This document shows positions 1 to 50,891 of a DNA stretch of 50,891 nt, piece after piece (position 1 is the first letter of the stretch; each line of letters opens with the position of its first letter). This stretch comes from Minisyncoccota bacterium. Its GTDB lineage: Bacteria > Patescibacteriota > Minisyncoccia > Phycocordibacterales > GCA-2401445. A program made the translations under genes and the position numbers. Under the pieces are notes generated by a model. The model was not told where the DNA came from. It worked only from the letters and a program-made list of their open reading frames with translations, and did no database searches. The stretch is taken from positions 1-50,891 of the forward strand of contig JBBDJV010000010.1 in NCBI GenBank assembly GCA_040879725.1, read 5' to 3'.

Positions 1-32
1 AAATAAGAACCCACGCATGTGGGTTCTTATTT
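1..32 (-). terminator. Hairpin terminator downstream of the holA-like/polA/tsaE operon (bidirectional shape)
   Basis: AATAAGAACCCA / TGGGTTCTTATT form a perfect 12-bp stem around CGCATG, flanked by an A-run and a T-run. A second 9-bp hairpin GCAGTGTGC/GCACACTGC lies at 44-65. Confidence 0.5.
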
Positions 33-106
33 GTCCGTCCAGAGCAGTGTGCCTGCGCACACTGCGTTAGGAATCAAAGCCCTTGCCTCATCAACCTAGC
101 TCTTGC

Positions 107-817
107 CTACACCCTCAACATAAACCGCTCTAATGCCACCCCAAGGTCATACTTTCCCTGGTGCGCGTTTCTGTAAAGCGCAATTAGTTCATCGTAATGA
201 GCACTATTTTCTTCTTCGGTGAAGTTTCGAGCAAACCGCTTAGCTTTACTAAAAGGATACTCTTTCATTCCTGCTTCGTCAGATGTCTTCGCTTTATATG
301 TCGCCGTAATACTTTTCACCTGCCATAGCAAAATACCGTGCAGTTCTTCCGGTGGAATTCCCTTACGCATAAACTGAGTATAGAGCAACCACAAATTTTT
401 TTTATCTTTAGCACCGTACGCGTCCGCAAGCGCGAAAATATTTTCTTCGAACTTCTTTTTCTTCTGCGCAAACTCATCGTAAGAAAAAGCGTGTTTCTCT
501 ATTTTCTTTTTTTGTGGAGCTAAAAAGGACTCCTCAAGCACAACAAATGCATTCTCAGATTTACCCAGATCTTCAATAAGAGAGTCGAACTCCTCTATAC
601 GCTCTTTCTTATCAAGAGCGTACGTAATTCGTATTATATATTTTTTCTCAAACAACCCCTGCGCGCGGATAAGTTCCTTAATTTTTTCTACATCCCATGA
701 GTCAGAGTCAAACACAATCACTTCAGCTTCACTCCTTTTTGATTGCAGTGTCGAAAAAGCCTTTTCGGATTTTTCTCGGGCGCTTTCTCTATCTGTTCCC
801 CAGTAAACATGCAACAT
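107..817 (-). CDS. holA: DNA polymerase III delta subunit (HolA)-like, short 236-aa form
   Basis: The ORF abuts the polA stop with a 2-nt gap. The helical clamp-loader-like pattern and the position in a replication operon fit HolA. No P-loop is present, as expected for delta. The assignment is by pattern only. Confidence 0.5.
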   Translation of the reverse strand: MLHVYWGTDRESAREKSEKAFSTLQSKRSEAEVIVFDSDSWDVEKIKELIRAQGLFEKKYIIRITYALDKKERIEEFDSLIEDLGKSENAFVVLEESFLAPQKKKIEKHAFSYDEFAQKKKKFEENIFALADAYGAKDKKNLWLLYTQFMRKGIPPEELHGILLWQVKSITATYKAKTSDEAGMKEYPFSKAKRFARNFTEEENSAHYDELIALYRNAHQGKYDLGVALERFMLRV

Positions 818-819
818 AG

Positions 820-3186
820 CTATATTCTTTTCATCTCACCCCAGTTATCACCCACAGAAGCCTCTGTACGACACACCACGCCTTCAGTTTCTCGAGGATC
901 TATCACAGACTCCATTGCACTTTGTAGTGCAGGAATAACTTCAGAAACAATACTTTCCTCCACCTCAAACACGAGTTCGTCGTGAACTTGGAGTAGTAGG
1001 TGTATACTGTCAGGCTTTGAATGCTTTGAAATATAGTCAGTAACCGCAATCATTGCGAGTTTGATTATATCAGCGCCGGTTCCTTGTACCGGAGCATTGA
1101 TAGCCATTCGCTCCGCACTCGCGCGAATAAAAGGAATGCGTGACCGAATACCTTCGAAATACCTTCTCCTTCCAAAAAAGGTTGTTGTGTACCCAAGACG
1201 ATGCGCGCTCTCTTTTGTCTTTTCCAAATAGCTCGCCAATCCGCTAAACTTTGCAAAATATTCATTATAAAAATTCTGTGCTTCCGCTCGGTCTGTTCCC
1301 AAGTTTTGTTTAAGCGCATTCACTCCCATTCCATAAATAATACCGAAGTTTATCACCTTCGCTTTGCGACGCATCTCTTTGTCGACTTTTTCGGGAGAAA
1401 CATTAAATACCTGCGAAGCAACCGCAGTGTGTACGTCCTCATTGCTGTTAAAAATAGCAATGAGCTTTTCATCCTTTGAGAGAAATGCGGCGATACGAAG
1501 TTCAATTTGAGAGTAGTCAATCGCAACTAGCTTGTACCCTTTCTCAGGAATAAAACCCGAACGGATAGCGCGCCCTAAATCTGTTTTGTTTGGAATATTT
1601 TGTAAATTCGGATCATGTGATGCCATGCGTCCCGTCGCGGTACCACTCTGGTCAAATGTACTGTGAATGCGTCCATTTTTATCCGCGAGTGTAGGAAGTA
1701 CGTCTACATAAGTGCCCAGTAGCTTTGCTAACTCTCGGTATTCAAGAATGTTTGAAATAATCGGATGAACCTCTCGAAGTTTCTCCAATTCAGATTCTTT
1801 TGTTGAAAATGCCCCACCCGCTGTTTTCTTTTGATTTTTTGTTTTTAATCCCAATTTTTCAAACAACACTTCGCCGAGCTGTTTTGGTGACGCAATATTA
1901 AACTCCACTCCCGCCTGCTCATGAATGTTCTTTTCGAGTTTTGAGAGTGTGCCGTGATACGTTTTACTCAATTCAGAAAAGCGAGCTGTGTTAATTTTAA
2001 TTCCATACTCTTTCATCTTCTCAAGTATTTCCACAAGTGGCTCTTCGATGTTTTTATAGACACCATCCGACTTCGATTCCTTTAGCTTTGCATCAATTAC
2101 CGCTTCAGCTTCCTTGAGCGTCTTTTTCTTTGTGAAAGCAAAAATATCCTCAAGTGTCGCATTAGTGTGATTTGAATCAAACACCCACAACTTAAGCGCT
2201 ACTCTGTCTAAATCTTTTTGGTCTACCTCCGGAAGTTTACTTTTTTCTTCCGCGACAACAGCTTCCAGTTTCAGTACAGAGCGAAGGCGCGCCCCGAGTG
2301 TTCTAAACTCAAACTCCCTGAAAAAAGCATCGGCTTTTTCCAAATCCAACCCATCTTTAAATCCTTTTTCAGGAAGTGAAAAAGTTATTGGCGCATCACG
2401 CCTAATTGTTGCGAGCATTTTACTGAAAAGCGCTTCCTCTTCATGCAGAAGAAGCAAATCTATAATTCGAGGTTTTATTCCTGCAGAAATAAACTCCTCT
2501 TTATTCTTTTTGAGTTTTTTGTACATATTCTCAAGCGTGCCAAACCGAGTGATAAGCTCAGTCGCTGTTTTGTCCCCTATACCCCGCACTCCGACAATAT
2601 TGTCTGACGGGTCTCCTCGAAGACCTTTGTAGTCTGGGAGTAACTCAGGACCAAACCCGAAGCGTGCCACAACCCCCTCTTCATCATAAAGTACGGTATC
2701 TTTAATCCCTTTCTTGAGAGTGTAAACCTGCACCTTTTTATCATCTACCAGCTGTAGCGTGTCCATGTCTCCTGATGCGATAACAATATCCAAATCTTTT
2801 CGCTTCTTTGTTTGCTCAACAATCGTTCCCAGCATGTCGTCTGCTTCAAACCCTTCTTTTGAATACATAGGAATATGCAGTGCGTCAAAAATTTTATGTG
2901 AGTTTATTATCTGCGCCACAAGCTCATCATCGGCTTTCGCTCTCCCAGCCTTGTACTCTTTGTACACTTCATGTCGGTATGTTGGTTTTGGTAAGTCATA
3001 GCACGCGATAATATAGTCTGGAGAAAAATCTTCTATGAGTTTAAGTATCATGAGCGACACACCGTAAAGCCCGCCCGTGGGAATACCACTCGCGGTAGAA
3101 AAATCCGGAAGTGCATGATACGCGCGGTGGAGTATTGCGTGCACATCCAGCAAAACTATTTTCTTTGTATCCGCTTTTTTACTCAT
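820..3186 (-). CDS. polA: DNA polymerase I (5'-3' exonuclease plus family A polymerase; proofreading domain largely absent)
   Basis: An N-terminal FEN-like domain is present (KKIVLLDVHAILHRAYHA, GDPSDNIVGVRGIGDKTA). Polymerase motifs A (DYSQIELRIAA), B (RRKAKVINFGIIYGM) and C (QVHDELVFE) are all found. Confidence 0.95.
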   Translation of the reverse strand: MSKKADTKKIVLLDVHAILHRAYHALPDFSTASGIPTGGLYGVSLMILKLIEDFSPDYIIACYDLPKPTYRHEVYKEYKAGRAKADDELVAQIINSHKIFDALHIPMYSKEGFEADDMLGTIVEQTKKRKDLDIVIASGDMDTLQLVDDKKVQVYTLKKGIKDTVLYDEEGVVARFGFGPELLPDYKGLRGDPSDNIVGVRGIGDKTATELITRFGTLENMYKKLKKNKEEFISAGIKPRIIDLLLLHEEEALFSKMLATIRRDAPITFSLPEKGFKDGLDLEKADAFFREFEFRTLGARLRSVLKLEAVVAEEKSKLPEVDQKDLDRVALKLWVFDSNHTNATLEDIFAFTKKKTLKEAEAVIDAKLKESKSDGVYKNIEEPLVEILEKMKEYGIKINTARFSELSKTYHGTLSKLEKNIHEQAGVEFNIASPKQLGEVLFEKLGLKTKNQKKTAGGAFSTKESELEKLREVHPIISNILEYRELAKLLGTYVDVLPTLADKNGRIHSTFDQSGTATGRMASHDPNLQNIPNKTDLGRAIRSGFIPEKGYKLVAIDYSQIELRIAAFLSKDEKLIAIFNSNEDVHTAVASQVFNVSPEKVDKEMRRKAKVINFGIIYGMGVNALKQNLGTDRAEAQNFYNEYFAKFSGLASYLEKTKESAHRLGYTTTFFGRRRYFEGIRSRIPFIRASAERMAINAPVQGTGADIIKLAMIAVTDYISKHSKPDSIHLLLQVHDELVFEVEESIVSEVIPALQSAMESVIDPRETEGVVCRTEASVGDNWGEMKRI

Positions 3187-3611
3187 ACATATACTATACG
3201 CGTATTTTCTGAATCATGCTCAAAGCGCAGTTTTTTCGCCCAATCCGGAATACTTGATGCAACCTTTTCCGGCCACTCAAGCACAATAAGCGCTGTTGGG
3301 TTACTTAGTGTTTCTTGCCACCCAAGTCGCTCAAGCTCATTAGCACTTTCCAGACGGTATGCATCAATATGCACCAATACCTTAAACGGCTTGTCAGTGA
3401 GCGGATATGTTTTCTGTATAACAAAAGTAGGACTGGTAATAGGCAGAGTAATACCAAAATAGTTTGCGAGTCCTTGTACGAATGTTGTTTTGCCTGCGCC
3501 CAAGTCGCCACTGAGTGTCAGTAGTTGGGCGTGGTGTTCTGCGGGTGTAAGTTTCGAACCTACGTCTTTTGCAAATTCATACATATCTGTAACACTTTCA
3601 ACTTTTCTCAT
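3183..3611 (-). CDS. tsaE: tRNA t6A biosynthesis ATPase TsaE (YjeE)
   Basis: It has the P-loop GDLGAGKTTFVQG and the TSPTFV motif, and is 142 aa long. It overlaps the polA start in an ATGA arrangement. Confidence 0.85.
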   Translation of the reverse strand: MRKVESVTDMYEFAKDVGSKLTPAEHHAQLLTLSGDLGAGKTTFVQGLANYFGITLPITSPTFVIQKTYPLTDKPFKVLVHIDAYRLESANELERLGWQETLSNPTALIVLEWPEKVASSIPDWAKKLRFEHDSENTRIVYV

Positions 3612-3617
3612 GTTGGC

Positions 3618-3626
3618 ATTTTAGCA
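3618..3626 (-). promoter_or_regulatory. Extended -10 promoter TGCTAAAAT, 6 nt before the tsaE ATG (predicted leaderless)
   Basis: The minus strand reads TGCTAAAAT-GCCAAC-ATG. Confidence 0.55.
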
Positions 3627-3646
3627 TACCGGAGTTTTTTGCCCAT

Positions 3647-3675
3647 AAAAAAACCCGCGCAACGTATTGCGCGGG
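3647..3675 (-). terminator. Rho-independent terminator after the coiled-coil protein gene
   Basis: On the minus strand, CCCGCGCAA-TACG-TTGCGCGGG is followed by TTTTTTT. Confidence 0.75.
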
Positions 3676-3690
3676 TTGTGTGGAAAGACG

Positions 3691-4329
3691 TTAGTCAATC
3701 CTCACTTGAATCCCATTTCGAGTATTCCTCACCTCGAGACCTGAGCCTCGAGTGACAGTCTGCACTCGTGCAGACTTGAACTGACCCCGAAGCGGGGTAT
3801 TTTTCACCGCCGGGAGGACATACCTCTTTCCGTCGGCAAAGAATCCTTCAATAGATTCTTTGATCGCTTTACCCTGGTACTTCTGAGCCTTTTCTTCGTT
3901 GCGCCAATATTCGGCGCGAGCTTTCGCCTCTGAGGCAGCAGTCCCGTAGTATTCTCGAGACTCCTCGAGTCCTGGGTACCGAGAAGTCTGTGAGACCGCC
4001 GGCCGGTTCTGTGCTTGAGCTTTAGCGAGCTCGGCGCGGGCCTTTTCAAGAGCAACCTGCTCTTTGATGCTTACTACTTCCGCTTCTACGGCGGAAACCT
4101 TGGTGTTGGTTTCGGTGCCACGGAGTTTTTCAAGCTCCTTTTGAGCCTTGGCAAGCTCAATTTCTGCTTTCAGCCGGACTTTTTCGAGCTCGGCGCGAGC
4201 TTTTACAAGCTCAATCTGAGTTTGTACTTCTTTAAGTTCCACATCAACAGCGGAAACTTTGTTGGTTTCTGCTGTTGCAGAAACCAACAAAGAAAAAGAA
4301 ACAACAACTGCAAAGATGAATTTTTTCAT
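3691..4329 (-). CDS. Secreted coiled-coil repeat protein, function unknown
   Basis: It has a signal peptide (MKKFIFAVVVSFSLLVSATA). Two internal repeats are present (KVSAV(D/E)..., KARAELEK/KARAELAK). It looks clearly GC-richer than its neighbours by eye. Confidence 0.6.
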   Translation of the reverse strand: MKKFIFAVVVSFSLLVSATAETNKVSAVDVELKEVQTQIELVKARAELEKVRLKAEIELAKAQKELEKLRGTETNTKVSAVEAEVVSIKEQVALEKARAELAKAQAQNRPAVSQTSRYPGLEESREYYGTAASEAKARAEYWRNEEKAQKYQGKAIKESIEGFFADGKRYVLPAVKNTPLRGQFKSARVQTVTRGSGLEVRNTRNGIQVRID

Positions 4330-4407
4330 AACTGCCTTTCTGTACTGGTGTTCTTAGGCACACCTACTTAAAACCTTATTAATTTTCAAAGACCAACTTA
4401 TACACTT

Positions 4408-4416
4408 ATTATAGCA
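4408..4416 (-). promoter_or_regulatory. Extended -10 promoter TGCTATAAT for the coiled-coil protein gene, giving a leader of about 70 nt
   Basis: The plus strand reads ATTATAGCA. The leader ends in GAAAGGCAGTTATG, which has an SD-like AAAGG. Confidence 0.45.
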
Positions 4417-4499
4417 GATTGCTCATGTTTTGTCAATACCTACAAAAGTGATTCTGTCCTTAAACCACAGGCTTTTTTCACCTTTCTCTCCTGGCGGGG

Positions 4500-4505
4500 T
4501 ATAAT
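4500..4505 (+). promoter_or_regulatory. -10 TATAAT, 6 nt before the pilB ATG (predicted leaderless)
   Basis: The sequence reads TATAAT-TGTTCC-ATG. Confidence 0.5.
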
Positions 4506-4511
4506 TGTTCC

Positions 4512-6206
4512 ATGATTGAGTTCGATGATGAAAAGCAGAACAAACGCCTCTCTGAACTACGAGCCAGAGAGCAAGAAGATTTAGCACACATGCTTTCAGA
4601 AAGGTATGACATTCCCTACGTTGACCTCTCTAAAATGTCTATAAACGGTGACGCACTTCGCCTCGTTCCTGAGAAAATTGCCCGCGAACACAACTTTTCG
4701 GCATTTAGCCTTCTGGGTAAAAAACTCGGTATAGCAACAACCCAACCACCAGGCGATAAGCTAAAAGAGATCGTGGCAGACTTAGACCGAAAGGGTTTTG
4801 ACGTGTCACTGTTTATCGCATCTCCTATAAGTGTTATGAGAGCATGGGACAGATACGGGGATATTTCTCATACAGTAGAAAGTAAAGAAGGTGTGCTTGA
4901 TATTGCAAACGACGAAATCGGAGCGATGATAAACGAAGTACAGACCATCACCGATATCGTAGAGCGTGTAGATAAAGTAATCAAAGAAAAGCACGGGTAT
5001 AAAATATCTAAAGTATTTGAAATGATTATTGCCGGCGCACTCGCACTTAAAGCGTCTGATATTCACCTTGAGCCAGAAGAAGATTTTGTTCGTTTGCGTT
5101 ACCGCTTAGACGGCGTACTTACTGAAATAGTGCAAATAGACAACAATACATACCGTTTGGTACTTTCTCGTATCAAACTCCTCTCAGGGTTAATGCTCAA
5201 CGTAAAAAACTCAGCTCAAGATGGACGATTCAGTATTAAAGTAAATGAATCTGAAATTCAAATTCGTACCTCTACCCTTCCCGGCGCATACAATGAGTCT
5301 GTGGTAATGCGTATTCTGGACCCTAAATCAATCCAAGTATCTATTGAGTCTCTTGGTATTGAGCCACACCTCTTTGATATCCTCATGAAAGAAATTGAAC
5401 GACCAAACGGCCTTATACTCACAACAGGACCTACTGGATCGGGAAAAACAACGACACTCTATTCTTTCCTTCGAAAAGTTCATACGCCTGATATTAAAAT
5501 TCTCACTGTTGAAGATCCTATTGAGTATCACCTTCCGGGTATCGTACAAACACAAACAGAAAAAGATAAATATACTTTTGCCACCGGACTACGCGCAGCG
5601 CTCCGCCAAGACCCGGATATTATCATGGTGGGAGAAATCCGAGATAAAGAAACGGCAGAAATGGCAATCAACGCCGCACTTACCGGTCACTTGGTATTTT
5701 CCACACTTCACACCAATACCGCAGCGGGCGCTTTTCCGCGTTTGATTGATATGGGAATTAATCCGAAAGTTATCGGCTCTGCTCTCAGTACCGCCATGGC
5801 ACAACGCCTTGTTCGTAAGGTATATAAAGAAAATGCTGAAGAAGTACCTATCACCGGAAAGGATAAAGATACCATTCTCGCAATACTAAAAACAATCGTA
5901 AATCGCCCTGATCTTGAAAACATACAGACAGAAACAATGTGGCAAGAAAAAAGCGATCTTGAATCACCACACCTTGCGTACAAAGGACGTGTTGGAGTGT
6001 ATGAAGCAATTCTAATGAATGAAGAAATCGAGAAGATTGTTCGAGAAAACCCAAGCGAACGCGAAATTCGCCTAGCATCACTCAAGCAAGGAATACTCAC
6101 CATGGAACAAGATGCAATTGTTAAAGTGTTACAAGGAGTAACAACATTAAAAGAAGTTCGTCGTGTTATTGACATCGATGCAGTAGCGAGTACTGGTGTT
6201 GTTTAG
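4512..6206 (+). CDS. pilB: GspE/PilB-family secretion/pilus assembly ATPase
   Basis: It has a GspE_N-like N-domain, Walker A GPTGSGKTTT, Walker B DIIMVGEIRD and the His box TGHLVFSTLHTN. Confidence 0.88.
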   Translation: MIEFDDEKQNKRLSELRAREQEDLAHMLSERYDIPYVDLSKMSINGDALRLVPEKIAREHNFSAFSLLGKKLGIATTQPPGDKLKEIVADLDRKGFDVSLFIASPISVMRAWDRYGDISHTVESKEGVLDIANDEIGAMINEVQTITDIVERVDKVIKEKHGYKISKVFEMIIAGALALKASDIHLEPEEDFVRLRYRLDGVLTEIVQIDNNTYRLVLSRIKLLSGLMLNVKNSAQDGRFSIKVNESEIQIRTSTLPGAYNESVVMRILDPKSIQVSIESLGIEPHLFDILMKEIERPNGLILTTGPTGSGKTTTLYSFLRKVHTPDIKILTVEDPIEYHLPGIVQTQTEKDKYTFATGLRAALRQDPDIIMVGEIRDKETAEMAINAALTGHLVFSTLHTNTAAGAFPRLIDMGINPKVIGSALSTAMAQRLVRKVYKENAEEVPITGKDKDTILAILKTIVNRPDLENIQTETMWQEKSDLESPHLAYKGRVGVYEAILMNEEIEKIVRENPSEREIRLASLKQGILTMEQDAIVKVLQGVTTLKEVRRVIDIDAVASTGVV

Positions 6207-6232
6207 AGAAGTCAAGACTTTTTCTTTTTTTT

Positions 6233-6254
6233 CTACATGCTAGAATGCATGTAG
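6233..6254 (+). promoter_or_regulatory. Extended -10 promoter TGCTAGAAT whose hexamer is the loop of an 8-bp perfect inverted repeat
   Basis: CTACATGC (6233-6240), TAGAAT (6241-6246) and GCATGTAG (6247-6254). No CDS follows for 360 nt. Confidence 0.45.
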
Positions 6255-6275
6255 GTAGGAAGTACAAAAGAAAAA

Positions 6276-6441
6276 ATCCAGCGCACAAATCTCTAAGCAA
6301 TACTTTTAATACGGACGACTAAAAGTGAGGTAAGTCTCAAAGGATAGCTCCAGTAAACAGATAAACTGTAACCAGGACGTCCTCGCGGATATACCCTAAT
6401 AATCCCAAGGGATCAATTGCTTAGAGATTTGTACTCTGGAT
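6276..6441 (+). ncRNA. Candidate structured RNA or MITE-like element closed by a 26-bp stem
   Basis: ATCCAGCGCACAAATCTCTAAGCAAT (6276-6301) pairs with ATTGCTTAGAGATTTGTACTCTGGAT (6416-6441) at 24 of 26 positions. The interior carries several short hairpins. A promoter lies upstream and a weak hairpin at 6458-6478 lies downstream. The class was not identified. Confidence 0.3.
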
Positions 6442-6619
6442 ATCATTCCAAAATAAAAACCGTCTTTACGGGGCGGTTATCTCTTGTAAACGTACTTGTA
6501 TGTAACTGAGCAGTATCTTATCATGTATTGATAAGTTTGTCAAGTGCTAGCGAGTAGCGCCCTTATTGCTTGTTCATACCCCACCATTTCATAAAAATGG
6601 TAGAATGGCACTATACACT

Positions 6620-7633
6620 ATGAAAAAAAACATGCAAGACCCTGTAAAAGAAGAGCGTTTTCTTGACCAAACACTCCGACCACACGTGTGGGATGAGTAT
6701 ATTGGACAAAAAACTATCAAAGAAAACCTTCGCATTCTTCTTTCTGCGGCACAAGAACGTAATCATCCGCCGGAACACATCCTTTTCTACGGTCCGCCGG
6801 GACTTGGTAAAACAACACTCGCACACCTTATCGCGCATGAGCTTAATAAAAATATTAAAATAACTTCCGGCCCGGTTATTGAAAAAGTTGGCGACCTTGC
6901 TTCTATACTTACTAATTTAAAACCGGGTGATATTCTATTCATCGATGAAATCCACCGTTTGAACAAAGCGATTGAAGAAGTACTCTACCCTGCAATGGAG
7001 TCTGGACTGCTTGATATAATTATCGGGAAAGGTCCTTCAGCTCGCACAGTGCAGTTAGAGCTCCCGCCTTTTACACTCATCGCGGCAACGACCCGCATCG
7101 CACTTCTATCATCCCCTCTTCGGTCTCGTTTTTCAGGAGGTGTATTTCGACTCGAATTTTACACCACAGAAGAAATAGGAAGTATTATCGCCCGCTCTGC
7201 CGATATCCTCTCAATAGAAATAGAGCCGGACGCAATCCATGAAATCGCCTCACGAAGCAGGTATACCCCGCGTTTGGCAAACTACCTGCTTAAACGTTGT
7301 CGAGACTTTGCACAAGTAGCTAAAACTCCGTTAAATAAGAAAACGGTGCGTGATGCGCTGGCGCTACTTGAAATAGATGAACGAGGACTTAATGCGTCTG
7401 ATAGAACTATTCTTGAAGTAATCATTTCAAAGTTTAACGGTGGACCGGTTGGGGTAAGCACGATAGCGGCAGCCACCAGTGAAGAAATAGCGACTATTGA
7501 GGAGGTATACGAGCCGTACTTAATCCAAAATGGTTTGCTTGAACGAACTTCGAAAGGACGTGTTGCAACCCGGCTCGCTTACGAGCACTTAGGTTTCTCT
7601 GTTCCAGAAAATTTACAAGATAAATTATTGTAA
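6620..7633 (+). CDS. ruvB: Holliday junction branch migration helicase RuvB
   Basis: It has Walker [12 protein letters not shown] and Walker [10 protein letters not shown]. The start was chosen at ATG 6620, downstream of TGGTAGAAT (6598-6606). The track ORF begins at 6566 with a non-ATG codon. Confidence 0.93.
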
Positions 7634-7636
7634 CGT

Positions 7637-8167
7637 ATGTCAGGACATAATAAATGGTCAAAAATTAAACACAAGAAAGCGGTAACTGACGCTCGGAGAA
7701 GTAAAATATTCTCAAAACTACTTCGCTCGATAACTACCGAAGCAAAACTCGCAAACGGAAATACCAACTCACCGAACCTTCGCTCCGCGATAGAACGAGC
7801 GCGAAAAGAAAATGTTCCGAACGACAATATTGAACGTGCGGTAAAGAAAGGAATGTCTCCTGATACTGGAGCAATGGAAGCAATAACCTATGAAGCGTAC
7901 GGACCAGGAGGTGCTGGGCTTATCATAGAAGCGCTTACCGATAACAAAAACAAAGCGGCTCAAGAAGTTAAGTTTATACTCTCAAGCCACAACAGCTCAC
8001 TTGGAGCTATTGGCTCTGTTGCGTGGGCGTTTAAAAAAGAAGGTGTGGAATGGATTCCTACACAAACCACCCCAATTTCAGAAGAAGATGGAGAAAAACT
8101 CTCCCGCCTTATTGATGACCTTGAAGAAAATGACGAGGTTCAAAATGTTTACACAAATGCAGAATAA
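7637..8167 (+). CDS. yebC: YebC/PmpR-family protein, short form lacking about 60 central residues
   Basis: N-terminal MSGHNKWSKIKHKKA and C-terminal DDLEENDEVQNVYTNAE signatures are present. It is 176 aa, against about 240 aa for typical family members. Confidence 0.8.
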   Translation: MSGHNKWSKIKHKKAVTDARRSKIFSKLLRSITTEAKLANGNTNSPNLRSAIERARKENVPNDNIERAVKKGMSPDTGAMEAITYEAYGPGGAGLIIEALTDNKNKAAQEVKFILSSHNSSLGAIGSVAWAFKKEGVEWIPTQTTPISEEDGEKLSRLIDDLEENDEVQNVYTNAE

Positions 8168-8648
8168 TACTGGAAAAATTATTCTAGGTATTGATCCCGG
8201 ATACGACCGTCTTGGTGTATGCGTACTTTTTTACAATGGAGATAGTAGTGGAGAGGTCATCTATTCGGGTTGCATCAGCTCCCAAAAGAAAGACACTTTC
8301 GAAAAGCGTCTCTACGCGGTTTGCAGTGAGGTAGAGAAACTGTTTTCTCTCCACACCATCTCCGCAATAGCACTTGAGGATGTTTTCTTTCAAAATAACC
8401 AAAAAACAGCGACTAAAGTTGCTGAAGTTCGAGGGGCTCTTAAATATATTGCACAAAACAAGGGAGTACCCTTGTTTGAATACACACCAAACCAAATAAA
8501 AGTTGCGGTTACAGGTAACGGCCGTGGAGACAAAACCGCAATGAGAGACATGCTCGAGAAAATGCTTATTTTGGAAGAAAAAAAGCGTCTTGATGATGAA
8601 TTTGACGCAATTGGAATCGCCCTCACCTGCGCAGTTAGTGAGCGCTAA
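8145..8648 (+). CDS. ruvC: Holliday junction resolvase RuvC
   Basis: ILGIDPGYDRLG contains the catalytic Asp, and C-terminal DEFDAIGIAL is present. The start is probably ATG 8145 or 8157, overlapping the yebC end. The upstream part of the track ORF lies inside yebC. Confidence 0.88.
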   Translation: MFTQMQNNTGKIILGIDPGYDRLGVCVLFYNGDSSGEVIYSGCISSQKKDTFEKRLYAVCSEVEKLFSLHTISAIALEDVFFQNNQKTATKVAEVRGALKYIAQNKGVPLFEYTPNQIKVAVTGNGRGDKTAMRDMLEKMLILEEKKRLDDEFDAIGIALTCAVSER

Positions 8649-8759
8649 CCTCTTTTTTCATTGTCCACACCTTAGGGGTATTTGCATTCCAAAAATAGAT
8701 TTGATAAAACTATAGCGAGAGCGAGAGCTCATTAAAAAGTTTATTAAAATAATTACTCT

Positions 8760-8924
8760 ATGGAGTTAGACATTCAACAGGTGTTTCATTCATTCTCAAT
8801 GGATGAAGAAGGTGTGATTGAAGCTGATATAGATGACGAGGAGGTGGATGATGAGATTGGTGCGTTCGCTGACGATTTTGATGATTTAGGAGATGACGAT
8901 GAAGACGAAGTAGAAGAAATATAA
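8760..8924 (+). CDS. Small (54 aa) extremely acidic protein, function unknown
   Basis: The hand-translated sequence is MELDIQQVFHSFSMDEEGVIEADIDDEEVDDEIGAFADDFDDLGDDDEDEVEEI. A strong terminator starts 2 nt after the stop. The ORF is below the track cutoff. Confidence 0.35.
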   Translation: MELDIQQVFHSFSMDEEGVIEADIDDEEVDDEIGAFADDFDDLGDDDEDEVEEI

Positions 8925-8925
8925 T

Positions 8926-8959
8926 AAAAAACCACCCTATACTACTAGGGTGGTTTTTT
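8926..8959. terminator. Bidirectional rho-independent terminator between the acidic ORF and tyrS
   Basis: The sequence is AAAAAACCACCCT-ATACTACT-AGGGTGGTTTTTT. Confidence 0.75.
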
Positions 8960-9022
8960 ATTGGAAATACAGTTGAGGGTGTGTGGTGTGTAATCTCTTT
9001 TGAGATTTAGCTTAAAAAGCCT

Positions 9023-10399
9023 TTACTTAATTCTCAAAAAGCGATGTTTTCCTATTTTATACTCACCTTGCTCTGCTGGCGCATCATCTTCGAGAATTGT
9101 ATTTTCTGGAAGCTTTTTAATTGATTTACTTTTAAACAACCTCCGCCCCTCGCTTTTTGAATCTACACACTTTGCTCGAACCAGTACATCGAGAAGTGAT
9201 TCATTCTCAAGTAACGCAACTTCTGGTATTTCATCTGGCACTCCTTTTTTACTAAAGGTATTTGTGAACTGTTCTTCAGCATGCTCGGCTTTCGCCTCTC
9301 CGTGGTATATAGACACAACCGCTCGAGCAATACGCGCTTTACTGTCGCGCGGGTTCACCTTTCCTTCGGAAAGCTCTTTACGCATTACCTCTATCTCATC
9401 TTCGGATATGTATGTTGCGAGCATTGCATACTGTGTGATTATTTCATCCGGAATAGACATAACTTTTCCAAACATATCACTTGGAGCATCGATTATGCTG
9501 ATATAGTTATCTAAACTCTTACTCATTTTTTGATTTCCATCCGTTCCAACAATAAGTTCACAACTCAAAACCGACTGCTCAGGCAAACCATTTGCCTTCA
9601 TAATGCTACGCCCCATAAGCATGTTAAATGTTTGATCGCTTCCTCCTATTTCTAGATCACAACCGCCGTATATTTTGTAAAGCACGTATGAATCAACCCC
9701 TTGTAAAACAGGGTAAAGCATTTCATGCATATAAAGCTCACTTCCTGACTTCAAGCGCTCTTGAAACATATCTCGTTCGATAAGCTGAGCGTGAGTTATG
9801 TGCTTTAGCGTCCAAAGCAAACCTTTAAGTGTAACTGCGGTAATTTCATTTTTATTTAAGTGGGTTTTTTGCATTCGTGTTTCAGAATACAGAATAGATT
9901 TTCCAATGAAAGAATTCGGATTGATTTGCGCCATTCGATATTTAATAGACAGTTTCGCATGAGGAGCAAGGTCTGTTACGTTTACAAACCAATCTGAGTT
10001 TCGAATCCAAGTGAACACCTCTTTTCTGGTATCTAAGATTTTTCCTACCTGTTCCAAGTAGGTTTTCATATTTGCTTCAATTTCAGACTGTTCAATTTCA
10101 GGACGTACCTTACTCTTACCTGTCGGGTCTCCGATATGCGCGGTAAAATCGCCCACGAGGAATATTACCTTGCACCCCATGTCTTGCAGTTTGCGTAATT
10201 TTCGAAGAATAACCGCATGCCCTATATGTATATCGGGACGAGTTGGGTCCACTCCGAATTTTATATGAATATCTTTGGTATACGTTCCCGCAATTTTTCC
10301 TTCCAGTTTCTTTTTAAACTCTCCTTGTGGATCTATAAAACTAGTGGTTCCTCTTTCGAGAATATCCGATATAACTTGTGTTTCAGTCTTTTTTTCCAT
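9023..10399 (-). CDS. tyrS: Tyrosine--tRNA ligase
   Basis: It has HIGH (DIHIGHAV), GGSDQ, KMSKS (QKMSKS) and a C-terminal S4-like segment (LLDVLVRAKCVDSKSEGRRL). Confidence 0.85.
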   Translation of the reverse strand: MEKKTETQVISDILERGTTSFIDPQGEFKKKLEGKIAGTYTKDIHIKFGVDPTRPDIHIGHAVILRKLRKLQDMGCKVIFLVGDFTAHIGDPTGKSKVRPEIEQSEIEANMKTYLEQVGKILDTRKEVFTWIRNSDWFVNVTDLAPHAKLSIKYRMAQINPNSFIGKSILYSETRMQKTHLNKNEITAVTLKGLLWTLKHITHAQLIERDMFQERLKSGSELYMHEMLYPVLQGVDSYVLYKIYGGCDLEIGGSDQTFNMLMGRSIMKANGLPEQSVLSCELIVGTDGNQKMSKSLDNYISIIDAPSDMFGKVMSIPDEIITQYAMLATYISEDEIEVMRKELSEGKVNPRDSKARIARAVVSIYHGEAKAEHAEEQFTNTFSKKGVPDEIPEVALLENESLLDVLVRAKCVDSKSEGRRLFKSKSIKKLPENTILEDDAPAEQGEYKIGKHRFLRIK

Positions 10400-10405
10400 A
10401 TTTCT

Positions 10406-10414
10406 AGGGTAGCA
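10406..10414 (-). promoter_or_regulatory. Extended -10 TGCTACCCT, 6 nt before the tyrS ATG
   Basis: The minus strand reads TGCTACCCT-AGAAAT-ATG. Confidence 0.4.
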
Positions 10415-10463
10415 TAAGTCATTCTCTTTGTCCTCTTCTGTTCTGTTTGAGTCCCCTTTTTTG

Positions 10464-10472
10464 TGCTATAGT
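10464..10472 (+). promoter_or_regulatory. Extended -10 TGCTATAGT, 7 nt before the PBP ATG
   Basis: The sequence reads TGCTATAGT-CGAAAAT-ATG. Confidence 0.5.
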
Positions 10473-10479
10473 CGAAAAT

Positions 10480-13020
10480 ATGAAAAAGAAGCACCAGAGG
10501 TATGTTGCAAAACATATTGGTATTAAACTCTTCCTCCTCAGCCTAATCGGAGGGTTTGTTGTGTTGGGTGGAGGACTGCTCTGGGTTGCCACACTCCAAA
10601 TCCCAAGCCTTACCACTTTTGACGACAGACTCATTACCGAATCAACAAAAATATATGACCGGACTGGTGAACACCTACTCTATGATGTGCATGAGAACAT
10701 CAGAAGAACTGTAGTTCCTTTTGAAGATATTTCCCGAAACATCAAAAACGCTAGTGTTGCTATTGAAGACGAGGAATTTTACTCACACAAAGGTATTAAA
10801 CCAAAAGCTATTTTACGAGCTGTTTGGTCTAACTTCCTTACCGTACTTGGTAGTGACCGCTACACACAAGGAGGTTCAACAATAACCCAGCAGGTTATAA
10901 AAAACTCAGTGCTTACGTCTGAGAAAAAAATTGCTCGAAAAGTAAAAGAGTGGGTGCTTGCTCTCAAACTTGAGCAAGTCATGTCAAAGGACCAGATACT
11001 TAATATATATTTAAATGAAATACCGTATGGAGGGAATATGTATGGAGCCGAGGAAGCAAGTTTGGCATTCTTCGGAAAACGAGCACGTGAAGTAACGTTA
11101 GCTGAAGCGGCGTATTTAGCAGCAATTCCACAAGCTCCAACCTTTTTTTCTCCATACGGAAACAACACCGACAGACTTGAGGTACGAAAAAATCTTGTAC
11201 TAGAACGCATGCTCAACAATAACTTCATCACTCAAGAAGAGTATGATGGAGCGCTCGCTGAGGAAGTTACTTTTAGACCACGGTCAGAAATCGGTATCCA
11301 AGCACCCCATTTTGTTTTTTATATCATTGAGCAACTTGAAGAACAGTACGGTCAAAAAGCTATTCAGGAAGAGGGATTAAAAGTTATTACTACTCTTGAT
11401 TACGACTTGCAACTTAAAGCGGAAGAGATAGTAAAACGCTTCGCACTTTCAAATGCAGAGCGATTTGATGCAGAGAATGCGGCACTTGTTTCTTTAAACG
11501 CCAAAACAGGAGACATTCTAACCATGGTTGGCTCAAGAGACTACTTTGATGAAGAAATTGATGGAAACTTCAACATCACACTTGCCGAGCGACAACCAGG
11601 TTCAACCTTTAAACCATTTGTCTACGCTGCGGCTTTCAAAAAAGGGTACTTGCCCGATACGGTTGTGTTTGATCTAGAAACTGAATTCTCTACTCAGTGT
11701 TACCCAGATGGAAAGCCGAGATATAGTAATTCAAACTGCTATATGCCAGAAAACTATGATGGAAAGTTTCGTGGACCAATGACACTTCGAGAAGCCTTGG
11801 CACAATCAATCAACATCCCAGCTATTAAAGCGCTTTACTTGGCTGGACTAGATGAGTCTCTTCGTGTGGCAAAAGATATGGGTCTTTCCACCTTAGGGAC
11901 AGTTAGTGACTACGGACTTACTTTAGTGTTGGGAGGTGGTGAGGTAACCCCTCTTGAAATGACGAGTGCATACGGAGTATTTGCAAATGAAGGAATGCGA
12001 GTTCCATATAGAAGCATTCTACGTATTGAAAATAAAAATGGTGTTGTTTTTGAAAGTCCTGGGTCTCGACCATACAGAGTACTCACAGAAGATGTCGCAC
12101 TTACGGTGACTGATATTTTATCTGACAATGTCGCACGAGCCCCTTCGTATGGTTCAAACTCACCTCTCCATTTTTCTGGATACGATGTAGCGGCTAAAAC
12201 AGGTACTACAAACGATTATAAAGATGCGTGGGTGATAGGATATACCCCAGAGATTGTAGTGGGCGCATGGGCAGGAAATAACGACAACAGACCGATGAAT
12301 AAGCAGGTTGCCGGACTTATTATCGCTCCACTGTGGAATGCATTCATGATTGAATTACTACAAAACACTCCGAAGCAAGAGTTTCGATCACCTCGACCGA
12401 TTGTAAACAAAAATGAATTGAAGCCGGTCATTCGCGGTGAGTGGAAAGGTAGTATAACGTACACTATTGATACCATTTCACAAAAACTTGCTACAGAATA
12501 TACTCCAAACGAAACAAAAGAAGTTCGAGTAATTAACGACGTTCACTCAATACTCCATTGGGTTGATAGAAGTGACCCTCTTGGACCTCCACCAAGCAAT
12601 CCCGCGGAAGCATCATCTCAGTACATACACTGGGAGTACCCTGTTAGACGTTGGGTTGAACGAAACAATATTAATGAAACAAGCACGTCAACCATTCCAA
12701 CAGAGTTTGATACCGTTCATACTCCTGAAACGGTTCCAAAACTTACTGTCTCTGGAATAGACTCAAACATTTCGTACGCGGAAAACAATCCAATTACACT
12801 GATGGTAAATAATGAAAATATATACCCTCTTACCCGTCTTGATATTTTCATTAATAATGAATTTATTGACTCAATTCAACGCCCACCATTTAATTACACT
12901 TTTATTCCAGGAAACATTCCTTCAATTCGGCAAAGTAACTCTATTCGCATAGTTGGGTATGACTCTGTTTATAACCGAGCGGAAATTACCCTACCGCTTA
13001 CCACCTCTCCTGCGGGGTAA
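10480..13020 (+). CDS. Class A penicillin-binding protein (transglycosylase/transpeptidase) with a C-terminal extension
   Basis: It has a TM anchor and GT51 motifs (EDEEFYSHKGI, GGSTITQQ). The transpeptidase motifs are STFKP (SxxK), SIN (SxN) and KTGTT. The start is set at ATG 10480. Confidence 0.9.
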   Translation: MKKKHQRYVAKHIGIKLFLLSLIGGFVVLGGGLLWVATLQIPSLTTFDDRLITESTKIYDRTGEHLLYDVHENIRRTVVPFEDISRNIKNASVAIEDEEFYSHKGIKPKAILRAVWSNFLTVLGSDRYTQGGSTITQQVIKNSVLTSEKKIARKVKEWVLALKLEQVMSKDQILNIYLNEIPYGGNMYGAEEASLAFFGKRAREVTLAEAAYLAAIPQAPTFFSPYGNNTDRLEVRKNLVLERMLNNNFITQEEYDGALAEEVTFRPRSEIGIQAPHFVFYIIEQLEEQYGQKAIQEEGLKVITTLDYDLQLKAEEIVKRFALSNAERFDAENAALVSLNAKTGDILTMVGSRDYFDEEIDGNFNITLAERQPGSTFKPFVYAAAFKKGYLPDTVVFDLETEFSTQCYPDGKPRYSNSNCYMPENYDGKFRGPMTLREALAQSINIPAIKALYLAGLDESLRVAKDMGLSTLGTVSDYGLTLVLGGGEVTPLEMTSAYGVFANEGMRVPYRSILRIENKNGVVFESPGSRPYRVLTEDVALTVTDILSDNVARAPSYGSNSPLHFSGYDVAAKTGTTNDYKDAWVIGYTPEIVVGAWAGNNDNRPMNKQVAGLIIAPLWNAFMIELLQNTPKQEFRSPRPIVNKNELKPVIRGEWKGSITYTIDTISQKLATEYTPNETKEVRVINDVHSILHWVDRSDPLGPPPSNPAEASSQYIHWEYPVRRWVERNNINETSTSTIPTEFDTVHTPETVPKLTVSGIDSNISYAENNPITLMVNNENIYPLTRLDIFINNEFIDSIQRPPFNYTFIPGNIPSIRQSNSIRIVGYDSVYNRAEITLPLTTSPAG

Positions 13021-13023
13021 TAG

Positions 13024-13281
13024 TTAGTATATTGAATATTTTTTAGAAACAAGAGTTTGAATTTTTTCCTCAAACTCTTGTTTTTTTATATGTAACTCAG
13101 TACGAAGTAGTGGGTGTATTTTTAAGTACACTGAGTTTTTCTTAACAACAATAGCTTCGTTTGGAATAGTTTGATTAAACTCTTCTTTACACACCTGTAT
13201 GATTGCTTCTTTTATATATTTTTCCGGCGGTTGTATGTGTTTAAACCTATCAAGAAAAAGAGTTATTCCTTGTAGAGCCAT
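13024..13281 (-). CDS. DUF721/DciA-like small protein
   Basis: This 85-aa ORF starts 5 nt after the dnaN stop. Its pattern (VVKKNSVYLKIHPLLRTELHIKKQEF) resembles short DUF721 proteins. The assignment rests on pattern and context only. Confidence 0.4.
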   Translation of the reverse strand: MALQGITLFLDRFKHIQPPEKYIKEAIIQVCKEEFNQTIPNEAIVVKKNSVYLKIHPLLRTELHIKKQEFEEKIQTLVSKKYSIY

Positions 13282-13286
13282 ATATA

Positions 13287-14387
13287 CTACTTATTCATCG
13301 GCATCACAAGATAGAGGAATGAACCTGGAGGTGATGGTTTAACAATAAGAGGTTTACCCTTTCCAGCAAAATGCAGTTCAATACTGTCTGTTGTAATATA
13401 TTGTAGGGCATCTGCGATATATTTTTCATTAAAATGTATTTCAAAATCTTCTCCGGTCACTTCTGCTTTGAGTGAATCAGTGTGAGCGCCAAGCTCTGTT
13501 TGGTTTGTAGCAATAGTAAGAGTATTTGTTTCTGATGCAATAGAAATTTTAATTTGATTAAATTTCCCTGAAAAAATACTTGCCTTTTTTAGTGCATCAA
13601 GAAAATCTTGTCGCAACATACGAACAGTTGTAACAAACTCTTTTGGAATAATTTGTTTATAATCTGGAAACGTTCCGTTTATAATTCGCGAAGTAAAGTA
13701 ATAGTTTTTATACAAAAAAGAAATTTGATTCTCAGTGTATCTAACCTCAACATCTTCATTTACTCCTGTTAAAAATCGTGTTAATTCAATCGCATTTTTA
13801 TTAGGAATAAGTATTTTAATATCTTCTTTTATTTTTGTTTTTAACTTCTTTTCTGCAAGTCTAAATGAGTCTGTTGCCACAAAAACTAGTTCATTCGAAT
13901 CAGAATATATATAGACGGAGCTTAATTCTGGTTTAATTGTTGTGTTTGATGAACAAAAATTAACCGCTTTAATCCCTTCGAGAACATTACTTGCTGGAAT
14001 TACAAATGAAGAAAACCCTTCTGATAAATATGGAATTGTAGGGAAATCATCATGATTTTGTGTAGTAAGTGTCGTAACACTCGTATTTGTTTTTATTTCA
14101 ATATTATTCTCTTTAACCTCAAGAGTTATTGAGTCCGTATGAGCAGAAGAAGAAACAACTTGAGAGAGTAAACTTCCAACCACTGCAACATTTCCTTCTT
14201 GTTCAACTTTTGCAGGAATAGTGATCTCAACACCTAAATCTAAATTTGTCGCTCGGAATGATAGAGAATTTTTCTTAGCCTCAATATAAATACAAGAAAG
14301 AACAGTGAGTGATAAATTTTTACCAGTCGCTCTCTCTGTTTTATATAAAATATCTAGCAACCTTTCTCTTGAACAAGAAACTTTCAT
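13287..14387 (-). CDS. dnaN: DNA polymerase III beta sliding clamp
   Basis: It is 366 aa, lies downstream of dnaA, and ends in the clamp-like C-terminus LYLVMPMNK. Confidence 0.9.
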   Translation of the reverse strand: MKVSCSRERLLDILYKTERATGKNLSLTVLSCIYIEAKKNSLSFRATNLDLGVEITIPAKVEQEGNVAVVGSLLSQVVSSSAHTDSITLEVKENNIEIKTNTSVTTLTTQNHDDFPTIPYLSEGFSSFVIPASNVLEGIKAVNFCSSNTTIKPELSSVYIYSDSNELVFVATDSFRLAEKKLKTKIKEDIKILIPNKNAIELTRFLTGVNEDVEVRYTENQISFLYKNYYFTSRIINGTFPDYKQIIPKEFVTTVRMLRQDFLDALKKASIFSGKFNQIKISIASETNTLTIATNQTELGAHTDSLKAEVTGEDFEIHFNEKYIADALQYITTDSIELHFAGKGKPLIVKPSPPGSFLYLVMPMNK

Positions 14388-14626
14388 GTATTTAATTAAT
14401 TATTTCTAATCACAAACAATACGAAACTATCTGTGGGGATATGTGGATTACGTACCAATACTGTTGTATACGAACACCAAATGGAAAATAATCTGTGGAG
14501 AACTAACGGTATAACAATGTGATGTGTGGTGTTCATATATCTTTTATAAAATTTCTGTGTATAAACTAATGTTTTATTTTGAGTTATGAACAGTATTGTT
14601 CCCAACTACTTAACATGTTTTCCCCA
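14388..14626. promoter_or_regulatory. Putative oriC: five same-orientation DnaA-box-like 9-mers plus an AT-rich segment
   Basis: The boxes are TGTGGGGAT (14432-14440), TGTGGATTA (14442-14450), TGTGGAGAA (14494-14502), TGTGGTGTT (14525-14533) and TGTGTATAA (14556-14564). The last three are spaced 31 bp apart. The AT-rich stretch TTAATTAATTATTTCTAAT sits next to the dnaN start. Confidence 0.6.
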
Positions 14627-15973
14627 CTACCGGAGCATAGTTCTTATCTGGTGAATTTCTTGCGCAAGAATAGAATCGTGTTTGATATCAGCTTTTACTT
14701 TTTCACATGAGTGAATAACAGTCGTGTGATCCCTCCCTCCTATTTTCTGACCGATGGAAGGATATGATGCGTGGAAGTCTTCCCGGAGAATGTACATAAT
14801 AATTTGGCGAGGTCGAACAGCTTCTTTCTTTCTTGTTTTTTTATACACAATTTCCTCATCGATACTATAGAAGTCGCTTATGGTTTTAATTACATCTTTA
14901 ACGGACACTATTTTACGTGGTTTAACAGTATCTTTAATAAGGTTTTTTATTTCATTCAAAGATAAATCTCTACCTTTTAAACGTGTTTGGCAAACAATTG
15001 AATTCAAAACACCTTCAAGTTCTCTAATATTCCCTTCTACACTTTGTGCTAGGTAATCAACAATATCATCTTCAAGAAAAACGCTATTTACCTTTATTTT
15101 TTCACGTAAAATAGCAACACGAGACTCATGATCTGGTTCAGGTATGTCAACTATCATACCCGCGCTAAAGCGTGATTTTAGACGGTCTTCCATGTTCGGA
15201 AGATAGTTAGGGTGTTTATCTGATGAAAAGATAATTTGTTTATTGTTGTCGTAAAGACTGTTAAATAAATGGAACAACTCTTCTTGAGTTTTCTCTTTTT
15301 TAGAAAGAAACTGTATATCATCCATAATTAAAATATCGTACTTGCGATATTTTTCTTTAAACATCGTGGCTTTATTGTTCTGAAGTGCGTTTAAATAATC
15401 AAGTGCGAAACGCTCAGAAGTAACATAATAAACTTTTTTCTCTTTATCAGAATTTTTTATATGATTTCCTACCGCTTGCATAAGGTGAGTCTTTCCTAAA
15501 CCAGTATTTCCACAAATAAATAAAGGGTTATATGCTATTCCCGGTTCTTTTAACACTGCTTGCGCGGCAGCATAGGCGAGTTCATTAAATGGCCCAACAA
15601 CAAATGTTTCAAAGGTGTAACGAGGATTTAAGTTGTCTTCTTTATTTATATAAAGCTCGTTTAGCGGAAGTTCGTTGGTGTGCATCACAAAGCGTTGGTT
15701 GAGCAACTCTTTCTTCTTCTGCTCATCTCTGACTACCAAAAACTCCAATGCGCGCACTTGGTCCGACAAACTCCGTAGAATACGAAGGATAAACTTATGA
15801 TATTTGTTGGAGAGCCAATCTTTTACAAACTGGTTTGGGACGCTTGCGTATATTATTCCATCTTCAAATTTAATAATGTCAGTATTCTTAAACCATGTGT
15901 TGAAGTTGGCTTTAGAGACCTCAAGCTCTATTTGTCCCAGGGTATTATCCCAGAGTTGTTTTAAATCAGACAT
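14627..15973 (-). CDS. dnaA: Chromosomal replication initiator DnaA
   Basis: It has Walker A GNTGLGKTHL, Walker B ILIMDDIQF and the C-terminal DNA-binding segment GGRDHTTVIHSCEKV. Confidence 0.97.
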   Translation of the reverse strand: MSDLKQLWDNTLGQIELEVSKANFNTWFKNTDIIKFEDGIIYASVPNQFVKDWLSNKYHKFILRILRSLSDQVRALEFLVVRDEQKKKELLNQRFVMHTNELPLNELYINKEDNLNPRYTFETFVVGPFNELAYAAAQAVLKEPGIAYNPLFICGNTGLGKTHLMQAVGNHIKNSDKEKKVYYVTSERFALDYLNALQNNKATMFKEKYRKYDILIMDDIQFLSKKEKTQEELFHLFNSLYDNNKQIIFSSDKHPNYLPNMEDRLKSRFSAGMIVDIPEPDHESRVAILREKIKVNSVFLEDDIVDYLAQSVEGNIRELEGVLNSIVCQTRLKGRDLSLNEIKNLIKDTVKPRKIVSVKDVIKTISDFYSIDEEIVYKKTRKKEAVRPRQIIMYILREDFHASYPSIGQKIGGRDHTTVIHSCEKVKADIKHDSILAQEIHQIRTMLR

Positions 15974-16146
15974 AAATATAATTAGTTGTAACCATTATTA
16001 TATACATGTGAATGAAAATAGACAGTCTTCACTTCAGACACCTTTTGTTTATAACCTGTTGATAGCGAGTTAATAGAAATAATATTTTGATATGTAAAGA
16101 GTTTTGCGTGTTGCGCAAGAGCAGTATTCCTCTATTAGAGCAAGAG

Positions 16147-16175
16147 TTGCCAAAAAAAGCGCTTTAATATATACT
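16147..16175 (+). promoter_or_regulatory. Sigma70-type promoter TTGCCA-17-TATACT, 7 nt before the rpmH ATG
   Basis: The hexamers lie at 16147-16152 and 16170-16175. Confidence 0.55.
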
Positions 16176-16182
16176 CACCATT

Positions 16183-16317
16183 ATGTCAACAACATATCAA
16201 CCAAAAAACCGAAAACGTAATAAAACACACGGCTTTCTTGTTCGATCTAAATCAAAGAGCGGGCGCAATGTATTGCAACGACGCCGAAGTAAGGGCCGAA
16301 CAAAACTAAGCGTCTAA
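16183..16317 (+). CDS. rpmH: 50S ribosomal protein L34
   Basis: The hand-translated sequence is [44 protein letters not shown]. It directly precedes rnpA. The ORF is below the track cutoff. Confidence 0.92.
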
Positions 16318-16318
16318 T

Positions 16319-16654
16319 ATGTTTCCACGTAATCGGAGGGTTACTACAGCGTTTTTTAAGAATAAGAAGAATGGAGGGAGGCGACTGTCGTCTACCTCTT
16401 TTTCTTTTTCATACTATCCGCAAGAAGGCGTATCCCCTTCTCGCTTTGCAGTGATTACATCAAAAAAGATATACAACACAGCAGTAGGCAGAAATGGCTT
16501 AAAACGTAAAGTTTTTGGGGTGTTGCAGGAATTATTACCATTACTTCCTGCGCACGGTGTGGTACTTATATATCCAACAAAAAAAGCTTTATTACTGGAT
16601 AGTAGTGCAATAAAAGCTGAAATAAAAAATATCTTACAAACCATAAGCGGTTGA
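16319..16654 (+). CDS. rnpA: RNase P protein component
   Basis: This basic 111-aa protein starts 1 nt after rpmH. It has an RNR-like motif (AVGRNGLKRKV). Confidence 0.8.
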   Translation: MFPRNRRVTTAFFKNKKNGGRRLSSTSFSFSYYPQEGVSPSRFAVITSKKIYNTAVGRNGLKRKVFGVLQELLPLLPAHGVVLIYPTKKALLLDSSAIKAEIKNILQTISG

Positions 16655-16688
16655 TATCTATGCATTCTTTCTGTAGAATGGGATAGTT

Positions 16689-17435
16689 ATGATCTCTTCT
16701 TTATTTAACACGTTTGTATATACGCCGTTGTATAACGGCCTTATTTTTTTACTCGACGTTCTTCCTTTCCACGATCTTGGTATTTCGGTAGTGCTGTTAA
16801 CAATCATTGTTAAATTCATACTCTTCCCTCTCACAAAGAAATCTATCAAGGCGCAGATGAAAATGCGCGAAATAGAGCCAGAACTCAAAGCTTTACAGGC
16901 GAAATATAAAGATAAAAGAGAGGTGCTCGCTATGGAAATGATGGCTTTGTATAGAAAGCATAATTTCAATCCATTTGCGGGTATTTTTCTTATTTTTCTT
17001 CAGATTCCTATAATTTTAGGACTTTACTTTGTGTTCAGTGGAGGAGGTTTTCCGGAAGTTGATACGGAAATTCTTTACTCTTTTGTTTCCGCGCCGGAAA
17101 CAATCGATATTATGTTCCTCAGTATTCTTGATATAACAGGAAAGAGTATTATTTTAGCTCTTTTGGCGGGAATTACACAGTATATTCAAATAAAATTAAC
17201 ACTTCCTAAGCTCGGAAAGCGAGAAAAAGACGCAACATTTAAAGATGATCTTATGCATAGCATGCAACTACAGATGCGCTACGTTATGCCGGTCATTATT
17301 ACCCTTATTGCGTACCATATTTCAGCAGCGGTTGCACTTTACTGGGTTACGAGTAATATCTTTACTATCATTCAGGAAATGTTCTTGAGAAAAGAACGGA
17401 ATATGACTCCTGTTGCAGTAGAAAAAACAAACTAG
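16689..17435 (+). CDS. yidC: Membrane protein insertase YidC (short, Oxa1-like form)
   Basis: It is polytopic, carries the amphipathic KSIKAQMKMREIEPELKALQAKYKDK hairpin, and sits in the conserved position after rnpA. Confidence 0.9.
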   Translation: MISSLFNTFVYTPLYNGLIFLLDVLPFHDLGISVVLLTIIVKFILFPLTKKSIKAQMKMREIEPELKALQAKYKDKREVLAMEMMALYRKHNFNPFAGIFLIFLQIPIILGLYFVFSGGGFPEVDTEILYSFVSAPETIDIMFLSILDITGKSIILALLAGITQYIQIKLTLPKLGKREKDATFKDDLMHSMQLQMRYVMPVIITLIAYHISAAVALYWVTSNIFTIIQEMFLRKERNMTPVAVEKTN

Positions 17436-17436
17436 T

Positions 17437-17934
17437 ATGAAAACAGATATTGTAATACAAACACTAAAAGGACTACTCGACAAACTATGCATCAGCTATA
17501 CCGATGTGGTTGTTGAGGAAATGCCTGGTATTCGTGCTGTTAGACTTTCTATTAAAACTCCGGATTCAGGTATGCTAATCGGTACAAAAGGCGAAACTAT
17601 TGCAGCTCTCAATCACCTTCTAAAGCGCATAGCTCTGATGAATGGTGAAATAACAGAAGAGATGATGCGTGAGTATGTGGTTGATGTAAATGACTATCAA
17701 ATTAAACACATAGACGAGTTACAGAGAAAGGCACGTCTTGCTTCAGATCGTGCCCGTTCTTTCGAGTATAACGTCGAGATGGAGCCCATGAATGCATATG
17801 ACCGACTCATTGTTCACAATACACTACAAGACCTTCCAAACATTAAAACTGAGTCAGCTGGAGAGGGACAGTTTCGACACGTGGTGGTGAAGTTCTCAAA
17901 AGAAAAAGAGAACGAAGAATCTTTTACTCTGTAG
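17437..17934 (+). CDS. jag: Jag/KhpB-type RNA-binding protein (KH plus R3H)
   Basis: It follows yidC and has an R3H-like segment (MEPMNAYDRLIVHNTLQD). Confidence 0.8.
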   Translation: MKTDIVIQTLKGLLDKLCISYTDVVVEEMPGIRAVRLSIKTPDSGMLIGTKGETIAALNHLLKRIALMNGEITEEMMREYVVDVNDYQIKHIDELQRKARLASDRARSFEYNVEMEPMNAYDRLIVHNTLQDLPNIKTESAGEGQFRHVVVKFSKEKENEESFTL

Positions 17935-19213
17935 ATTCTCTATCTTCAACAATCACCCGTTCTTCTTCCGCTAGTTGCAGGCTCCATAAAGAGGAGTCTT
18001 TTTTGTTGATAAAGTAAAGGTAATTTTCATTTTCTGAGAGGAATGGGCGAATAACATCTATTTCAACTCGAGCGAAATCAAAAGGGTTTACTAACTCTTC
18101 GCGTGTAAGTGATTCTCTGTCGATTGACCATAGCGAGTCATTAAATGACATAAGTCCCTTATACCATGCGTCAGGATAGCTGTTTACCGGCATAGAAGTG
18201 TTTGCTCCACAATAAACAACTGTGGAGTCACCTTTCCAAACACATTTCTCTGGCAGTACTGCAAGTGGCACTGCGCGGGTTGCGCCACTTCGAACATCAT
18301 AGAGGTATGTTGATATACGAGTGCTATTTGTTACCGAATAAAGAATAACTTCCTCATCAGGGCTCATAAGTACAGTAAGTCCTGGAAGTGGTCCGAGTAC
18401 GCGAGTAAGACGTGCTGTGTCTGTATCAAGTGTGTATGCGTACCCATCCATAGTATTTTGAGGTTTATTTGCGATAAGGATTGTGTCCTCAGACGGCCAG
18501 CTGGCGGTCCACTCACTAAATGGAGAATCAAATATCTTTGTTTGGCTGCTTCCGTCAGGGTTCATTACAATTCCATCTACTCCACCTGCTGTTGGAGTAA
18601 TAGTGAACATTTGTTCACTGGATGGCGACACTGCCAACTCACGTATTTCTGTTACAAGAGGTTTGGCAGTGAATGACCATGACGGTAGCTCGAGAGGCAC
18701 ATCATCTTCTACTATTTCAGGTGTTTCAAGTATAAGCTTTCCGTAAATTGAGCGTATTCTCTCTGTGTTCTGGTCTACATAACGAAACACAACAGCTGTT
18801 CCATTTTCAACCCAATATGAATCATATATTCCCTCGCTTACCTCTCTATCAAGGCGAGTGAGCGTGCTGTCATTTGTGGTTGTTTGGAAAATATCTCCCA
18901 AACGGCGCTCATTATAACGAATAACAGTACTACTCGCTTCAGCGAAAGCTGTTGCACCAGCGACAGGTTCAGGAGTTATTTGCCGTAGTACCGGTTGCGG
19001 AGTGTTTCTAATTGGGTTTAGTCCACCTGTTCCTGAGTTGTTGCCTGGATTATTTTGTTCTCCTGTTTCATTATCAAAAGGAAAAAGATCAGCGGGTGTC
19101 TCGGTAATTGTTTCTGTTGATGGTTCTTTTAAAATAAAGAACCAGTAAGCTCCACCACCGAGTATTGCCAGGAGTGAAAGGACGAGTATAAAGATAAAAA
19201 ATTTATTGTTCAT
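17924..19213 (-). CDS. Membrane-anchored extracytoplasmic protein (possibly beta-propeller-like), last gene of the T4SS-like operon
   Basis: It has an N-terminal TM helix (FFIFILVLSLLAILGGGAYWFFIL). Its start overlaps the upstream gene in an ATGA arrangement. Confidence 0.65.
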   Translation of the reverse strand: MNNKFFIFILVLSLLAILGGGAYWFFILKEPSTETITETPADLFPFDNETGEQNNPGNNSGTGGLNPIRNTPQPVLRQITPEPVAGATAFAEASSTVIRYNERRLGDIFQTTTNDSTLTRLDREVSEGIYDSYWVENGTAVVFRYVDQNTERIRSIYGKLILETPEIVEDDVPLELPSWSFTAKPLVTEIRELAVSPSSEQMFTITPTAGGVDGIVMNPDGSSQTKIFDSPFSEWTASWPSEDTILIANKPQNTMDGYAYTLDTDTARLTRVLGPLPGLTVLMSPDEEVILYSVTNSTRISTYLYDVRSGATRAVPLAVLPEKCVWKGDSTVVYCGANTSMPVNSYPDAWYKGLMSFNDSLWSIDRESLTREELVNPFDFARVEIDVIRPFLSENENYLYFINKKDSSLWSLQLAEEERVIVEDRESTE

Positions 19214-20109
19214 TGTGCTGAGTTTAGTAATGTATCGTTCTTATAGCGTGAGCAGTTAAAGTCTTTTGCATAGTTTGGTTTGGCGGTATTGCATGATCCT
19301 GGAGAAGAAATTGCATCTAGCTTGTAGTCATTTTCTTCATAGGTAATAGTTAATGGCGGGGTGTAGGTATTGTGGTAGTCTGGTTTTTCTTCGTAATAAA
19401 AAACAATTCCCGTAATTGCTCCTTTTACTATATCTGTTTCAAATACTCGATATCGAGCGCAGTGATACTCTGTAATATCTATTTTTTGATCATTCGGTAA
19501 TGTTTGAACAGGAGTAGCGCACGCTTGTGACCCCGCATCATCCTTATCAAAAAGATACGTATAGTTAGTTCCAGCGTATTGTGCCGTTATGTTCCCTGGC
19601 CAAGAAGGCTCGGTACCTTCATTTTTTCGTATAAAGTGGTAAGCAATGGTCGGACTGACTGCGAGTGAGAGATTTTCTGGTTCGGCGTAAGTAACGACCG
19701 CTACCTCAGCGGGTGTATTCGATGTCCCTACATTTTCAAGAAGGAAATTTGTCTGGAGTATTTGAGGGCTGATGGTATTAACGATCAAGAATGAACCGAG
19801 GGCAAGAAGAAGTCCAAAAATTGCCTTATTAACGGTTTGTTTTCCACTCGACTTTTTAGAGACCGCGTCAGTACTCATGTACTGAATTCCTCCATAGACG
19901 ATCATAATAACCGCCAACGCTATTGCTATACCAATGCCAAATGTGTAGAGGTTTCCAAGATACTCTTCGAGTCCTATTCCTGTTTTATTTATGTCATTTT
20001 CTGAAGTGGTGAGTGGAGCGAGAGGAACGTACTCACTTACGGCAAATACGTCAGTGGTGACTGTTCCAAGAAAGATAAGTATGAATGTCAGTGCGAATAA
20101 GTATTTCAT
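19210..20109 (-). CDS. T4SS pilin-like (TrbC/VirB2-type two-helix module) fused to a Cys-containing C-terminal domain
   Basis: A signal peptide is followed by LGNLYTFGIGIAIALAVIMIVYGGIQYMSTDAVSKKSSGKQTVNKAIFGLLLALGSFLIVNTI. This matches the helix / charged loop / helix pattern of the Pfam T4SS_pilin family. Confidence 0.6.
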   Translation of the reverse strand: MKYLFALTFILIFLGTVTTDVFAVSEYVPLAPLTTSENDINKTGIGLEEYLGNLYTFGIGIAIALAVIMIVYGGIQYMSTDAVSKKSSGKQTVNKAIFGLLLALGSFLIVNTISPQILQTNFLLENVGTSNTPAEVAVVTYAEPENLSLAVSPTIAYHFIRKNEGTEPSWPGNITAQYAGTNYTYLFDKDDAGSQACATPVQTLPNDQKIDITEYHCARYRVFETDIVKGAITGIVFYYEEKPDYHNTYTPPLTITYEENDYKLDAISSPGSCNTAKPNYAKDFNCSRYKNDTLLNSAQ

Positions 20110-20112
20110 TGA

Positions 20113-21153
20113 TTATTGTGGGAAAAATGATTGCTCAGTTTGAGTGTTGCCGTCAAAAGTAAGTGTCATGTTTCTTCGTACGCGTGAAAAGATGTTTGCC
20201 GGGTGTGATACATCCAGTACAAGTGTAGCTCTTCCTGATACTCCTCTTTCTGGACGCAAGGTGATTAAGGATGGATCGCTCGTTTGTGGCGCGACACCTT
20301 CTCCATTCACTGACCAGCGATAAGTTAAGCTGCTGTCTTTTTTATCTTGTGTTGGGAAGAAGTACGGGCTCGCCACAAGGGTAAACTCCGGTGTATTGAA
20401 TGTCGCTCCAGATGAGTAGGCTCTTTCATACTGTGTTTTGAGAAGTGGATCGAAACGATAGAAATATAATTCAGGTGAAGCGGGGGCAAGGACTATTTTC
20501 TTTTCAGCAACAAGGTCTTTATTTCTATCTGAAACCGTGACACCAATAGTCATAGGTCCATTAAGAGTGTCTTCTTCTCTAACAAAGTATACCTGCTTCC
20601 CATATCCAGTAGCCGAAGGAATATTTTTGTTGCCTATTTTCCATTCATAGAAAAGCTCTTCAGGGTTAAGTGGTCTTCCGCTAACCCGAAGGTCTGGGAG
20701 CGCCACCACTTTCACCGGCGCTCCATATGTGTATACCGCTCGTCCTTTGTAGAAAGGTGGAGTGTAGGTAAGCGCCTCCCATACCAAGTCGACATTTGAA
20801 GGAATAAAGGAAAAGTCTTGAGTAAGAAAGTTTCCTTCTACTGTTTGAGCAACCATTTCAACATCATTTCGTGAGCCGACATTTCCTGTGGTGAATTCAA
20901 ATGACCGTAACCCAATACCACTTTGCGTTAGCTCGCCGTTTATGTACCAAGAAATATTTGCGCGGTTTAGGTCTGTGCCGAAGCTTTGAATAGTAATGGT
21001 AACCTGCTCGTTTGCTCCAGGTATTTTAGGAATAACGTCTATTTTAAATGCGTTATTATTTATTCCGAACTGCGCTTCCGCAACAGGCCCAGAAATAAAA
21101 AGCAAAAAAAGTATTATACCTAATCCAAAAATGTGCACGATCTTTTTTTGCAT
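20113..21153 (-). CDS. Secreted protein, function unknown (T4SS-like operon)
   Basis: It has a signal peptide/TM (MQKKIVHIFGLGIILFLLFISGPVAEA). The start is set at ATG 21153, 1 nt after the upstream stop. Confidence 0.65.
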   Translation of the reverse strand: MQKKIVHIFGLGIILFLLFISGPVAEAQFGINNNAFKIDVIPKIPGANEQVTITIQSFGTDLNRANISWYINGELTQSGIGLRSFEFTTGNVGSRNDVEMVAQTVEGNFLTQDFSFIPSNVDLVWEALTYTPPFYKGRAVYTYGAPVKVVALPDLRVSGRPLNPEELFYEWKIGNKNIPSATGYGKQVYFVREEDTLNGPMTIGVTVSDRNKDLVAEKKIVLAPASPELYFYRFDPLLKTQYERAYSSGATFNTPEFTLVASPYFFPTQDKKDSSLTYRWSVNGEGVAPQTSDPSLITLRPERGVSGRATLVLDVSHPANIFSRVRRNMTLTFDGNTQTEQSFFPQ

Positions 21154-21154
21154 A

Positions 21155-21535
21155 TTACTTATTTCCTGCAAGGTGTGGTTTTATTGATACTCCTGTCTTA
21201 TCCTCTAATCTTACCATGGATATGATTAGAATTATCCCAATAGTCCACATCGGAAGCCAGCCGGTAAGTGGAAAAACTTCTAAAAGTGCCGCTCCAGAGG
21301 AAACAAGAAATTTCTTCGGACTCAGTAATCCAACCCCGAGCATAAAGAGCCAAAAGGAGAAAACGCATACCGCGAAAAGTGAAACAAATGACTGAAGGGG
21401 TGCAAGGAGTACTGTTGCAGTAAGTACTACTTCCACCACATCAAATATAAGTGCCACACCTATCAGTAAAACGGCGGTAATGTTTCCTATGCGAGTTTTA
21501 GTTCCCTCATTCTCCATTTTCTTCTTTTTGAGCAA
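21155..21535 (-). CDS. Small polytopic membrane protein (about 4 TM), function unknown
   Basis: The profile is hydrophobic throughout. It overlaps the VirB4-like gene end; an alternative start is ATG 21517. Confidence 0.55.
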   Translation of the reverse strand: MLKKKKMENEGTKTRIGNITAVLLIGVALIFDVVEVVLTATVLLAPLQSFVSLFAVCVFSFWLFMLGVGLLSPKKFLVSSGAALLEVFPLTGWLPMWTIGIILIISMVRLEDKTGVSIKPHLAGNK

Positions 21536-23330
21536 GCTCTTGTTTTGCGCGTTTTATAGCAAGTACTTGTGACGGGTCTGAAGTAATGATCTGATCCTCC
21601 GTGTACGAGGCGATTATTTTAATCGCAACGTGCTTCATACCGGCAAAGAAGATACCTTCTCCCACATCAGATTCCAAAAGTAAGAACTTTTCTTCGTCAG
21701 TGAGGTTAAATGTCTCTTTTACTCTATCTACTGCCGTTGGGGACTGTTTCAAAAGTATTTGAATGGAAGAGTTCGTGATAATAGGAATACCATAAGGTGA
21801 CTTCATAAAGTCCCCTACGTCTTGGGTTATGGTAGCAATACCAAGGTAGTATTTTCTTCCTCGTTTTGCCAAGCCAAAGAGGAACGATGCTGTGTCATCA
21901 CTTTTCATCATCCACCATGCCTCATCGATAACAAGAAGTCGCTTTTTGATATTCTTTCTGATTGTATTCCAAATAAAGTGCGTAATGATATACATTGCCG
22001 CCGGCTTTAGCTCGTCTTCCATGTCACGCACAGAAAATACGACAAACTTTTTATTTATGTCTACGTTTGAAGGTTTGTTTATAAAACCAGACCACGTACC
22101 TTTGGTGTACTTGGTTAGCTTTTGCGCAAGACTTTCCCCTCCTTCCATGCCGGCGAGTACCAGCTCGAAGTCTGACATGAGCGGAGCCTCGATGTTAGTG
22201 AAGTCTGATTCCGGTGTGATGTCTTTGAGCGCATAGGTTTCGGTAATTGCTCGGTCCATGATAGCGTCTTCTTCAGGAGAAAGACCTCCAAGCATGATAC
22301 GGAAAAGTCCCACCAAATGAACTATATTTGAACGGAGAACGTCTTGAGGAGATTCATCTGGCGCGGGAATAGGAAGATCAAACGGGTTAATATGGTGTTC
22401 TGAGGTAAGTGATATGTTGAAGTAGCGACCGCCGATAGTGTCTGCCATGTATTCGTATTCCCTCTCAGGGTCGATGACGATAACTTCAGCATCAAACATA
22501 AGTGTACGAAGTATTTCAAGTTTTGTGGCATAGGATTTTCCTGAACCTGATTTAGCAAACGTAACTGAGTTGTAGTTTTCAAGAGAGAAGCGGTCAAAAA
22601 TAACCAAACTGGAATTATGGCGGTTTACACCGTAGAGAATTCCTCTGTCACTAGTGAGGTCAAACGATACAAAAGGAAAAATACTCGAGAGTGGAGAAGA
22701 GTTTAGTTTTGAGTGCACCATTAGCTGGTCATCTCCGATGGGTATAACACTCTTGAGTCCTTGTTCTTGTTGGAATAGAGCGGGCTTGAGGTACACTAAC
22801 TTCGCTTCCAGTATTGAACGTATTTCTGATTCTGCTTTATCAAGCTCGTGCTCGTTTTCAGCGTAGACGGTAATATACAGACCCACATCAAAAAGCTTTT
22901 CTTGTGCTTGCATAAGGTCATCACGGAGTTGTTCCAAGTCCTGATAGGCGGTATCAAGCATCGGGTCACGAACCAAACCTTTATCCTCTCGCGCGTGGAT
23001 CTGGCTTTGTACCTCGGCTACTTTCTTTTGGAATGTACGAAGTACTTTTGCTGTTTCAACAGGATGAACAAAAATAGAAATATCAAATACTTTATCGAGG
23101 TTGATGATAGGAGAAAACCAGTTTTCAGTTAAGAAGCGGGGGTATGAAATAACAAAAAGTGTTCTACCTACTTTGTCACCCAAATTAAAATCTTTTGGGG
23201 TTATACGAAGCGCGGAGGGCGCAATAATATCTCGCAATTCCAAAATACCCGCTTCATAAATTTCCTGCGGAAGAATAGGTGCAATTTCCGGTGTGTTTTG
23301 TTTAGTTTTTAGAAAATCAAATAGTCCCAT
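21507..23330 (-). CDS. virB4: VirB4/TrbE/TrsE-family type IV secretion ATPase
   Basis: It has Walker A FAKSGSGKSYATK and Walker B RLLVIDEAWWMM. The N-terminal pattern GRTLFVISYPRFLTENWFSPII is typical of VirB4. Confidence 0.85.
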   Translation of the reverse strand: MGLFDFLKTKQNTPEIAPILPQEIYEAGILELRDIIAPSALRITPKDFNLGDKVGRTLFVISYPRFLTENWFSPIINLDKVFDISIFVHPVETAKVLRTFQKKVAEVQSQIHAREDKGLVRDPMLDTAYQDLEQLRDDLMQAQEKLFDVGLYITVYAENEHELDKAESEIRSILEAKLVYLKPALFQQEQGLKSVIPIGDDQLMVHSKLNSSPLSSIFPFVSFDLTSDRGILYGVNRHNSSLVIFDRFSLENYNSVTFAKSGSGKSYATKLEILRTLMFDAEVIVIDPEREYEYMADTIGGRYFNISLTSEHHINPFDLPIPAPDESPQDVLRSNIVHLVGLFRIMLGGLSPEEDAIMDRAITETYALKDITPESDFTNIEAPLMSDFELVLAGMEGGESLAQKLTKYTKGTWSGFINKPSNVDINKKFVVFSVRDMEDELKPAAMYIITHFIWNTIRKNIKKRLLVIDEAWWMMKSDDTASFLFGLAKRGRKYYLGIATITQDVGDFMKSPYGIPIITNSSIQILLKQSPTAVDRVKETFNLTDEEKFLLLESDVGEGIFFAGMKHVAIKIIASYTEDQIITSDPSQVLAIKRAKQELAQKEENGE

Positions 23331-23334
23331 AAAA

Positions 23335-23964
23335 TTATTCTACCTGAATAGGCTTTTCCGATTCGCCTGGATTAAACAGCTTATAAAATACTTCAACAAT
23401 TTCTTCAGTTCCCAATCGCGCAACGCGAATACCTGTACGAATAAGACCTTGTTCTACAATCGATACTCTCTGTTCAAGCTGGCTTCTGTTCTCTTCGAAT
23501 TTTTCTATTTTAGATTCCGCTTGTGCTTGTGCGTTCTTTTTCTTGAAAAGCGAGCTAGAACCTCCAATAGATCCCGGAGAATACGGAATGACAATAATAA
23601 AGCTCTTTGTCATAATACTGGTGTTTTCGGTAAAGTTTTTGATGAAGTTTATATACTCGCGAGTTTGGGTTTTGATAAGCTCTTCCACTTGTTCTTTTTG
23701 GCGAGCTTCGAGAAGCGCTATGTATGGTCTGATATCAAGCTCTCTGGACTGTACGAAAATCTGAATTGAAAAATCAAGCGAGTTAAGGAAGTTTTGGAAC
23801 TGAAGGATAATTCCCTGTTGCTCATCTTCTGACTTAAGCGCAAAGTTAAGAGACGATACAAGTACAAGTGCTCGCATTGAGTTGTCCTCAAGCACAACCA
23901 CTCCATCACGAACTTCCTTTATAGGTACGAAGTCTTGAGTTGGTTTACTTTTGTTGTTGGCCAT
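23335..23964 (-). CDS. VirB4-associated protein resembling the extreme N-terminal region of Gram-positive VirB4 proteins
   Basis: The segment FVPIKEVRDGVVVLEDNSMRALVLVSSLNFALKSEDEQ fits this. It ends 4 nt before the VirB4-like ATG, in a different frame. Confidence 0.55.
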   Translation of the reverse strand: MANNKSKPTQDFVPIKEVRDGVVVLEDNSMRALVLVSSLNFALKSEDEQQGIILQFQNFLNSLDFSIQIFVQSRELDIRPYIALLEARQKEQVEELIKTQTREYINFIKNFTENTSIMTKSFIIVIPYSPGSIGGSSSLFKKKNAQAQAESKIEKFEENRSQLEQRVSIVEQGLIRTGIRVARLGTEEIVEVFYKLFNPGESEKPIQVE

Positions 23965-24379
23965 AATGATTTTTTGATTCGTGGATATCTAAGCTCCATG
24001 CCAAATCTTTTAGTTTACTGTCTGAGAGTCTTGGTACATACGTTTCCGCTCCTGTGTCAGAAATATCTTTTTTCTCCGTATGATTTACTTTTTTGGGTAT
24101 TTTTTTCCAAATATAAAGTCGTGCGCGAGTGTAGAAATAAAATGCAGATTCAAGCATGTTTATAAAGGGTCGCTTTGACTGATCTTTATAAAATGCCAGT
24201 GCAATGGAAAGGACAACTACTGGAGTCAGAAGTACAAATGCAAGAATTTTTGGACTAATAAGCGAAAAGATGGTAAATGCCAAACCCGCTCCTCCTGCCA
24301 AATAAATGAACTGCTTCAGGGTTAATGGCCCGAAAATCTTATCTTCCACCTCAATAAACTGGGGCACTTGAAACCTCAT
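23945..24379 (-). CDS. PrgI-family (VirB3-analog) membrane protein, first gene of the T4SS-like operon
   Basis: The sequence MRFQVPQFIEVEDKIFGPLTLKQFIYLAGGAGLAF is followed by a second TM helix. Confidence 0.6.
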   Translation of the reverse strand: MRFQVPQFIEVEDKIFGPLTLKQFIYLAGGAGLAFTIFSLISPKILAFVLLTPVVVLSIALAFYKDQSKRPFINMLESAFYFYTRARLYIWKKIPKKVNHTEKKDISDTGAETYVPRLSDSKLKDLAWSLDIHESKNHYGQQQK

Positions 24380-24385
24380 GTAAAA

Positions 24386-24391
24386 AGTATA
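24386..24391 (-). promoter_or_regulatory. -10 TATACT, 6 nt before the ATG of the T4SS-like operon
   Basis: The minus strand reads TATACT-TTTTAC-ATG. Confidence 0.45.
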
Positions 24392-24651
24392 CCTTACACT
24401 GGCATAAATGTACTGTGTATACGGAAACTAAGGAGGTAGAAGTAGCTGTGTATAACGGTTTGACTTTGCCTACAGGTTAGGTATAGTAAAGGAATACCGA
24501 ATGAGTTGATGAAATATTTTGGCTTAACAAAGCCATATTTTGAAATAACTTCCGTCTGTCACCTAAACAAAAACATATAAAACGTTCGAACAAAGAACCT
24601 GGTAACATACAAGAGGCCTCAAAAAACCAGGCGACATATCGAGAACAAAAA

Positions 24652-25689
24652 ATGCGTTTTCTCACAAAAACACTTTTTTTCGTATCTATCATAGGCCTCC
24701 CATTTACTCTCAATGCGGGGTTTTTTTCCTACATGAGTTCACTGTTTGAACAGAAAACAAGCGAGGTAGATAGTGGTTTTCAATATAATTCCCAGAATGT
24801 GGCTCTACTAAAGGCTGCGACGAATGCAAATCCGGCATTGGCGCAAGGAGGAAGCGATGTTGCGGTTATTTCCGGAAGTGCCCTTCTTGCCGAAACCGGT
24901 CCAAGTGGAACTATTGCAAATATTGGTGATTTTCAGCCGGAACAAGGTTCAATTTCAACATATGTTGTCCGTGAAGGCGATTCACTCTCTGAAATAGCAA
25001 CAATGTTTAATGTGAGTCAAAACACAATTTTGTGGGCAAATGACCTTAGTAGGACTTCTGTAATAAAACCAGGACAACAGCTTATTATCCTACCGGTTAC
25101 TGGTGTGCGACACATGATAGCAAAAGGAGATACATTAGAGAGTATTTCCAAAAAGTATAAGGCAGATATAGATGAAATAAGAGGTTTCAATGCTATTAGT
25201 AGTGATACAGTATTGGCAATTGGTGAAGTACTTATTATTCCTGAAGGAGAAGTTTCTATTAGTGCGTATACTCCTTCTGTGGCAGTGAAAGAGAAAAGCA
25301 CCGCTGAATATGTGGGTTACTTTACTCACCCGGTTCCAACAGCTCTAAAAACACAAGGATTGCACGGATATAATGCGGTTGACTTTGGTGCTCCACAGGG
25401 AACACCGATATACGCATCAGCGTCAGGAGAAGTTGTGGTTGCGCGAAGTGGTGGCTGGAACGGCGGTTTTGGAAGCTACGTGGTGATTAAACACCCTAAT
25501 GGCGCACAAACACTGTATGCGCACCAAAGCTCTGTTTTGGTTAACTCAGGAGACTGGGTGGTGAAAGGAGAGCGTATTGGTTCTGTTGGTTCAACTGGAA
25601 GATCAACCGGCCCTCACCTTCACTTTGAAGTTCGAGGAGCAAAGAATCCTTTCTCTTCTTGCGCACTTATGTCTCGTTGCGGTTACTAA
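24652..25689 (+). CDS. Secreted LysM-domain M23 peptidoglycan endopeptidase
   Basis: It has a signal peptide and two LysM repeats (YVVREGDSLSEIA, HMIAKGDTLESIS). The M23 motifs are HGYNAVDF and GSTGRSTGPHLHFEV. Confidence 0.9.
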   Translation: MRFLTKTLFFVSIIGLPFTLNAGFFSYMSSLFEQKTSEVDSGFQYNSQNVALLKAATNANPALAQGGSDVAVISGSALLAETGPSGTIANIGDFQPEQGSISTYVVREGDSLSEIATMFNVSQNTILWANDLSRTSVIKPGQQLIILPVTGVRHMIAKGDTLESISKKYKADIDEIRGFNAISSDTVLAIGEVLIIPEGEVSISAYTPSVAVKEKSTAEYVGYFTHPVPTALKTQGLHGYNAVDFGAPQGTPIYASASGEVVVARSGGWNGGFGSYVVIKHPNGAQTLYAHQSSVLVNSGDWVVKGERIGSVGSTGRSTGPHLHFEVRGAKNPFSSCALMSRCGY

Positions 25690-25699
25690 TGCAATATAT

Positions 25700-25730
25700 A
25701 AAAAACTCCCCTCTCTAAGGGAGTTTTTTA
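25700..25730. terminator. Bidirectional terminator between the M23 peptidase gene and comM
   Basis: The sequence is AAAAAACTCCC-CTCTCTA-AGGGAGTTTTTT. Confidence 0.75.
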
Positions 25731-27239
25731 TATATCCAAAAACGTCGGTCGATACTGCAAGGCTTCCAAAATATGTTCAGATGATACCGTGGGACTGTTT
25801 TCAAGGTCTGCGATTGTTCGAGCGAGTTTTTGCACACGGTGGTATGAGCGAGCTGAGAGTTTTAGTTTCTTTCCAGCTTCCATGAGGAGGTTTTTTGTTT
25901 CTGTATCAAGTGGAATAAATAATTCCACTTCTTTTGCCCCGATACGACCATTAGATATTTGTTTTTTATAACGCGCGTGTTGTTTATTTCGAGCATTAGT
26001 AACACGTGTGCGGATAGCTTTACTTGTTTCTTGTTCTGACTTTGTTCCTAGTACCGAGTATTCTATATGAGGTACTTCAACCCACATATCTATTCTATCG
26101 ATAATAGGTCCTGATATTTTTCTTTTAAAGCGATTGTGTGTTAGTTCATCCATAACCGCCGTTCCGTCTCGATTAAGCATGGAGGGTGGGTTGAGAGCGG
26201 CGACAAGAATAAAGTCTGCCGGAAAACGAGCAGAGCCACGTGCGCGTGAAATAGAAACTACTTTATCTTCGAGTGGTTCACGAAGTGCATCAATCACTCG
26301 ACGGTCAAATTCTGGAAATTCATCCAGAAATAACACTCCTCTGTGAGCGAGAGTTACCTCTCCTGGTTTTGGATTACTTCCTCCTCCAACAATCGCAACA
26401 TAAGAAGCAGTGTGGTGTGGTGAACGAAACGGTCGGAGTGCATACTCTTGAGAATTAAATAAACCGGCAATAGAATGAATGGAGGCTGTCTCAAGTAACT
26501 CTTCATCGGTAAACGGAGGAAGAATGTGCGAAAAAGCACGCGCGAGCATTGTCTTTCCAGTTCCTGGAGGTCCGAAAAGTGCAATGTTATGCTCTCCGGC
26601 AGCTGCTATTTCTAAAGCTCGTTTCGCTCGCGCATTCCCTTTTATATCTTTCATGTCAATAATAGTCTCAGGATATTCAAGGGACGCTCTTTCGTTTTGT
26701 TTATTTGGAGTAAGCACCACTTCTTCTTTCAGGTGCGCTACTATTTCCTTGAGAGAAGAAACAGGTATACAGTGCAGGTGCGGAAGTATGTGAGCTTCGT
26801 GCTCATTCTCTTTGGGTATGAAGACGGTTGAGAAGTTTTTCTGTTGCGCTTCAATGAGTAATGGGAGGACTCCTGTTACTCCTCTGATTTTCCCATCGAG
26901 AGAAAGCTCTCCTATAAAAAGGTTTTTGTCTTTTTCCTTCGGCAGTATTTCGCTCGCTTGCAGGTACGCAATAGCCATGGCGAGATCAAAATGAGTCCCC
27001 TCCTTTTTTATGTGCGCGGGAGCCAGGGAAATAACAACCTTTTGATTTTTAGATTTAGGTGAAGGAAAATCGGAATTTTTGAGTGCAGAAGAAATTCTGT
27101 CGCGTGCTTCTTCTACTGCTTTATCGGGAAGTCCGACAATAGAAAATGCATAGAGCCCTTTTGTAATATCAACTTCAACATCAACAATGTGAGGTTTCAG
27201 TAGAAAAGTTTGTGCACTGGTTACTCGTGCGAATGACAT
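25728..27239 (-). CDS. comM: ComM/YifB Mg-chelatase-like AAA+ ATPase
   Basis: It has Walker A FGPPGTGKTM and Walker B VLFLDEFPEF. The start is set at ATG 27239 (MSFARVTS), 6 nt after TATAGT (27246-27251). Confidence 0.9.
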   Translation of the reverse strand: MSFARVTSAQTFLLKPHIVDVEVDITKGLYAFSIVGLPDKAVEEARDRISSALKNSDFPSPKSKNQKVVISLAPAHIKKEGTHFDLAMAIAYLQASEILPKEKDKNLFIGELSLDGKIRGVTGVLPLLIEAQQKNFSTVFIPKENEHEAHILPHLHCIPVSSLKEIVAHLKEEVVLTPNKQNERASLEYPETIIDMKDIKGNARAKRALEIAAAGEHNIALFGPPGTGKTMLARAFSHILPPFTDEELLETASIHSIAGLFNSQEYALRPFRSPHHTASYVAIVGGGSNPKPGEVTLAHRGVLFLDEFPEFDRRVIDALREPLEDKVVSISRARGSARFPADFILVAALNPPSMLNRDGTAVMDELTHNRFKRKISGPIIDRIDMWVEVPHIEYSVLGTKSEQETSKAIRTRVTNARNKQHARYKKQISNGRIGAKEVELFIPLDTETKNLLMEAGKKLKLSARSYHRVQKLARTIADLENSPTVSSEHILEALQYRPTFLDI

Positions 27240-27254
27240 ACTTCTACTATACAC

Positions 27255-27285
27255 CAAAAAATAAACACATTCAGAGAATGTGTTT
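27255..27285 (-). terminator. Rho-independent terminator after the dksA-like gene
   Basis: On the minus strand, AAACACATT-CTCTG-AATGTGTTT is followed by ATTTTTTGG. Confidence 0.6.
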
Positions 27286-27655
27286 ATGAAAGAGGAGGTT
27301 CTTCGTTAATATGTTTTTTACAAGTACGAGCTGCGGGGTTTGCACTAAGGCGGTCTTCTTCAATTTCTTCCTTTGATATTTCACAAATTCCGTAGGTTCC
27401 ATCTTCGATTCGCTTTAGTGCGTCTTGTACATTATTTAATCTTATCTCGAGCTGTTTTAGTATCGCACTGTTTTCTTCAAACCCTTCCATGTTGTCACCC
27501 CTGTCATTTGCATCAGCAAACTCCCCGTCATTTTTTGGCGGAACCGGTTCCCAGTCAAGTGGATTGTCAGGATTAACACGACCAACTGTTTGTAGTTCGG
27601 CAACAAGTGTTTCTTTTTCTTCGGTTAAAAGCTTTTTGTACTTTTCTGTATCCAT
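27284..27655 (-). CDS. DksA/TraR-family protein with a degenerate zinc finger
   Basis: The coiled-coil N-terminal part and the C-terminal GTYGICEISKEEIEEDRLSANPAARTCKKH fit the family. Only 2 of the usual 4 Cys are present. Confidence 0.6.
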   Translation of the reverse strand: MDTEKYKKLLTEEKETLVAELQTVGRVNPDNPLDWEPVPPKNDGEFADANDRGDNMEGFEENSAILKQLEIRLNNVQDALKRIEDGTYGICEISKEEIEEDRLSANPAARTCKKHINEEPPLS

Positions 27656-27661
27656 ACCGTT

Positions 27662-27670
27662 ATTTTAGCA
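27662..27670 (-). promoter_or_regulatory. Extended -10 TGCTAAAAT, 6 nt before the dksA-like ATG
   Basis: The minus strand reads TGCTAAAAT-AACGGT-ATG. The 9-mer is identical to the one at tsaE. Confidence 0.55.
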
Positions 27671-27691
27671 AATAACTCACACACCTACTAG

Positions 27692-29002
27692 CTACTTCTT
27701 GAAATTACTCGCGTATACACGCTCAGAGAGCTCACGAAAAGCTTCTTTTGAGGTTGTAATAAGGAGGAGTTCGGGTTGTGGGAAGCCGTATACGAGGTGC
27801 GTGTTGTTGTTTTGATCCACAAGTACCCGTGTATCAATGTTGCTGATTACTTCGTTTGTAAATGCGTAGGTGTTTGTGGTACTTATTCCTCCAAAAAGCA
27901 TATTTATGTCATTTGCCATTCGTGTTTCCCACGCCAGTGTTCCAGCAAGTGCTTGTGAGTAGAAATCAACTTTAATAAGCAAAAATGGTTCAGGGACTTC
28001 GCTTCCATATACACCAGTCATGTACTCACCAACAAATGTTCTAACAAGTGATGGTGGGGCGTTGTGGTTGAAAAGTGTAAAGAGCTCTGGAGATGTTAAG
28101 ATGTGTGTTTTTTGAGAACCTGTTTCTGTTGTAGTTTGCTCGGTGAGGTATATATAGGAAATTTTTCCTTTGGAAGGATTTGTTTCAGTGAGGGTTCCAC
28201 GCAGTAAAGATATTGGTTGTGTCCCCTCTCGGGTAGTGAGCTCAAGCGGGATTTCAGAATCATACTGTAGTAAAGCGGGTTTCTTTTCAATGACAGCAAC
28301 TTGTGAGTTTTGTTTAGTGAAAAGAGTGTATCCGGCGTATAGTATTCCACCACCGACAAGAACAAGAAGGAGTGTTGCTGAAATAATAAGCGTCATGTGC
28401 GCGTGGTCTTTTTTAACCTCACGAGTAACACGCATTTCCTCTTGCATAAGTTTTTTATGTACTTCCTGTTTAGGTTGTTCCACTGGCGGAAGGGTAACTG
28501 GTGGTTTTGTGGGTTGTGGCGGAAGGGTAGGCTTTGGAGCTTGTTTGTGTAACTCTAATTTTGGAATTGGTTTTAAAACAGGCTGTGGAGCCGGCTTAGG
28601 TGCAGGAGTCAGTTTGGGAGCAAGTTGTGGTGGAGGAGTAGGTTTAGGAGCTTGCGGAACAGGCTTGTTAAACCGAACAACAGTAGCCGGCTGTGCGCGG
28701 TTTGGTGTTTCAATTTCGGGCTGTTTACCAGCTGGTTTGGGAGCGGGAGTAGGTTCTGTTACTCGTTTCTTTTCTTGTTCTTTGAGAGCGATGCTTGTAA
28801 CACTTGTTTTATCTTTTCGCATGATACGCGCAATGTCGTCATCGTACGTTCGTAAACGTCGAACAACCCCGGTTTTTTTAGGTTCAGTTTTTTGTATAGC
28901 GGGTGCAGTATTTTTATTTTTTTCTACCTCTTTCTTTTCTACTCGAGTGACAATATCGTCACCGCTAACACCTATCCGGTCGTTTGTTCCAGAAGTATCC
29001 AT
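27692..29002 (-). CDS. Single-pass membrane protein with a Pro/Lys-rich cytoplasmic repeat region, function unknown
   Basis: It carries PAPKP/PTPPPQ repeats and a TM helix (MTLIISATLLLVLVGGGILYAGYTLF), followed by an extracytoplasmic domain. Confidence 0.7.
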   Translation of the reverse strand: MDTSGTNDRIGVSGDDIVTRVEKKEVEKNKNTAPAIQKTEPKKTGVVRRLRTYDDDIARIMRKDKTSVTSIALKEQEKKRVTEPTPAPKPAGKQPEIETPNRAQPATVVRFNKPVPQAPKPTPPPQLAPKLTPAPKPAPQPVLKPIPKLELHKQAPKPTLPPQPTKPPVTLPPVEQPKQEVHKKLMQEEMRVTREVKKDHAHMTLIISATLLLVLVGGGILYAGYTLFTKQNSQVAVIEKKPALLQYDSEIPLELTTREGTQPISLLRGTLTETNPSKGKISYIYLTEQTTTETGSQKTHILTSPELFTLFNHNAPPSLVRTFVGEYMTGVYGSEVPEPFLLIKVDFYSQALAGTLAWETRMANDINMLFGGISTTNTYAFTNEVISNIDTRVLVDQNNNTHLVYGFPQPELLLITTSKEAFRELSERVYASNFKK

Positions 29003-29008
29003 AAATAT

Positions 29009-29037
29009 AGGATACCGTGAGTGTAAAGCCGGCGCAA
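29009..29037 (-). promoter_or_regulatory. Promoter TTGCGC-17-TATCCT, 6 nt before the ATG at 29002
   Basis: On the minus strand the hexamers lie at 29032-29037 and 29009-29014. Confidence 0.4.
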
Positions 29038-29054
29038 TAAGAGCTCGTTAATAA

Positions 29055-31229
29055 CTATCGGGTTGAGCCGTTTCCAGGACCCGGGGTTTTGTTTTGTGTG
29101 TGTGCTTTGGGAGTAATTCCTTTTTTCTTAAGAAACTCAGGGTCCGCGTCTTTAAGAGAAACCTTCAGTCTTCCTCTTTCATCAACTTCTTTTATGGTGA
29201 GCGGTACAACCTCTCCTAGTTTGAGTACGTCAGAGGTTTTTTCAATCCTGAAAGGTGCAATTTCCGATACGTGAAGAAGTGCTTCGGTAGTCGGGCTAAT
29301 TTTTACGAATGCTCCGAAGTCAACAATACGCACCACTTCACCTTCTACTTTTTCACCTGGAGAAAATACTCGTGTCAGTGCTTCAATAATAGATTTTGCT
29401 TTTAGTGGACCCTCACCCTTTCCAGTGATATACACGAGTCCTGAGTCTTCGATATCGATTTCAGTATTTGTTTTCTCCCTTATTTCATTTACTGTTTTTC
29501 CTCCACTACCGATAACAAGGCCGATTTGGTCAGGCTTAATAGTGAGTGAAATAATTTTTGGTGCATTTGGTGAAATGTCTTTTCTTGATTCAGGGATTGC
29601 CGCAATAAGTGTTTTGAGTATATGTAGACGCGCATTACGTGCGTGTTCGAGAGCTTCAGAAAGCATCTCGAGAGTAACTCCGCCCACTTTTACGTCCATC
29701 TGAATTGCGGTGATGCCGTTTTTTGTACCGGCAACTTTAAAGTCCATGTCGCCGTGGTGGTCTTCTGGTCCTTGAATGTCAGTGAGAACTTTGTATGTTT
29801 TATCATCTGACATCATAAGTCCGCTCGCAATACCAGCAACTGGTTCAGTGATAGGAACGCCGGCGTCCATAAGGGCAAGAGTGGAACCGCAGACAGAACC
29901 CATTGAGGTTGAGCCATTTGATGCCATTGCTTCACTTACTACACGGATAGTGTAGGGAAACTCTTCAACCGGAGGAAGAACAGGAACGAGCGCTTTTTCA
30001 GCGAGCGCTCCGTGGCCTATCATACGTCGATTAAACCCTCCTACACGTCCTGTTTCGCCAACAGAGAATGGAGGAAAGTTGTAGTGGTGGATGTAACGCT
30101 TCGCTCGCTCGTCTTGATGTTCAATACTTTCAAGTGTCATACGGTCCTGTGGTCCTCCAAGAGTAGCGATAGAAAGAATATGTGTTCCTCCTCGATAGAA
30201 TGTTCCTGAGCCATGAATAATAGGTGATATTCCGCCCGCTTGTGCGAAGAGTGGTCGTACTTCTGTCATACTTCGTCCATCCGCTCGGCGGTCATTTTTA
30301 AGTGCTTCAGTATGAAGAATATCGTTTACCGCGGAATCAAAAATTTCTTCTCTAATATATGAATCAAGCTCAGGAAAATTTTCTTTGAAAAGTTTTTTCC
30401 AAGCTCCATGGAGTGCTCCAATTCCCTCTTTCCCCGGTCCTGAAAAAACAGCACTGTCGAGCTTAGGTGTAATTTCTTTTTCAAAAAGTGTTTGCACTTC
30501 TTGTGGAGTTTCCGGTTCCGGAATAGCGACTTTCTCTTTTCCGATTTCAGTAATAATTTTTTCTTGCCAAGCTTGCAACTTTTCAATTTCTTTTGATGCA
30601 AACGTAAATGACTCTAATGTTTCTGCTTCAAGTGTTTGGTTTCCTCCAAACTCAATCATGTTTATTTTCCCGTCTTTCCCGCAAGCGATAAGTTCGAATT
30701 CTGCTGAGGTGTCATCACGGTAAAGGTAGGTTGGATTTACTTCGAGTGCGGTATTTCCCTTTTGCTTACCGATACGAACAGCTGAAACCGGACCATTCCA
30801 CGGAATGTGTGATGTGCCAAGTGCCAATGAAGCCGCAATCACGCCCATAACATCCGGATCGTCTTGATCGATTGAAAGTACGGTAATAACAACCTGTATG
30901 TCATTTCGTATATGCCCCGCAAAGAGTGGCCGGATTGTTCTGTCTACGATACGAGCAGAAAGAACCGCTTCATCGCTCGGACGTCCTTCTCTTCTTTGGT
31001 AACGGTTGCCTCCGATTTTCCCTGCCGCGTAAAATTTCTCTTCAAATTCTACCGTGAGAGGAAAAAACCCTTGCCCTTCTCGCGCCTCTTTCGCCATAAC
31101 CGCAGTAGCGAGTACGGTTGAATTGCCGTAACGAAGCAGTACACTTCCGTGTGCTTGGTCAGTAAGATCAAGGAATTCAGCTGTCATTGTTCGACCGCCG
31201 ATTTCCAGTGTGTATGATTTCTTTTCCAT
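29055..31229 (-). CDS. pnp: Polynucleotide phosphorylase
   Basis: It has two RNase PH domains, a KH domain (GLVIGSGGKTVNEI) and an S1 domain (GEKVEGEVVRIVDFGAFVKI). GGAGAGGAG lies 9 nt upstream of the ATG, and the leader contains a hairpin. Confidence 0.97.
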   Translation of the reverse strand: MEKKSYTLEIGGRTMTAEFLDLTDQAHGSVLLRYGNSTVLATAVMAKEAREGQGFFPLTVEFEEKFYAAGKIGGNRYQRREGRPSDEAVLSARIVDRTIRPLFAGHIRNDIQVVITVLSIDQDDPDVMGVIAASLALGTSHIPWNGPVSAVRIGKQKGNTALEVNPTYLYRDDTSAEFELIACGKDGKINMIEFGGNQTLEAETLESFTFASKEIEKLQAWQEKIITEIGKEKVAIPEPETPQEVQTLFEKEITPKLDSAVFSGPGKEGIGALHGAWKKLFKENFPELDSYIREEIFDSAVNDILHTEALKNDRRADGRSMTEVRPLFAQAGGISPIIHGSGTFYRGGTHILSIATLGGPQDRMTLESIEHQDERAKRYIHHYNFPPFSVGETGRVGGFNRRMIGHGALAEKALVPVLPPVEEFPYTIRVVSEAMASNGSTSMGSVCGSTLALMDAGVPITEPVAGIASGLMMSDDKTYKVLTDIQGPEDHHGDMDFKVAGTKNGITAIQMDVKVGGVTLEMLSEALEHARNARLHILKTLIAAIPESRKDISPNAPKIISLTIKPDQIGLVIGSGGKTVNEIREKTNTEIDIEDSGLVYITGKGEGPLKAKSIIEALTRVFSPGEKVEGEVVRIVDFGAFVKISPTTEALLHVSEIAPFRIEKTSDVLKLGEVVPLTIKEVDERGRLKVSLKDADPEFLKKKGITPKAHTQNKTPGPGNGSTR

Positions 31230-31344
31230 AAATATACACTCCTCTCCAGATTGCAGATTTGTTATAAATCTGTGTATCTGAAGACGAGAAATTAACTACT
31301 AATATGATGTGAATGTAGCATAAGTTGCGCAGACTAACAAATAT

Positions 31345-31368
31345 AAAAGACCGCTTTCGCGGTCTTTT
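31345..31368 (-). terminator. Terminator after the NYN-domain gene
   Basis: The sequence is AAAAGACCGC-TTTC-GCGGTCTTTT, with a symmetric A/T flank. Confidence 0.7.
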
Positions 31369-31369
31369 A

Positions 31370-31900
31370 TTATTTCTTTTTCCTTCGAAGCCGAGGATTT
31401 ATAAGATATTTTGCCGGATCGGTATCAAGATCAAAGAAGTCATCAACTGCTTCTTTAAGTTTGCTCGAAGATGATTTTCCAAATGACACTGCTTCCACCT
31501 GGCATCCTTCGTTTGTTTGAAGGTAGTGAACAAGTGGTATGAAATCACCGTCACCTGACATGAGAATAATAGTGTCTAGCTTTGGAGCCATTTTAATAGC
31601 ATCAACCGCAAGCCCTACGTCCCAATCGGCCTTTTTAGCCCCTCCTGAAAATACCTGGAGGTCTTTTGTTCTGGTTTCAATACCTGCTTTTATAAGGGCA
31701 TCAAGGAATGCTTTTTCTTCACCGCTTTCGGTTGTAATAGCGTAAGCGAGCGCACGTACGAGTGCTCGGTCGCCAAGTACATCTTTTACAATAGCGCCAA
31801 AATTGACTTTTGAGCTATAGAGATGCTTCGCGCTGTGGTAGAGGTTTTGAGCATCGATAAAAATACCAACGCGCTGTTCTTTATGTTTTACTACTGTCAT
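31370..31900 (-). CDS. NYN/LabA-like (DUF88) putative RNase domain protein
   Basis: The motifs VGIFIDAQNLY and LMSGDGDFIPLV are present. The start is set at ATG 31900 (MTVVKHK). Confidence 0.75.
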   Translation of the reverse strand: MTVVKHKEQRVGIFIDAQNLYHSAKHLYSSKVNFGAIVKDVLGDRALVRALAYAITTESGEEKAFLDALIKAGIETRTKDLQVFSGGAKKADWDVGLAVDAIKMAPKLDTIILMSGDGDFIPLVHYLQTNEGCQVEAVSFGKSSSSKLKEAVDDFFDLDTDPAKYLINPRLRRKKK

Positions 31901-31976
31901 AGTATGTGTATGTAAATTAATTCTCAAGAGAATTATTAATAAAAGTGCTTAAAAATGAAAAGTCTGTTCAAAAAAC

Positions 31977-32004
31977 AAATAATTCGCCTATAGGCGAATT
32001 ATTT
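31977..32004 (-). terminator. Terminator overlapping the rpsO stop
   Basis: On the minus strand, AAATAATTCGCC-TATA-GGCGAATTATTT is followed by GTTTTTT. Confidence 0.65.
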
Positions 32005-32262
32005 GAGGTCTAATTTTTTAGCAATTGTGTTGTAGCGCTTCTCGTCATTCTTTTTAAGATATGAAAGATGCTTTCTACGGTCTGCAACCATTTGGAGAAG
32101 TCCGCGTCGTGAATGGTTATCCTTGCGATGTTTCTTTAAATGGCTAGATAGCTCGTCAATTTTCTTTGAAAGTATTGAAATTTGAACTGCAGATGAGCCT
32201 GTATCTTTCTCGTGAGCCGCACCCACTTCAATTGCTTTTGCCTTTTTTCGTTTTGTCAGCAT
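31999..32262 (-). CDS. rpsO: 30S ribosomal protein S15
   Basis: It is 87 aa, with SAVQISILSKKIDELSSHLKKHRKDNHSRRGLLQMV. Confidence 0.95.
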   Translation of the reverse strand: MLTKRKKAKAIEVGAAHEKDTGSSAVQISILSKKIDELSSHLKKHRKDNHSRRGLLQMVADRRKHLSYLKKNDEKRYNTIAKKLDLK

Positions 32263-32268
32263 TTATCC

Positions 32269-32296
32269 ATCATAGCATAAATACTTAAAAATGCAA
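32269..32296 (-). promoter_or_regulatory. Promoter TTGCAT-16-(TGC)TATGAT, 6 nt before the rpsO ATG
   Basis: The minus strand reads TTGCAT...TGCTATGAT-GGATAA-ATG. Confidence 0.55.
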
Positions 32297-32418
32297 GTAC
32301 CTAGCCCGTGGTGGCTTTAATTCAGTAAAAAAGCATTATTTTGCAGTATATTTTGCCCTTAACTAGTGATAGTGCGTGAGTTTTGTGATTATTTGATACA
32401 ATATATTGTGCGACATAT

Positions 32419-33333
32419 ATGAATGAATTAAAACGCTACAAGCAAGAATTTTTAGAATACGTAGAGATAGAAAAAGGCAGAAGTCTGAAGACTGTCGCAA
32501 ACTATGATCGCTATTTAATGCGTTTTATTGAACACACAAAGCTAACTCACCCCAAAGACATAACTGATGAGGTTATTCGTGAGTTTAGGCTTTGGTTAAA
32601 CCGACAGCCAGCACCAAGTAGTAATGGTGGCGGAGGAATGCTGAAGAAGAAAACTCAGAATTACTACCTTATTGCACTTCGTTCATTCCTTAAATACATG
32701 CTTAAACGTGGGGTTACTTCCCTTCCTCCTGAAAGAATCGAGCTTGCGAAAGTTTCAGAACGTTCTCTTGATCTAATAACTACCGATGAGCTCGACCGCT
32801 TACTAATAGCGCCTAATGAAAGCGATATAAAGTCGTTGCGAGACAAAGCACTTCTTGAACTTCTGTTTTCAACAGGGTTGCGAGTTTCAGAACTATGTTC
32901 CTTGAACCGGGATTTGGATTTGAATCGAGACGAACTTTCTGTTCGCGGGAAAGGTGACAAGATTCGAGTGGTTTTTATTTCTGAAGGAGCAAAGAATGCA
33001 CTAAAGGCGTATTTGAAAAAACGAGAGGACATGAGCGACGCACTGTTTGTTGGACTATCGAAAATTCGCGCTGGTATTCCTGAACGCATAACTCCACGTT
33101 CGGTAGAAAGGATAGTGAAACAATATGCAATTAAAGCGGGTATTTCAAAAAAGGTAACGCCGCATATCATTCGACACTCTTTTGCTACTGACTTACTTTC
33201 AAATGGTGCTGATTTGCGTAGTGTGCAGGCATTGCTTGGTCATGCGCATATTGGAACAACGCAGATATATACTCACGTTACCGATAAGCACTTGCGGGAT
33301 ATACATAAGAATTTTCACAATAAACGCAAATAG
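32419..33333 (+). CDS. XerC/XerD-family tyrosine recombinase
   Basis: It has a core-binding N-domain, catalytic GLRVSEL (Arg), HIIRHSFAT (H-x-x-R) and TTQIYTHV (Tyr). Confidence 0.85.
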   Translation: MNELKRYKQEFLEYVEIEKGRSLKTVANYDRYLMRFIEHTKLTHPKDITDEVIREFRLWLNRQPAPSSNGGGGMLKKKTQNYYLIALRSFLKYMLKRGVTSLPPERIELAKVSERSLDLITTDELDRLLIAPNESDIKSLRDKALLELLFSTGLRVSELCSLNRDLDLNRDELSVRGKGDKIRVVFISEGAKNALKAYLKKREDMSDALFVGLSKIRAGIPERITPRSVERIVKQYAIKAGISKKVTPHIIRHSFATDLLSNGADLRSVQALLGHAHIGTTQIYTHVTDKHLRDIHKNFHNKRK

Positions 33334-33349
33334 TAAACGAAAGATTTTT

Positions 33350-33378
33350 TTGACAGTATAGTTTATTTGTGCTAAAAA
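33350..33378 (+). promoter_or_regulatory. Promoter TTGACA-17-(TGC)TAAAAA with a leader of about 35 nt and an AAGGA SD
   Basis: The hexamers lie at 33350-33355 and 33373-33378. Confidence 0.5.
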
Positions 33379-33415
33379 GTAGGTGGAATAGTTTTAACTT
33401 GAACAAGGATTAATT

Positions 33416-33706
33416 ATGGCGAGAGATATGAGATGGACCAGCTATCTGCTGGTCGCTCCAGGTCTCTCGTTTGAGACCTCTGAGCAATTTGCGCAGACCT
33501 TAAACGGTATGTTTAAAAACCACGATGTGGTTGCCAAAGTTGGCGTGTCCCACGACGGGGTTGTGGTTCACTGTCCCACTGAATCAGCTGGGCAAGTGCT
33601 CGGTATTTGTGATTCCCAAGGAGTTGAGTGCGAGCAGTTTTCGGACTATTCGCCATTTGATTTACCGGTTGAAAAACCGATAGAACCACAGTTGGAACTT
33701 CTTTGA
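33416..33706 (+). CDS. Hypothetical 96-aa protein, GC-richer than its surroundings
   Basis: The ORF has an SD-like AAGGA, its own promoter and a strong terminator. No family was recognised. Confidence 0.5.
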   Translation: MARDMRWTSYLLVAPGLSFETSEQFAQTLNGMFKNHDVVAKVGVSHDGVVVHCPTESAGQVLGICDSQGVECEQFSDYSPFDLPVEKPIEPQLELL

Positions 33707-33712
33707 ACTCAC

Positions 33713-33742
33713 CCGGCTCTCCTTTGGAGGGCCGGTTTTTTT
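33713..33742 (+). terminator. Rho-independent terminator
   Basis: The sequence is CCGGCTCTCC-TTT-GGAGGGCCGG followed by TTTTTTT. Confidence 0.8.
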
Positions 33743-33757
33743 ATTGATGCGCTTATA

Positions 33758-33766
33758 TGGTAGGAT
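33758..33766 (+). promoter_or_regulatory. Extended -10 TGGTAGGAT, 6 nt before the xth ATG
   Basis: The sequence reads TGGTAGGAT-TTGGGA-ATG. Confidence 0.5.
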
Positions 33767-33772
33767 TTGGGA

Positions 33773-34540
33773 ATGAAATTGTATTCATGGAATGTAAACG
33801 GTATCAGAGCTTGGTACAAAAAGGGCTGTTTTGATTGGTTTTTAAATGAACAACCGGACATTTTTGCATTACAGGAAACTAAAGCGGAAATTGAGCAGTT
33901 GCCTGAGGAACTTACCCATCCTGAAGGATATTTTACTTATTTCAACTCATCAAAAACCAGAAAAGGATACAGCGGTACGGCTTTTTGTACTAAAGAAGAG
34001 CCGGATCGAGTCGAGTACGGACTAGGGGTTTCTGAATTAGACCAAGAAGGTCGTCAAATTACGCTCTTTTTTGGCACATTTGCAGTCATAAACACGTACT
34101 TCCCTAACGGTGGTGGCGGTCCAGAAAGACTTGCGTATAAACTTGCGTACTATGATGCATTTCTAACGTATGTTAACAAGTTGGTAAAAGATGGGTACGA
34201 TGTTGTCTTTTGTGGAGATATCAATACCGCACATACAGAAATTGACTTAGCTCGCCCGAAAGAAAATGTCGACAATACTGGCTTTTTGCCAGTTGAACGA
34301 GCGTGGCTGGATGCTGTTGTAGGGGCTGGTTTTATTGATACGTTTCGCCTGAAACACAGTGATATAAAAAATATGTATTCCTATTGGGATATGAAAACTC
34401 GTGCGCGGGAAAGAAATGTTGGATGGCGTATAGATTATTTTTTTGTTAGTCCAACACTTAAAGAAAGTGTTGTGTCAGCTGATATTCACACTGAAGTCAA
34501 TGGTTCAGACCATTGTCCGGTGAGTATTGTGCTTTCATAA
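33773..34540 (+). CDS. xth: Exodeoxyribonuclease III / AP endonuclease
   Basis: The motifs YSWNVNGIRA, LQETK, GDINTAH and GSDHCPV are present. Confidence 0.92.
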   Translation: MKLYSWNVNGIRAWYKKGCFDWFLNEQPDIFALQETKAEIEQLPEELTHPEGYFTYFNSSKTRKGYSGTAFCTKEEPDRVEYGLGVSELDQEGRQITLFFGTFAVINTYFPNGGGGPERLAYKLAYYDAFLTYVNKLVKDGYDVVFCGDINTAHTEIDLARPKENVDNTGFLPVERAWLDAVVGAGFIDTFRLKHSDIKNMYSYWDMKTRARERNVGWRIDYFFVSPTLKESVVSADIHTEVNGSDHCPVSIVLS

Positions 34541-34565
34541 AAAAACCCGCCTCAACGGCGGGTTT
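34541..34565. terminator. Bidirectional terminator (strong T-run on the minus strand)
   Basis: The sequence is AAAAACCCGCC-TCAAC-GGCGGGTTT. The minus strand reads CCCGCC...GGCGGGTTTTTTT. Confidence 0.7.
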
Positions 34566-34581
34566 GTGGGCCTGTGTGTAC

Positions 34582-34719
34582 TCAAAGAACCTGAGCACTG
34601 AAGATTGCGATAAATTCGCGACATTGTCGCTTTGAAATCCTTTTCCTGGTTGCCGATATGAGAGCAAGTTCTCTGAATGCTCTGCATATACGCTCTCTGC
34701 GATTTCTAACAGTTTTCAT
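34582..34719 (-). CDS. Small (45 aa) basic protein, function unknown
   Basis: The hand-translated sequence is MKTVRNRRERICRAFRELALISATRKRISKRQCREFIAIFSAQVL. It has a canonical SD (GGAGGTATATTATG), a promoter and a terminator. The ORF is below the track cutoff. Confidence 0.35.
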   Translation of the reverse strand: MKTVRNRRERICRAFRELALISATRKRISKRQCREFIAIFSAQVL

Positions 34720-34737
34720 AATATACCTCCTATCTAC

Positions 34738-34804
34738 ACTGTACTCCTATATAAAAGACATGCAACTTTGTTATCCACAGATATGTCCTTTACATGTCCT
34801 TTAC
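34738..34804 (-). promoter_or_regulatory. Promoter TTGCAT-16-TACAGT packed with a perfect DnaA box and repeat motifs
   Basis: The -10 lies at 34738-34743 and the -35 at 34760-34765. TATAAAAGACA (34750-34760) sits in the spacer. TTATCCACA lies at 34771-34779, and the tandem repeat ATGTCCTTTAC x2 at 34783-34804. Confidence 0.45.
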
Positions 34805-35109
34805 GTGGAAGTATTATTATCTCAGACCCAATTTCAGTTCTTCACATTTTAAATAGAGTCTCACCCACTCTAACAACCGCACAAGTACATAATTAAGTCA
34901 AAGCGAGATACAGCCACCAATGTGGCATAAAAAATAGATCTACGCGCTAAAAACAAAAACGTATATACTTATGCGGTTCAAAACCGCCACAATGCAAAAA
35001 ACTTTTAACAAGCGAAGGCACGCGCATGTTAAACAAAATCTCCTTTCTCCCAAACAACAAGCATATGGCGGTTTTTTTATGGAAAACCGAAATAGTATTC
35101 TATATTTTG

Positions 35110-36600
35110 CTATTTTTTAACACTATATTTCTGAAGAATTTTTTTAGTTTCAGCAGAATCTTCAATTTTCTGACGCTCCTTTCCTTTTGTGCCTAGTTCC
35201 TTTAACTCCTTTTCTGGGAGGCTGTAAAGCTCGATAGCTCTATTTTCTAAATAATCACTAGTATTTCTTTTTGGATCATCAAGCACTTCTTCTAAGAGTG
35301 CGTGCAGTATTAAACCAATATGGGAGCCCGGTTTGGACTGTGTTAGCTCTATTAGTCGATTTCCATCAATAGCAAGCATCCCTACGGTAAGTGGGTCCCG
35401 AAGTGCTTCTTCTATCATTGCGTGGTATTTTCTAAGCCTATACGGGTCTTCCTTTGGTCTTCCGGTGCCTATACGGTCACAAATACGAACATTCATAAGA
35501 TCCCAAATGTTTTCTTTTCCAACATTCGCAATCATTCTACGGACCGCAGAAAGAGTAATTTGGTCAGTATCAGAGAAAAACATGTGCCAACGAACGAGAG
35601 TGGTTACTTTTTGAATAATATGTTTAGGATACTTCAGGCGCTCTAAGATTTTTTTTGCTTTACGTGCTCCTACTACTTCATGTCCGAAAAAGGTCCATTT
35701 CTTATCCCCTGCTCCCTTTCTACGTGTTTCAGGCTTTGCAATGTCGTGAAATAGAGCGGAAAGTCTAATGTGCAGCTCCCACCCTTTATCTGCAGAGTGC
35801 TGAAGTGAGCGTAGTAAGTGCTCCCACACGTCGTAGGTATGGATACCTCCCTGCTCTACCCCTTTTGCTTCCAAAAGCTCCGGCAGGAAACGCTCAAGGA
35901 CCGAAACTTTTGCCAAAAGTTCAATTCCATACATGGGGTTTTGTGAAAGAAGTATCCGAGAAAACTCATCTCGGATACGCTCAACCGCTATTGAATCTAG
36001 GTTTTGAGCCACATTTTGTATTTCGCGTTCAGTCTCGGATTCAATGGTGAAGTTATGTTCAACCGCAAGGCGAATAGCGCGCATTATACGGAGTGCGTCC
36101 TCTGTGAATCGCTCATGTGGCTCTCCTACGGTACGAACCAGACCTTCTCGTAAATCAGCGATGCCATTGTAGTAATCAAAAACAAACTTATTCTCTACAT
36201 CGTAGGCGAGTGCGTTAAAGGTGAAATCTCTTCGTTTTAGATCATCTTGTAGCGTCTCACTGAAGGTTACGCTGTCTGGGTGTCTATTGTTGCTATATTC
36301 CGCTTCAGAGCGGTAGGTAGTGACCTCAACTGTTTCAAGTGTAACATCGTCTACTCCTTCAGTAACAACTCCTACTGTACCAAATTCGTTTTCGTAAAAT
36401 GTATGCGGAAAAAGATTTACTACTGTTTCAGGACGTGCATTTGTGGTGATGTCCCAATCTTTTGGTTTCTTATTTAAAAACAAATCTCTGACACAGCCAC
36501 CTACTAAATATGCCTCAAAACCTGCGTCTTTTAGGGTTTTTGTAATCACCACCACTGTTTCCGGAATGGTAAACTCTATTCTGATACTAGTGTTATTCAC
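35110..36600 (-). CDS. cca: CCA-adding enzyme / tRNA nucleotidyltransferase with an HD domain
   Basis: It has GGCVRDLFL, DWDITT and the HD motif LFHDIAKP. The start is set at GTG 36600, 6 nt after TACAAT (36607-36612). The longer track ORF runs through tRNA-Arg on the opposite strand and has no internal Met. Confidence 0.85.
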   Translation of the reverse strand: MNNTSIRIEFTIPETVVVITKTLKDAGFEAYLVGGCVRDLFLNKKPKDWDITTNARPETVVNLFPHTFYENEFGTVGVVTEGVDDVTLETVEVTTYRSEAEYSNNRHPDSVTFSETLQDDLKRRDFTFNALAYDVENKFVFDYYNGIADLREGLVRTVGEPHERFTEDALRIMRAIRLAVEHNFTIESETEREIQNVAQNLDSIAVERIRDEFSRILLSQNPMYGIELLAKVSVLERFLPELLEAKGVEQGGIHTYDVWEHLLRSLQHSADKGWELHIRLSALFHDIAKPETRRKGAGDKKWTFFGHEVVGARKAKKILERLKYPKHIIQKVTTLVRWHMFFSDTDQITLSAVRRMIANVGKENIWDLMNVRICDRIGTGRPKEDPYRLRKYHAMIEEALRDPLTVGMLAIDGNRLIELTQSKPGSHIGLILHALLEEVLDDPKRNTSDYLENRAIELYSLPEKELKELGTKGKERQKIEDSAETKKILQKYSVKK

Positions 36601-36620
36601 GGAGTAATTGTAGTATACCT

Positions 36621-36649
36621 TTGGCAAAATGACCAATATGTCGTATGAT
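36621..36649 (+). promoter_or_regulatory. Promoter TTGGCA-17-TATGAT for tRNA-Arg
   Basis: The hexamers lie at 36621-36626 and 36644-36649. The tRNA 5' end is at 36660. Confidence 0.55.
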
Positions 36650-36659
36650 GTTCTCACTT

Positions 36660-36731
36660 GCCCCTGTGGTGAAATGGATATCACAACGGTCTTCGGAACC
36701 GTTATTCTGGGTTCGAATCCTGGCGGGGGCA
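36660..36731 (+). tRNA. tRNA-Arg(UCG), no encoded CCA
   Basis: A manual cloverleaf fold gives the acceptor GCCCCTG/CGGGGGC, D arm GTGA/TCAC and anticodon stem ACGGT/ACCGT with loop CTTCGGA. The T arm is CTGGG-TTCGAAT-CCTGG and the discriminator is A. Confidence 0.85.
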
Positions 36732-36782
36732 CAATCGTAAAGTCATTTTTTTGTTACCGAGGAAGCGTGGGGACGCTTCTGT

Positions 36783-36887
36783 CCAGGATTCGAAGCCCGA
36801 TTGAGCATTTTATCGAGCCTGAAAGGCGAAGAAAAAATCCAATTGGGGTACTGCTCCTGTAAGGAGAGAATCCTGGCGGGGGCACAA
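36783..36887 (+). repeat. tRNA-linked module E1: inverted T-arm copy, core hairpin, direct copy of the tRNA-Arg 3' end
   Basis: CCAGGATTCGAA (36783-36794) is the reverse complement of 36712-36723. The core hairpin lies at 36796-36847. The stretch 36868-36887 is an exact copy of 36715-36734. Confidence 0.8.
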
Positions 36888-36923
36888 AATTTCTAAAATA
36901 TAGAGAAATAGCTACATATTTTC

Positions 36924-37099
36924 ATTTCTTACGATATATAGTAAGAAATCAATTTAATACAAGGGGCCCCTTGTATTGGATTGATTAGCTACATAGGAAT
37001 ATTTTTCTAACCTGTTTTCAGAACGAGGTTAAACCTCGTTCTGAAAAAGCTATATATAGCAACGTAATTTCATATCAAGGTTTAACCTTGATATGAAAT
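36924..37099. repeat. Field of five perfect palindromes/hairpins in 176 bp
   Basis: The five are: 36924-36949 (9-bp arms), 36956-36977 (22-bp perfect palindrome), 37015-37047 (16+1+16), 37049-37060 (GCTATATATAGC) and 37067-37099 (16+1+16). Confidence 0.85.
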
Positions 37100-37203
37100 A
37101 TCACAATCGTAGTTACTGATTCTTGTATTACCCGCCAAGAACATCTACCTACCCTACCTCACACTTGTCTGCCCTGTCTAACCTACCTTATTTAGTAGGA
37201 ACT

Positions 37204-37384
37204 CTGGCGGTGCCAGAGGTATAGTGGCGGGAGAATCGGTCACGAGTTACTAAGTATAATTCTTCGCTACGCTCGAATTCTACTAAGTACTCTCGACCCT
37301 GCCTGCCGGCAGGCAGGCCCAGCTCGGGACTTTTGCCTTGCGTAAGAACGCAAACAAAAGTATCCCTGCGCTTTTCGATTCTCC
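37204..37384 (-). repeat. tRNA-Gly-linked module: inverted T-arm copy, GC palindrome, GA-loop hairpin, degenerate 3'-end copy
   Basis: On the minus strand, GGAGAATCGAA lies at 37374-37384 and CCTGCCTGCCGGCAGGCAGG at 37298-37317. The hairpin at 37248-37289 has the loop GAGCGTAGCGAA. CGATTCTCCC lies at 37229-37238 and GCACCGCCA at 37204-37212. Confidence 0.65.
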
Positions 37385-37426
37385 ACGCAAGCAAAGCAGT
37401 TTGCTTGCTCTACTCCGCACCGCAAA

Positions 37427-37464
37427 CAAAATTACCGTATTCTTAATCAGAATACGGTAATTTT
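37427..37464 (-). terminator. Terminator after tRNA-Gly
   Basis: ATTACCGTATTC-TTAATCA-GAATACGGTAAT is flanked by an A-run and a T-run. Confidence 0.7.
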
Positions 37465-37469
37465 GGCGG

Positions 37470-37540
37470 TGCGGGTAGGGAGAATCGAACTCCCGACTCA
37501 TCCTTGGCAAGGATGTGTTCTACCACTAAACCATACCCGC
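37470..37540 (-). tRNA. tRNA-Gly(GCC)
   Basis: A manual fold gives the acceptor GCGGGTA/TACCCGC and anticodon stem CATCC/GGATG with loop TTGCCAA. The T arm is GGGAG-TTCGATT-CTCCC. A TATAAT lies 9 nt upstream (37550-37555). Confidence 0.9.
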
Positions 37541-37685
37541 AGTGAAAGCATTATACCCTATCGTAAATTAAAATAAAGAGGATACTGCCTGCTATGTCTG
37601 TTACTCTCATGTTACGTGAGAAACAACTTTTTTGTTTAAATACACAGTGTTTTCCTACAAATATACCCAGAAAAATGTTCAAAAC

Positions 37686-37714
37686 TGTGGATAACTTAGG
37701 GGATATGTGTATAA
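37686..37714. promoter_or_regulatory. Pair of DnaA boxes 20 bp apart, outside oriC
   Basis: TGTGGATAA (37686-37694) is a perfect match and TGTGTATAA (37706-37714) has one mismatch. Both have the same orientation. Confidence 0.4.
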
Positions 37715-37858
37715 AAGACAATAATAGACTTGTCTTTTTATACCACGACTTTGACAAAATGTCCTTATTTAGAGCCACACATTTGACAAAAAGGCAAATA
37801 TATATGTTTCACATGAAACGTAGGTTACATGTGTAACACATCTAGGTAGAATAAGGTA

Positions 37859-38278
37859 ATGAATGAGGATAAAGGTAACTCAAAAAATACAAAAGAAACT
37901 GACAAAGCGAGGGTTGGAAGAATTGGAGAAGATATTGCTGAGATTTTTCTCGTAAAGAAAGGCTACACATTAGATGATAGAAATTTTAGAAAGAAGTGGG
38001 GCGAAATAGATTTGGTTACACATGAAAACAAAATACTGGTTTTTGTTGAAGTAAAAACGGAGAAGGTAAGTGTTACACATGAAAACAAAGGCTATAGGAT
38101 AGAGGAAAATATTCATAAAGATAAACTCAAAAGGCTTACAAGAGCTATTTATAGCTATTTGAAAGAAAAAAACGTTTCTGATGAAACTGAATGGAGGTTG
38201 GATGCGGTTATTGTTAGACTAGATACAGAAAGTAAGAAGGCTAGGGTGTCTCATATTAAAAATATACTAGCGGAGTAG
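37859..38278 (+). CDS. yraN: YraN-family (UPF0102) endonuclease-like protein with an internal insertion
   Basis: The motifs GEDIAEIFLVKKGY, GEIDLV and LVFVEVKT are present. TAGAAT (37847-37852) lies 6 nt before the ATG. An 18-nt exact direct repeat occurs inside the gene (38015-38032 and 38072-38089). Confidence 0.8.
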   Translation: MNEDKGNSKNTKETDKARVGRIGEDIAEIFLVKKGYTLDDRNFRKKWGEIDLVTHENKILVFVEVKTEKVSVTHENKGYRIEENIHKDKLKRLTRAIYSYLKEKNVSDETEWRLDAVIVRLDTESKKARVSHIKNILAE

Positions 38279-38357
38279 CTTAAAGGACATTTGTCTTTTA
38301 TAAAAGACTCTAGCAATTTGTATTTAATATGCTAGACTAGCGTAATCCAAATAGTAT

Positions 38358-38430
38358 CGGGGCGTAGTGTAACGGCTAACATGCTTGATTTGGGATCAAG
38401 TGACTCCGGGTTCGAATCCCGGCGCCCCGA
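38358..38430 (+). tRNA. tRNA-Pro(UGG), no encoded CCA
   Basis: A manual fold gives the acceptor CGGGGCG/CGCCCCG and anticodon stem CTTGA/TCAAG with loop TTTGGGA. The T arm is CCGGG-TTCGAAT-CCCGG. TGCTAGACT lies at 38330-38338. Confidence 0.9.
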
Positions 38431-38451
38431 CAATGTTGTAGTTGTTCTGTT

Positions 38452-38490
38452 CTGCCTACCGCCTGCCTGCCGGTAGGCAGGGCAGGCAGG
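38452..38490 (+). repeat. GC-rich interleaved palindromes (A-B-A'-B')
   Basis: CTGCCTACC (38452-38460) pairs with GGTAGGCAG (38472-38480). CCTGCCTGCC (38462-38471) pairs with GGCAGGCAGG (38481-38490). Confidence 0.8.
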
Positions 38491-38577
38491 CCGATTGAGA
38501 TAGATTATGAGCAAAGCGAAATAATCTATCCAATTGGGGTACTGCTCCTGTAAGGTTCAAGTCCTCTCTCGCGCACA
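38491..38577 (+). repeat. tRNA-linked module E2: core hairpin plus the 3' part of a tRNA-like sequence absent from the window
   Basis: The core lies at 38491-38537. It is followed by GGTACTGCTCCTGTAAGG and then TTCAAGTCCTCTCTCGCGCA. Confidence 0.75.
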
Positions 38578-38640
38578 AAGATTTGAGCAAAGCGAAAAAC
38601 TGTGCGCGAGGCACAGCTTTTTTCTTAAAAAGCGTCGTGC

Positions 38641-38742
38641 GGACTTGAAGCCCGATTGAGATAAATTATGAGCAAAGCGAAATAATTTATCCAATTGGGG
38701 TACTGCTCCTGTAAGGAGAGAATCCCGGCGCCCCGACAATGT
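38641..38742 (+). repeat. tRNA-linked module E3: inverted copy of the E2 T-loop segment, core hairpin, direct copy of the tRNA-Pro 3' end
   Basis: GGACTTGAA (38641-38649) is complementary to 38556-38564. The core lies at 38651-38699. The stretch 38720-38742 is an exact copy of 38414-38436. Confidence 0.8.
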
Positions 38743-39063
38743 AAGGTTCGAGAGTTTGGTGTGTATATGTAAATCAATTTTGCATTACTTGCTCTAAATA
38801 AGCACCAAAGTAATATATCGTGATATTTTCGGTAGGTTCATCTATTTTTACTTTCAGGTGATAAAAGCTGTTTCAAATGAAACAAAGTAGGGAAGTGAGG
38901 AGTTACACATGTAACAATATGCACTTATCCCAGTAAACTAATAGTAGTAATACGCACACTTTAAAGGCTGTAGTAAACGCAAAAACTTGAAAGAGAAGCA
39001 TTATATTGTTTTACTGTAGATACATAACTATAAGCATTTAATTATTTAATACACTTAGTACAC

Positions 39064-40164
39064 ATGGATTACATAGAAATACTGAAGGGGTATGTAGAGC
39101 AAATACCATTTATGAACTTGCCTGTGTGGGATGTAGAAATTCTCGGTAACACTCTCAAGCTATACGCAATTGCCACTGTTGTCGCGATTTTACTAATTGT
39201 GGTGTTTAAACTGTTTCAAGTTGTGGTTATATCACGACTTAAGGCTCTCACTATAAGAACAAAAACGGAGCTAGACGATACACTGATAAAAATAGTTCAA
39301 GCGTTTCGTCCGCCATTCTATGTTTTTCTTTCAATATATCTGGTTTCAGGTTTGTTTGATCTTTCAGCGAAGGTGAGTGGTGCACTGTCTTTCATCTTAA
39401 CAATTTGGATTGTGTACTACGGAGTGAGGGCGCTTGATATGTTGCTCAAGTATGGACTTGGCTTGCTAGCAAAAAAGCAGGATGATTTAGGATCAAAGGT
39501 TGCGCTTAATAATTTAGGGAAAATTGGAACCGGACTGCTTTGGTTACTAGGTATACTGATGGTCCTCTCGAATTTAGGAGTTGAAATAACATCACTCATT
39601 GCTGGTCTTGGAGTTGGAGGCTTAGCTATTGCAATCGCGCTGCAAGGAATCTTAAGTGATTTGTTTGCATCGTTTGCGATACGTTTCGACAAGCCGTTTG
39701 TGGAAGGAGATTTTATTGTTATTGGCGAGCACTTGGGTGTGGTTGAAAAAATCGGAATTAAGACCACTCGGATCCGCGCGCTCCAAGGAGAGGAGATTGT
39801 CATTTCAAACCAAGAGCTCATGAGTTCTCGAGTTCAGAATTTCAAAAAGCTTCAAGAGCGTCGAGTGGTTACAAACTTTGGTGTGGAGTACGGCACGACA
39901 AGTGATAAGCTAAAGAAAATAAATGAAGCGGTAAAAATTATTGTAGATAAAATTGATAACATTCGTTTTGATCGGTCTCACTTTAAATCATTCGGAGACT
40001 CGGCATTGGTTTTTGAAGTTGTATATTATGTCAGTTCGCCTGACTACAATGAGTACATGGACCATCAGCAAGAATTTAATTTCGGACTGAAAGAGGCTGT
40101 CGAGAAGATAGGTGTTTCGATGGCATTCCCAACACAAACAATTCATATCGTTACACAAAAATAA
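39064..40164 (+). CDS. MscS-family mechanosensitive channel
   Basis: It has TM helices, the pore helix region GLGVGGLAIAIALQGILSDLFAS and a beta-domain (GDFIVIGEHLGVVEKIGIKTTRIR). Confidence 0.85.
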   Translation: MDYIEILKGYVEQIPFMNLPVWDVEILGNTLKLYAIATVVAILLIVVFKLFQVVVISRLKALTIRTKTELDDTLIKIVQAFRPPFYVFLSIYLVSGLFDLSAKVSGALSFILTIWIVYYGVRALDMLLKYGLGLLAKKQDDLGSKVALNNLGKIGTGLLWLLGILMVLSNLGVEITSLIAGLGVGGLAIAIALQGILSDLFASFAIRFDKPFVEGDFIVIGEHLGVVEKIGIKTTRIRALQGEEIVISNQELMSSRVQNFKKLQERRVVTNFGVEYGTTSDKLKKINEAVKIIVDKIDNIRFDRSHFKSFGDSALVFEVVYYVSSPDYNEYMDHQQEFNFGLKEAVEKIGVSMAFPTQTIHIVTQK

Positions 40165-40169
40165 AATAA

Positions 40170-40210
40170 AAAAATAACCGGCTCGTTTAACGAGCCGGTT
40201 ATTTTTTTTA
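40170..40210. terminator. Bidirectional terminator
   Basis: The sequence is AAAAATAACCGGCTCG-TTTAA-CGAGCCGGTTATTTTTTTT. Confidence 0.8.
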
Positions 40211-40220
40211 CTGAACTAAG

Positions 40221-41489
40221 TTATTCTGTAAGGGAGAATTGTTCTAAAAGCAGCGAGCGTAGTTCGCTTGCGATTTGCTCCTCGAAAGCTTCAGCAGTCT
40301 GTGGTAGGTTGCTTCCCAAAAGTGAGTTGATGCTGAGAGAAGATTCTTTAAAAAGAGTATCATCGATATGAGAAAGAGTGATAGCTCGGAGTGTGCGGTC
40401 TTTTGTTTGCTCTGCACTAACAACAGTGGTTACAACACCCTCAACTTCTTGTCGCGCGATAGACACCACTGCACCTCCAGATGATCCTCTCTGAGAGACC
40501 ACGCTACCCGACAGTGCGACAAGGTCGATGCTTGTTGTTGCGTAAGTATAAAGTTCTTCCACGGTTACAAATGAAGATGCGCTGTAGAGACTTTTCTCAA
40601 TTTCAATGCTACCTAAAAATCCGGCAGGGTAACCTGCGACAAGTACTTGCTCTCCGATTGAAAGTTCTCGGTGTGTGTTTGGTTTGATAAAAGGAAATGC
40701 ATCAGGAAGGGGAAGACTAGGGTCAGTTCTTCCTGTGATATACAGAAAAGCAAAATCAAATTGTCCGGTACCTGTCGGCCGGTCGCTCGTAATAAGAGAA
40801 GCATTTTCTGTAACCCATGAAGGGGAGATGTAGAGAAGCTCCGCTCGGTACAGAGGAGTCGCAGGGTCACCCATCCGAACCATGCAATCAAGGGCATTTA
40901 CACTCGGCGTGTCCTTTAGAAGAAAAAATTGTGCAACGTGTGCATTGGTTAAGATCACTCCTCGAGAGTCTATAAGTATTCCACTTCCGACAATCGAGTT
41001 CGTGAGACTTTCACCGCTACTTCTGCAAAAAATATTTACCAGTGCGCCACGTACCTTTGTGTTCACGTCTTGCGGGTCGAGTGTTTCAAACGTGGGAAGG
41101 GTGTCCGATAAAACAGGTGTTTCAGACTCTGTTAGCACTTCCTCGTTTTCATTTTTCTCCTCGATAACTTTTTCCGGAATAATTTCTGCCGGAGTAGGTT
41201 TTTCCACGATACTTTTATCGTCTATCACCTCCTCTTCCTTCGGGGGAGGGGGTAGCGCGTTTTCTGTTTCGGAGTGTTTTGCTCCGAGGCTATTTTCACT
41301 CTCATTTTCTAAAGCTGTTTCCGTCTCAAGTGGCGAGTCCTCGGGGTGGGTAATTTCAGTCTCTTTAGTTTCCTCGTGCGGCATGTCCTTTACAAGTACT
41401 TCAGGAGTGGGGACAACTCCAACTACAATCAGAGTTGAAACAATAAGAGACGCAATTCCGCTGATTATTTTTGAAAATATTTCAATCAT
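40221..41489 (-). CDS. Membrane-anchored trypsin-like (S1 family) serine protease with an acidic linker
   Basis: It has an N-terminal TM helix, GVILTNAHVA (His) and GSSGGAVV (Ser). Confidence 0.8.
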   Translation of the reverse strand: MIEIFSKIISGIASLIVSTLIVVGVVPTPEVLVKDMPHEETKETEITHPEDSPLETETALENESENSLGAKHSETENALPPPPKEEEVIDDKSIVEKPTPAEIIPEKVIEEKNENEEVLTESETPVLSDTLPTFETLDPQDVNTKVRGALVNIFCRSSGESLTNSIVGSGILIDSRGVILTNAHVAQFFLLKDTPSVNALDCMVRMGDPATPLYRAELLYISPSWVTENASLITSDRPTGTGQFDFAFLYITGRTDPSLPLPDAFPFIKPNTHRELSIGEQVLVAGYPAGFLGSIEIEKSLYSASSFVTVEELYTYATTSIDLVALSGSVVSQRGSSGGAVVSIARQEVEGVVTTVVSAEQTKDRTLRAITLSHIDDTLFKESSLSINSLLGSNLPQTAEAFEEQIASELRSLLLEQFSLTE

Positions 41490-41519
41490 GTAATCCTAGT
41501 ATATCACCCGACATTGATG

Positions 41520-41528
41520 TGCTATAGT
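41520..41528 (+). promoter_or_regulatory. Extended -10 TGCTATAGT, 8 nt before the pcrA ATG
   Basis: The 47-bp intergenic region also holds a divergent TATACT (41498-41503) for the protease gene. Confidence 0.5.
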
Positions 41529-41536
41529 AACCCTGC

Positions 41537-43477
41537 ATGAAACAAGAAATACTTAATGATGCTCAGAGGAAGGCAGTAGAAACAACAAGTGGTCCATTAC
41601 TTATCATTGCAGGCGCCGGTGCAGGTAAAACAAAAACACTTACTCATAGAATTCTTCAAATAATTTCAAAAGGAGTTGAGCCCGGACGTGTCCTTGCCAT
41701 TACTTTTACCAACAAGGCTGCAAAAGAAATGCGCGAACGAGTAGATCAACTGATGGCGGTTACACCCGCACAGAATTTTCCCGTACACGATACATCGAGA
41801 CCGTTTGTTTCGACGTTCCACCGTTTGTGTATTCACATACTTAGGCACTCTGCAAAAAAAGTTGGACGGACAAAACAGTTTAGTATTTTTGACCGTGACG
41901 ATTCTATCCGCGCGATGAAACGAGCAGTTAAGGCGGAAGATATGGATCCGAAAGAGTACGATCCAAAACTTTTTCTTAACATCATTTCTCGTGAAAAAGG
42001 TGACGCGGTTACACTTGCCGAGTACAGAGCAAGAGGACTTTCAAGTTTTCGGGAGCAACTTGTTTCAACACTCTGGGAGCGTTATGAAGCGATACTTAAA
42101 AAAGAGAATGCGTTTGATTTCGATGATTTACTTCTAGAAACAGTGGTGCTTCTAAAAAGAGACGAAGAGGTAAAAAAATACTTTCAGTCAGCGTGGGAGT
42201 ATATTCATGTCGATGAGTATCAGGACACCAACCAGGTGCAGTATGAGCTTGTACGTTTGCTCGGAGAGGTACATCAAAATATTTGCGTAGTAGGTGATGC
42301 GGATCAAACTATCTACGGATGGCGGGGAGCAAATGTAAAAAATATTTTAAATTTTGAAATTGATTTCCCTGGAGCGAGCACGATAATTCTTGAAGAAAAT
42401 TATCGATCAACGCAAACCATTCTCACTGCTGCAAATGAGGTGATTGAAAAAAATATTCACAGGAAGGACAAAAAACTTTTTACCAGAAACGGAGCGGGAG
42501 AGGAGATACTTATTTCAGCATGTGGTGATGCTCAGCACGAAGGTATGATAGTTTCCGGACGAGCAAAAAGCTTAATTCGAGATGGAGTCAAACCACATGA
42601 GATTGCAGTTTTGTATCGAGCAAACTTTCAATCACGAGCGCTCGAAGAAGCTTTCTTGCGAAGCGGAGTTCCATACCAAGTACTCGGTACTAAATTCTTC
42701 GACCGAGCAGAAGTGAAAGATATTATTTCGTTCATCCGACTTGCTCGCAATCCGGATGGAGTCTCTGACCTTGAGCGAGTGATAAATGTTCCTCCACGAG
42801 GAATTGGAAAAACGACATTACTGAAAATTGTTGCCGGACGCGAAAGTGAACTTACTTCAGCAATGAAAAATAGACTCGCGGACTTTCGCAGTTTACTCGG
42901 GCGAATAAAAGTGGCGAGCGAAACAAAAAAACCTTCCGAACTTATTAAGTTTGTTTCTGATCAAACCGGTATCACAAAACATTTACAAGATGGTGACGAA
43001 GATGATAACGAGCGACTGATGAACATCACTGAGCTTGGAGTTGTCGCAACGCGCTTCGATGAGCTTCCTCTGGATAGAGCGTGTGATGAATTCTTGGAAA
43101 GCGCGATTCTGGCGAGTGACCAAGATAGTTTGGATAGCAAACAGGGTGGAGTAAAACTTATGACCGTGCATGCATCAAAGGGTCTTGAGTTTGAACACGT
43201 GTGTATCACCGGACTCGAAGACGGACTTTTTCCGTATCGCTCAGACGGAGAAACTCGCCGTGATGATTTGGAAGAAGAGAGACGTTTGTTTTATGTCGCA
43301 CTTACGCGAGCGAAAAAAAGAGTGTACCTTTCGTATGCGCAGATGCGCACTGTTTTCGGTTCAACAACAGTGAGTGTTCCTTCAGAATATTTTAACGACA
43401 TCGATGCGTCACTTTGTTTGTATGAACACAAACCACTTGAAGAGGAAAATAGTGACCGGGTTATTTATCTCGAATAG
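41537..43477 (+). CDS. pcrA: UvrD/PcrA-family superfamily 1 DNA helicase (short, 646 aa)
   Basis: It has Walker A AGAGAGKTKTLT, DEYQDTN, TVHASKGLEF and VALTRAK. Confidence 0.92.
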   Translation: MKQEILNDAQRKAVETTSGPLLIIAGAGAGKTKTLTHRILQIISKGVEPGRVLAITFTNKAAKEMRERVDQLMAVTPAQNFPVHDTSRPFVSTFHRLCIHILRHSAKKVGRTKQFSIFDRDDSIRAMKRAVKAEDMDPKEYDPKLFLNIISREKGDAVTLAEYRARGLSSFREQLVSTLWERYEAILKKENAFDFDDLLLETVVLLKRDEEVKKYFQSAWEYIHVDEYQDTNQVQYELVRLLGEVHQNICVVGDADQTIYGWRGANVKNILNFEIDFPGASTIILEENYRSTQTILTAANEVIEKNIHRKDKKLFTRNGAGEEILISACGDAQHEGMIVSGRAKSLIRDGVKPHEIAVLYRANFQSRALEEAFLRSGVPYQVLGTKFFDRAEVKDIISFIRLARNPDGVSDLERVINVPPRGIGKTTLLKIVAGRESELTSAMKNRLADFRSLLGRIKVASETKKPSELIKFVSDQTGITKHLQDGDEDDNERLMNITELGVVATRFDELPLDRACDEFLESAILASDQDSLDSKQGGVKLMTVHASKGLEFEHVCITGLEDGLFPYRSDGETRRDDLEEERRLFYVALTRAKKRVYLSYAQMRTVFGSTTVSVPSEYFNDIDASLCLYEHKPLEEENSDRVIYLE

Positions 43478-43478
43478 C

Positions 43479-44279
43479 ATGGCAAAAAAATCTTTGGGAC
43501 AACATTTTCTACGCTCAGAGCGTGCACTCAAAAAAATTATTGAAGTGTCGAGCGCTTCGGCTAATGACACCGTACTTGAAATCGGACCCGGTGAAGGAGT
43601 CTTGACGGATGAGTTGCTCAAGACAGGTGCGCGTGTTGTTGCGGTAGAAAAAGATGATTCACTCATTCCGTTTCTCGAGAAAAAATTTGAAAAGGAAATT
43701 GCCGAAAAAAAACTCACTCTCATACATGGAGATGCACTCACACTCGCGGTAGATGAAGTGTGTGAGCAAGGGTACCTTTTAGTTGCAAATATTCCGTACT
43801 ATATTACTGGAGCAATTCTACGAAAATACTTAGCCGGTAGTGTTCAACCAAAGTGTGCGGTACTACTTGTTCAAAAGGAAGTTGCGGAGCGTATTGTGGC
43901 TCGGGATAAGAAAGAAAGTATTCTTTCGCTTTCGGTTAAAGTATTTGGAGTACCTGCTTATATTGAAACGGTGAAGGCGGGGAGCTTTTCTCCACCACCG
44001 AAAGTAGACTCGGCAATTCTTGCCATTACTGATATTGGAAGAGGGGTGCTTACTGAAAAAGAAGAAGCAATGTACTTTGCGCTCGTAAAGGCTGGTTTTG
44101 GAAGTAAAAGAAAACAGCTTATAAATACCGTGGTGAGTGTGGGAATACCAAAAGACTTTTTCCTCAGTTTTCTTGAAAAACAAGGCTTTTCTAGCACTAT
44201 TCGAGCAGAAGATATGCCGCTATCCGCGTGGATTACTCTCGCAAAGGAAGCTACACTCCAATTTGGACAAAGGAAATAA
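43479..44279 (+). CDS. rsmA: 16S rRNA (adenine1518/1519-N6) dimethyltransferase
   Basis: It has LGQHFL, the SAM motif EIGPGEGVLT and ANIPYYIT. The start is at ATG 43479, 1 nt after the pcrA stop. Confidence 0.92.
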   Translation: MAKKSLGQHFLRSERALKKIIEVSSASANDTVLEIGPGEGVLTDELLKTGARVVAVEKDDSLIPFLEKKFEKEIAEKKLTLIHGDALTLAVDEVCEQGYLLVANIPYYITGAILRKYLAGSVQPKCAVLLVQKEVAERIVARDKKESILSLSVKVFGVPAYIETVKAGSFSPPPKVDSAILAITDIGRGVLTEKEEAMYFALVKAGFGSKRKQLINTVVSVGIPKDFFLSFLEKQGFSSTIRAEDMPLSAWITLAKEATLQFGQRK

Positions 44280-44601
44280 GATTACCTGCTCCGGCTGTGC
44301 AAATAGAGATACCGCAGTAGAATAAGCACGGCATGGGTGTAGCGAGTGCCATACCAAGCATTGGAAGTGGTGGTGTTGGGACTGCAAACGGTGTTCCGTA
44401 GGTATAGAATAAGACAGGAGGCCCTGCGGCAGGAGTTTGGTATACAAGCATCCCCGGCGGAAACTGACAGATGGGATTAATAGTTGTCACAAAGCCGCCA
44501 AAAGGAACTTGAGCAGAAGTAATTGAAAGTGGCACAAGAGAAAACAGCACGGCAAAAAGAATAAGTAATCCCGAGTTAATACTGTAGCGAAGTGTATTCA
44601 T
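44251..44601 (-). CDS. Small secreted Pro/Gly-rich protein, function unknown
   Basis: It has a clear signal peptide (LLILFAVLFSLVPLSITSA-Q) and is the only long ORF in this gap. Its 3' end overlaps the rsmA end by 29 nt in convergent orientation. Confidence 0.45.
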   Translation of the reverse strand: MNTLRYSINSGLLILFAVLFSLVPLSITSAQVPFGGFVTTINPICQFPPGMLVYQTPAAGPPVLFYTYGTPFAVPTPPLPMLGMALATPMPCLFYCGISICTAGAGNLISFVQIGV

Positions 44602-44636
44602 ACGATATACTGTAAGTATAGTATAGAATTAAACTT

Positions 44637-45584
44637 ATGGAAGACGTAGAACAGCAAGAAGAGGGGAATACTCAAAATAAAAGCTTTCCAGCGAAGCGAT
44701 TTTTCTTATTTGCGGGAATAGTTGCACTTATTGTTATTTTTGCCGTTCTATTAGTGCTACTACCCACAAAAGGAGAAAAGGTACTCACTCCCGGAGGAAG
44801 TATTGCTACAGATACAGAGGGTTCCACGGTAAGTAACTCTAGGGGTGTTACTGACACAGACATGGACGGATTAGCGGACTGGGAAGAAAAACTTTGGAAT
44901 ACTGATCCCAAAAACCCTGATACAGACGGAGACGGCACTTCCGACGGAGATGAGGTGTTTACAGGAAGAAATCCACTAAAGCCCGGCCCAAATGACGCAA
45001 TGGACAACCCACTTTTTATAAAAAACCCGGAATATGCAGAAACTTCCGAGGAAAATGAACCGATAGGTACAAATAATGAAGAAAATGAAGCTTCTCTAAA
45101 CGAAACGGAACCAGAAACAAGCACTGAAGTCCGCTTTGAGCGAACGTATGGCAACCGGCTGGCGGGGCACATTTCGTCCCTCTCAAGAAACACAGAGGAA
45201 TATAATTCTGCATTTACTGAGTTTTTAAATAACCCAAATGAGTCCGTGTATAGCCGTGTTTCTGCGATAGGAGTTGATTACAATAACCTTATAGCTACAT
45301 TAATGGATCTTCCGCGTCCCGAATCAGCAACTACAGAACACAATGCGCTTATTTCATCGATGCAAAAGTATGTCGCAGAGGTGAATAATATAGTTTCAGT
45401 AAAAAAAGAGGGTGATATACCAATTGAAACATACACTTCGTACTCAGAATCAGCTTTTGCGATGCAGGAAGCACTTGCCAGTCTTGCACTATATTTCGAA
45501 GCCGAGCAAGTTACGTTTAATTCAAATGAGCCTGCGTACTTCTTTACCCAATATGCACTTGCGTTAAAGCAAAGAGGAAATTAA
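44637..45584 (+). CDS. Membrane-anchored protein with a thrombospondin type 3-like Ca-binding repeat (paralog 1)
   Basis: A TM helix is followed by DTDMDGLADWEEKLWNTDPKNPDTDGDGTSDGDEV and a helical C-domain. Confidence 0.75.
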   Translation: MEDVEQQEEGNTQNKSFPAKRFFLFAGIVALIVIFAVLLVLLPTKGEKVLTPGGSIATDTEGSTVSNSRGVTDTDMDGLADWEEKLWNTDPKNPDTDGDGTSDGDEVFTGRNPLKPGPNDAMDNPLFIKNPEYAETSEENEPIGTNNEENEASLNETEPETSTEVRFERTYGNRLAGHISSLSRNTEEYNSAFTEFLNNPNESVYSRVSAIGVDYNNLIATLMDLPRPESATTEHNALISSMQKYVAEVNNIVSVKKEGDIPIETYTSYSESAFAMQEALASLALYFEAEQVTFNSNEPAYFFTQYALALKQRGN

Positions 45585-45629
45585 TTTTCCACGGGGTAAT
45601 TTAATTTTTTGGGGTACAATATATGGGAT

Positions 45630-46598
45630 ATGGTGATGCGCCCATCAAATAAAATTGCGGTAGCGCTTATTGTTGCGAGCTCGGTAATTGCCGTGTCCTT
45701 GCTTTTTCTTGTACCGAATAAGGGTGAAGTTGTTCAAAATGACCAGCTTACAAGCACATTTACTGATACACTCGTTTCTCAAGATTCAGACAGTGACGGT
45801 CTTGCTGATTGGGAAGAGGTTGTGTGGGGAACAGATGCGCAAAATCCCGATACCGATGGCGATGGCACATTGGACGGCGAAGAGGTGCTTCTTGGTAGAG
45901 ACCCCCGAAAACCTGCACCAAATGACAGAATTGACCTTGAAGCGGAAAATAGAAAACAACAGCAGATTCAAGCGGATGCAAACATTTCAGAAACAGATAA
46001 GCTCGCACAAGATGTATTTACAGAGTATCTGGCATTGAAAAATAGCGGCACTGCCGTCACTGATGAGGAAATTGTGTCCCAAATCGCTACCCATATAAAA
46101 AATTCATCAGCACCTACCGGTGAGCCGTATACACAAAATGATGTGCAAAGCATTTCCACAAATACCCAAACACTCAGGGTATACGCGGAAACAATGGGTA
46201 CGCTTCTTTCTGTGAACAGCCCCAAGACAGGAGGAAGTGAAATAGAATTACTGCAACGAGCGCTTAACGGAGGAGGGCAAAGAGAAATAGATGGAATAAT
46301 AGAGATTAGCAGACTCTACGGAGCGATTGCTGATGGTGCAAGGGAAGTCTCTGTACCGAGTGATTTAGTCGATACGCATATTGCACTGGTTACAAATCTT
46401 ACGGCGATGGAGCAGGTTATCTTTGACTTGAGTTTTGCATTGAAAGATCCACTGCGTGCGGTGAATGCAACAAGTGTATATGTGAAGGTATTAGATAACG
46501 TAACTGCAAGTTTAAACAAAATTTCTTTCTATTACAGTGAGAAAGGAATAAGTTTTGAACAGGGTACGAGTGGTTACCTCTTCATTCATGCGATATAA
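45630..46598 (+). CDS. Membrane-anchored protein with a thrombospondin type 3-like Ca-binding repeat (paralog 2)
   Basis: A TM helix is followed by DSDSDGLADWEEVVWGTDAQNPDTDGDGTLDGEEV. The start is set at ATG 45630, 9 nt after TACAAT. Confidence 0.75.
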   Translation: MVMRPSNKIAVALIVASSVIAVSLLFLVPNKGEVVQNDQLTSTFTDTLVSQDSDSDGLADWEEVVWGTDAQNPDTDGDGTLDGEEVLLGRDPRKPAPNDRIDLEAENRKQQQIQADANISETDKLAQDVFTEYLALKNSGTAVTDEEIVSQIATHIKNSSAPTGEPYTQNDVQSISTNTQTLRVYAETMGTLLSVNSPKTGGSEIELLQRALNGGGQREIDGIIEISRLYGAIADGAREVSVPSDLVDTHIALVTNLTAMEQVIFDLSFALKDPLRAVNATSVYVKVLDNVTASLNKISFYYSEKGISFEQGTSGYLFIHAI

Positions 46599-46623
46599 TT
46601 TCAATACGATAGATGTGGTGGGT

Positions 46624-48711
46624 ATGATTACACAAAAAAAAGTATTAAGCAGTTTATTTTTCTTATTATTACTGGTAAGTACTTTTTTTGCGGTACCACC
46701 TAAACAAGCTGAAGCGATAAGTGTTCCTGTGTTTGATGGTGTTGCTATCGCGGAGCTTACTATCATCGCGCAGTCTGCGGTTACTATGCAAACCAAAGAG
46801 TTGGCACTCGATGGTGTAGTGTTCGCGCTTATCAATGCAATAATTGACCAAATAGGCCAGCAGATGGTGAGCTGGATAAATAGCGGATTTGACGGAAATC
46901 CTGGATTCGTAACAGACCCTGCAGGACTGTTTGCGAGTGCTGCAAACAATGTTGCAGCAGACTTTATCGATGAGCTTGGATTGGGCTTTCTCTGTGATTC
47001 GTTTAGTTTGGAAATTCAGTTTGCTCTCAGCGCGAACTTCGGTTTTGGAAACAGAGGACTTACCTCAGCTGGAGCTTGTACATTGAATGATATTTATGAA
47101 AATGTTGCGTCAGGTGAGATTGCCAGCATGAGTGCGTTTTATGATGTTGCACTTAAACCAAATAACAACCCATACATTTCTTACTTAGATGCAGAGAGCG
47201 CACTGGTGGTAAATGTTTCTCAGAACAATAAAATTCTTGGAGATGTTGTGAGTTGGGGAAATGGCTTTCTCTCCGATTTCAATATCGATGGATACATTGA
47301 AACACCAGGAGCATTTGTGGAAACACAACTCAATGACGCTATCGGTTCAGGACAGCAAAGACTTCAAATCGCCGATGAAATTAGCGAAATTATTGGAGCT
47401 CTTATGAACATGCTTCTTGACTCTGCATTCAATGGTCTAGCAAGTGTGGGTTCATCCGGTTCATACACATTCACTGCTCCTGATTTTATAAACAACACTG
47501 AAGGTTCTATAACTGAGACGTGCCCAAGTGGTGAGACAGACAGCACGGGAAGATGTATTGGGGACTACGATACACCGGTGATTGATAACCCAGGCGGCGG
47601 CGGTAGCGCCGGTGTTGCTCCAGGAAGACGAGAACCTTTTAATGTGGCCTTTGATAAAACAGCAAGACAAATTACAACACTTCAGACTGGGGGAGTAAGT
47701 TGGTTGGCGGGAAGAGCGATTGACAATAATATTGATACTGGAAATATTCCATATACACGATTGAATACAGATCGTCCTACTATCGCAATAACATCGAGTG
47801 TAGAAAACCCATGGTGGGAGTTAGATTTGGAAGAACTTCATTTTGTAGAAGAGGTTAAAATATATTTACGATCAGATATATGGTTAACTGATGCGGTAAG
47901 TAGAGGTGGAGTTCGAGTAGATTTCTTTGATACAAACCGATCTCTTGTACACCAGCATAGTTTTCGTTCAACCCAAATTGCGAATTCGGTTCCATTGAGA
48001 GTTACGTCTTTGCCTGATGGACAAGCGGTAAGATTTATTAGAATAAATAGAATACCACCTGAAGGGCAACCAAATTCAACCACAGGTCAACTTCATCTTG
48101 CTGAAGTACAGGTGTCTGGCTTGCCACAGATTGACTACACCGTTTCAAATGTTAACTTAGCCCTTAAAAATGCAAATGGCCAAGCATATTATTCAGCCCC
48201 ATACCCCTATGTACATCCTACTACCGGAGAAGTAATAGAGTATCCCGCAAGCAATATTGTAGACGGAAGCAGTAACAATACCGCTCCTGAAACTGATGAG
48301 AAAACAAGAGAGCCGTGGCCTGCTTACGCTGGACCTGCCGGTACTGCTAACCAGCCTTTCTTTTCAGTACGTATGAATGAAATGTCGAATATTGCGGAGG
48401 TGCGTATACATCCTCCAACTGGAACTATCTTTAATCCCGAAACAGATAGTGATTTGTATATTGTGCTTGCGCGTGACCAAGATTCAGCAATAAACACATC
48501 GCTTACACTCTCGTCTATGCGAAATGACAGCGCAAATTATCGAGTGGTGCAAATACCTGATTTAGTGCTTCAAGGTGGGGCACCGTATATTGTGCAGTTT
48601 GACTTGGAAGACTACTTTGAAACAGGGCATGTACGTCTACAGAGAGAAGGACAAACACCGATTGGTCTTGGTGAGCTTGAGGTTATTGGTAAGTTAGCTC
48701 CACGATTTTAA
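46624..48711 (+). CDS. Secreted large protein with two discoidin (F5/8 type C)-like carbohydrate-binding domains
   Basis: It has a signal peptide (LFFLLLLVSTFFAVPPKQAEA). The segments NPWWELDLEELHFVEEVKIYLR and FFSVRMNEMSNIAEVRIH resemble discoidin-domain signatures. The start is set at ATG 46624. Confidence 0.75.
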   Translation: MITQKKVLSSLFFLLLLVSTFFAVPPKQAEAISVPVFDGVAIAELTIIAQSAVTMQTKELALDGVVFALINAIIDQIGQQMVSWINSGFDGNPGFVTDPAGLFASAANNVAADFIDELGLGFLCDSFSLEIQFALSANFGFGNRGLTSAGACTLNDIYENVASGEIASMSAFYDVALKPNNNPYISYLDAESALVVNVSQNNKILGDVVSWGNGFLSDFNIDGYIETPGAFVETQLNDAIGSGQQRLQIADEISEIIGALMNMLLDSAFNGLASVGSSGSYTFTAPDFINNTEGSITETCPSGETDSTGRCIGDYDTPVIDNPGGGGSAGVAPGRREPFNVAFDKTARQITTLQTGGVSWLAGRAIDNNIDTGNIPYTRLNTDRPTIAITSSVENPWWELDLEELHFVEEVKIYLRSDIWLTDAVSRGGVRVDFFDTNRSLVHQHSFRSTQIANSVPLRVTSLPDGQAVRFIRINRIPPEGQPNSTTGQLHLAEVQVSGLPQIDYTVSNVNLALKNANGQAYYSAPYPYVHPTTGEVIEYPASNIVDGSSNNTAPETDEKTREPWPAYAGPAGTANQPFFSVRMNEMSNIAEVRIHPPTGTIFNPETDSDLYIVLARDQDSAINTSLTLSSMRNDSANYRVVQIPDLVLQGGAPYIVQFDLEDYFETGHVRLQREGQTPIGLGELEVIGKLAPRF

Positions 48712-48714
48712 TAT

Positions 48715-50691
48715 ATGAATTTTTATAAAAAAATACTATTCATATCGATACTCCTTGGGGTTATTTTTGCGCCACTAACACCGCGGTTTGCGACTGATAA
48801 CGCGTTTGTTTCGCTAGAACAAAATAGTGTGTATGCGGCGATAGGTTCAGTGGGTACCGCTCTATCGACTGGGCAATTAATAAGTTCAGCAGGTGGAAAA
48901 GGATGGGGTGTCCTTACAGATAGTTTTTCAGGAGCCCTGGCAGAGTTCCAGGAGAGTTTGCTTAAAAAAATCGGTTCAAGTATTCTCTATCTTTTTGCCG
49001 GTATTACTTATATCGCGGGTGTGTTTCTTGAAATTTCGATTGAAACAACCATTGTTGGTATGAGCAGTTTTGTAGAAAATTCTACTGCTATTGATCAAGG
49101 ATGGACAAAGTTCCGTGATATAGCAAACCTCTTCTTCATCTTCACTATTCTTTTCATTGCTATTGCTACGATACTTCAGATCGACAGATACGAAGCGCGT
49201 AAGTTGCTCGCACGCGTAGTTCTCGCGGCGATTCTCATGAATTTTAGTCTGCTCTTCACGAAAGCACTTATTGATTTCTCAAACGTGGTGTCAATTCAGT
49301 TTTACGACAGTATGACAACTGTTGCGGGAGAAGGGAATGAGTCAGAAGAATCAAAAGGATTTGCGGCAAACATTATGTCTCTCTCTCGTGTCGGAACAGC
49401 GTATAACATAACCGCTTCCGACCTTTCACAAGGAGTCACACCGCAGGTCGCTGGAGAAAACTTAGGTAATTTGTATAAGTTTTTGCTCGCAACTCTCGGT
49501 GGAGCCGGGTTCTTGCTCATCATCGCGTTTGCATTTCTGGTCATGAGTTTTGCTTTGGTAGCTCGTTTTCTAATGCTCGTCATGCTAATGGTGTTATCTC
49601 CATTAATGTTTCTTGCGTGGATACTCCCGTGGACACAGAAATATGCTGGAATGTGGTGGAGTGAACTAACCAAACAACTTATCTTCCCACCTCTCTTTTT
49701 CGGTCTAATGTATGTTTCGATTACAATTATGGATGATGTGGTTGCACAGTTTAATACTGGCGCCAACTTATCTTCAGCACTTACATCTGGAGATGTCGCT
49801 GCTCTTGGTGGCTTTACGCTTAACTATGCACTGATGATAGGTTTTGTACTCGGCTCGCTCATTATTTCTCTCAAGGTAGGAGCGATGGGGTCAAAGCATT
49901 CAATGAGTTTCGCAAAGAAAACGACTGGTTTTATTGGACGGAATACCGCTGGAGCTACTGCGCACCGACTTAAAGAAGGAGACGGCTTTTTGGCAAGAAA
50001 CTTACGGAGAGCTTCACAGGTGCCACTTGTGGGCACTGCTATCAGTAGCACTCTCGATAAAGCTTCAACAGCAAGCTATGGCGGAAAGAAAGGAGGCTAT
50101 GCTGGTGTTGTAAAAGAAAAACAAAAAGGAGTTGCTTCTCGTCTTGAGTATCTAGGAAAGGGTAGGGATAAACAAGCGGCAGAAAATCGTAAAGCTAAAG
50201 AACTGCGTCCAGGGCGGTTTGATACTCCATCATACAGAGACGCACTTAATGCACAGCGAGAAGTTGAAGAGAAAAAACAAAAGAAACAAAATGCTGTTGA
50301 ACAGCAAGAACAGAAGTTCGGCAAAACCCTTTCACGCTATCGCCAAGAAGTACGTTCTGATTATCCTGAAAAGCAAAAGCTTGATGCCGATATAGAGGTA
50401 ACTGAGAAGAAAATTGCAGAACTGGAAAAGGAAATGCTAGTTACTCCAAGTATGCGAAGAAGTAGTGACGAGATTGCTGCTGAAATGTCTGTATACAATG
50501 ATAAAAAGAGACAGGCTATAAAAGAGAAACTTGAGCTTCGTAAGAAGGCAAAGCGATATCGAGACAAAATACGTGAAATGGGAGAAAAAATACAGGAAAG
50601 GAAAAGTAAGGAAGATTTAAACCTGGGTGATGAGTTGAAGGGTATCAAAGAGAAACTCGATAAAGATGATGATTCCTCCTCTTCAAAATAG
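48715..50691 (+). CDS. Polytopic membrane protein, VirB6/TrbL-like, with a Lys/Glu-rich coiled-coil tail
   Basis: It has a signal/TM segment and at least 6 further hydrophobic helices, then the tail KQKKQNAVEQQEQK...KIAELEKEM. The VirB6 assignment is by architecture only. Confidence 0.6.
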   Translation: MNFYKKILFISILLGVIFAPLTPRFATDNAFVSLEQNSVYAAIGSVGTALSTGQLISSAGGKGWGVLTDSFSGALAEFQESLLKKIGSSILYLFAGITYIAGVFLEISIETTIVGMSSFVENSTAIDQGWTKFRDIANLFFIFTILFIAIATILQIDRYEARKLLARVVLAAILMNFSLLFTKALIDFSNVVSIQFYDSMTTVAGEGNESEESKGFAANIMSLSRVGTAYNITASDLSQGVTPQVAGENLGNLYKFLLATLGGAGFLLIIAFAFLVMSFALVARFLMLVMLMVLSPLMFLAWILPWTQKYAGMWWSELTKQLIFPPLFFGLMYVSITIMDDVVAQFNTGANLSSALTSGDVAALGGFTLNYALMIGFVLGSLIISLKVGAMGSKHSMSFAKKTTGFIGRNTAGATAHRLKEGDGFLARNLRRASQVPLVGTAISSTLDKASTASYGGKKGGYAGVVKEKQKGVASRLEYLGKGRDKQAAENRKAKELRPGRFDTPSYRDALNAQREVEEKKQKKQNAVEQQEQKFGKTLSRYRQEVRSDYPEKQKLDADIEVTEKKIAELEKEMLVTPSMRRSSDEIAAEMSVYNDKKRQAIKEKLELRKKAKRYRDKIREMGEKIQERKSKEDLNLGDELKGIKEKLDKDDDSSSSK

Positions 50692-50716
50692 ATTAAATAA
50701 AAGGTAATATAAAACT

Positions 50717-50891
50717 ATGACACGATTTTCTCTTGAAATATTGCGAGACAAGTACAATTCTCTTCCGGAGGATTTACGAAACGCTGTGATTGAAGTTCCG
50801 GCAAACGACCTTCTCTACGATATTGCGGAAAGACATGACTTGGATGAAGAGCAGATAAAGCGACTTGCAGATGAAACTGGTTATGTGATTC
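50717..50891 (+). CDS. Hypothetical protein, 5' partial at the window edge
   Basis: The hand-translated sequence begins MTRFSLEILRDKYNSLPEDLRNAVIEVPANDLLYDIAERHDLDEEQIKRLADETGYVI. TAATAT (50705-50710) lies 6 nt before the ATG. Confidence 0.5.
   Translation, partial: MTRFSLEILRDKYNSLPEDLRNAVIEVPANDLLYDIAERHDLDEEQIKRLADETGYVI

What the first reader, a model, noticed from the sequence alone, without database searches (positions are those of the whole stretch)
17924..25689. Seven-gene type IV secretion-like operon next to the origin, with a divergent LysM-M23 hydrolase
The genes are tightly packed, with overlaps or gaps of 4 nt or less. In order they are: a PrgI-like/VirB3 analog, a 209-aa VirB4 partner, the VirB4 ATPase, a 4-TM protein, a 352-aa secreted protein, a T4SS_pilin-like module fused to a domain of about 170 aa containing Cys, and a 429-aa anchored protein. 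No VirD4 coupling protein, relaxase or VirB6 lies in the operon. A VirB6-like gene lies about 25 kb away. The M23/LysM enzyme transcribed divergently could act as the wall-opening hydrolase. VirB4/pilin systems are reported in CPR-type epibionts. The four accessory proteins and the pilin fusion have no function I can assign.
Basis: partly seen in the sequence, partly recalled or inferred. Interest (0 to 1): 0.65.

Follow-up and report, generated by a model that had tools for sequence, protein, structure and literature searches.

The report
Patescibacterial type IV secretion operon
This is the chromosomal type IV secretion-like machine that almost all ultra-small Patescibacteria (CPR) carry next to their replication origin; it was described in 2023-2025, so the locus is real but ordinary for this group, and only its outer accessory proteins remain unexplained.

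Summary
The seven tightly packed minus-strand genes (17924-24379) exist as described. Profile searches support PrgI/VirB3, a VirB4 ATPase and a VirB2-like pilin module. The 209-aa "partner" is VirB4's own N-terminal domain on a separate polypeptide (TrsD-like). This fission is present in all 99 related loci that hold both genes.

The genome is a 0.87-Mb Paceibacteria (Parcubacteria) MAG. VirB4 is single-copy and 72-95% identical across 38 families of the order, which is better conserved than DnaA. It keeps the same place beside dnaA-yidC.

The operon is the downstream half of an ancestral 12-gene unit. In this family a 10-kb block was moved about 17 kb away and inverted; it now lies at 41.5-51.5 kb. 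The block holds uvrD, ksgA, two TSP3-repeat proteins, a large secreted protein, the VirB6-like protein and a cytoplasmic protein ending in DPYREP.

The M23/LysM gene became a neighbour only through this move, so synteny gives no support for a dedicated hydrolase role.

The accessory proteins are a small polytopic membrane protein, a probable triple Ig-like protein, a pilin fused to a hypervariable Cys-paired head, and an anchored beta-propeller.

The system matches the Patescibacteria T4SS of Quinonero-Coronel et al. 2025 and Wang et al. 2023. Its substrate is unknown.

The parts
23945..24379 (-). g1: PrgI/VirB3-like protein, 144 aa, with a two-helix membrane hairpin (residues 24-63)
   Evidence: Pfam PrgI 41.4 bits against a cut-off of 27. 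Hydropathy. Present in 84 of 85 loci directly upstream of the VirB4 N-domain gene.
23335..23964 (-). g2: TrsD-like protein, 209 aa; the N-terminal domain of VirB4 as a separate soluble polypeptide
   Evidence: NCBIfam VirB4_plasma positions 98-282 (E 1.9e-12), CD1110 positions 2-134, TrsD positions 10-200 of 201. Stop TAA, 4 nt, then the ATG of g3 in another frame. Split, same strand and median gap 4 nt in 99 of 99 loci.
21507..23330 (-). g3: VirB4 ATPase body, 607 aa; Walker A GSGKS, Walker B LLVIDEAW
   Evidence: NCBIfam conju_CD1110 371.6 bits against a cut-off of 325, model positions 185-733; Pfam P-loop_TraG 87 bits. Single copy at 72-95% identity in 39 of 41 genomes of the order; 51-59% identity in other classes. 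Motifs read from the translation.
21155..21535 (-). g4: small polytopic membrane protein, 126 aa, 3-4 hydrophobic helices
   Evidence: Hydropathy. Only a weak Pfam DUF6121 hit, E 0.002. A small 1-4-TM ORF fills this slot in most relatives, but its sequence is poorly conserved.
20113..21171 (-). g5: signal/anchor helix followed by a probable three tandem Ig-like beta-sandwich domains, 352 aa
   Evidence: Profile against PDB sequences: Hoc Ig-like domain E 5.9e-4, with other Ig chains weaker. Invariant W75, W177 and W286 at about 105-aa spacing. Found in 84 of 85 loci. No structure was predicted.
19210..20109 (-). g6: signal peptide, VirB2-like pilin hairpin (47-112), then a hypervariable C-terminal domain of about 185 aa with 4 Cys
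   Evidence: Pfam T4SS_pilin E 5.5e-5; 44 of 46 orthologues match. AlphaFold pLDDT is above 90 for residues 47-112 and below 50 after residue 140. The C-domain has an even Cys count in 46 of 46 orthologues and is 30% identical within the genus, against 94% for VirB4.
17924..19213 (-). g7: N-terminal membrane anchor, disordered linker (33-67), then a beta-propeller of about 350 aa; 429 aa in all
   Evidence: AlphaFold pLDDT 87.7, pTM 0.80. Foldseek matches TolB, S9-peptidase and WD40 propellers at E about 1e-10. Profile against PDB sequences: TolB E 0.008. A homologue lies 2-16 kb downstream of virB4 on the same strand in 14 of 20 genomes of other classes.
48715..50691 (+). VirB6-like polytopic membrane protein, 658 aa, with a long charged C-terminal tail; part of the displaced upstream half
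   Evidence: Pfam TrbL 19.8 bits, E 7e-4, below the cut-off of 25.9. Five of 31 orthologues match NCBIfam CD3337/EF1877 mobilome membrane protein (best E 1.1e-6) and one matches Mbov_0396. It lies directly upstream of PrgI, or of the DPYREP gene, in 72 of 85 loci.
46555..48711 (+). p718: secreted or anchored protein with a conserved Cys-containing N-domain and variable discoidin (F5/8 type C)/Ig C-domains
   Evidence: Pfam F5_F8_type_C_2 E 1.4e-4 here, and as low as 2.7e-12 in orthologues. Invariant W107, C147 and C175. Found in 65 of 85 loci next to the VirB6-like gene.
44637..46598 (+). p315 and p329: two paralogous membrane-anchored proteins with TSP3 calcium-binding repeats; the first genes of the ancestral unit
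   Evidence: Pfam TSP3_bac 35.8 and 25.1 bits. Single N-terminal TM helix. One or both lie between ksgA and p718 in relatives.
50717..50891 (+). Start of 'mid244', which runs to 51451 of the contig, beyond the window. It is a cytoplasmic protein with a conserved N-domain of about 100 aa, a disordered tail and a C-terminal DPYREP motif. In relatives it sits between the VirB6-like gene and PrgI.
   Evidence: tblastn of the relatives' intervening ORFs hits only C10:50717-51448. The motif lies within 3 residues of the C-terminus in 29 of 30 orthologues and occurs once in this genome.
24652..25689 (+). LysM x2 plus M23 peptidase, 345 aa. A divergent neighbour, not shown to belong to the system.
   Evidence: Pfam. 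Adjacent to PrgI only in L021 and L022/L046, which are the same genus and family. It lies beyond uvrD in ancestral-type loci.
14627..15973 (-). dnaA, the origin marker that fixes the chromosomal position of the cluster
   Evidence: Pfam Bac_DnaA 229 bits. dnaN-dnaA-(rnpA)-yidC-(jag) flank g7 in about 70 of 85 loci.

Best explanation
The locus is this organism's copy of the vertically inherited, chromosomal 'Patescibacteria-clade' type IV secretion system. That system descends from monoderm (MPF-FATA) conjugation machinery and has lost its link to conjugation.

Shown here:
- A membrane core is encoded: a PrgI/VirB3 hairpin, a VirB4 ATPase made as two polypeptides (TrsD-like N-domain plus ATPase body), and a polytopic VirB6-like protein.
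- VirB2-like pilins are encoded: the fusion g6 in the operon, plus a five-gene pilin array on another contig.
- Extracytoplasmic proteins follow: a triple Ig-like protein, an anchored beta-propeller, TSP3-repeat proteins and a discoidin-domain protein.
- The seven genes are the downstream half of an ancestral 12-gene unit that was split in this family by relocation of a 10-kb block.

Inferred:
- VirB4 with PrgI and VirB6 forms the membrane platform that extracts pilins from the membrane and polymerises a pilus or channel through the cell wall.
- The fast-evolving outer proteins form the part that meets the host cell. In this reading g6 is a pilin-anchored variable head.
- The machine moves macromolecules between epibiont and host. 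Either uptake of host material or export of effectors is possible.

I put the identity at about 0.9. I put the claim that it serves host interaction rather than conjugation at about 0.7. The substrate and direction are unknown.
For: Family matches above or near curated cut-offs.

VirB4 is single-copy in 39 of 41 genomes from 38 families at 72-95% identity, with an open frame of about 600-700 aa throughout. It is 51-59% identical in 20 of 20 genomes of other classes, but only 28-35% identical to the best plasmid VirB4s. Those are all from Bacillota or Actinomycetota and are annotated as the CD1110 family.

The order dnaN-dnaA-yidC | g7-g6-g5-(g4)-VirB4C-VirB4N-PrgI-(mid)-VirB6-p718-p329/p315-ksgA-uvrD is conserved in 85 loci.

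No relaxase of Pfam Relaxase, Mob_Pre or TrwC is found in the genome. The only T4CP-like gene is on another contig and lacks a membrane anchor. A five-gene T4SS_pilin array lies at C6:26839-28944.

Rate contrast within the genus: VirB4 94%, DnaA 94%, g5 and g7 59%, g6 40%, g6 head 30%.

Literature: the same system, with TrsD, PrgI, VirB6, VirB2-like pilins, dnaA proximity and no relaxase, was described across 2,417 genomes (PMC12102498). It is essential for epibiotic growth of Southlakia epibionticum (PMC10633639). Tubular structures at the host interface of a cultivated relative have been proposed to be T4SS pili (bioRxiv 10.64898/2026.06.21.733656).
Against: - The VirB6 assignment rests on sub-threshold profile hits plus synteny.
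- The pilin hit of g6 itself is 3 bits under Pfam's cut-off.
- No VirB8-like or VirB1-like component was identified.
- After the rearrangement, PrgI-to-g7 needs its own promoter. The sigma-70 scan found none on the minus strand in the 272-bp spacer.
- The functional part is inference from homology and from work in a different class (Saccharimonadia), whose cluster lacks the propeller and Ig proteins.
Confidence: 0.85

Rival explanations
1. It is a DNA-import machine working like the archaeal Ced system or the Helicobacter ComB system. A VirB4-type ATPase, a VirB6-like channel and VirB2-like pilins, without relaxase or coupling protein, would pull in foreign DNA as a nucleotide source or for transformation.
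For: The component set (VirB4, VirB6-like, VirB2-like pilins; no relaxase, no linked T4CP) resembles Ced (my knowledge of Ced). There is a weak NCBIfam CedB match over VirB4 residues 438-508, E 2e-7. The organism presumably cannot make nucleotides, as stated for the phylum in the papers read. comM lies 1.3 kb from the operon.
Against: In S. epibionticum the T4SS is essential, whereas comEC-dependent transformation is dispensable (PMC12857230). The CedB hit covers only the generic P-loop region. VirB4 here is closest to bacterial monoderm conjugative ATPases. No DNA-binding component was found in the cluster.
Confidence: 0.12
2. It builds only an adhesive pilus or surface organelle. VirB4 would power pilin polymerisation, and the Ig, propeller and variable-head proteins would mediate attachment to the host. 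Nothing would be translocated.
For: Pilin genes are abundant: g6 plus a five-gene array. The outer proteins have adhesin-like folds (Ig-like, discoidin, TSP3, propeller) and evolve fast. No coupling protein is linked.
Against: The window also encodes a type IV pilus assembly ATPase (4512-6206, Pfam T2SSE 368 bits). Type IV pili are the structures implicated in host adhesion in Saccharibacteria. The conserved VirB6-like channel protein, the very strong constraint on VirB4 and the cytoplasmic DPYREP protein would be unexpected for an adhesin-only device; this last point is inference.
Confidence: 0.15
3. It is a functional or decaying integrative conjugative element that happens to sit near the origin.
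For: VirB4, PrgI and the VirB6-like gene are colinear with the VirB6-PrgI-VirB4-hydrolase order of a Bacillota plasmid (Brevibacillus borstelensis). A T4CP-like gene exists elsewhere in the genome.
Against: The cluster is single-copy. It has the same chromosomal position in about 70 of 85 loci from dozens of families. VirB4 is more conserved than DnaA (median 79% against 61%). G+C is 0.41-0.42, like the flanks. There is no integrase, no relaxase and no flanking repeats. All frames are intact.
Confidence: 0.02

Closest known systems
Patescibacteria-clade T4SS (Quinonero-Coronel et al. 2025, PMC12102498; S. epibionticum SEML1_0006-0019, Wang et al. 2023, PMC10633639)
   Same: The core order VirB6-like, PrgI, TrsD-like, VirB4 is shared (S. 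epibionticum supplement). Also shared are VirB2-like pilins including a separate pilin array, the absence of a relaxase, a T4CP encoded elsewhere, the position next to dnaA, and vertical inheritance.
   Different: In S. epibionticum the genes after virB4 are peptidase and lysozyme homologues. Here, and across this Paceibacteria order, they are a small TM protein, a triple Ig-like protein, a pilin fused to a variable head, and an anchored beta-propeller. The words propeller, TolB, WD40 and Ig-like do not occur in the main text of the 2025 survey. The word propeller does not occur in the main text of the 2023 paper, and in its supplement it occurs only for GyrA. In this family the unit is also split in two.
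Monoderm conjugative T4SS of class MPF-FATA (CD1110/CTn2 type; pGO1 TrsD/TrsE; pCF10 PrgH-PrgI-PrgJ)
   Same: VirB4 scores above the CD1110-family cut-off. PrgI is present. The TrsD-like split matches pGO1. The order VirB6-PrgI-VirB4 is colinear with a Brevibacillus plasmid.
   Different: There is no relaxase, MobC or linked VirD4. There is no large NlpC/P60 or SLT hydrolase after VirB4. Pilins are present, which Gram-positive systems lack (PMC12857230). The locus is chromosomal and a core gene set. Identity to plasmid VirB4s is only 28-35%.
Mycoplasma ICE transfer module (Mbov_0395 pilin-like, Mbov_0396 TM protein, Mbov_0397 VirB4)
   Same: The VirB4 halves match NCBIfam VirB4_plasma (262.6 bits for the ATPase body and E 1.9e-12 for the N-domain). 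g6 weakly matches the Mbov_0395 pilin-like family (E 0.012). One VirB6-like orthologue matches Mbov_0396. This shows that a pilin-like protein next to VirB4 exists in wall-less monoderm elements.
   Different: All matches are below the equivalog cut-offs. The mycoplasma module is on a mobile element with its own DDE recombinase (my knowledge). Here the system is a fixed chromosomal locus.
Archaeal Ced DNA-import system (CedA, CedA1/A2, CedB)
   Same: It works with a VirB4-family ATPase, a polytopic membrane protein and VirB2-like pilins, without relaxase or coupling protein (my knowledge; discussed in PMC12102498).
   Different: Only a local P-loop match to CedB (E 2e-7, against a cut-off of 700 bits). 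No CedA-like protein was detected. DNA import was not tested.

Membership tests
VirB4 ATPase family (T4SS signature protein) | Profile match over the ATPase body above a curated threshold | tested here: met
   NCBIfam conju_CD1110 371.6 bits against a cut-off of 325; Pfam P-loop_TraG 87.2 bits against 25.8.
VirB4 ATPase family (T4SS signature protein) | Intact Walker A and Walker B motifs | tested here: met
   KSGSGKSY and LLVIDEAW are read in the translation.
VirB4 ATPase family (T4SS signature protein) | N-terminal domain present | tested here: met
   It is present as the separate 209-aa ORF. Model positions of g2 (2-134) and g3 (185-733) are consecutive. The split is conserved in 99 of 99 loci.
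Patescibacteria-clade T4SS | VirB4 falls in the monophyletic Patescibacteria VirB4 clade nested in MPF-FATA | tested here: inconclusive
   No tree with reference classes was built. Identity is 51-95% to Patescibacteria VirB4s against 28-35% to the best plasmid VirB4s, all from monoderms. This is consistent with clade membership but is not a phylogenetic test.
Patescibacteria-clade T4SS | TrsD-like and PrgI/VirB3 genes adjacent to virB4 | tested here: met
Patescibacteria-clade T4SS | VirB6 homologue associated with virB4 | tested here: inconclusive
   Pfam TrbL 19.8 bits, under the cut-off of 25.9; only 2 of 31 orthologues match. Five of 31 match CD3337/EF1877 and one matches Mbov_0396. The polytopic topology and the conserved position next to PrgI in 72 of 85 loci support it.
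Patescibacteria-clade T4SS | VirB2-like pilin gene(s) | tested here: met
   g6 scores E 5.5e-5 and 44 of 46 orthologues match T4SS_pilin. Five further pilin genes score over the cut-off at C6.
Patescibacteria-clade T4SS | Chromosomal, near dnaA, no relaxase | tested here: met
   dnaA is 2 kb from g7. Synteny holds in about 70 of 85 loci. Pfam Relaxase, Mob_Pre and TrwC are absent from the genome; other MOB classes were not tested.
Conjugative T4SS (MPF-FATA) / ICE | Relaxase and coupling protein (VirD4/TcpA) encoded with the mating-pair genes | tested here: not met
   Neither is in the operon or its displaced half. The one T4CP-like gene is at C20:64183-66078 among glycosyltransferase-like genes and has no TM anchor. 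No relaxase was found.
Conjugative T4SS (MPF-FATA) / ICE | Mobile: variable location, integrase, patchy distribution | tested here: not met
   Fixed location and near-universal single copy across the order.
VirB1-type dedicated cell-wall hydrolase (claimed for the M23/LysM gene) | Conserved linkage to the T4SS genes | tested here: not met
   It is adjacent to PrgI only in the window's genus and family. In ancestral-type loci it is separated from the T4SS genes by ksgA and uvrD.
TolB-like / PD40 beta-propeller (g7) | Propeller fold | tested here: met
   AlphaFold pLDDT 87.7 and pTM 0.80, all-beta from residue 76 to 413. Foldseek top hits are propellers at E about 1e-10 with TM-scores of 0.4-0.67. 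Membership in the TolB family itself is not claimed: identity is 8-14% and the sequence-profile E-value is 0.008.

The most novel reading that the evidence does not exclude
The genes downstream of virB4 (g4-g7) may, together with the TSP3 and discoidin proteins upstream, form an undescribed extracellular module of the T4SS in Paceibacteria and several other Patescibacteria classes. In this reading the module takes the place of the VirB1/VirB8-type wall components. An Ig-repeat stalk and an anchored propeller would support the pilus. A single pilin would carry a swappable, disulfide-bonded head domain; in some relatives that head is an SLT or M15 peptidoglycan hydrolase or an Ig domain. The head would recognise or breach the host envelope and so set host range. 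The cytoplasmic protein with the invariant C-terminal DPYREP peptide could be an adaptor or substrate that docks on the ATPase in place of a coupling protein.
Probability: 0.25. Interest if true: 0.6.

Novelty: already known. Interest (0 to 1): 0.3.

Why it matters
The T4SS of Patescibacteria is one of the few machines shown to be essential for the epibiotic life of these ultra-small bacteria, and its substrate is an open question. This locus adds no new kind of system.

The comparison made here does give a gene-by-gene map for one large Paceibacteria order. That map comprises a 12-gene ancestral unit, an ATPase conserved more strongly than DnaA, and a set of fast-evolving outer proteins: triple Ig-like, propeller, pilin with variable head, and the DPYREP protein. 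The papers I could read do not mention these proteins in their main text, and they are the obvious candidates for the host-contact part. They would be sensible targets once a Paceibacteria co-culture becomes genetically tractable.

Tried and rejected
- Pilin fusion structure. The AlphaFold model of g6 was confident only for the pilin hairpin; the C-terminal head had pLDDT below 50. Its Foldseek search gave nothing below E 0.9. The profile against PDB sequences gave no hit.
- Profiles of p718 and the VirB6-like protein against PDB sequences gave only low-complexity or coiled-coil noise.
- Pfam scans of the DPYREP-protein orthologues gave only scattered single hits.
- One p718 orthologue hit DUF4141 (E 1.3e-5) and another hit TrbJ (E 0.017). 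These are too thin to call p718 VirB5-like.
- tblastn of g7, p718 and the VirB6-like protein against 72,556 plasmids found no match. No link to plasmid accessory genes is therefore detectable at that sensitivity.
- The sigma-70/terminator scan gave counts at the shuffle expectation and no minus-strand promoter in the PrgI-M23 spacer.
- Programmed frameshifting between g2 and g3 was considered and rejected. The spacer length varies among relatives (10th to 90th percentile -9 to +65 nt) and g3 has its own ATG.
- The ICE reading was rejected on synteny.
- opened the annotation table of a clostridial plasmid hit before I registered the organism. I made no use of it and used a Brevibacillus plasmid instead.
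- Only two structure jobs were allowed, so g5 was not modelled.

Full report
**Observation.** The ORF map shows seven consecutive minus-strand ORFs from 24379 down to 17924, of 144, 209, 607, 126, 352, 299 and 429 aa. With longest-ORF starts the junctions are -20, +4, -29, -17, +3 and -4 nt. A divergent LysM-M23 gene lies at 24652-25689. dnaA and dnaN lie at 13.3-16.0 kb, followed by rnpA, yidC and a jag-like gene that converges on the last operon gene. The cumulative GC skew turns at 15-17 kb. The description is accurate.

**Family assignments.**
- g1 matches Pfam PrgI at 41.4 bits (cut-off 27) and has a two-helix hairpin.
- g3 matches NCBIfam conju_CD1110, a VirB4-like conjugal transfer ATPase family, at 371.6 bits (cut-off 325) over model positions 185-733. 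It also matches Pfam P-loop_TraG. Walker A (GSGKS) and Walker B (LLVIDEAW) are intact.
- g2 is not merely a partner of VirB4. It aligns to the first part of VirB4 models: CD1110 positions 2-134, VirB4_plasma positions 98-282 (E 1.9e-12), and the staphylococcal TrsD/TraD protein end to end (10-200 of 201).
- g2 ends with TAA, and g3 starts 4 nt later in another frame with its own ATG.
- In 99 of 99 related loci holding both genes, the two ORFs are separate and on the same strand, with a median gap of 4 nt and variable spacing. This is a stable gene fission, not a frameshift error or a programmed frameshift.
- g6 matches Pfam T4SS_pilin at E 5.5e-5 (23.6 bits, just under the cut-off). Of its 46 aligned orthologues, 44 match, with E as low as 2.4e-10.

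**Organism and conservation.** The assembly is 0.87 Mb in 22 contigs. Related loci carry titles such as Taylorbacteria, Zambryskibacteria, Kaiserbacteria, Campbellbacteria, Nomurabacteria and Paceibacterota, so this is a Paceibacteria (Parcubacteria) MAG. The VirB4 body is single-copy in 39 of 41 genomes drawn from 38 families of the order, at 72-95% identity, with an open frame of about 600-700 aa everywhere. Across 85 loci its median identity to the window is 79%, against 61% for DnaA. In 20 genomes of other Patescibacteria classes it is still 51-59% identical. The best matches among 72,556 plasmids are 28-35% identical, all in Bacillota or Actinomycetota, and annotated as the CD1110 family.

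**Synteny and the rearrangement.** In relatives, written with VirB4 on the minus strand, the order is:

dnaN- dnaA- (rnpA+) yidC+ (jag+) g7- g6- g5- (g4-) VirB4C- VirB4N- PrgI- (mid-) VirB6like- p718- p329/p315- ksgA- uvrD-, sometimes followed by M23+ comM-.

- The seven genes are therefore the downstream half of a 12-gene unit.
- In the window the block uvrD+ ksgA+ p315+ p329+ p718+ VirB6like+ mid+ lies at 41.5-51.5 kb on the other strand.
- M23+ comM- dksA- and the genes after them keep their orientation and now abut PrgI.
- A relocation with inversion of the 10-kb block explains this; two nested inversions would produce it.
- The same split is seen only in the same-genus genome and one same-family genome (L021, L022/L046).
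- It also removes the argument for the M23/LysM enzyme as a dedicated partner. Its adjacency is recent, and in ancestral-type loci two housekeeping genes separate it from the T4SS genes.
- The gene I call mid244 starts at 50717 and runs past the window end to 51451 of the contig.

**Accessory proteins.**
- g4 is a small protein with 3-4 hydrophobic helices. Its sequence is poorly conserved, but an equivalent small membrane ORF sits in this slot in most relatives.
- g5 has an N-terminal hydrophobic helix and probably three domains of about 105 aa, each with an invariant Trp (W75, W177, W286). Its profile hits the Ig-like Hoc protein (E 5.9e-4) and other Ig chains. I read it as three tandem Ig-like domains. 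This is inferred, because no model was made.
- g7 was modelled with a 46-sequence alignment (pLDDT 87.7, pTM 0.80). It has a membrane helix, a disordered linker (33-67) and an all-beta propeller. Foldseek returns TolB, S9-peptidase and WD40 propellers at E about 1e-10 and 8-14% identity. The fold is clear, but no specific family or activity follows from it.
- g6 was modelled confidently only for the pilin hairpin, residues 47-112.
- The g6 C-terminal extension is about 185 aa (median 191 aa among orthologues) and is so variable that the alignment has 12% mean column identity.
- That extension carries an even number of cysteines in 46 of 46 orthologues, from 0 to 12. This fits an extracytoplasmic, disulfide-bonded domain.
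- Single orthologues carry a He_PIG Ig domain, an SLT lytic transglycosylase domain or an M15 peptidase domain in that position.
- Upstream-half proteins: p315 and p329 are anchored TSP3-repeat paralogues. p718 has a conserved Cys-containing N-domain and variable discoidin/Ig domains. The VirB6-like protein is polytopic with a long charged tail.
- mid244 has no hydrophobic segment. It has a conserved N-domain of about 100 aa, a disordered tail of variable length and a DPYREP motif within three residues of the C-terminus in 29 of 30 orthologues. The motif occurs nowhere else in this genome.

**Evolutionary rates.** Against the same-genus genome, identities are VirB4 94%, DnaA 94%, TrsD-like 90%, PrgI 77% and YidC 78%. 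For the outer proteins they are g5 59%, g7 59%, g4 44% and g6 40%, with the g6 head at 30%. The cytoplasmic and membrane core is under very strong constraint, while the exposed parts diverge quickly.

**Reach of the accessory set.**
- A profile of g7 finds propeller homologues of about 370-450 aa in roughly 30 of 120 genomes sampled across the phylum, at E below 1e-9.
- In 14 of the 20 best cases the hit lies 2-16 kb downstream of virB4 on the same strand; in 12 of them it lies within 8 kb.
- Profile hits for g5 outside the order are few. Those found lie between virB4 and the propeller gene, inside larger proteins of 530-950 aa.
- The S. epibionticum cluster has the same VirB6-PrgI-TrsD-VirB4 core but no propeller.

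**Rest of the genome.**
- A T4CP-like gene (Pfam T4SS-DNA_transf 34.8 bits) lies on contig C20. It has no membrane anchor and has unrelated neighbours.
- Five tandem T4SS_pilin genes lie on contig C6.
- Pfam Relaxase, Mob_Pre and TrwC find nothing in the genome.

**Comparison with the literature.** Quinonero-Coronel et al. 2025 (PMC12102498) surveyed 3,035 Patescibacteria genomes. They report:
- a monophyletic VirB4 clade nested in MPF-FATA;
- TrsD as the most frequent partner;
- PrgI/VirB3, VirB6 and VirB2-like pilins, including arrays;
- rarity of relaxases, and T4CP genes far from virB4;
- proximity to dnaA, dnaN, rnpA and ksgA, notably in Paceibacteria.

Wang et al. 2023 (PMC10633639) showed that the S. 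epibionticum T4SS genes, including the pilins, are essential for epibiotic growth. A 2025 review (PMC12857230) proposes a pilus conduit for exchange with the host. A 2026 preprint reports tubular structures at the host interface of a cultivated relative together with uptake of host RNA. Every headline feature of the finding is therefore already published. The main text of the 2025 survey does not contain the words propeller, TolB, WD40 or Ig-like, and the 2023 paper does not contain propeller except for GyrA in its supplement. I did not find the pilin head or the DPYREP protein described in the passages I read.

**Mechanism.** Shown: the component list, topology predictions, conservation and linkage. 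Inferred from established knowledge of T4SSs:
- VirB4, tethered by VirB3/PrgI and associated with VirB6, is the assembly and translocation ATPase and dislocates VirB2 pilins from the membrane for polymerisation.
- The termini of VirB2-type pilins face outward in assembled pili. A C-terminal head on g6 would then be displayed on, or at the end of, the filament.
- The Ig and propeller proteins are anchored in the membrane with their bulk outside. They could scaffold the passage through the wall.

The substrate and direction remain open. I favour a host-interaction conduit over DNA import, pure adhesion or conjugation, for the reasons given under the rival explanations.

**Verdict.** The system is already known. 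Interest is modest and rests on the uncharacterised outer module.

Noticed in passing
window 50717-50891, continuing to 51451 of contig C10: A cytoplasmic protein of 244 aa has a nearly invariant DPYREP motif within three residues of its C-terminus in 29 of 30 orthologues. The motif is unique in this genome. In relatives the gene always sits between the VirB6-like gene and PrgI. It may be a docking peptide or a secretion signal.
   Followed up: partly
window 41537-51451 compared with 24380-24651: A 10-kb block (uvrD, ksgA and five T4SS-linked genes) has been relocated and inverted relative to the order kept in dozens of families. This splits the ancestral operon. PrgI-to-g7 must now use a new promoter, and none was found by the consensus scan.
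   Followed up: partly
own genome, contig C6:26839-28944: Five tandem VirB2-like pilin genes (80-183 aa) match Pfam T4SS_pilin at 27-45 bits. They lie far from the T4SS operon and resemble the essential pilin array of S. epibionticum.
   Followed up: partly
own genome, contig C20:64183-66078: A T4CP/VirD4-like ATPase of 631 aa has no N-terminal membrane helices and a long disordered, charged C-terminal tail. It lies next to glycosyltransferase-like genes.
   Followed up: partly
window 21507-23330 compared with 14627-15973: The VirB4 ATPase body is more conserved across the order than DnaA: median 79% against 61% identity over 85 loci.
   Followed up: yes
loci of alignment A1 (g6 orthologues): The C-terminal head of the operon's pilin has an even Cys count in 46 of 46 orthologues. 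In single relatives it is replaced by an SLT, a Peptidase_M15_4 or a He_PIG domain, so the pilin acts as a carrier for swappable outer domains.
   Followed up: partly
window 4512-6206: A type IV pilus/T2SS assembly ATPase (Pfam T2SSE 368 bits, MshEN domain) lies 12 kb from the T4SS genes. Both surface machines are therefore origin-proximal.
   Followed up: no
window 27692-29002: A 436-aa ORF between the dksA-like gene and pnp has no Pfam match and one central hydrophobic helix. It is conserved at 31-50% identity in three close relatives.
   Followed up: no

Follow-up and report, generated by a model that had tools for sequence, protein, structure and literature searches.

Structured, tRNA-matched cassettes trail tRNA genes of Patescibacteria

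Integrative elements that target tRNA genes are bracketed by a direct repeat running from the T-loop to past the tRNA 3′ end, supply a replacement 3′ end that leaves the tRNA intact, and can form arrays at one tRNA. The modules described here share these traits; unlike such elements, they measure 130 to 170 nt, encode no integrase and show none nearby, use one conserved core for at least 36 tRNA species and interleave antisense copies of their target with a covarying scaffold. REP/BIME (REPIN), Correia, ERIC, and BOX sequences are likewise small, non-coding, intergenic, and downstream of genes, and REP/BIME and structured MITEs also have hairpin folds kept by compensatory change, with variable presence and tandem clusters between strains, but each has one fixed sequence, no target-matched arms, and no tie to tRNA 3′ ends. 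REPINs differ further in their dedicated RAYT transposase, and MITEs in their terminal inverted repeats and fixed-length target duplication. Integron attC sites and the CTX-phage attP(+) site have a structure-conserved, strand-specific fold, which the modules appear to share, and resemble them in a stem that mimics a duplex site and in stacking behind one chromosomal site; the modules, however, show no association with IntI or Xer, have a conserved tip and a variable, target-specific stem, and have a tRNA gene as target.

Among RNAs, a scaffold joined to short target-complementary segments is familiar from guide systems (group II intron EBS/IBS, H/ACA, C/D, IS110 bridge RNA, and TnpB omega RNA), in which, as in the modules, different members have different targets. 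In contrast to these, the modules have no partner protein gene in the surveyed loci and no sequence or Rfam similarity, their two guides cover one contiguous target with no unpaired target nucleotides, and their own sense copy of the target occupies the guides. tRNA-like domains (tmRNA, bacterial Y RNA YrlA, and viral 3′ domains) share with them the stacking of an acceptor-like on a T-stem-like helix and, at the place of the D-arm, a side hairpin whose loop is often G-rich, and the U..A pentaloop of the modules (UGUAA) recalls the T-loop motif; yet the T-loop nucleotides of the modules are paired, with a three-way junction instead, there is no free CCA end, and each module mimics a different, neighboring tRNA. 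The hammerhead also has a three-way junction with unpaired GAA, and an A-U closing pair, a single unpaired C, and a helix in succession, but its GAA is found between stems II and III, whereas that of the modules joins P1 to P2, and the order of junction strands is incompatible. Here, we report the modules behind three tRNA genes in a 50,891-nt stretch of DNA (the window) from a Minisyncoccota bacterium (GCA_040879725.1, JBBDJV010000010.1:1-50891) and the large family to which they belong, protein-less cassettes of about 130 to 170 nt at Patescibacteria tRNA 3′ ends.

Results

ARAGORN and Rfam found exactly three tRNA genes in the window:

36660-36732, plus strand: tRNA-Arg(tcg), without encoded CCA
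37468-37540, minus strand: tRNA-Gly(gcc)
38358-38431, plus strand: tRNA-Pro(tgg)

None encodes a complete CCA, as the initial annotation of this DNA had pointed out together with an adjacent cca gene. The adjoining open reading frame (ORF) does have PolyA_pol head and HD domains, as in a CCA-adding enzyme, but its position beside the tRNAs is probably coincidental; the gene order found to recur is tRNA-Arg(tcg), tRNA-Gly(gcc), YraN, tRNA-Pro(tgg).

The pattern behind the window tRNAs is real and far above chance. Every coordinate was verified, as were both direct repeats (20 and 23 nt), the inverted copies of the T-arms, and, at tRNA-Pro, the tail of a foreign tRNA; a 20-mer of the core occurred in none of 100 shuffles, and the 26-mer CCAATTGGGGTACTGCTCCTGTAAGG is identical in the three window cores (36795-36864, 38489-38555, and 38650-38716), all of which sit behind tRNAs. 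An assembly artifact is excluded because more than 150 independent contigs, obtained in many different studies, show the same architecture, and the duplications recur in independent assemblies. The tRNA-Arg module consists of the following parts:

36715-36734, plus strand: left direct repeat, T-loop to 3′ end of tRNA-Arg plus 3 nt of trailer
36762-36779, plus strand: hp hairpin, 7 bp with GGGG loop (GAAGCGU GGGG ACGCUUC)
36783-36794, plus strand: antisense segment x1′, 12/12 match to T54 through the T-stem 3′ strand
36795-36867, plus strand: type-1 core, three-way junction
36868-36887, plus strand: sense copy and right direct repeat, exact 20 nt, G57 to 3′ end plus CAA

The Arg T-arm TTCGAATCCTGG (36712-36723) thus recurs inverted as CCAGGATTCGAA (36783-36794), 3 nt downstream of the hp hairpin, and the direct repeat is exact over 20 nt (36715-36734 = 36868-36887). 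Segment x1′ is the 5′ strand of P1, its terminal GAA unpaired at the junction, and the sense copy is the 3′ strand; between them, the core runs G, P2 (CCCGAUUG...CAAUUGGG, capped by a GAGC..GCGAA motif), G-UACUG, P3 (CUCC UGUAA GGAG), and AGA. This module has no antisense acceptor segment. The acceptor part of its sense copy is exact but has no pairing partner inside the module, which suggests recent duplication rather than selection.

Behind tRNA-Gly, the parts lie on the minus strand:

37428-37464, minus strand: terminator-like palindrome directly behind the tRNA (A-run, 17-bp stem, U-run)
37410-37423, minus strand: antisense segment x2′ to acceptor 3′ strand, discriminator, and trailer, GCGGUGCGGAGUAG
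37387-37408, minus strand: hp hairpin, 9 bp, GCAAGCAAA CUGC UUUGCUUGC
37374-37384, minus strand: antisense segment x1′ to T-loop and T-stem 3′ strand, GGAGAAUCGAA
37238-37373, minus strand: type-2 core, with GAGCUGGG, GUCGAGAGUACUUAGUA, and UACUUAGUAACUCGUGACC in that order
37224-37237, minus strand: degenerate sense copy, GAUUCUCCC matching tRNA-Gly, then diverging

The order of parts is that of the Arg and Pro modules and the terminal copy is degenerate (just 9 nt matching), both as first annotated; the core belongs to another family (type 2). Its 3′ hairpin has 92% and 90% identity with those of two other loci (L111 and L071), and a GC palindrome of 20 to 22 nt (37297-37318) is nested inside it. 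The same palindromic element reappears at the composite tRNA-Pro locus:

38414-38436, plus strand: left direct repeat, tRNA-Pro
38447-38485, plus strand: GC-rich palindrome, same element as 37297-37318
38489-38555, plus strand: type-1 core copy 1 (E2 of the initial annotation), 96% identity with copy 2
38556-38649, plus strand: foreign Leu-like unit
38556-38579, plus strand: tRNA 3′ end in the Leu-like unit, TTCAAGTCCTCTCTCGCGCACAAA, found nowhere else in the window
38584-38597, plus strand: GA-motif mini-hairpin of the Leu-like unit
38600-38625, plus strand: terminator-like hairpin of the Leu-like unit, containing antisense acceptor TGCGCGAG
38641-38649, plus strand: antisense T-arm of the Leu-like unit, GGACTTGAA, opening core copy 2
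38650-38719, plus strand: type-1 core copy 2, with AGA at its end
38720-38742, plus strand: sense copy and right direct repeat, exact 23 nt, G57 to 3′ end plus CAATGT

The outer repeat is exact over 23 nt (38414-38436 = 38720-38742), and the GC-rich palindrome takes the position expected for an antisense segment to the Pro T-arm. Core copy 1 is followed by TTC, not AGA, and its P3 is not closed. The foreign tail and its inverted copy (TTCAAGTCCTCTCTCGCGCACAAA to GGACTTGAA), already seen in the initial annotation, were confirmed, and a further inverted copy, of the acceptor strand of that tail (TGCGCGAG, 38603-38610), was added. Likewise, the order first proposed for the window modules (inverted T-arm, core, sense copy) is borne out but incomplete, as modules also have an 8- to 9-bp hairpin and often an antisense acceptor segment.

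The family comprises 31 genome loci and at least 120 metagenome loci, nearly all from Patescibacteria. The core is abundant in relatives, and cassettes trail hundreds of tRNA genes in these ultra-small Patescibacteria/CPR. Where a tRNA precedes the core on the same strand of the locus (n = 120 cores), the core begins no more than 300 nt downstream of that tRNA in 115 cases; the tRNAs ahead of cores represent 36 different anticodons. None of the refuting conditions set out in the initial annotation was borne out. From 5′ to 3′, the tRNA is followed by a spacer or terminator-like palindrome, an antisense segment to the acceptor 3′ strand (common, not universal), a hairpin (8 to 9 bp in 95/148 modules), an antisense segment to T-loop and T-stem, the three-way-junction core, and a tRNA sense copy from about C56 to the 3′ end. 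The copies are specific to their own tRNA, as had been claimed for the window: an antisense 12-mer with 0 to 1 mismatch matches the module's own tRNA in 89/115 modules (77%) and another tRNA in 8/115. Antisense copies lie downstream of 31/64 tRNAs of the genome loci and upstream of 1/64. A 12-mer of T-stem and acceptor follows the core in 67/108 modules (0/108 controls), and the sense copy is decayed in 38%. Several unrelated core types, with differing junctions, use this common architecture.

Modules also occur within tRNA operons, 12 nt ahead of the next tRNA, and in one locus (L010) a 251-amino-acid ORF lies between the tRNA and its module. Antisense complementarity extends into the trailer, the terminator palindrome, and the encoded CCA where present (L075); the target is therefore the gene or precursor, not the mature tRNA. 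A terminator-like hairpin separates tRNA from module in 36/96 single modules and opposes simple co-transcription there, which counts against the reading preferred below.

In a covariance-model alignment of 130 matches, 95.6% of core helix cells are paired (75.3% when shuffled), compensatory changes occur at 19/20 core pairs, and the covariation score is 0.529 versus 0.153. P1, P2, and P3 all covary; the P3 stem has at least 25 sequence combinations, nearly all Watson-Crick, around its UGUAA loop. Judged from this alignment, selection acts on the fold; of the second hypothesis in the initial annotation, co-transcribed RNAs that pair with the T-arm, covariation supports the part that concerns pairing inside the module. 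G-U dominates the non-Watson-Crick cells at two sites (P2 pair 17:84, G-U n = 52 and G-C n = 41; P1 pair 5:117, G-U n = 22 versus 5 other non-pairs), which suggests that the tRNA-sense strand is the one that folds. T-loop nucleotides 57 to 60 are paired within P1, and the antisense segment pairs the discriminator and position +1. Junction and loop nucleotides, including the unpaired GAA, G-UACUG, and single C of the three-way junction, are near-invariant across deeply divergent Patescibacteria, with junction conservation figures inflated by search patterns that fixed those nucleotides. Covariation of this depth and the fixed helix lengths resemble a functional RNA more than a typical miniature transposable element, a further point against the preferred reading.

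Between loci L004 and L008, empty sites of the kind that the initial annotation had proposed to look for were found: tRNA-Cys is followed by a module in L004 and by 4 nt in L008, and tRNA-Leu(taa) by about 190 nt of modules in L008 and none in L004, each time with near-identical flanks. Behind tRNA-Lys(ctt), three different core types occur across L004, L008, and L077. At tRNAs with differing module content, compensatory changes set the T-arms apart, and the remaining tRNA is near-identical. Tandem arrays were found in five loci (L018, L019, L023, L083, and L137); L071 equals L054 with an extra unit on the tRNA side and a truncated displaced copy, and chimeric modules are present in L042 as well as at the Pro locus of the window. 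Direct repeats vary in length (20, 23, and 39 nt), and the exact repeats of the window reach 3 to 6 nt into the trailer. Modules of the same tRNA are often clearly orthologous across genomes, for example, Leu(tag) in L004/L008 and Ser(tga) in L052/L137, and much inheritance is therefore vertical.

Over the window, Rfam 15 scored only the three tRNAs, with nothing overlapping the cores even at an E value of ≤10, and a literature search found no described family with this architecture, in line with the initial annotation. Neighboring genes (991 ORFs from about 150 loci) were clustered and submitted to family searches; in about 1 Mb of flanking sequence, no recombinase (the cognate enzyme that had been suggested included), transposase, reverse transcriptase, or TnpB recurs. 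Nor does any IntI-, Xer-, or Y1/HUH-like gene recur near modules or TnpA near cores, and no RAYT gene, or DEDD recombinase gene beside modules, was seen in the surveyed loci. No free or circular module form was seen, and the viral contigs searched gave no module match; with the absence of a recurrent mobility enzyme, this too speaks against the reading preferred below.

Described classes were compared with the modules one by one. As tRNA-targeting integrative elements, the modules have the expected repeats (exact 20 and 23 nt; sense copy in 67/108) but not the integrase, with inserts of 130 to 170 nt and no recurrent recombinase. MITEs do not fit repeats of 20, 23, and 39 nt or inverted segments that are internal and target-derived, not terminal; REP/REPIN sequences do not fit cores found only behind tRNAs (3/3 in the window; 115/120 cores with an upstream tRNA in the loci) and not spread intergenically. 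Unlike IS200/IS605 derivatives (PATE) and TnpB omega RNA, the modules have a target duplication, and their putative guide is paired by an internal antisense segment; the loops of IS110 bridge RNA bind left and right halves, but in the modules a single target segment is covered by both the antisense and the sense segments, and no DEDD recombinase gene was found. For a tRNA-like domain (tmRNA/YrlA), T-loop nucleotides 57 to 60 lie in P1 and the discriminator and +1 are paired. For a hammerhead ribozyme, CUGAnGA is missing, the GAA is misplaced, and Rfam gives no match at an E value of ≤10.

Discussion

The reading that we tentatively prefer, at a little below even confidence, is that the modules are non-autonomous, structured, tRNA-anchored cassettes that enter by recombination in the tRNA 3′ segment. 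Each unit consists of a working T-loop-to-3′-end copy, a spacer that is often a terminator-like palindrome, antisense segments (one, or two separated by the 8- to 9-bp hairpin), and the core, and it has the functional 3′ end of the tRNA on one side and a displaced second copy of that end on the other. Entry would proceed by recombination in the segment common to cassette and target, the sense copy starting in the T-loop at about C56/R57 (farther upstream in some events); the tRNA would stay intact, with its former 3′ end left behind the unit as a trailing copy. Arrays and replacements could then result from repeated entry, from unequal crossing-over, and from recombination between cores, as could chimeras, among them the Leu-like unit at tRNA-Pro. 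The tRNA-sense strand is predicted to fold on itself, most simply as a read-through transcript from the tRNA promoter, possibly also as single-stranded DNA (ssDNA); antisense and sense segments would pair into P1 and an acceptor helix, which together resemble an acceptor/T-stem; the hairpin would be a side arm, and the core would stand in for the T-loop. The fold probably serves trans-acting machinery, which maintains the cassette or moves it, as a structure for recognition or processing; host tRNA-processing or recombination enzymes are candidates.

Miniature integrative elements had been proposed in the initial annotation, and presence/absence and type replacement at orthologous tRNAs (L004, L008, and L077), arrays, chimeras, and exact repeats into the trailer speak for that part of it; the missing recombinase, the variable repeat length, and the antisense interleaving do not. 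Plain integration leaves unexplained how antisense segments that are interleaved with conserved scaffold came to match each of 36 tRNAs, which also weighs against the preferred reading.

A close rival, possible but on balance unlikely, sees the modules as resident noncoding RNA (ncRNA) genes, one per tRNA, acting in tRNA metabolism through processing, quality control, regulation, or as decoys for acceptor/T-arm-binding proteins. Such RNAs would have a tRNA-like acceptor/T helix, a hairpin arm, and a three-way junction replacing the T-loop, or their antisense arms would pair with the 3′ half of the precursor tRNA; the flanking direct repeats would give rise to arrays, gains, and losses as a side effect. 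The strong covariation, the G-U excess at two sites, the fixed 8- to 9-bp hairpin, and the near-invariant junction and loop all agree with this, as do antisense segments kept complementary to the neighboring tRNA in 77% of modules, modules at about half of the tRNAs in the genome loci and inside tRNA operons, their conservation as orthologs between species, and the lack of a mobility gene in the surveyed loci. For an essential partner RNA, however, one would not expect presence and core type to vary at the same tRNA in close relatives, or one architecture to hold several unrelated core types. Complementarity to the trailer, terminator palindrome, and encoded CCA does not address the mature tRNA, and the acceptor-like helix, pairing discriminator and +1, leaves no free 3′ end; sense copies are decayed in 38% of modules, and the exact but partnerless Arg acceptor copy points to recent duplication rather than selection.

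An improbable alternative places the fold in ssDNA: folded tRNA-sense DNA would mimic the duplex tRNA 3′ segment and be acted on by a host tyrosine recombinase or HUH enzyme, on the model of integron attC sites, CTX-phage attP(+), or IS200/IS605 ends. attC sites have a conserved structure and variable stem sequence, as the modules do. The fold is apparently strand-specific and tolerates G-T, the stem reproduces the target duplex with the breakpoint at the junction, and unit arrays behind one "attI-like" tRNA resemble cassette arrays, but no IntI was found in the loci, no Xer-like or Y1/HUH gene recurs near modules, repeat length is not constant, and conservation is reversed, attC having conserved stem boxes and a variable tip where the modules conserve the tip, not the stem.

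It is quite doubtful that the core works as a small ribozyme that cleaves or ligates itself, hammerhead-like or acting in tRNA 3′ processing like the theta ribozymes of gut phages. It would be predicted to cut at the junction C before the sense copy, giving trailer processing or unit-length, possibly circular, RNAs. Ribozymes next to tRNA genes have a precedent (PMC10879173), and hammerhead block permutations (PMC10085705) served as the comparison for junction order: no permutation, circular or block, puts GAA between the helices where the modules have it. The near-invariant unpaired GAA, G-UACUG, and single C of the three-way junction would suit a ribozyme, as would the tandem unit-length repeats known in the family and a P3 mostly closed by A-U and followed by an unpaired C and a helix, locally like A15.1-U16.1, C17, and stem I. 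The CUGAnGA block is missing, however, no Rfam ribozyme family matches at an E value of ≤10, and the junctions differ in other core types.

Leftovers of integrase-mediated integration (phage or island attL/attR duplications with decayed element DNA) are highly improbable and close to refuted: the repeats start in the T-loop and stop shortly after the tRNA 3′ end, the classical signature of the T-loop class that is reportedly among the tRNA integration sites in the 2002 classification of Williams, and the L010 interval contains an ORF, but the intervals are 130 to 170 nt, no integrase recurs in the loci, no viral contig matches, att sites have no antisense copies, and the core is conserved with compensatory substitutions in at least 150 loci and 36 tRNAs, which argues against this origin because decayed remnants would not covary.

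It is conceivable, though rather unlikely, that the modules are protein-less programmable elements, a conserved structured RNA, made up of the hairpin and the three-way-junction core, with a bipartite guide to the T-loop-to-3′-end segment of one tRNA gene. If so, the element would use the guide to insert or copy itself at that gene, and the family would represent an RNA- or structure-guided miniature mobile element, possibly catalytic, on tRNA genes across Patescibacteria.

Modules of the window

ARAGORN and Rfam placed three tRNA genes in the window, each trailed by a module. Every element of these loci listed in the initial annotation was recovered in place; the two entries marked "added" and the full set of parts of the Gly module extend that list.

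Features of the three tRNA loci of the window (coordinates, strand where assigned, feature)
36660-36732, plus strand, tRNA-Arg(tcg)
36715-36734 = 36868-36887, exact 20-nt direct repeat of the Arg module
36762-36779, 7-bp hairpin with GGGG loop, 5' of the Arg antisense segment (added)
36783-36794, inverted 12-mer CCAGGATTCGAA of the Arg module
37224-37237, minus strand, degenerate sense copy of the Gly module
37238-37373, minus strand, type-2 core of the Gly module
37374-37384, minus strand, antisense T-arm of the Gly module
37387-37408, minus strand, hairpin of the Gly module
37410-37423, minus strand, antisense acceptor of the Gly module
37428-37464, minus strand, terminator-like palindrome of the Gly module
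37468-37540, minus strand, tRNA-Gly(gcc)
38358-38431, plus strand, tRNA-Pro(tgg)
38414-38436 = 38720-38742, exact 23-nt direct repeat of the Pro locus
38556-38579, foreign tRNA tail TTCAAGTCCTCTCTCGCGCACAAA at the Pro locus
38603-38610, inverted copy of the foreign acceptor strand, TGCGCGAG (added)
38641-38649, inverted T-arm copy of the foreign tail, GGACTTGAA, at the Pro locus

The three type-1 cores (36795-36864, 38489-38555, and 38650-38716) share the 26-mer CCAATTGGGGTACTGCTCCTGTAAGG, as claimed; a covariance model run on the window found cores at these places only, and a core 20-mer had zero occurrences in shuffled sequence. The proposed likeness of the Gly module to the others held for the order of parts (full anatomy, minus strand) and failed for the core, which is of type 2. 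In order, the parts of the Pro locus are core 1, Leu-like tail, antisense Leu, core 2, and Pro tail, as would be expected had a 161-nt Leu-type unit recombined into a Pro module via the conserved core.

A GC-rich perfect palindrome of 20 to 22 nt (CCTGCCTGCCGGCAGGCAGG; 37297-37318 and 38461-38482, arms also 38447-38485) is nested in two modules, cutting the type-2 core of the Gly module exactly between GGG and GTC and occupying, at the Pro locus, the expected place of the core 1 antisense T-arm. It resembles a tiny insertion element in its own right and was seen outside the window only in a near-identical contig (L032). Between the Arg and Gly modules, positions 36920-37100 are AT-rich and dense in long perfect hairpins (36921-36952, 36947-36986, 37015-37047, and 37067-37099, the last two mutually related), with no ORF or known RNA.

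Consensus anatomy

Read along the tRNA-sense strand, a unit runs from the tRNA through a spacer, an antisense acceptor segment (x2'), a hairpin (hp), an antisense T-arm segment (x1'), the core, and a single C (or A/C) to a sense copy of the tRNA. The tRNA end and the antisense T-arm segment are separated by a median of 56 nt, and a terminator-like palindrome (A-run, hairpin, T-run) lies between them in 36 of 96 single modules. The x2' segment, antisense of the acceptor 3' strand, the discriminator, and 1 to 2 nt more, was found in 53/115 modules; the hp stem measures 8 to 9 bp in 95/148, its loop often being GGG or GGGG; and x1' is antisense from T54 through the T-stem 3' strand, ending in GAA in every case. 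The sense copy spans R57 to slightly beyond the tRNA 3' end.

The copies are specific to each tRNA, as first proposed: the antisense 12-mer matched its own tRNA with 0 to 1 mismatch in 89/115 modules versus 8/115 for a random other tRNA, and mismatches were concentrated at the two stem-distal positions, their types favoring neither RNA-level nor DNA-level pairing. The idea that cores always end in a copy of their own tRNA stood in part, with a T-stem plus acceptor 12-mer (≤2 mismatches) after the core in 67/108 modules (0/108 controls) and not in the rest; in the T-loop remnant of those 67 sense copies, 17 carry a regular 1- to 2-nt bulge and 2 an 11- to 14-nt insertion. Where tRNA genes encode CCA, the antisense contains TGG, and at one locus (L075) complementarity runs on through trailer and palindrome; the antisense thus matches the gene or precursor rather than the mature tRNA.

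A 14-nt mini-hairpin (AAAUGUACUCAUGG or AAGCGUACUCGCGG) breaks the T-loop remnant of sense copies at L033, L049, L058, L072, L092, and L149, and in many others a regular bulge of 2 nt occupies this position (GAA[AY]UCC).

Distribution

Exact matches to the 20-mer GGGGTACTGCTCCTGTAAGG were sought in one genome per species and gave 31 loci, all but a few in Patescibacteria (Saccharibacteria, Paceibacterota, Kaiserbacteria, and Zambryskibacteria). A degenerate pattern retrieved at least 120 metagenome stretches, confirming that the core occurs beyond the window; type-1 cores number at least 161 over all loci. Their supposed constant position behind tRNAs is frequent, not universal: among the cores listed, 120 have a same-strand tRNA upstream in the locus, which is within 300 nt for 115 of them and within 120 nt for 99, with at least 36 different anticodons represented. 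Most other cores lie where a contig ends or downstream of a decayed tRNA tail. Considering all tRNAs of the 31 genome loci, 31/64 have an antisense copy of their own T-loop plus T-stem within 700 nt downstream and only 1/64 upstream (cross-control rate with other tRNAs, 2.7%).

Viral contigs searched with the exact 20-mer and the degenerate pattern gave no match and no apparent sign of a phage origin. Rfam 15 (gathering thresholds and E ≤ 10) returned tRNAs only, plus weak microRNA-type noise, and no description of the modules was found in the published literature searched, in keeping with the initial annotation, which had recognized no described element family.

Fold and covariation

Single-sequence folding gave a three-way junction (z-scores, −2.6 to −7.8), in which P1 is x1' paired with the sense copy, P2 is a long hairpin, often with a small covarying GAGC-NNN-GCGAA cap, and P3 is a 4- to 5-bp stem with loop UGUAA; full-length modules add an acceptor-like helix and the hp side arm below P1. 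In a covariance-model alignment of 130 hits, paired cells amounted to 95.6% (75.3% in shuffles), compensatory changes occurred in 19/20 pairs, and the covariation score was 0.529, versus 0.153 in shuffles and at most 0.13 with partners slid. P3 takes 25 or more different sequence combinations, almost all of them with Watson-Crick pairing. The covariation support is on par with that for many accepted RNA families. The near-invariance of GAAG, G-UACUG, and UGUAA is partly imposed by the search patterns. G-U is common (P2 pair 17:84, 52 G-U and 41 G-C; P1 pair 5:117, 22 G-U versus 5 other non-pairs) where A-C is not, and the fold therefore appears to be that of the tRNA-sense strand. The simplest reading is that the folded molecule is RNA, single-stranded DNA being the alternative.

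The type-2 core is conserved as well: its 3' hairpin shares 92% identity with a module that follows tRNA-Glu (L111) and 90% with one that follows tRNA-Gly(tcc) (L071). It too forms a three-way junction, in which the antisense segment is followed by GAAA and the sense copy is preceded by C. Type-2 counts are illustrative only, as the regular expression anchored the 5' end poorly. At least three further core types have the same architecture.

A mini-hairpin, (U)GAGC-AAA-GCGAA(A) (12 to 14 nt), occurs at many loci at the P2 tip and in the spacer just after tRNAs (window, 38508-38521, 38584-38597, and 38669-38682). Its two Watson-Crick pairs are flanked by tandem G-A, it covaries (e.g., GAAC-GUA-GUGAA), and it may be a kink-turn-like motif for protein binding.

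Turnover between genomes

A search for close relatives of the window via its YraN protein gave one 1-kb contig only, so evidence on empty sites was taken from other genomes. Three related Paceibacterota share an operon of tRNA-Cys, Leu(taa), Lys(ctt), and Leu(tag), and here filled and empty sites were found, as a mobile element would predict: tRNA-Cys is followed by a 136-nt module in L004 versus 4 nt in L008, and Leu(taa) by ~190 nt of modules in L008 and none in L004, with both flanks near-identical. Behind tRNA-Lys, the three genomes have three different core types. Between L004 and L008, several compensatory changes separate the T-arms of Leu(taa) and Lys(ctt), the remainder of each tRNA being near-identical, and this divergence falls exactly at tRNAs whose module content differs, which is what cassette-borne replacement of the tRNA 3' part would give. 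Tandem arrays are frequent (L018, L019, L023, L083, and L137); L071 equals L054 plus one extra tRNA-proximal unit, the displaced copy being truncated; and L042 is a chimera, with antisense for the local Arg(gcg) and a sense copy nearer Arg(tct) (4 mismatches, versus 7 to the local tRNA).

Neighboring genes

Clustering of 991 ORFs from ~150 loci revealed no recurrent recombinase, transposase, reverse transcriptase, or TnpB, and thus no sign there of the cognate recombinase that had been envisaged; nor did the adjacency of cca, noted in the window, recur across loci. The commonest neighbor was YraN/UPF0102 (17 loci), because gene order is conserved (tRNA-Arg(tcg), HTH protein, tRNA-Gly(gcc), YraN, tRNA-Pro(tgg)); the window has the same Arg-Gly-YraN-Pro order without the HTH gene. 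The most frequent neighbor families were rejected as helpers, reflecting conserved gene order (YraN and the HTH protein) or housekeeping genes. Enlarged cassettes may carry cargo: ORFs of 251 aa (L010, 5072-5827, behind tRNA-Val) and 105 aa (L011, 3608-3925) lie between a tRNA and its distant module and belong to no Pfam, NCBIfam, or PHROG family.

The order tRNA-Arg(tcg), tRNA-Gly(gcc), YraN/UPF0102, tRNA-Pro(tgg) is kept across Patescibacteria (window 36660-38431, L059, L061, L069, L073, L075, L110, L131, L139, and others), placing a predicted structure-specific nuclease, YraN, inside a tRNA cluster; the nuclease may have a bearing on the modules or on tRNA biology. Partly palindromic copies of GTTACACATG(T/A)AAC (37824-37842, 38015-38032, 38072-38089, and 38897-38919) flank YraN and lie within it, the two internal ones forming an exact repeat of 18 nt, which gives VTHENK twice in the protein; these sites may be operator-like. 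The HTH protein (~225 aa; 449 homologues at ~60% identity) is highly conserved in Patescibacteria and ends 0 to 15 nt before a tRNA gene (Gly-gcc, Gly-tcc, Tyr, or Thr), as at L059 (611-1336), L006 (3822-4505), L013 (2244-2912), L075 (two tandem copies), and others. It comprises an N-terminal HTH, a long helix, and a C-terminal alpha/beta domain. A LAGLIDADG endonuclease ("AGLMLY..EGD" motif) was considered and dropped, the confident AlphaFold model (pLDDT 90) having no significant fold match in the PDB.

Interpretation

Two facts have to be explained, namely, a single-stranded fold under long-term selection and module DNA that is turned over between genomes, leaving an insertion signature in the tRNA 3' segment. 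Because both need explaining, we tentatively favor non-autonomous structured cassettes, which would enter by recombination inside the tRNA 3' segment common to cassette and target and whose fold would be the feature recognized by trans-acting machinery. In a version without a dedicated enzyme, taken-up DNA could recombine homologously, with the conserved tRNA and the tail copy as its two arms of homology.

The closest rival, that the modules are resident RNA genes matched to their tRNAs, would accommodate the selected fold and put turnover down to instability through flanking repeats; we consider it somewhat less likely than the cassette reading. A reading as integron- or CTX-type sites made of folded single-stranded DNA has a low probability, and a new ribozyme a slightly lower one. 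Decayed remnants of ordinary integrations are the least likely, given the covariation. A plain att model cannot explain antisense segments that are interleaved with a conserved scaffold and match at least 36 tRNAs. The match to so many tRNAs could have arisen by slow lineage-by-lineage divergence, by templated quasi-palindrome correction with the nearby tRNA end, or by a true copying step.

Among known systems, programmable guide RNAs share the logic of a conserved scaffold interleaved with target-matched sequence, but the modules have no visible partner protein. Hammerhead ribozymes, block permutations included, were rejected on comparison with PMC10085705, and HDV-like/theta ribozymes, group I introns, H/ACA, C/D, omega, and bridge RNAs on architecture and missing partner genes. 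The modules do not show the full defining features of tRNA-targeting integrative elements, MITEs, REPINs, IS200/605 or omega RNA, bridge RNA, hammerhead ribozymes, tRNA-like domains, or any Rfam family, and probably not those of attC sites. Judged on sequences that all come from uncultivated organisms, this architecture has apparently not been described before.

In the sampled loci, about half of the tRNAs carry a module; if the picture is true, an undescribed element accompanies a large share of the tRNA genes of a major bacterial branch. Since repeated 70- to 90-nt cores sit at many loci, the modules would be a source of genome rearrangement. They can also mislead tRNA annotation and the detection of prophages and genomic islands, for which partial tRNA duplications serve as markers. 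Their study could yield a new RNA fold or ribozyme; it could also bring to light a new means by which selfish DNA or RNA exploits tRNA genes, or an additional layer of tRNA biology in minimal-genome organisms.

Follow-up and report, generated by a model that had tools for sequence, protein, structure and literature searches.

Five GA-capped hairpins are tips of variable arms in tRNA-linked non-coding modules of a Minisyncoccota bacterium

A direct repeat that runs from the T-loop to the 3' end of a tRNA gene is the classical signature of integration by tyrosine integrases of the T-loop class. The islands and prophages of this class insert into the 3' part of a tRNA gene, bring a replacement 3' end, leave a direct repeat and build up in tandem. 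The direct repeat and the tandem build-up also apply to the modules described here, for which insertion with a replacement 3' end is likewise proposed; these modules lie in a 50,891-nt stretch of DNA from a Minisyncoccota bacterium (contig JBBDJV010000010.1, hereafter the window). Unlike such islands, however, the modules are devoid of an integrase, measure 100-300 nt, serve tRNAs of at least 13 specificities with one core family and carry a tRNA-matched antisense arm as well as a covarying fold at the junction. The direct repeats that mark a T-loop att site are present (20 identical nt at the Arg locus and 23 at the Pro locus, partial at Gly, and many loci elsewhere). An att site with the integrase encoded in the insert and a single target tRNA was rejected, given modules without ORFs and at least 13 specificities.

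In integron attC sites (bottom strand) and in attP(+) of CTX phage, the latter a XerCD substrate, an imperfect hairpin made of inverted repeats rebuilds the target duplex, extrahelical parts are present and one strand is exchanged. The modules are alike in geometry only; in place of attI or dif they target a tRNA T-arm, and their core is a conserved three-way junction. REP/BIME, Correia/NEMIS and Rickettsia palindromic elements and the PATEs of IS200/IS605 share with the modules that they are short, non-coding, structured, multi-copy, polymorphic and often near terminators, but they have neither the strict T-loop position nor target-matched antisense arms nor a target duplication of ~20 nt. 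The modules do belong among the short, multi-copy, polymorphic non-coding repeats of MITE- or REP-like kind. A MITE-like element in the strict sense, with terminal inverted repeats and a fixed target duplication, does not describe them, because the inverted repeat is formed between element and tRNA and the duplication consists of ~20 nt of tRNA.

tRNA-like handles (the tmRNA domain, viral 3' TLS, the Mauriceville retroplasmid) may resemble the modules in stacking acceptor and T-stem without an anticodon arm. They differ in that the T-loop of the module is replaced by a 70-nt domain and that pairing follows the gene or precursor including its trailer, not the CCA end. In the Neurospora Mauriceville retroplasmid, tRNA sequences mediate integration next to a tRNA gene; in contrast, no reverse transcriptase was found for the modules. 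Finally, a TIGR array repeats a 36-nt unit, each containing two 9-nt spacers, next to a Tas protein with a Nop domain, and the IS110 bridge RNA is a two-loop RNA encoded beside the IS110 recombinase (PMC12045711). Both were rejected as relatives: the module units measure 100-190 nt without 36-nt periodicity, and no Nop or IS110 domains were present in the 30 large window ORFs scanned.

Modules behind three tRNA genes

A reading of the DNA from sequence only had claimed five rod hairpins with a common GAGC-N(3-5)-GCGAA loop, and all five loops are present: GAGCCTGAAAGGCGAA at 36815-36830 (plus strand) in the Arg module, GAGCGTAGCGAA at 37263-37274 (minus strand) in the Gly module and GAGCAAAGCGAA at 38509-38520, 38585-38596 and 38670-38681 (plus strand). 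Each of them lies in a module of 100-300 nt directly 3' of a tRNA gene (Arg, Gly or Pro) and forms the tip of a variable arm of this larger tRNA-linked non-coding element. Read on the tRNA-sense strand, the tRNA, which a terminator-like trailer hairpin may follow, comes first; next there is often an anti-acceptor strand, and then come a hairpin P0, the antisense arm, the core and a copy of the tRNA 3' end. The antisense arm is complementary to tRNA positions 54-65, the acceptor 3' strand is often covered by antisense as well, and the direct 3' copy starts at T-loop position 57. Type-1 cores consist of the P2 arm, GUACU and P3 with a UGUAA loop, GUACU and UGUAA being invariant and the three helices covarying. 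Type-2 cores end in GGUCGNGAG..CUYGUGACC, and further core types exist; types 1 and 2 both adjoin the tRNA copy at position 57. The sequence-only reading was silent on the link to three tRNA genes and on the repeats of tRNA 3' ends.

The Arg locus carries a type-1 module on the plus strand. The first repeat copy, X1-Arg (GAATCCTGGCGGGGGCACAA, 36715-36734), starts at T-loop position 57 of tRNA-Arg(TCG) (36660-36732; ARAGORN and Rfam) and overshoots its ARAGORN-assigned 3' end by 2 nt. The P0 hairpin GGAAGCGU-GGGG-ACGCUUCU (36761-36780, from the fold), which has variable equivalents in most related loci, stands just 5' of the antisense arm CCAGGATTC plus GAA(G) (36783-36795). This arm, seen as an inverted repeat and by P1 covariation, is the 5' strand of P1 and is complementary to tRNA-Arg positions 54-65, the T-loop and T-stem 3' strand (9/9 pairs). 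It is followed by the P2 arm, made up of CCCGATTG/CAATTGGG with one A bulged out, a rod rich in A and U and the capped tip at 36815-36830 (36796-36847; fold and covariation), and by the 3' half of the core, the junction GTACT and P3 GCTCC-TGTAA-GGAGA (36848-36867), a 20-mer found identically elsewhere. X2-Arg (36868-36887) repeats X1-Arg, and with it the tRNA-Arg 3' part from position 57 on, without a single difference and forms the 3' strand of P1.

On the minus strand, tRNA-Gly(GCC) (37468-37540; ARAGORN and Rfam), whose 3' part is the repeat copy X1-Gly (37486-37464), is followed by a type-2 module. Its 5' half (37373-37465), supported by the inverted repeat and the antisense-arm match, comprises a terminator-like trailer hairpin (37465-37427), the anti-acceptor GCGGTGCGGAGTAG (37423-37410), P0 (37408-37387) and the antisense arm TGGAGAATC plus GAA(A) (37385-37373). 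The type-2 core (37238-37372), assigned by fold and by other loci, contains a GC hairpin, CCTGCCTGCCGGCAGGCAGG (37317-37298), and a terminal rod, GGTCGAGAG...CTCGTGACC (37298-37238), which carries the cap at 37274-37263. This core is also found behind other tRNAs in L001, L005, L008, L022, L023, L030 and L031. X2-Gly (37205-37237) is a decayed tRNA-Gly 3' copy and only a partial direct repeat, in which a 15-nt insert separates GATTCTCCC from GCACCGCCA.

The plus-strand Pro locus holds two type-1 modules, E2 and E3, and a Leu-type unit. tRNA-Pro(TGG) (38358-38431; ARAGORN and Rfam) and its repeat copy X1-Pro, GAATCCCGGCGCCCCGACAATGT (38414-38436), are followed by one or more GC-rich hairpins recognised as repeats, kin to the Gly GC hairpin, in place of an E2 antisense arm (38452-38490). 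E2 (38491-38558; fold, and 56.8 bits with the covariance model) is made up of P2 (38491-38538) with the third capped loop, GTACT (38539-38543) and a weakened P3, GCTCC-TGTAA-GGTTC (38544-38558). At 38554-38577 there follows a 3' part that stems from another tRNA, one of Leu-like type (positions 52-76, GGTTCAAGTCCTCTCTCGCGCACA), recognised by its likeness to tRNA-Leu 3' ends in L004 and L012. Its acceptor 3' strand CTCGCGCACA folds with the antisense TGTGCGCGAG into a hairpin bearing the fourth loop (38568-38611), and a P0-like hairpin (38612-38640, from the fold) and a partial antisense arm, GGACTT plus GAAG (38641-38650), come next; this arm matches the Leu-like T-arm, not tRNA-Pro. E3 (38651-38719; fold, 85.3 bits) comprises P2 (38651-38699) with the fifth loop, GTACT (38700-38704) and P3 (38705-38719). 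X2-Pro (38720-38742), 23 nt identical to X1-Pro, is overlapped by TGTAAGGTTCGAG (38740-38752), a repeat and remnant of another type-1 3' end.

Antisense arms follow their tRNA

An antisense arm to positions 54-65 was found in all modules examined. A matched 9-nt arm followed by GAA lay within 250 nt downstream of 32 of 58 tRNAs, compared with 0/58 upstream and 2/58 on the opposite strand, and the orientation of the module was always that of the tRNA. The arms pair better with the tRNA than with the downstream copy (8.73/9 vs 7.19/9); behind a tRNA-Cys with the T-loop TGCGAAT, the arm reads ATTCGCA. The host tRNAs of the type-1 core represent at least 13 amino-acid specificities; one further host has the anticodon TTA.

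These data bear on the possibility that the modules are decayed ends of ordinary integrase islands or prophages, each an island arm beside attR left over once the island itself was deleted. The direct repeats, which begin at T-loop position 57 and end a few nt beyond the tRNA, the occasional enclosed ORFs and the apparent replacement of the tRNA 3' end all speak for such remnants. A protein-specified att site, however, does not predict one core behind at least 13 specificities, each with a matched antisense arm. Moreover, no integrase adjoins the modules, no match was found in viral contigs, the units are 100-190 nt long and tandem, and covariation and G-U bias (see below) show selection on a single-strand fold. 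We consider this origin highly improbable.

A matched 9-nt anti-acceptor (at least 8/9 pairs) occurred in 11 of 30 modules, compared with 13% when the tRNAs were mismatched. P0 falls on the 65/66 boundary; it is flanked exactly by one strand antisense to 66-73 and another antisense to 54-65 (e.g. L009, L017, L006). These features would suit a tRNA-mimicking non-coding RNA, an acceptor/T-stem top half with one side arm that acts as decoy, sensor or handle for tRNA-binding proteins. P0 would take the place at which a tRNA sends out its D and anticodon arms, an expanded domain would replace the T-loop, excision would proceed by RNase Z and RNase P, perhaps with addition of CCA, and the GA cap would bind protein. 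The constant orientation, the excess of G-U over A-C pairs and the 5-nt P3 loop UGUAA, which resembles a T-loop motif in opening with U (position 1) and closing with A (position 5), point the same way. Against a mimic, the module is dispensable and variable, a tRNA of one kind carrying none, one or several modules of differing core types across related genomes, and the downstream tRNA copy that it needs is often decayed or carries indels. In 41% of modules a terminator-like hairpin separates tRNA and module with no room for a promoter, and the Arg and Pro modules of the window are devoid of an anti-acceptor strand. Neither ARAGORN nor the Rfam tRNA model reported anything beyond the three genuine tRNAs, and no T-loop, D-arm or anticodon arm was detected by them in the modules. 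A mimic seems doubtful to us.

Covariation, fold and the GA cap

About 105 type-1 copies were collected from Patescibacteria genomes and metagenomes. The type-1 core 20-mer gave 30 Patescibacteria genome loci (plus one chance match) and 50 metagenome loci, and as these loci were gathered by an exact 20-mer, the apparent conservation of the core is inflated; a covariance model gave 49, then 56 copies, typically 30-100 nt downstream of a same-strand tRNA. Covariation across the collected homologues was strong. In P3, GCUCC/GGAGC is exchanged for GAAAC/GUUUC, GACCC/GGGUC or GAACC/GGUUC with a constant UGUAA loop and GUACU; P1 and P2 also covary, as does P3 in diverged copies. In an independent metagenome set 87% of cells pair, compared with 71% when shuffled and at most 57% when slid. 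Both partners of the pair vary in 29 of 30 cases. Selection on pairing, which the sequence-only reading had deduced from a few stems, is thus borne out by covariation of the outer stem (P2) and the rods across ~100 homologues. G-U pairs exceed A-C pairs (73 vs 39) and the fold therefore belongs to the tRNA-sense strand.

In the single-strand fold, P1 and P3 pair with one continuous T-arm-like strand (GGNNC|GAAUCCnnn). The T-loop 56|57 junction thereby comes to lie at a three-way junction with P2, the previously described rod, as its third arm. This architecture could belong to a small self-cleaving or self-ligating ribozyme with P1 and P3 as arms, GAA(G), P2 and GUACU as core and the T-loop 56|57 bond as its site. 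Such a ribozyme could free tRNA 3' fragments or drive RNA-level recombination or circularisation of the ~130-nt unit, the capped P2 tip serving as tertiary contact. [quoted passage not shown] However, CUGANGA is absent, the junction strands run in reverse order to the hammerhead (GAAG, P2, GUACU, P3, 0-1 nt, P1), and the core GAA is plain antisense to U54-C56. Beyond the arms and the position of the junction, type-2 and other cores have nothing of this core in common with type 1. In Rfam 15 only the three tRNAs of the window reached the gathering score, and at E up to 10 on 36400-39000 the rest were chance miRNA and snoRNA matches with no ribozyme among them. A ribozyme is, in our view, distinctly unlikely.

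With regard to the loop itself, four exact GAGC-N(3-5)-GCGAA matches occur in the window against 0.77 +/- 0.81 expected (0/100 shuffles reached four), an enrichment above chance; they are confined to 37263-38681, within 1.4 kb, and the Arg copy falls outside the pattern because of a 7-nt insert. Every copy folds as a hairpin with a mini-stem of 2-4 bp between GA and GAA (z-scores -2.8 to -5.1). The arms of E2 (GATAGATTAT/ATAATCTATC) and E3 (GATAAATTAT/ATAATTTATC) and the outer stem CCGATTG/CAATTGG match their earlier description; as E2 and E3 are near-identical duplicates (96%), their single compensatory change is weak evidence alone.

A stand-alone family of rod hairpins, defined by this loop and forming a docking module of its own, gains from the finding that a single 14-mer, TGAGCAAAGCGAAA, tops three distinct helices of the window as well as a type-2 rod of another genome (L005), and from the conservation of GA and GA(A) on mini-stems of varied sequence and length (2 to >7 bp). 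On the other hand, the capped hairpin was seen only within tRNA-linked modules, and the excess under a loose structural definition (80 matches vs 27-51 in five shuffles, mean ~39) is mostly module-borne. About half of the modules do without the cap, which is present in 44 of 93 distinct type-1 modules (47%). Its host helices are of three kinds (type-1 P2 arm; type-2 terminal rod; hairpin of tRNA 3' copy and antisense copy) and the defining conserved parts, namely the antisense arm, GUACU, P3 with its UGUAA loop and the copied tRNA 3' end, lie outside the loop. The self-contained family is not supported and appears very unlikely to us.

The proposal of tandem sheared G-A pairs fits the cap. The cap (stem-GA-[mini-stem/loop]-GA(A)-stem, with 5'-GA-3' opposite 5'-GA-3') recurs on differing mini-stems and agrees with a tandem G-A internal loop as in the hammerhead stem II junction and the non-canonical stem of K-turns and K-loops. 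It is an optional peripheral motif and probably a docking site for a protein or another RNA part. A hammerhead was rejected for the cap, whose preceding bases AUUAU pair with the 3' strand and which has neither a stem I branch nor a CUGA U-turn. A canonical K-turn was rejected too: once the mini-stem forms, the G-A pairs have no 3-nt bulge next to them, and the extra A is 3' of GA. With the mini-stem open, the geometry may be K-loop-like.

Turnover and candidate mobility

Module content differs between related genomes. The tRNA cluster Cys-Leu-Lys-Leu is common to L004 and L008; at Cys, Leu(taa) and Lys, however, the two are unlike in presence and type of the module, and wherever this is so the 3' part of the tRNA is unlike as well. 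In L075, which is syntenic with the window, tRNA-Gly is without a module and Arg and Pro carry other cores. Tandem arrays were found in L018, L019, L009 and L030, chimeras occur, and many metagenome contigs end at a module. The modules seem to come and go as mobile DNA does.

We tentatively propose, at a probability of roughly 0.45, that the modules are non-autonomous mobile elements which integrate at the T-loop junction of tRNA genes and act as a folded single strand. The element would enter at the 56|57 junction and bring a replacement 3' end, so that the gene stays intact; the original 3' end would be pushed downstream and decay there. By analogy with integron attC and CTX-phage attP, the form recognised and exchanged would be the folded single strand, either ssDNA or RNA. 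Several observations weigh against mobility of this kind. A move between different tRNAs would yield chimeric tRNAs unless arm and 3' copy were retargeted, for which no mechanism is at hand, and DNA uptake followed by homologous recombination could also produce gain and loss, with no need for a dedicated transposition process. The trailer hairpins argue against co-transcription, yet they do not establish ssDNA, and P0 at the acceptor/T-stem boundary fits a tRNA-mimic RNA equally well. No recombinase, reverse transcriptase or HUH gene was found inside or consistently beside the modules, and no free or circular form was seen. The only such gene in the window encodes a Xer-like integrase and is 3.3 kb away. 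In L010 and L011 one ORF is enclosed between tRNA and module, and these cargo ORFs are without integrase domains.

A bolder version, which we think unlikely, is a new class of nucleic-acid-guided mobile elements, in which a small structured RNA or ssDNA with antisense arms to T-arm positions 52-56 and 54-65 fixes the T-loop 56|57 site at the conserved three-way junction and directs or catalyses strand exchange with tRNA genes or transcripts. Such an element would copy itself behind whichever tRNA its arms match and would rewrite tRNA 3' ends; it would amount to a programmable, protein-light homing device widespread in CPR bacteria (Patescibacteria).

No match to the module family was found in Rfam 15 or in the literature searched. 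If the proposed mobile elements are real, many CPR tRNA genes would be shadowed by uncatalogued structured non-coding elements with antisense and second sense copies of tRNA 3' ends, and one or more strongly covarying families would be absent from Rfam. They would account for CPR assembly breaks next to tRNA genes and would represent a process that swaps tRNA 3' ends between strains, based on a compact scaffold in which base-pairing arms, not protein, appear to set the target. The GA-capped hairpin would then be a tractable handle to the partner protein.

The window's tRNA genes and their capped hairpins

The sequence-only reading had described five hairpins capped by a conserved loop, and inspection of the window sequence located all five loops where they had been claimed. 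We asked how often the loop arises by chance: the pattern GAGC-N(3-5)-GCGAA has four matches in the window (50.9 kb), where 0.77 would be expected, and in 100 shuffles that number was never reached. The Arg loop, with its 7-nt insert, is a fifth copy apart from these exact matches. Upon folding, all five formed hairpins (z-scores -2.8 to -5.1) in which a mini-stem of 2-4 bp between 5'-GA and GAA-3' sits atop a longer stem. The compensatory change reported between E2 and E3, two elements behind tRNA-Pro, is a real G-C to A-T double change; these copies are 96% identical duplicates and the single change, taken alone, is weak evidence.

Each capped hairpin lies within 150-310 nt directly downstream of a tRNA gene and on the same strand as that tRNA. 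The genes concerned, tRNA-Arg(TCG) (36660-36732, +), tRNA-Gly(GCC) (37468-37540, -) and tRNA-Pro(TGG) (38358-38431, +), are the only tRNA genes of the window and all fall in the hairpin region; in none of the three is the discriminator base immediately followed by an encoded 3' CCA. The downstream stretches close with a second copy of the 3' part of their own tRNA, from the T-loop onward: GAATCCTGGCGGGGGCACAA occurs at 36715 and 36868 for Arg and GAATCCCGGCGCCCCGACAATGT at 38414 and 38720 for Pro, while the Gly copy is decayed. Upstream of the outer stem, a 9-nt stretch is the complement of the T-loop plus T-stem 3' strand of the same tRNA (CCAGGATTC at 36783-36791 for Arg, an inverted repeat), and in three window copies the 20-mer GGGGTACTGCTCCTGTAAGG comes after the outer stem. 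We refer to the whole non-coding element as a module.

A family of tRNA-linked modules

The 20-mer GGGGTACTGCTCCTGTAAGG was found at 30 loci in Patescibacteria genomes, plus one chance match, and on 50 metagenome contigs; a scan of viral contigs gave no match. The taxa include Saccharibacteria, Paceibacterota, Kaiserbacteria and Zambryskibacteria among others, and one bin labelled Omnitrophica. The latter (L011, MHFM01000068.1) holds a type-1 module with a variant P2 arm on a contig binned outside Patescibacteria, the result of either horizontal transfer or a binning error. At nearly all loci a tRNA gene stands 30-100 nt upstream of the module on the same strand. Host tRNAs are those for Arg, Gly, Pro, Leu, Ser, Lys, Tyr, Trp, Val, Glu, Thr, Cys and His, and one tRNA with a TTA anticodon. 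This gene (L062, 1992-2064, -), called 'Stop' by ARAGORN and followed by a type-1 module, may encode a suppressor tRNA, in line with the stop-codon reassignment of some CPR lineages. Run over the first and second sets, a covariance model seeded with 28 type-1 copies retrieved 49 and 56 copies respectively, diverged ones among them. Type-1 copies stand in tandem at several loci (L018, L019, L009), and at L030 two core types alternate, every copy closing with the same tRNA 3' piece. Rfam 15 yielded tRNAs and noise only, both at the gathering score and at E values up to 10. Searches of the open-access literature and bioRxiv, sequence strings included, found no description of the modules, which may have been described elsewhere; one candidate, PMC8040213, was not a match.

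Of the 58 tRNAs in the loci and the window, 32 have a matched 9-mer followed by GAA in the next 250 nt downstream, none has one upstream and two have one on the opposite strand. The GAA is antisense to U54-U55-C56. A tRNA-Cys with the T-loop UUCAAUU is followed by the arm AAUUGAA, and the T-loop UGCGAAU by AUUCGCA; the 5' arm is thus the reverse complement and not a sense copy of these non-palindromic T-loops, which rules out a degenerate tRNA copy. The exception is one sense copy in the Pro module of L075. Pairing amounts to 8.73 of 9 positions with the genuine tRNA versus 7.19 of 9 with the downstream copy, in which small indels are frequent. Judged by these pairings, it is the real tRNA to which the arm is antisense. 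The P0 hairpin lies exactly at the acceptor/T-stem boundary and is preceded in about one third of the modules by an extra strand antisense to the acceptor 3' strand; a terminator-like hairpin separates the tRNA from these strands in 41% of modules.

Comparative data support three helices in the type-1 module. P1 joins the variable antisense arm to the tRNA copy downstream. P2 (CCCGAUUG/CAAUYGGG, containing a bulged A and running on into a variable A/U-rich rod) is the hairpin with outer stem of the sequence-only reading, and its pairing is borne out by covariation across copies. The nearly invariant GUACU joins it to P3, a stem of 5 bp whose UGUAA loop is invariant. Of the cells in the metagenome set, which was collected independently, 87% pair, versus 71% in shuffled alignments and at most 57% with partners slid, figures biased toward structure by the fitting of the alignment to the covariance model; 29 of its 30 pairs changed on both sides. 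Diverged copies show swaps in P2 and in P3 (GCUCC/GGAGC, GAAAC/GUUUC, GACCC/GGGUC, GAACC/GGUUC). Since G-U pairs outnumber A-C mismatches by 73 to 39, the fold is assigned to the tRNA-sense strand. P1 is absent from the minimum free energy fold of the whole Arg module and rests on the comparative data.

The P3 3' strand runs straight into the P1 3' strand, and the joint resembles a T-arm (GGNNC|GAAUCCnnn versus GGUUC|GAAUCCnnn). The two arms would thus hold one continuous strand, with 56|57, the T-loop junction between tRNA positions 56 and 57, at the three-way junction. The modules might be an RNA mimicking the top half of tRNA, which we consider unlikely; that they form a two-armed ribozyme acting at 56|57 seems to us quite improbable. 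As a hammerhead, the type-1 junction misfits in strand order and core sequences and lacks CUGANGA (cf. PMC10085705). TIGR-Tas and the IS110 bridge RNA (PMC12045711) match neither in the size of the units nor in the protein partner.

The cap, GA-[mini-stem]-GA(A), tips 44 of 93 distinct type-1 P2 arms, the remainder ending in simple loops; its mini-stem is 2 to more than 7 bp long and differs in sequence. The 14-mer TGAGCAAAGCGAAA also tips a type-2 rod in another genome (L005). Because it occurs on only some arms and on rods of both types, the cap is an optional, portable tip. The stand-alone docking hairpin proposed from the sequence is in our view very unlikely. The tip is compatible with tandem sheared G-A pairs. 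It fails the definition of a K-turn, having no 3-nt bulge, and for a hammerhead its strand order and core sequences are wrong and CUGANGA is absent (cf. permuted hammerheads, PMC10085705). A loose structural definition of the cap gave 80 hits versus 27-51 in five shuffles, too high a background for use.

The Gly module belongs to another core family, type 2. It closes with GGUCGNGAG-rod-CUYGUGACC, and the tRNA copy, from position 57, stands immediately behind. Other tRNAs are followed by this family as well (L001, L005, L008, L022, L023, L030, L031), and in its terminal helix G-U pairs are exchanged for A-U. Further cores follow Cys in L004 and Arg and Pro in L075. All core types have in common an antisense arm, a tRNA 3' copy and the position of the junction.

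Surroundings of the modules in the window

The window is otherwise the ordinary chromosome of a reduced bacterium, with dnaA/dnaN, polA, PNPase, UvrD, a CCA-adding enzyme and a Xer-like integrase (32419-33333). A Pfam scan of its 30 large ORFs returned housekeeping and type IV secretion-like genes and no reverse transcriptase, HUH or IS transposase. That the modules are remnants of conventional integrase att sites appears highly improbable to us. The type IV secretion-like genes occupy 17924-24379 (TraG/VirB4-like, 21507-23330; PrgI-like, 23945-24379) amid ORFs without Pfam match; a type II/IV secretion ATPase lies at 4512-6206 and ComM at 25728-27257. The dnaN and dnaA genes (13287-15973) adjoin the lowest-GC stretch of the window (14000-16000, 34%), probably the chromosomal replication origin. 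Relative to the presumed direction of replication, tRNA-Gly and its module run against and Arg and Pro with it; module orientation therefore tracks the tRNA and not replication. The mechanical ORF of the CCA-adding enzyme (PolyA_pol, HD; 35110-36732, -) overruns tRNA-Arg on the opposite strand, and the actual start probably lies further downstream.

The palindromic motif GTTWCAYRTGWAAC occurs seven times in the window with at most one mismatch versus 0.19 expected (36332-36345, 37806-37837, 38015-38028, 38072-38085, 38870-38883, 38902-38915). It clusters around and inside the YraN (UPF0102) ORF at 37859-38278, where two in-frame copies encode VTHEN; in L075, the YraN gene at the syntenic position is flanked and interrupted by similar motifs of the GTTTCACCTGAAAC type. 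Four near-perfect palindromes rich in A/T follow one another at 36921-37099, in the gap between the convergent Arg and Gly modules; they could serve as bidirectional terminators or form a further repeat family.

Gain, loss and exchange of modules

The window Pro locus is a chimera. In E2 the arm is missing, and the 3' part of a Leu-like tRNA comes next. Behind it stand the antisense strand of this Leu-like segment, a P0 hairpin and an arm matched to Leu, and then E3, which closes with the Pro copy. The fourth capped hairpin is the stem formed by the Leu-like acceptor strand and its antisense. A GC-rich hairpin, CCTGCCTGCCGG(C/T)AGGCAGG, is common to the Gly type-2 module (37297-37318) and the Pro locus (38451-38482) and oriented alike with respect to the tRNA, which argues for mosaic recombination between modules.

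The related Paceibacterota genomes L004 and L008 have the tRNA cluster Cys-Leu-Lys-Leu and its flanks in common. Only L004 carries a 136-nt module behind Cys, only L008 about 200 nt of modules behind Leu(taa), and the tRNA-Lys modules differ. Where modules differ, so does the tRNA 3' part from the T-stem onward, while the 5' two-thirds are identical. In the orthologous tRNA-Leu(taa) genes (L004, 2072-2160; L008, 6024-6113), the 5' 60 nt are identical and six differences, paired T-stem changes included, fall in the T-arm and acceptor 3' strand, coinciding with module presence or absence. L075 is syntenic with the window across Arg, Gly, YraN and Pro; there, tRNA-Gly is followed by a plain terminator instead of a module, and Arg and Pro carry other cores. 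Old downstream tRNA copies are decayed. Many metagenome contigs stop at a module, as expected of a repeat.

Single ORFs of no assigned function are occasionally enclosed by modules. In L010 (5072-5827, 251 aa) and L011 (3608-3925, -, 105 aa) an ORF separates a tRNA from its matched type-1 module, placed some 0.9 kb behind the tRNA, which indicates that modules can bracket cargo; neither ORF had a match in Pfam, NCBIfam or PADLOC.

These comparisons show that a tRNA can do without its module and that modules undergo gain, loss, exchange and stacking; a mobile element is therefore favoured. With a probability of roughly 45%, we tentatively read the modules as non-autonomous mobile elements that bring their own tRNA 3' end. 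Neither an enzyme nor a free form nor a transcript of such an element was observed. Integration would take place at the T-loop junction of the tRNA gene, the element supplying the replacement 3' end. The active form may be a folded single strand, for which integron attC and CTX-phage attP are precedents.
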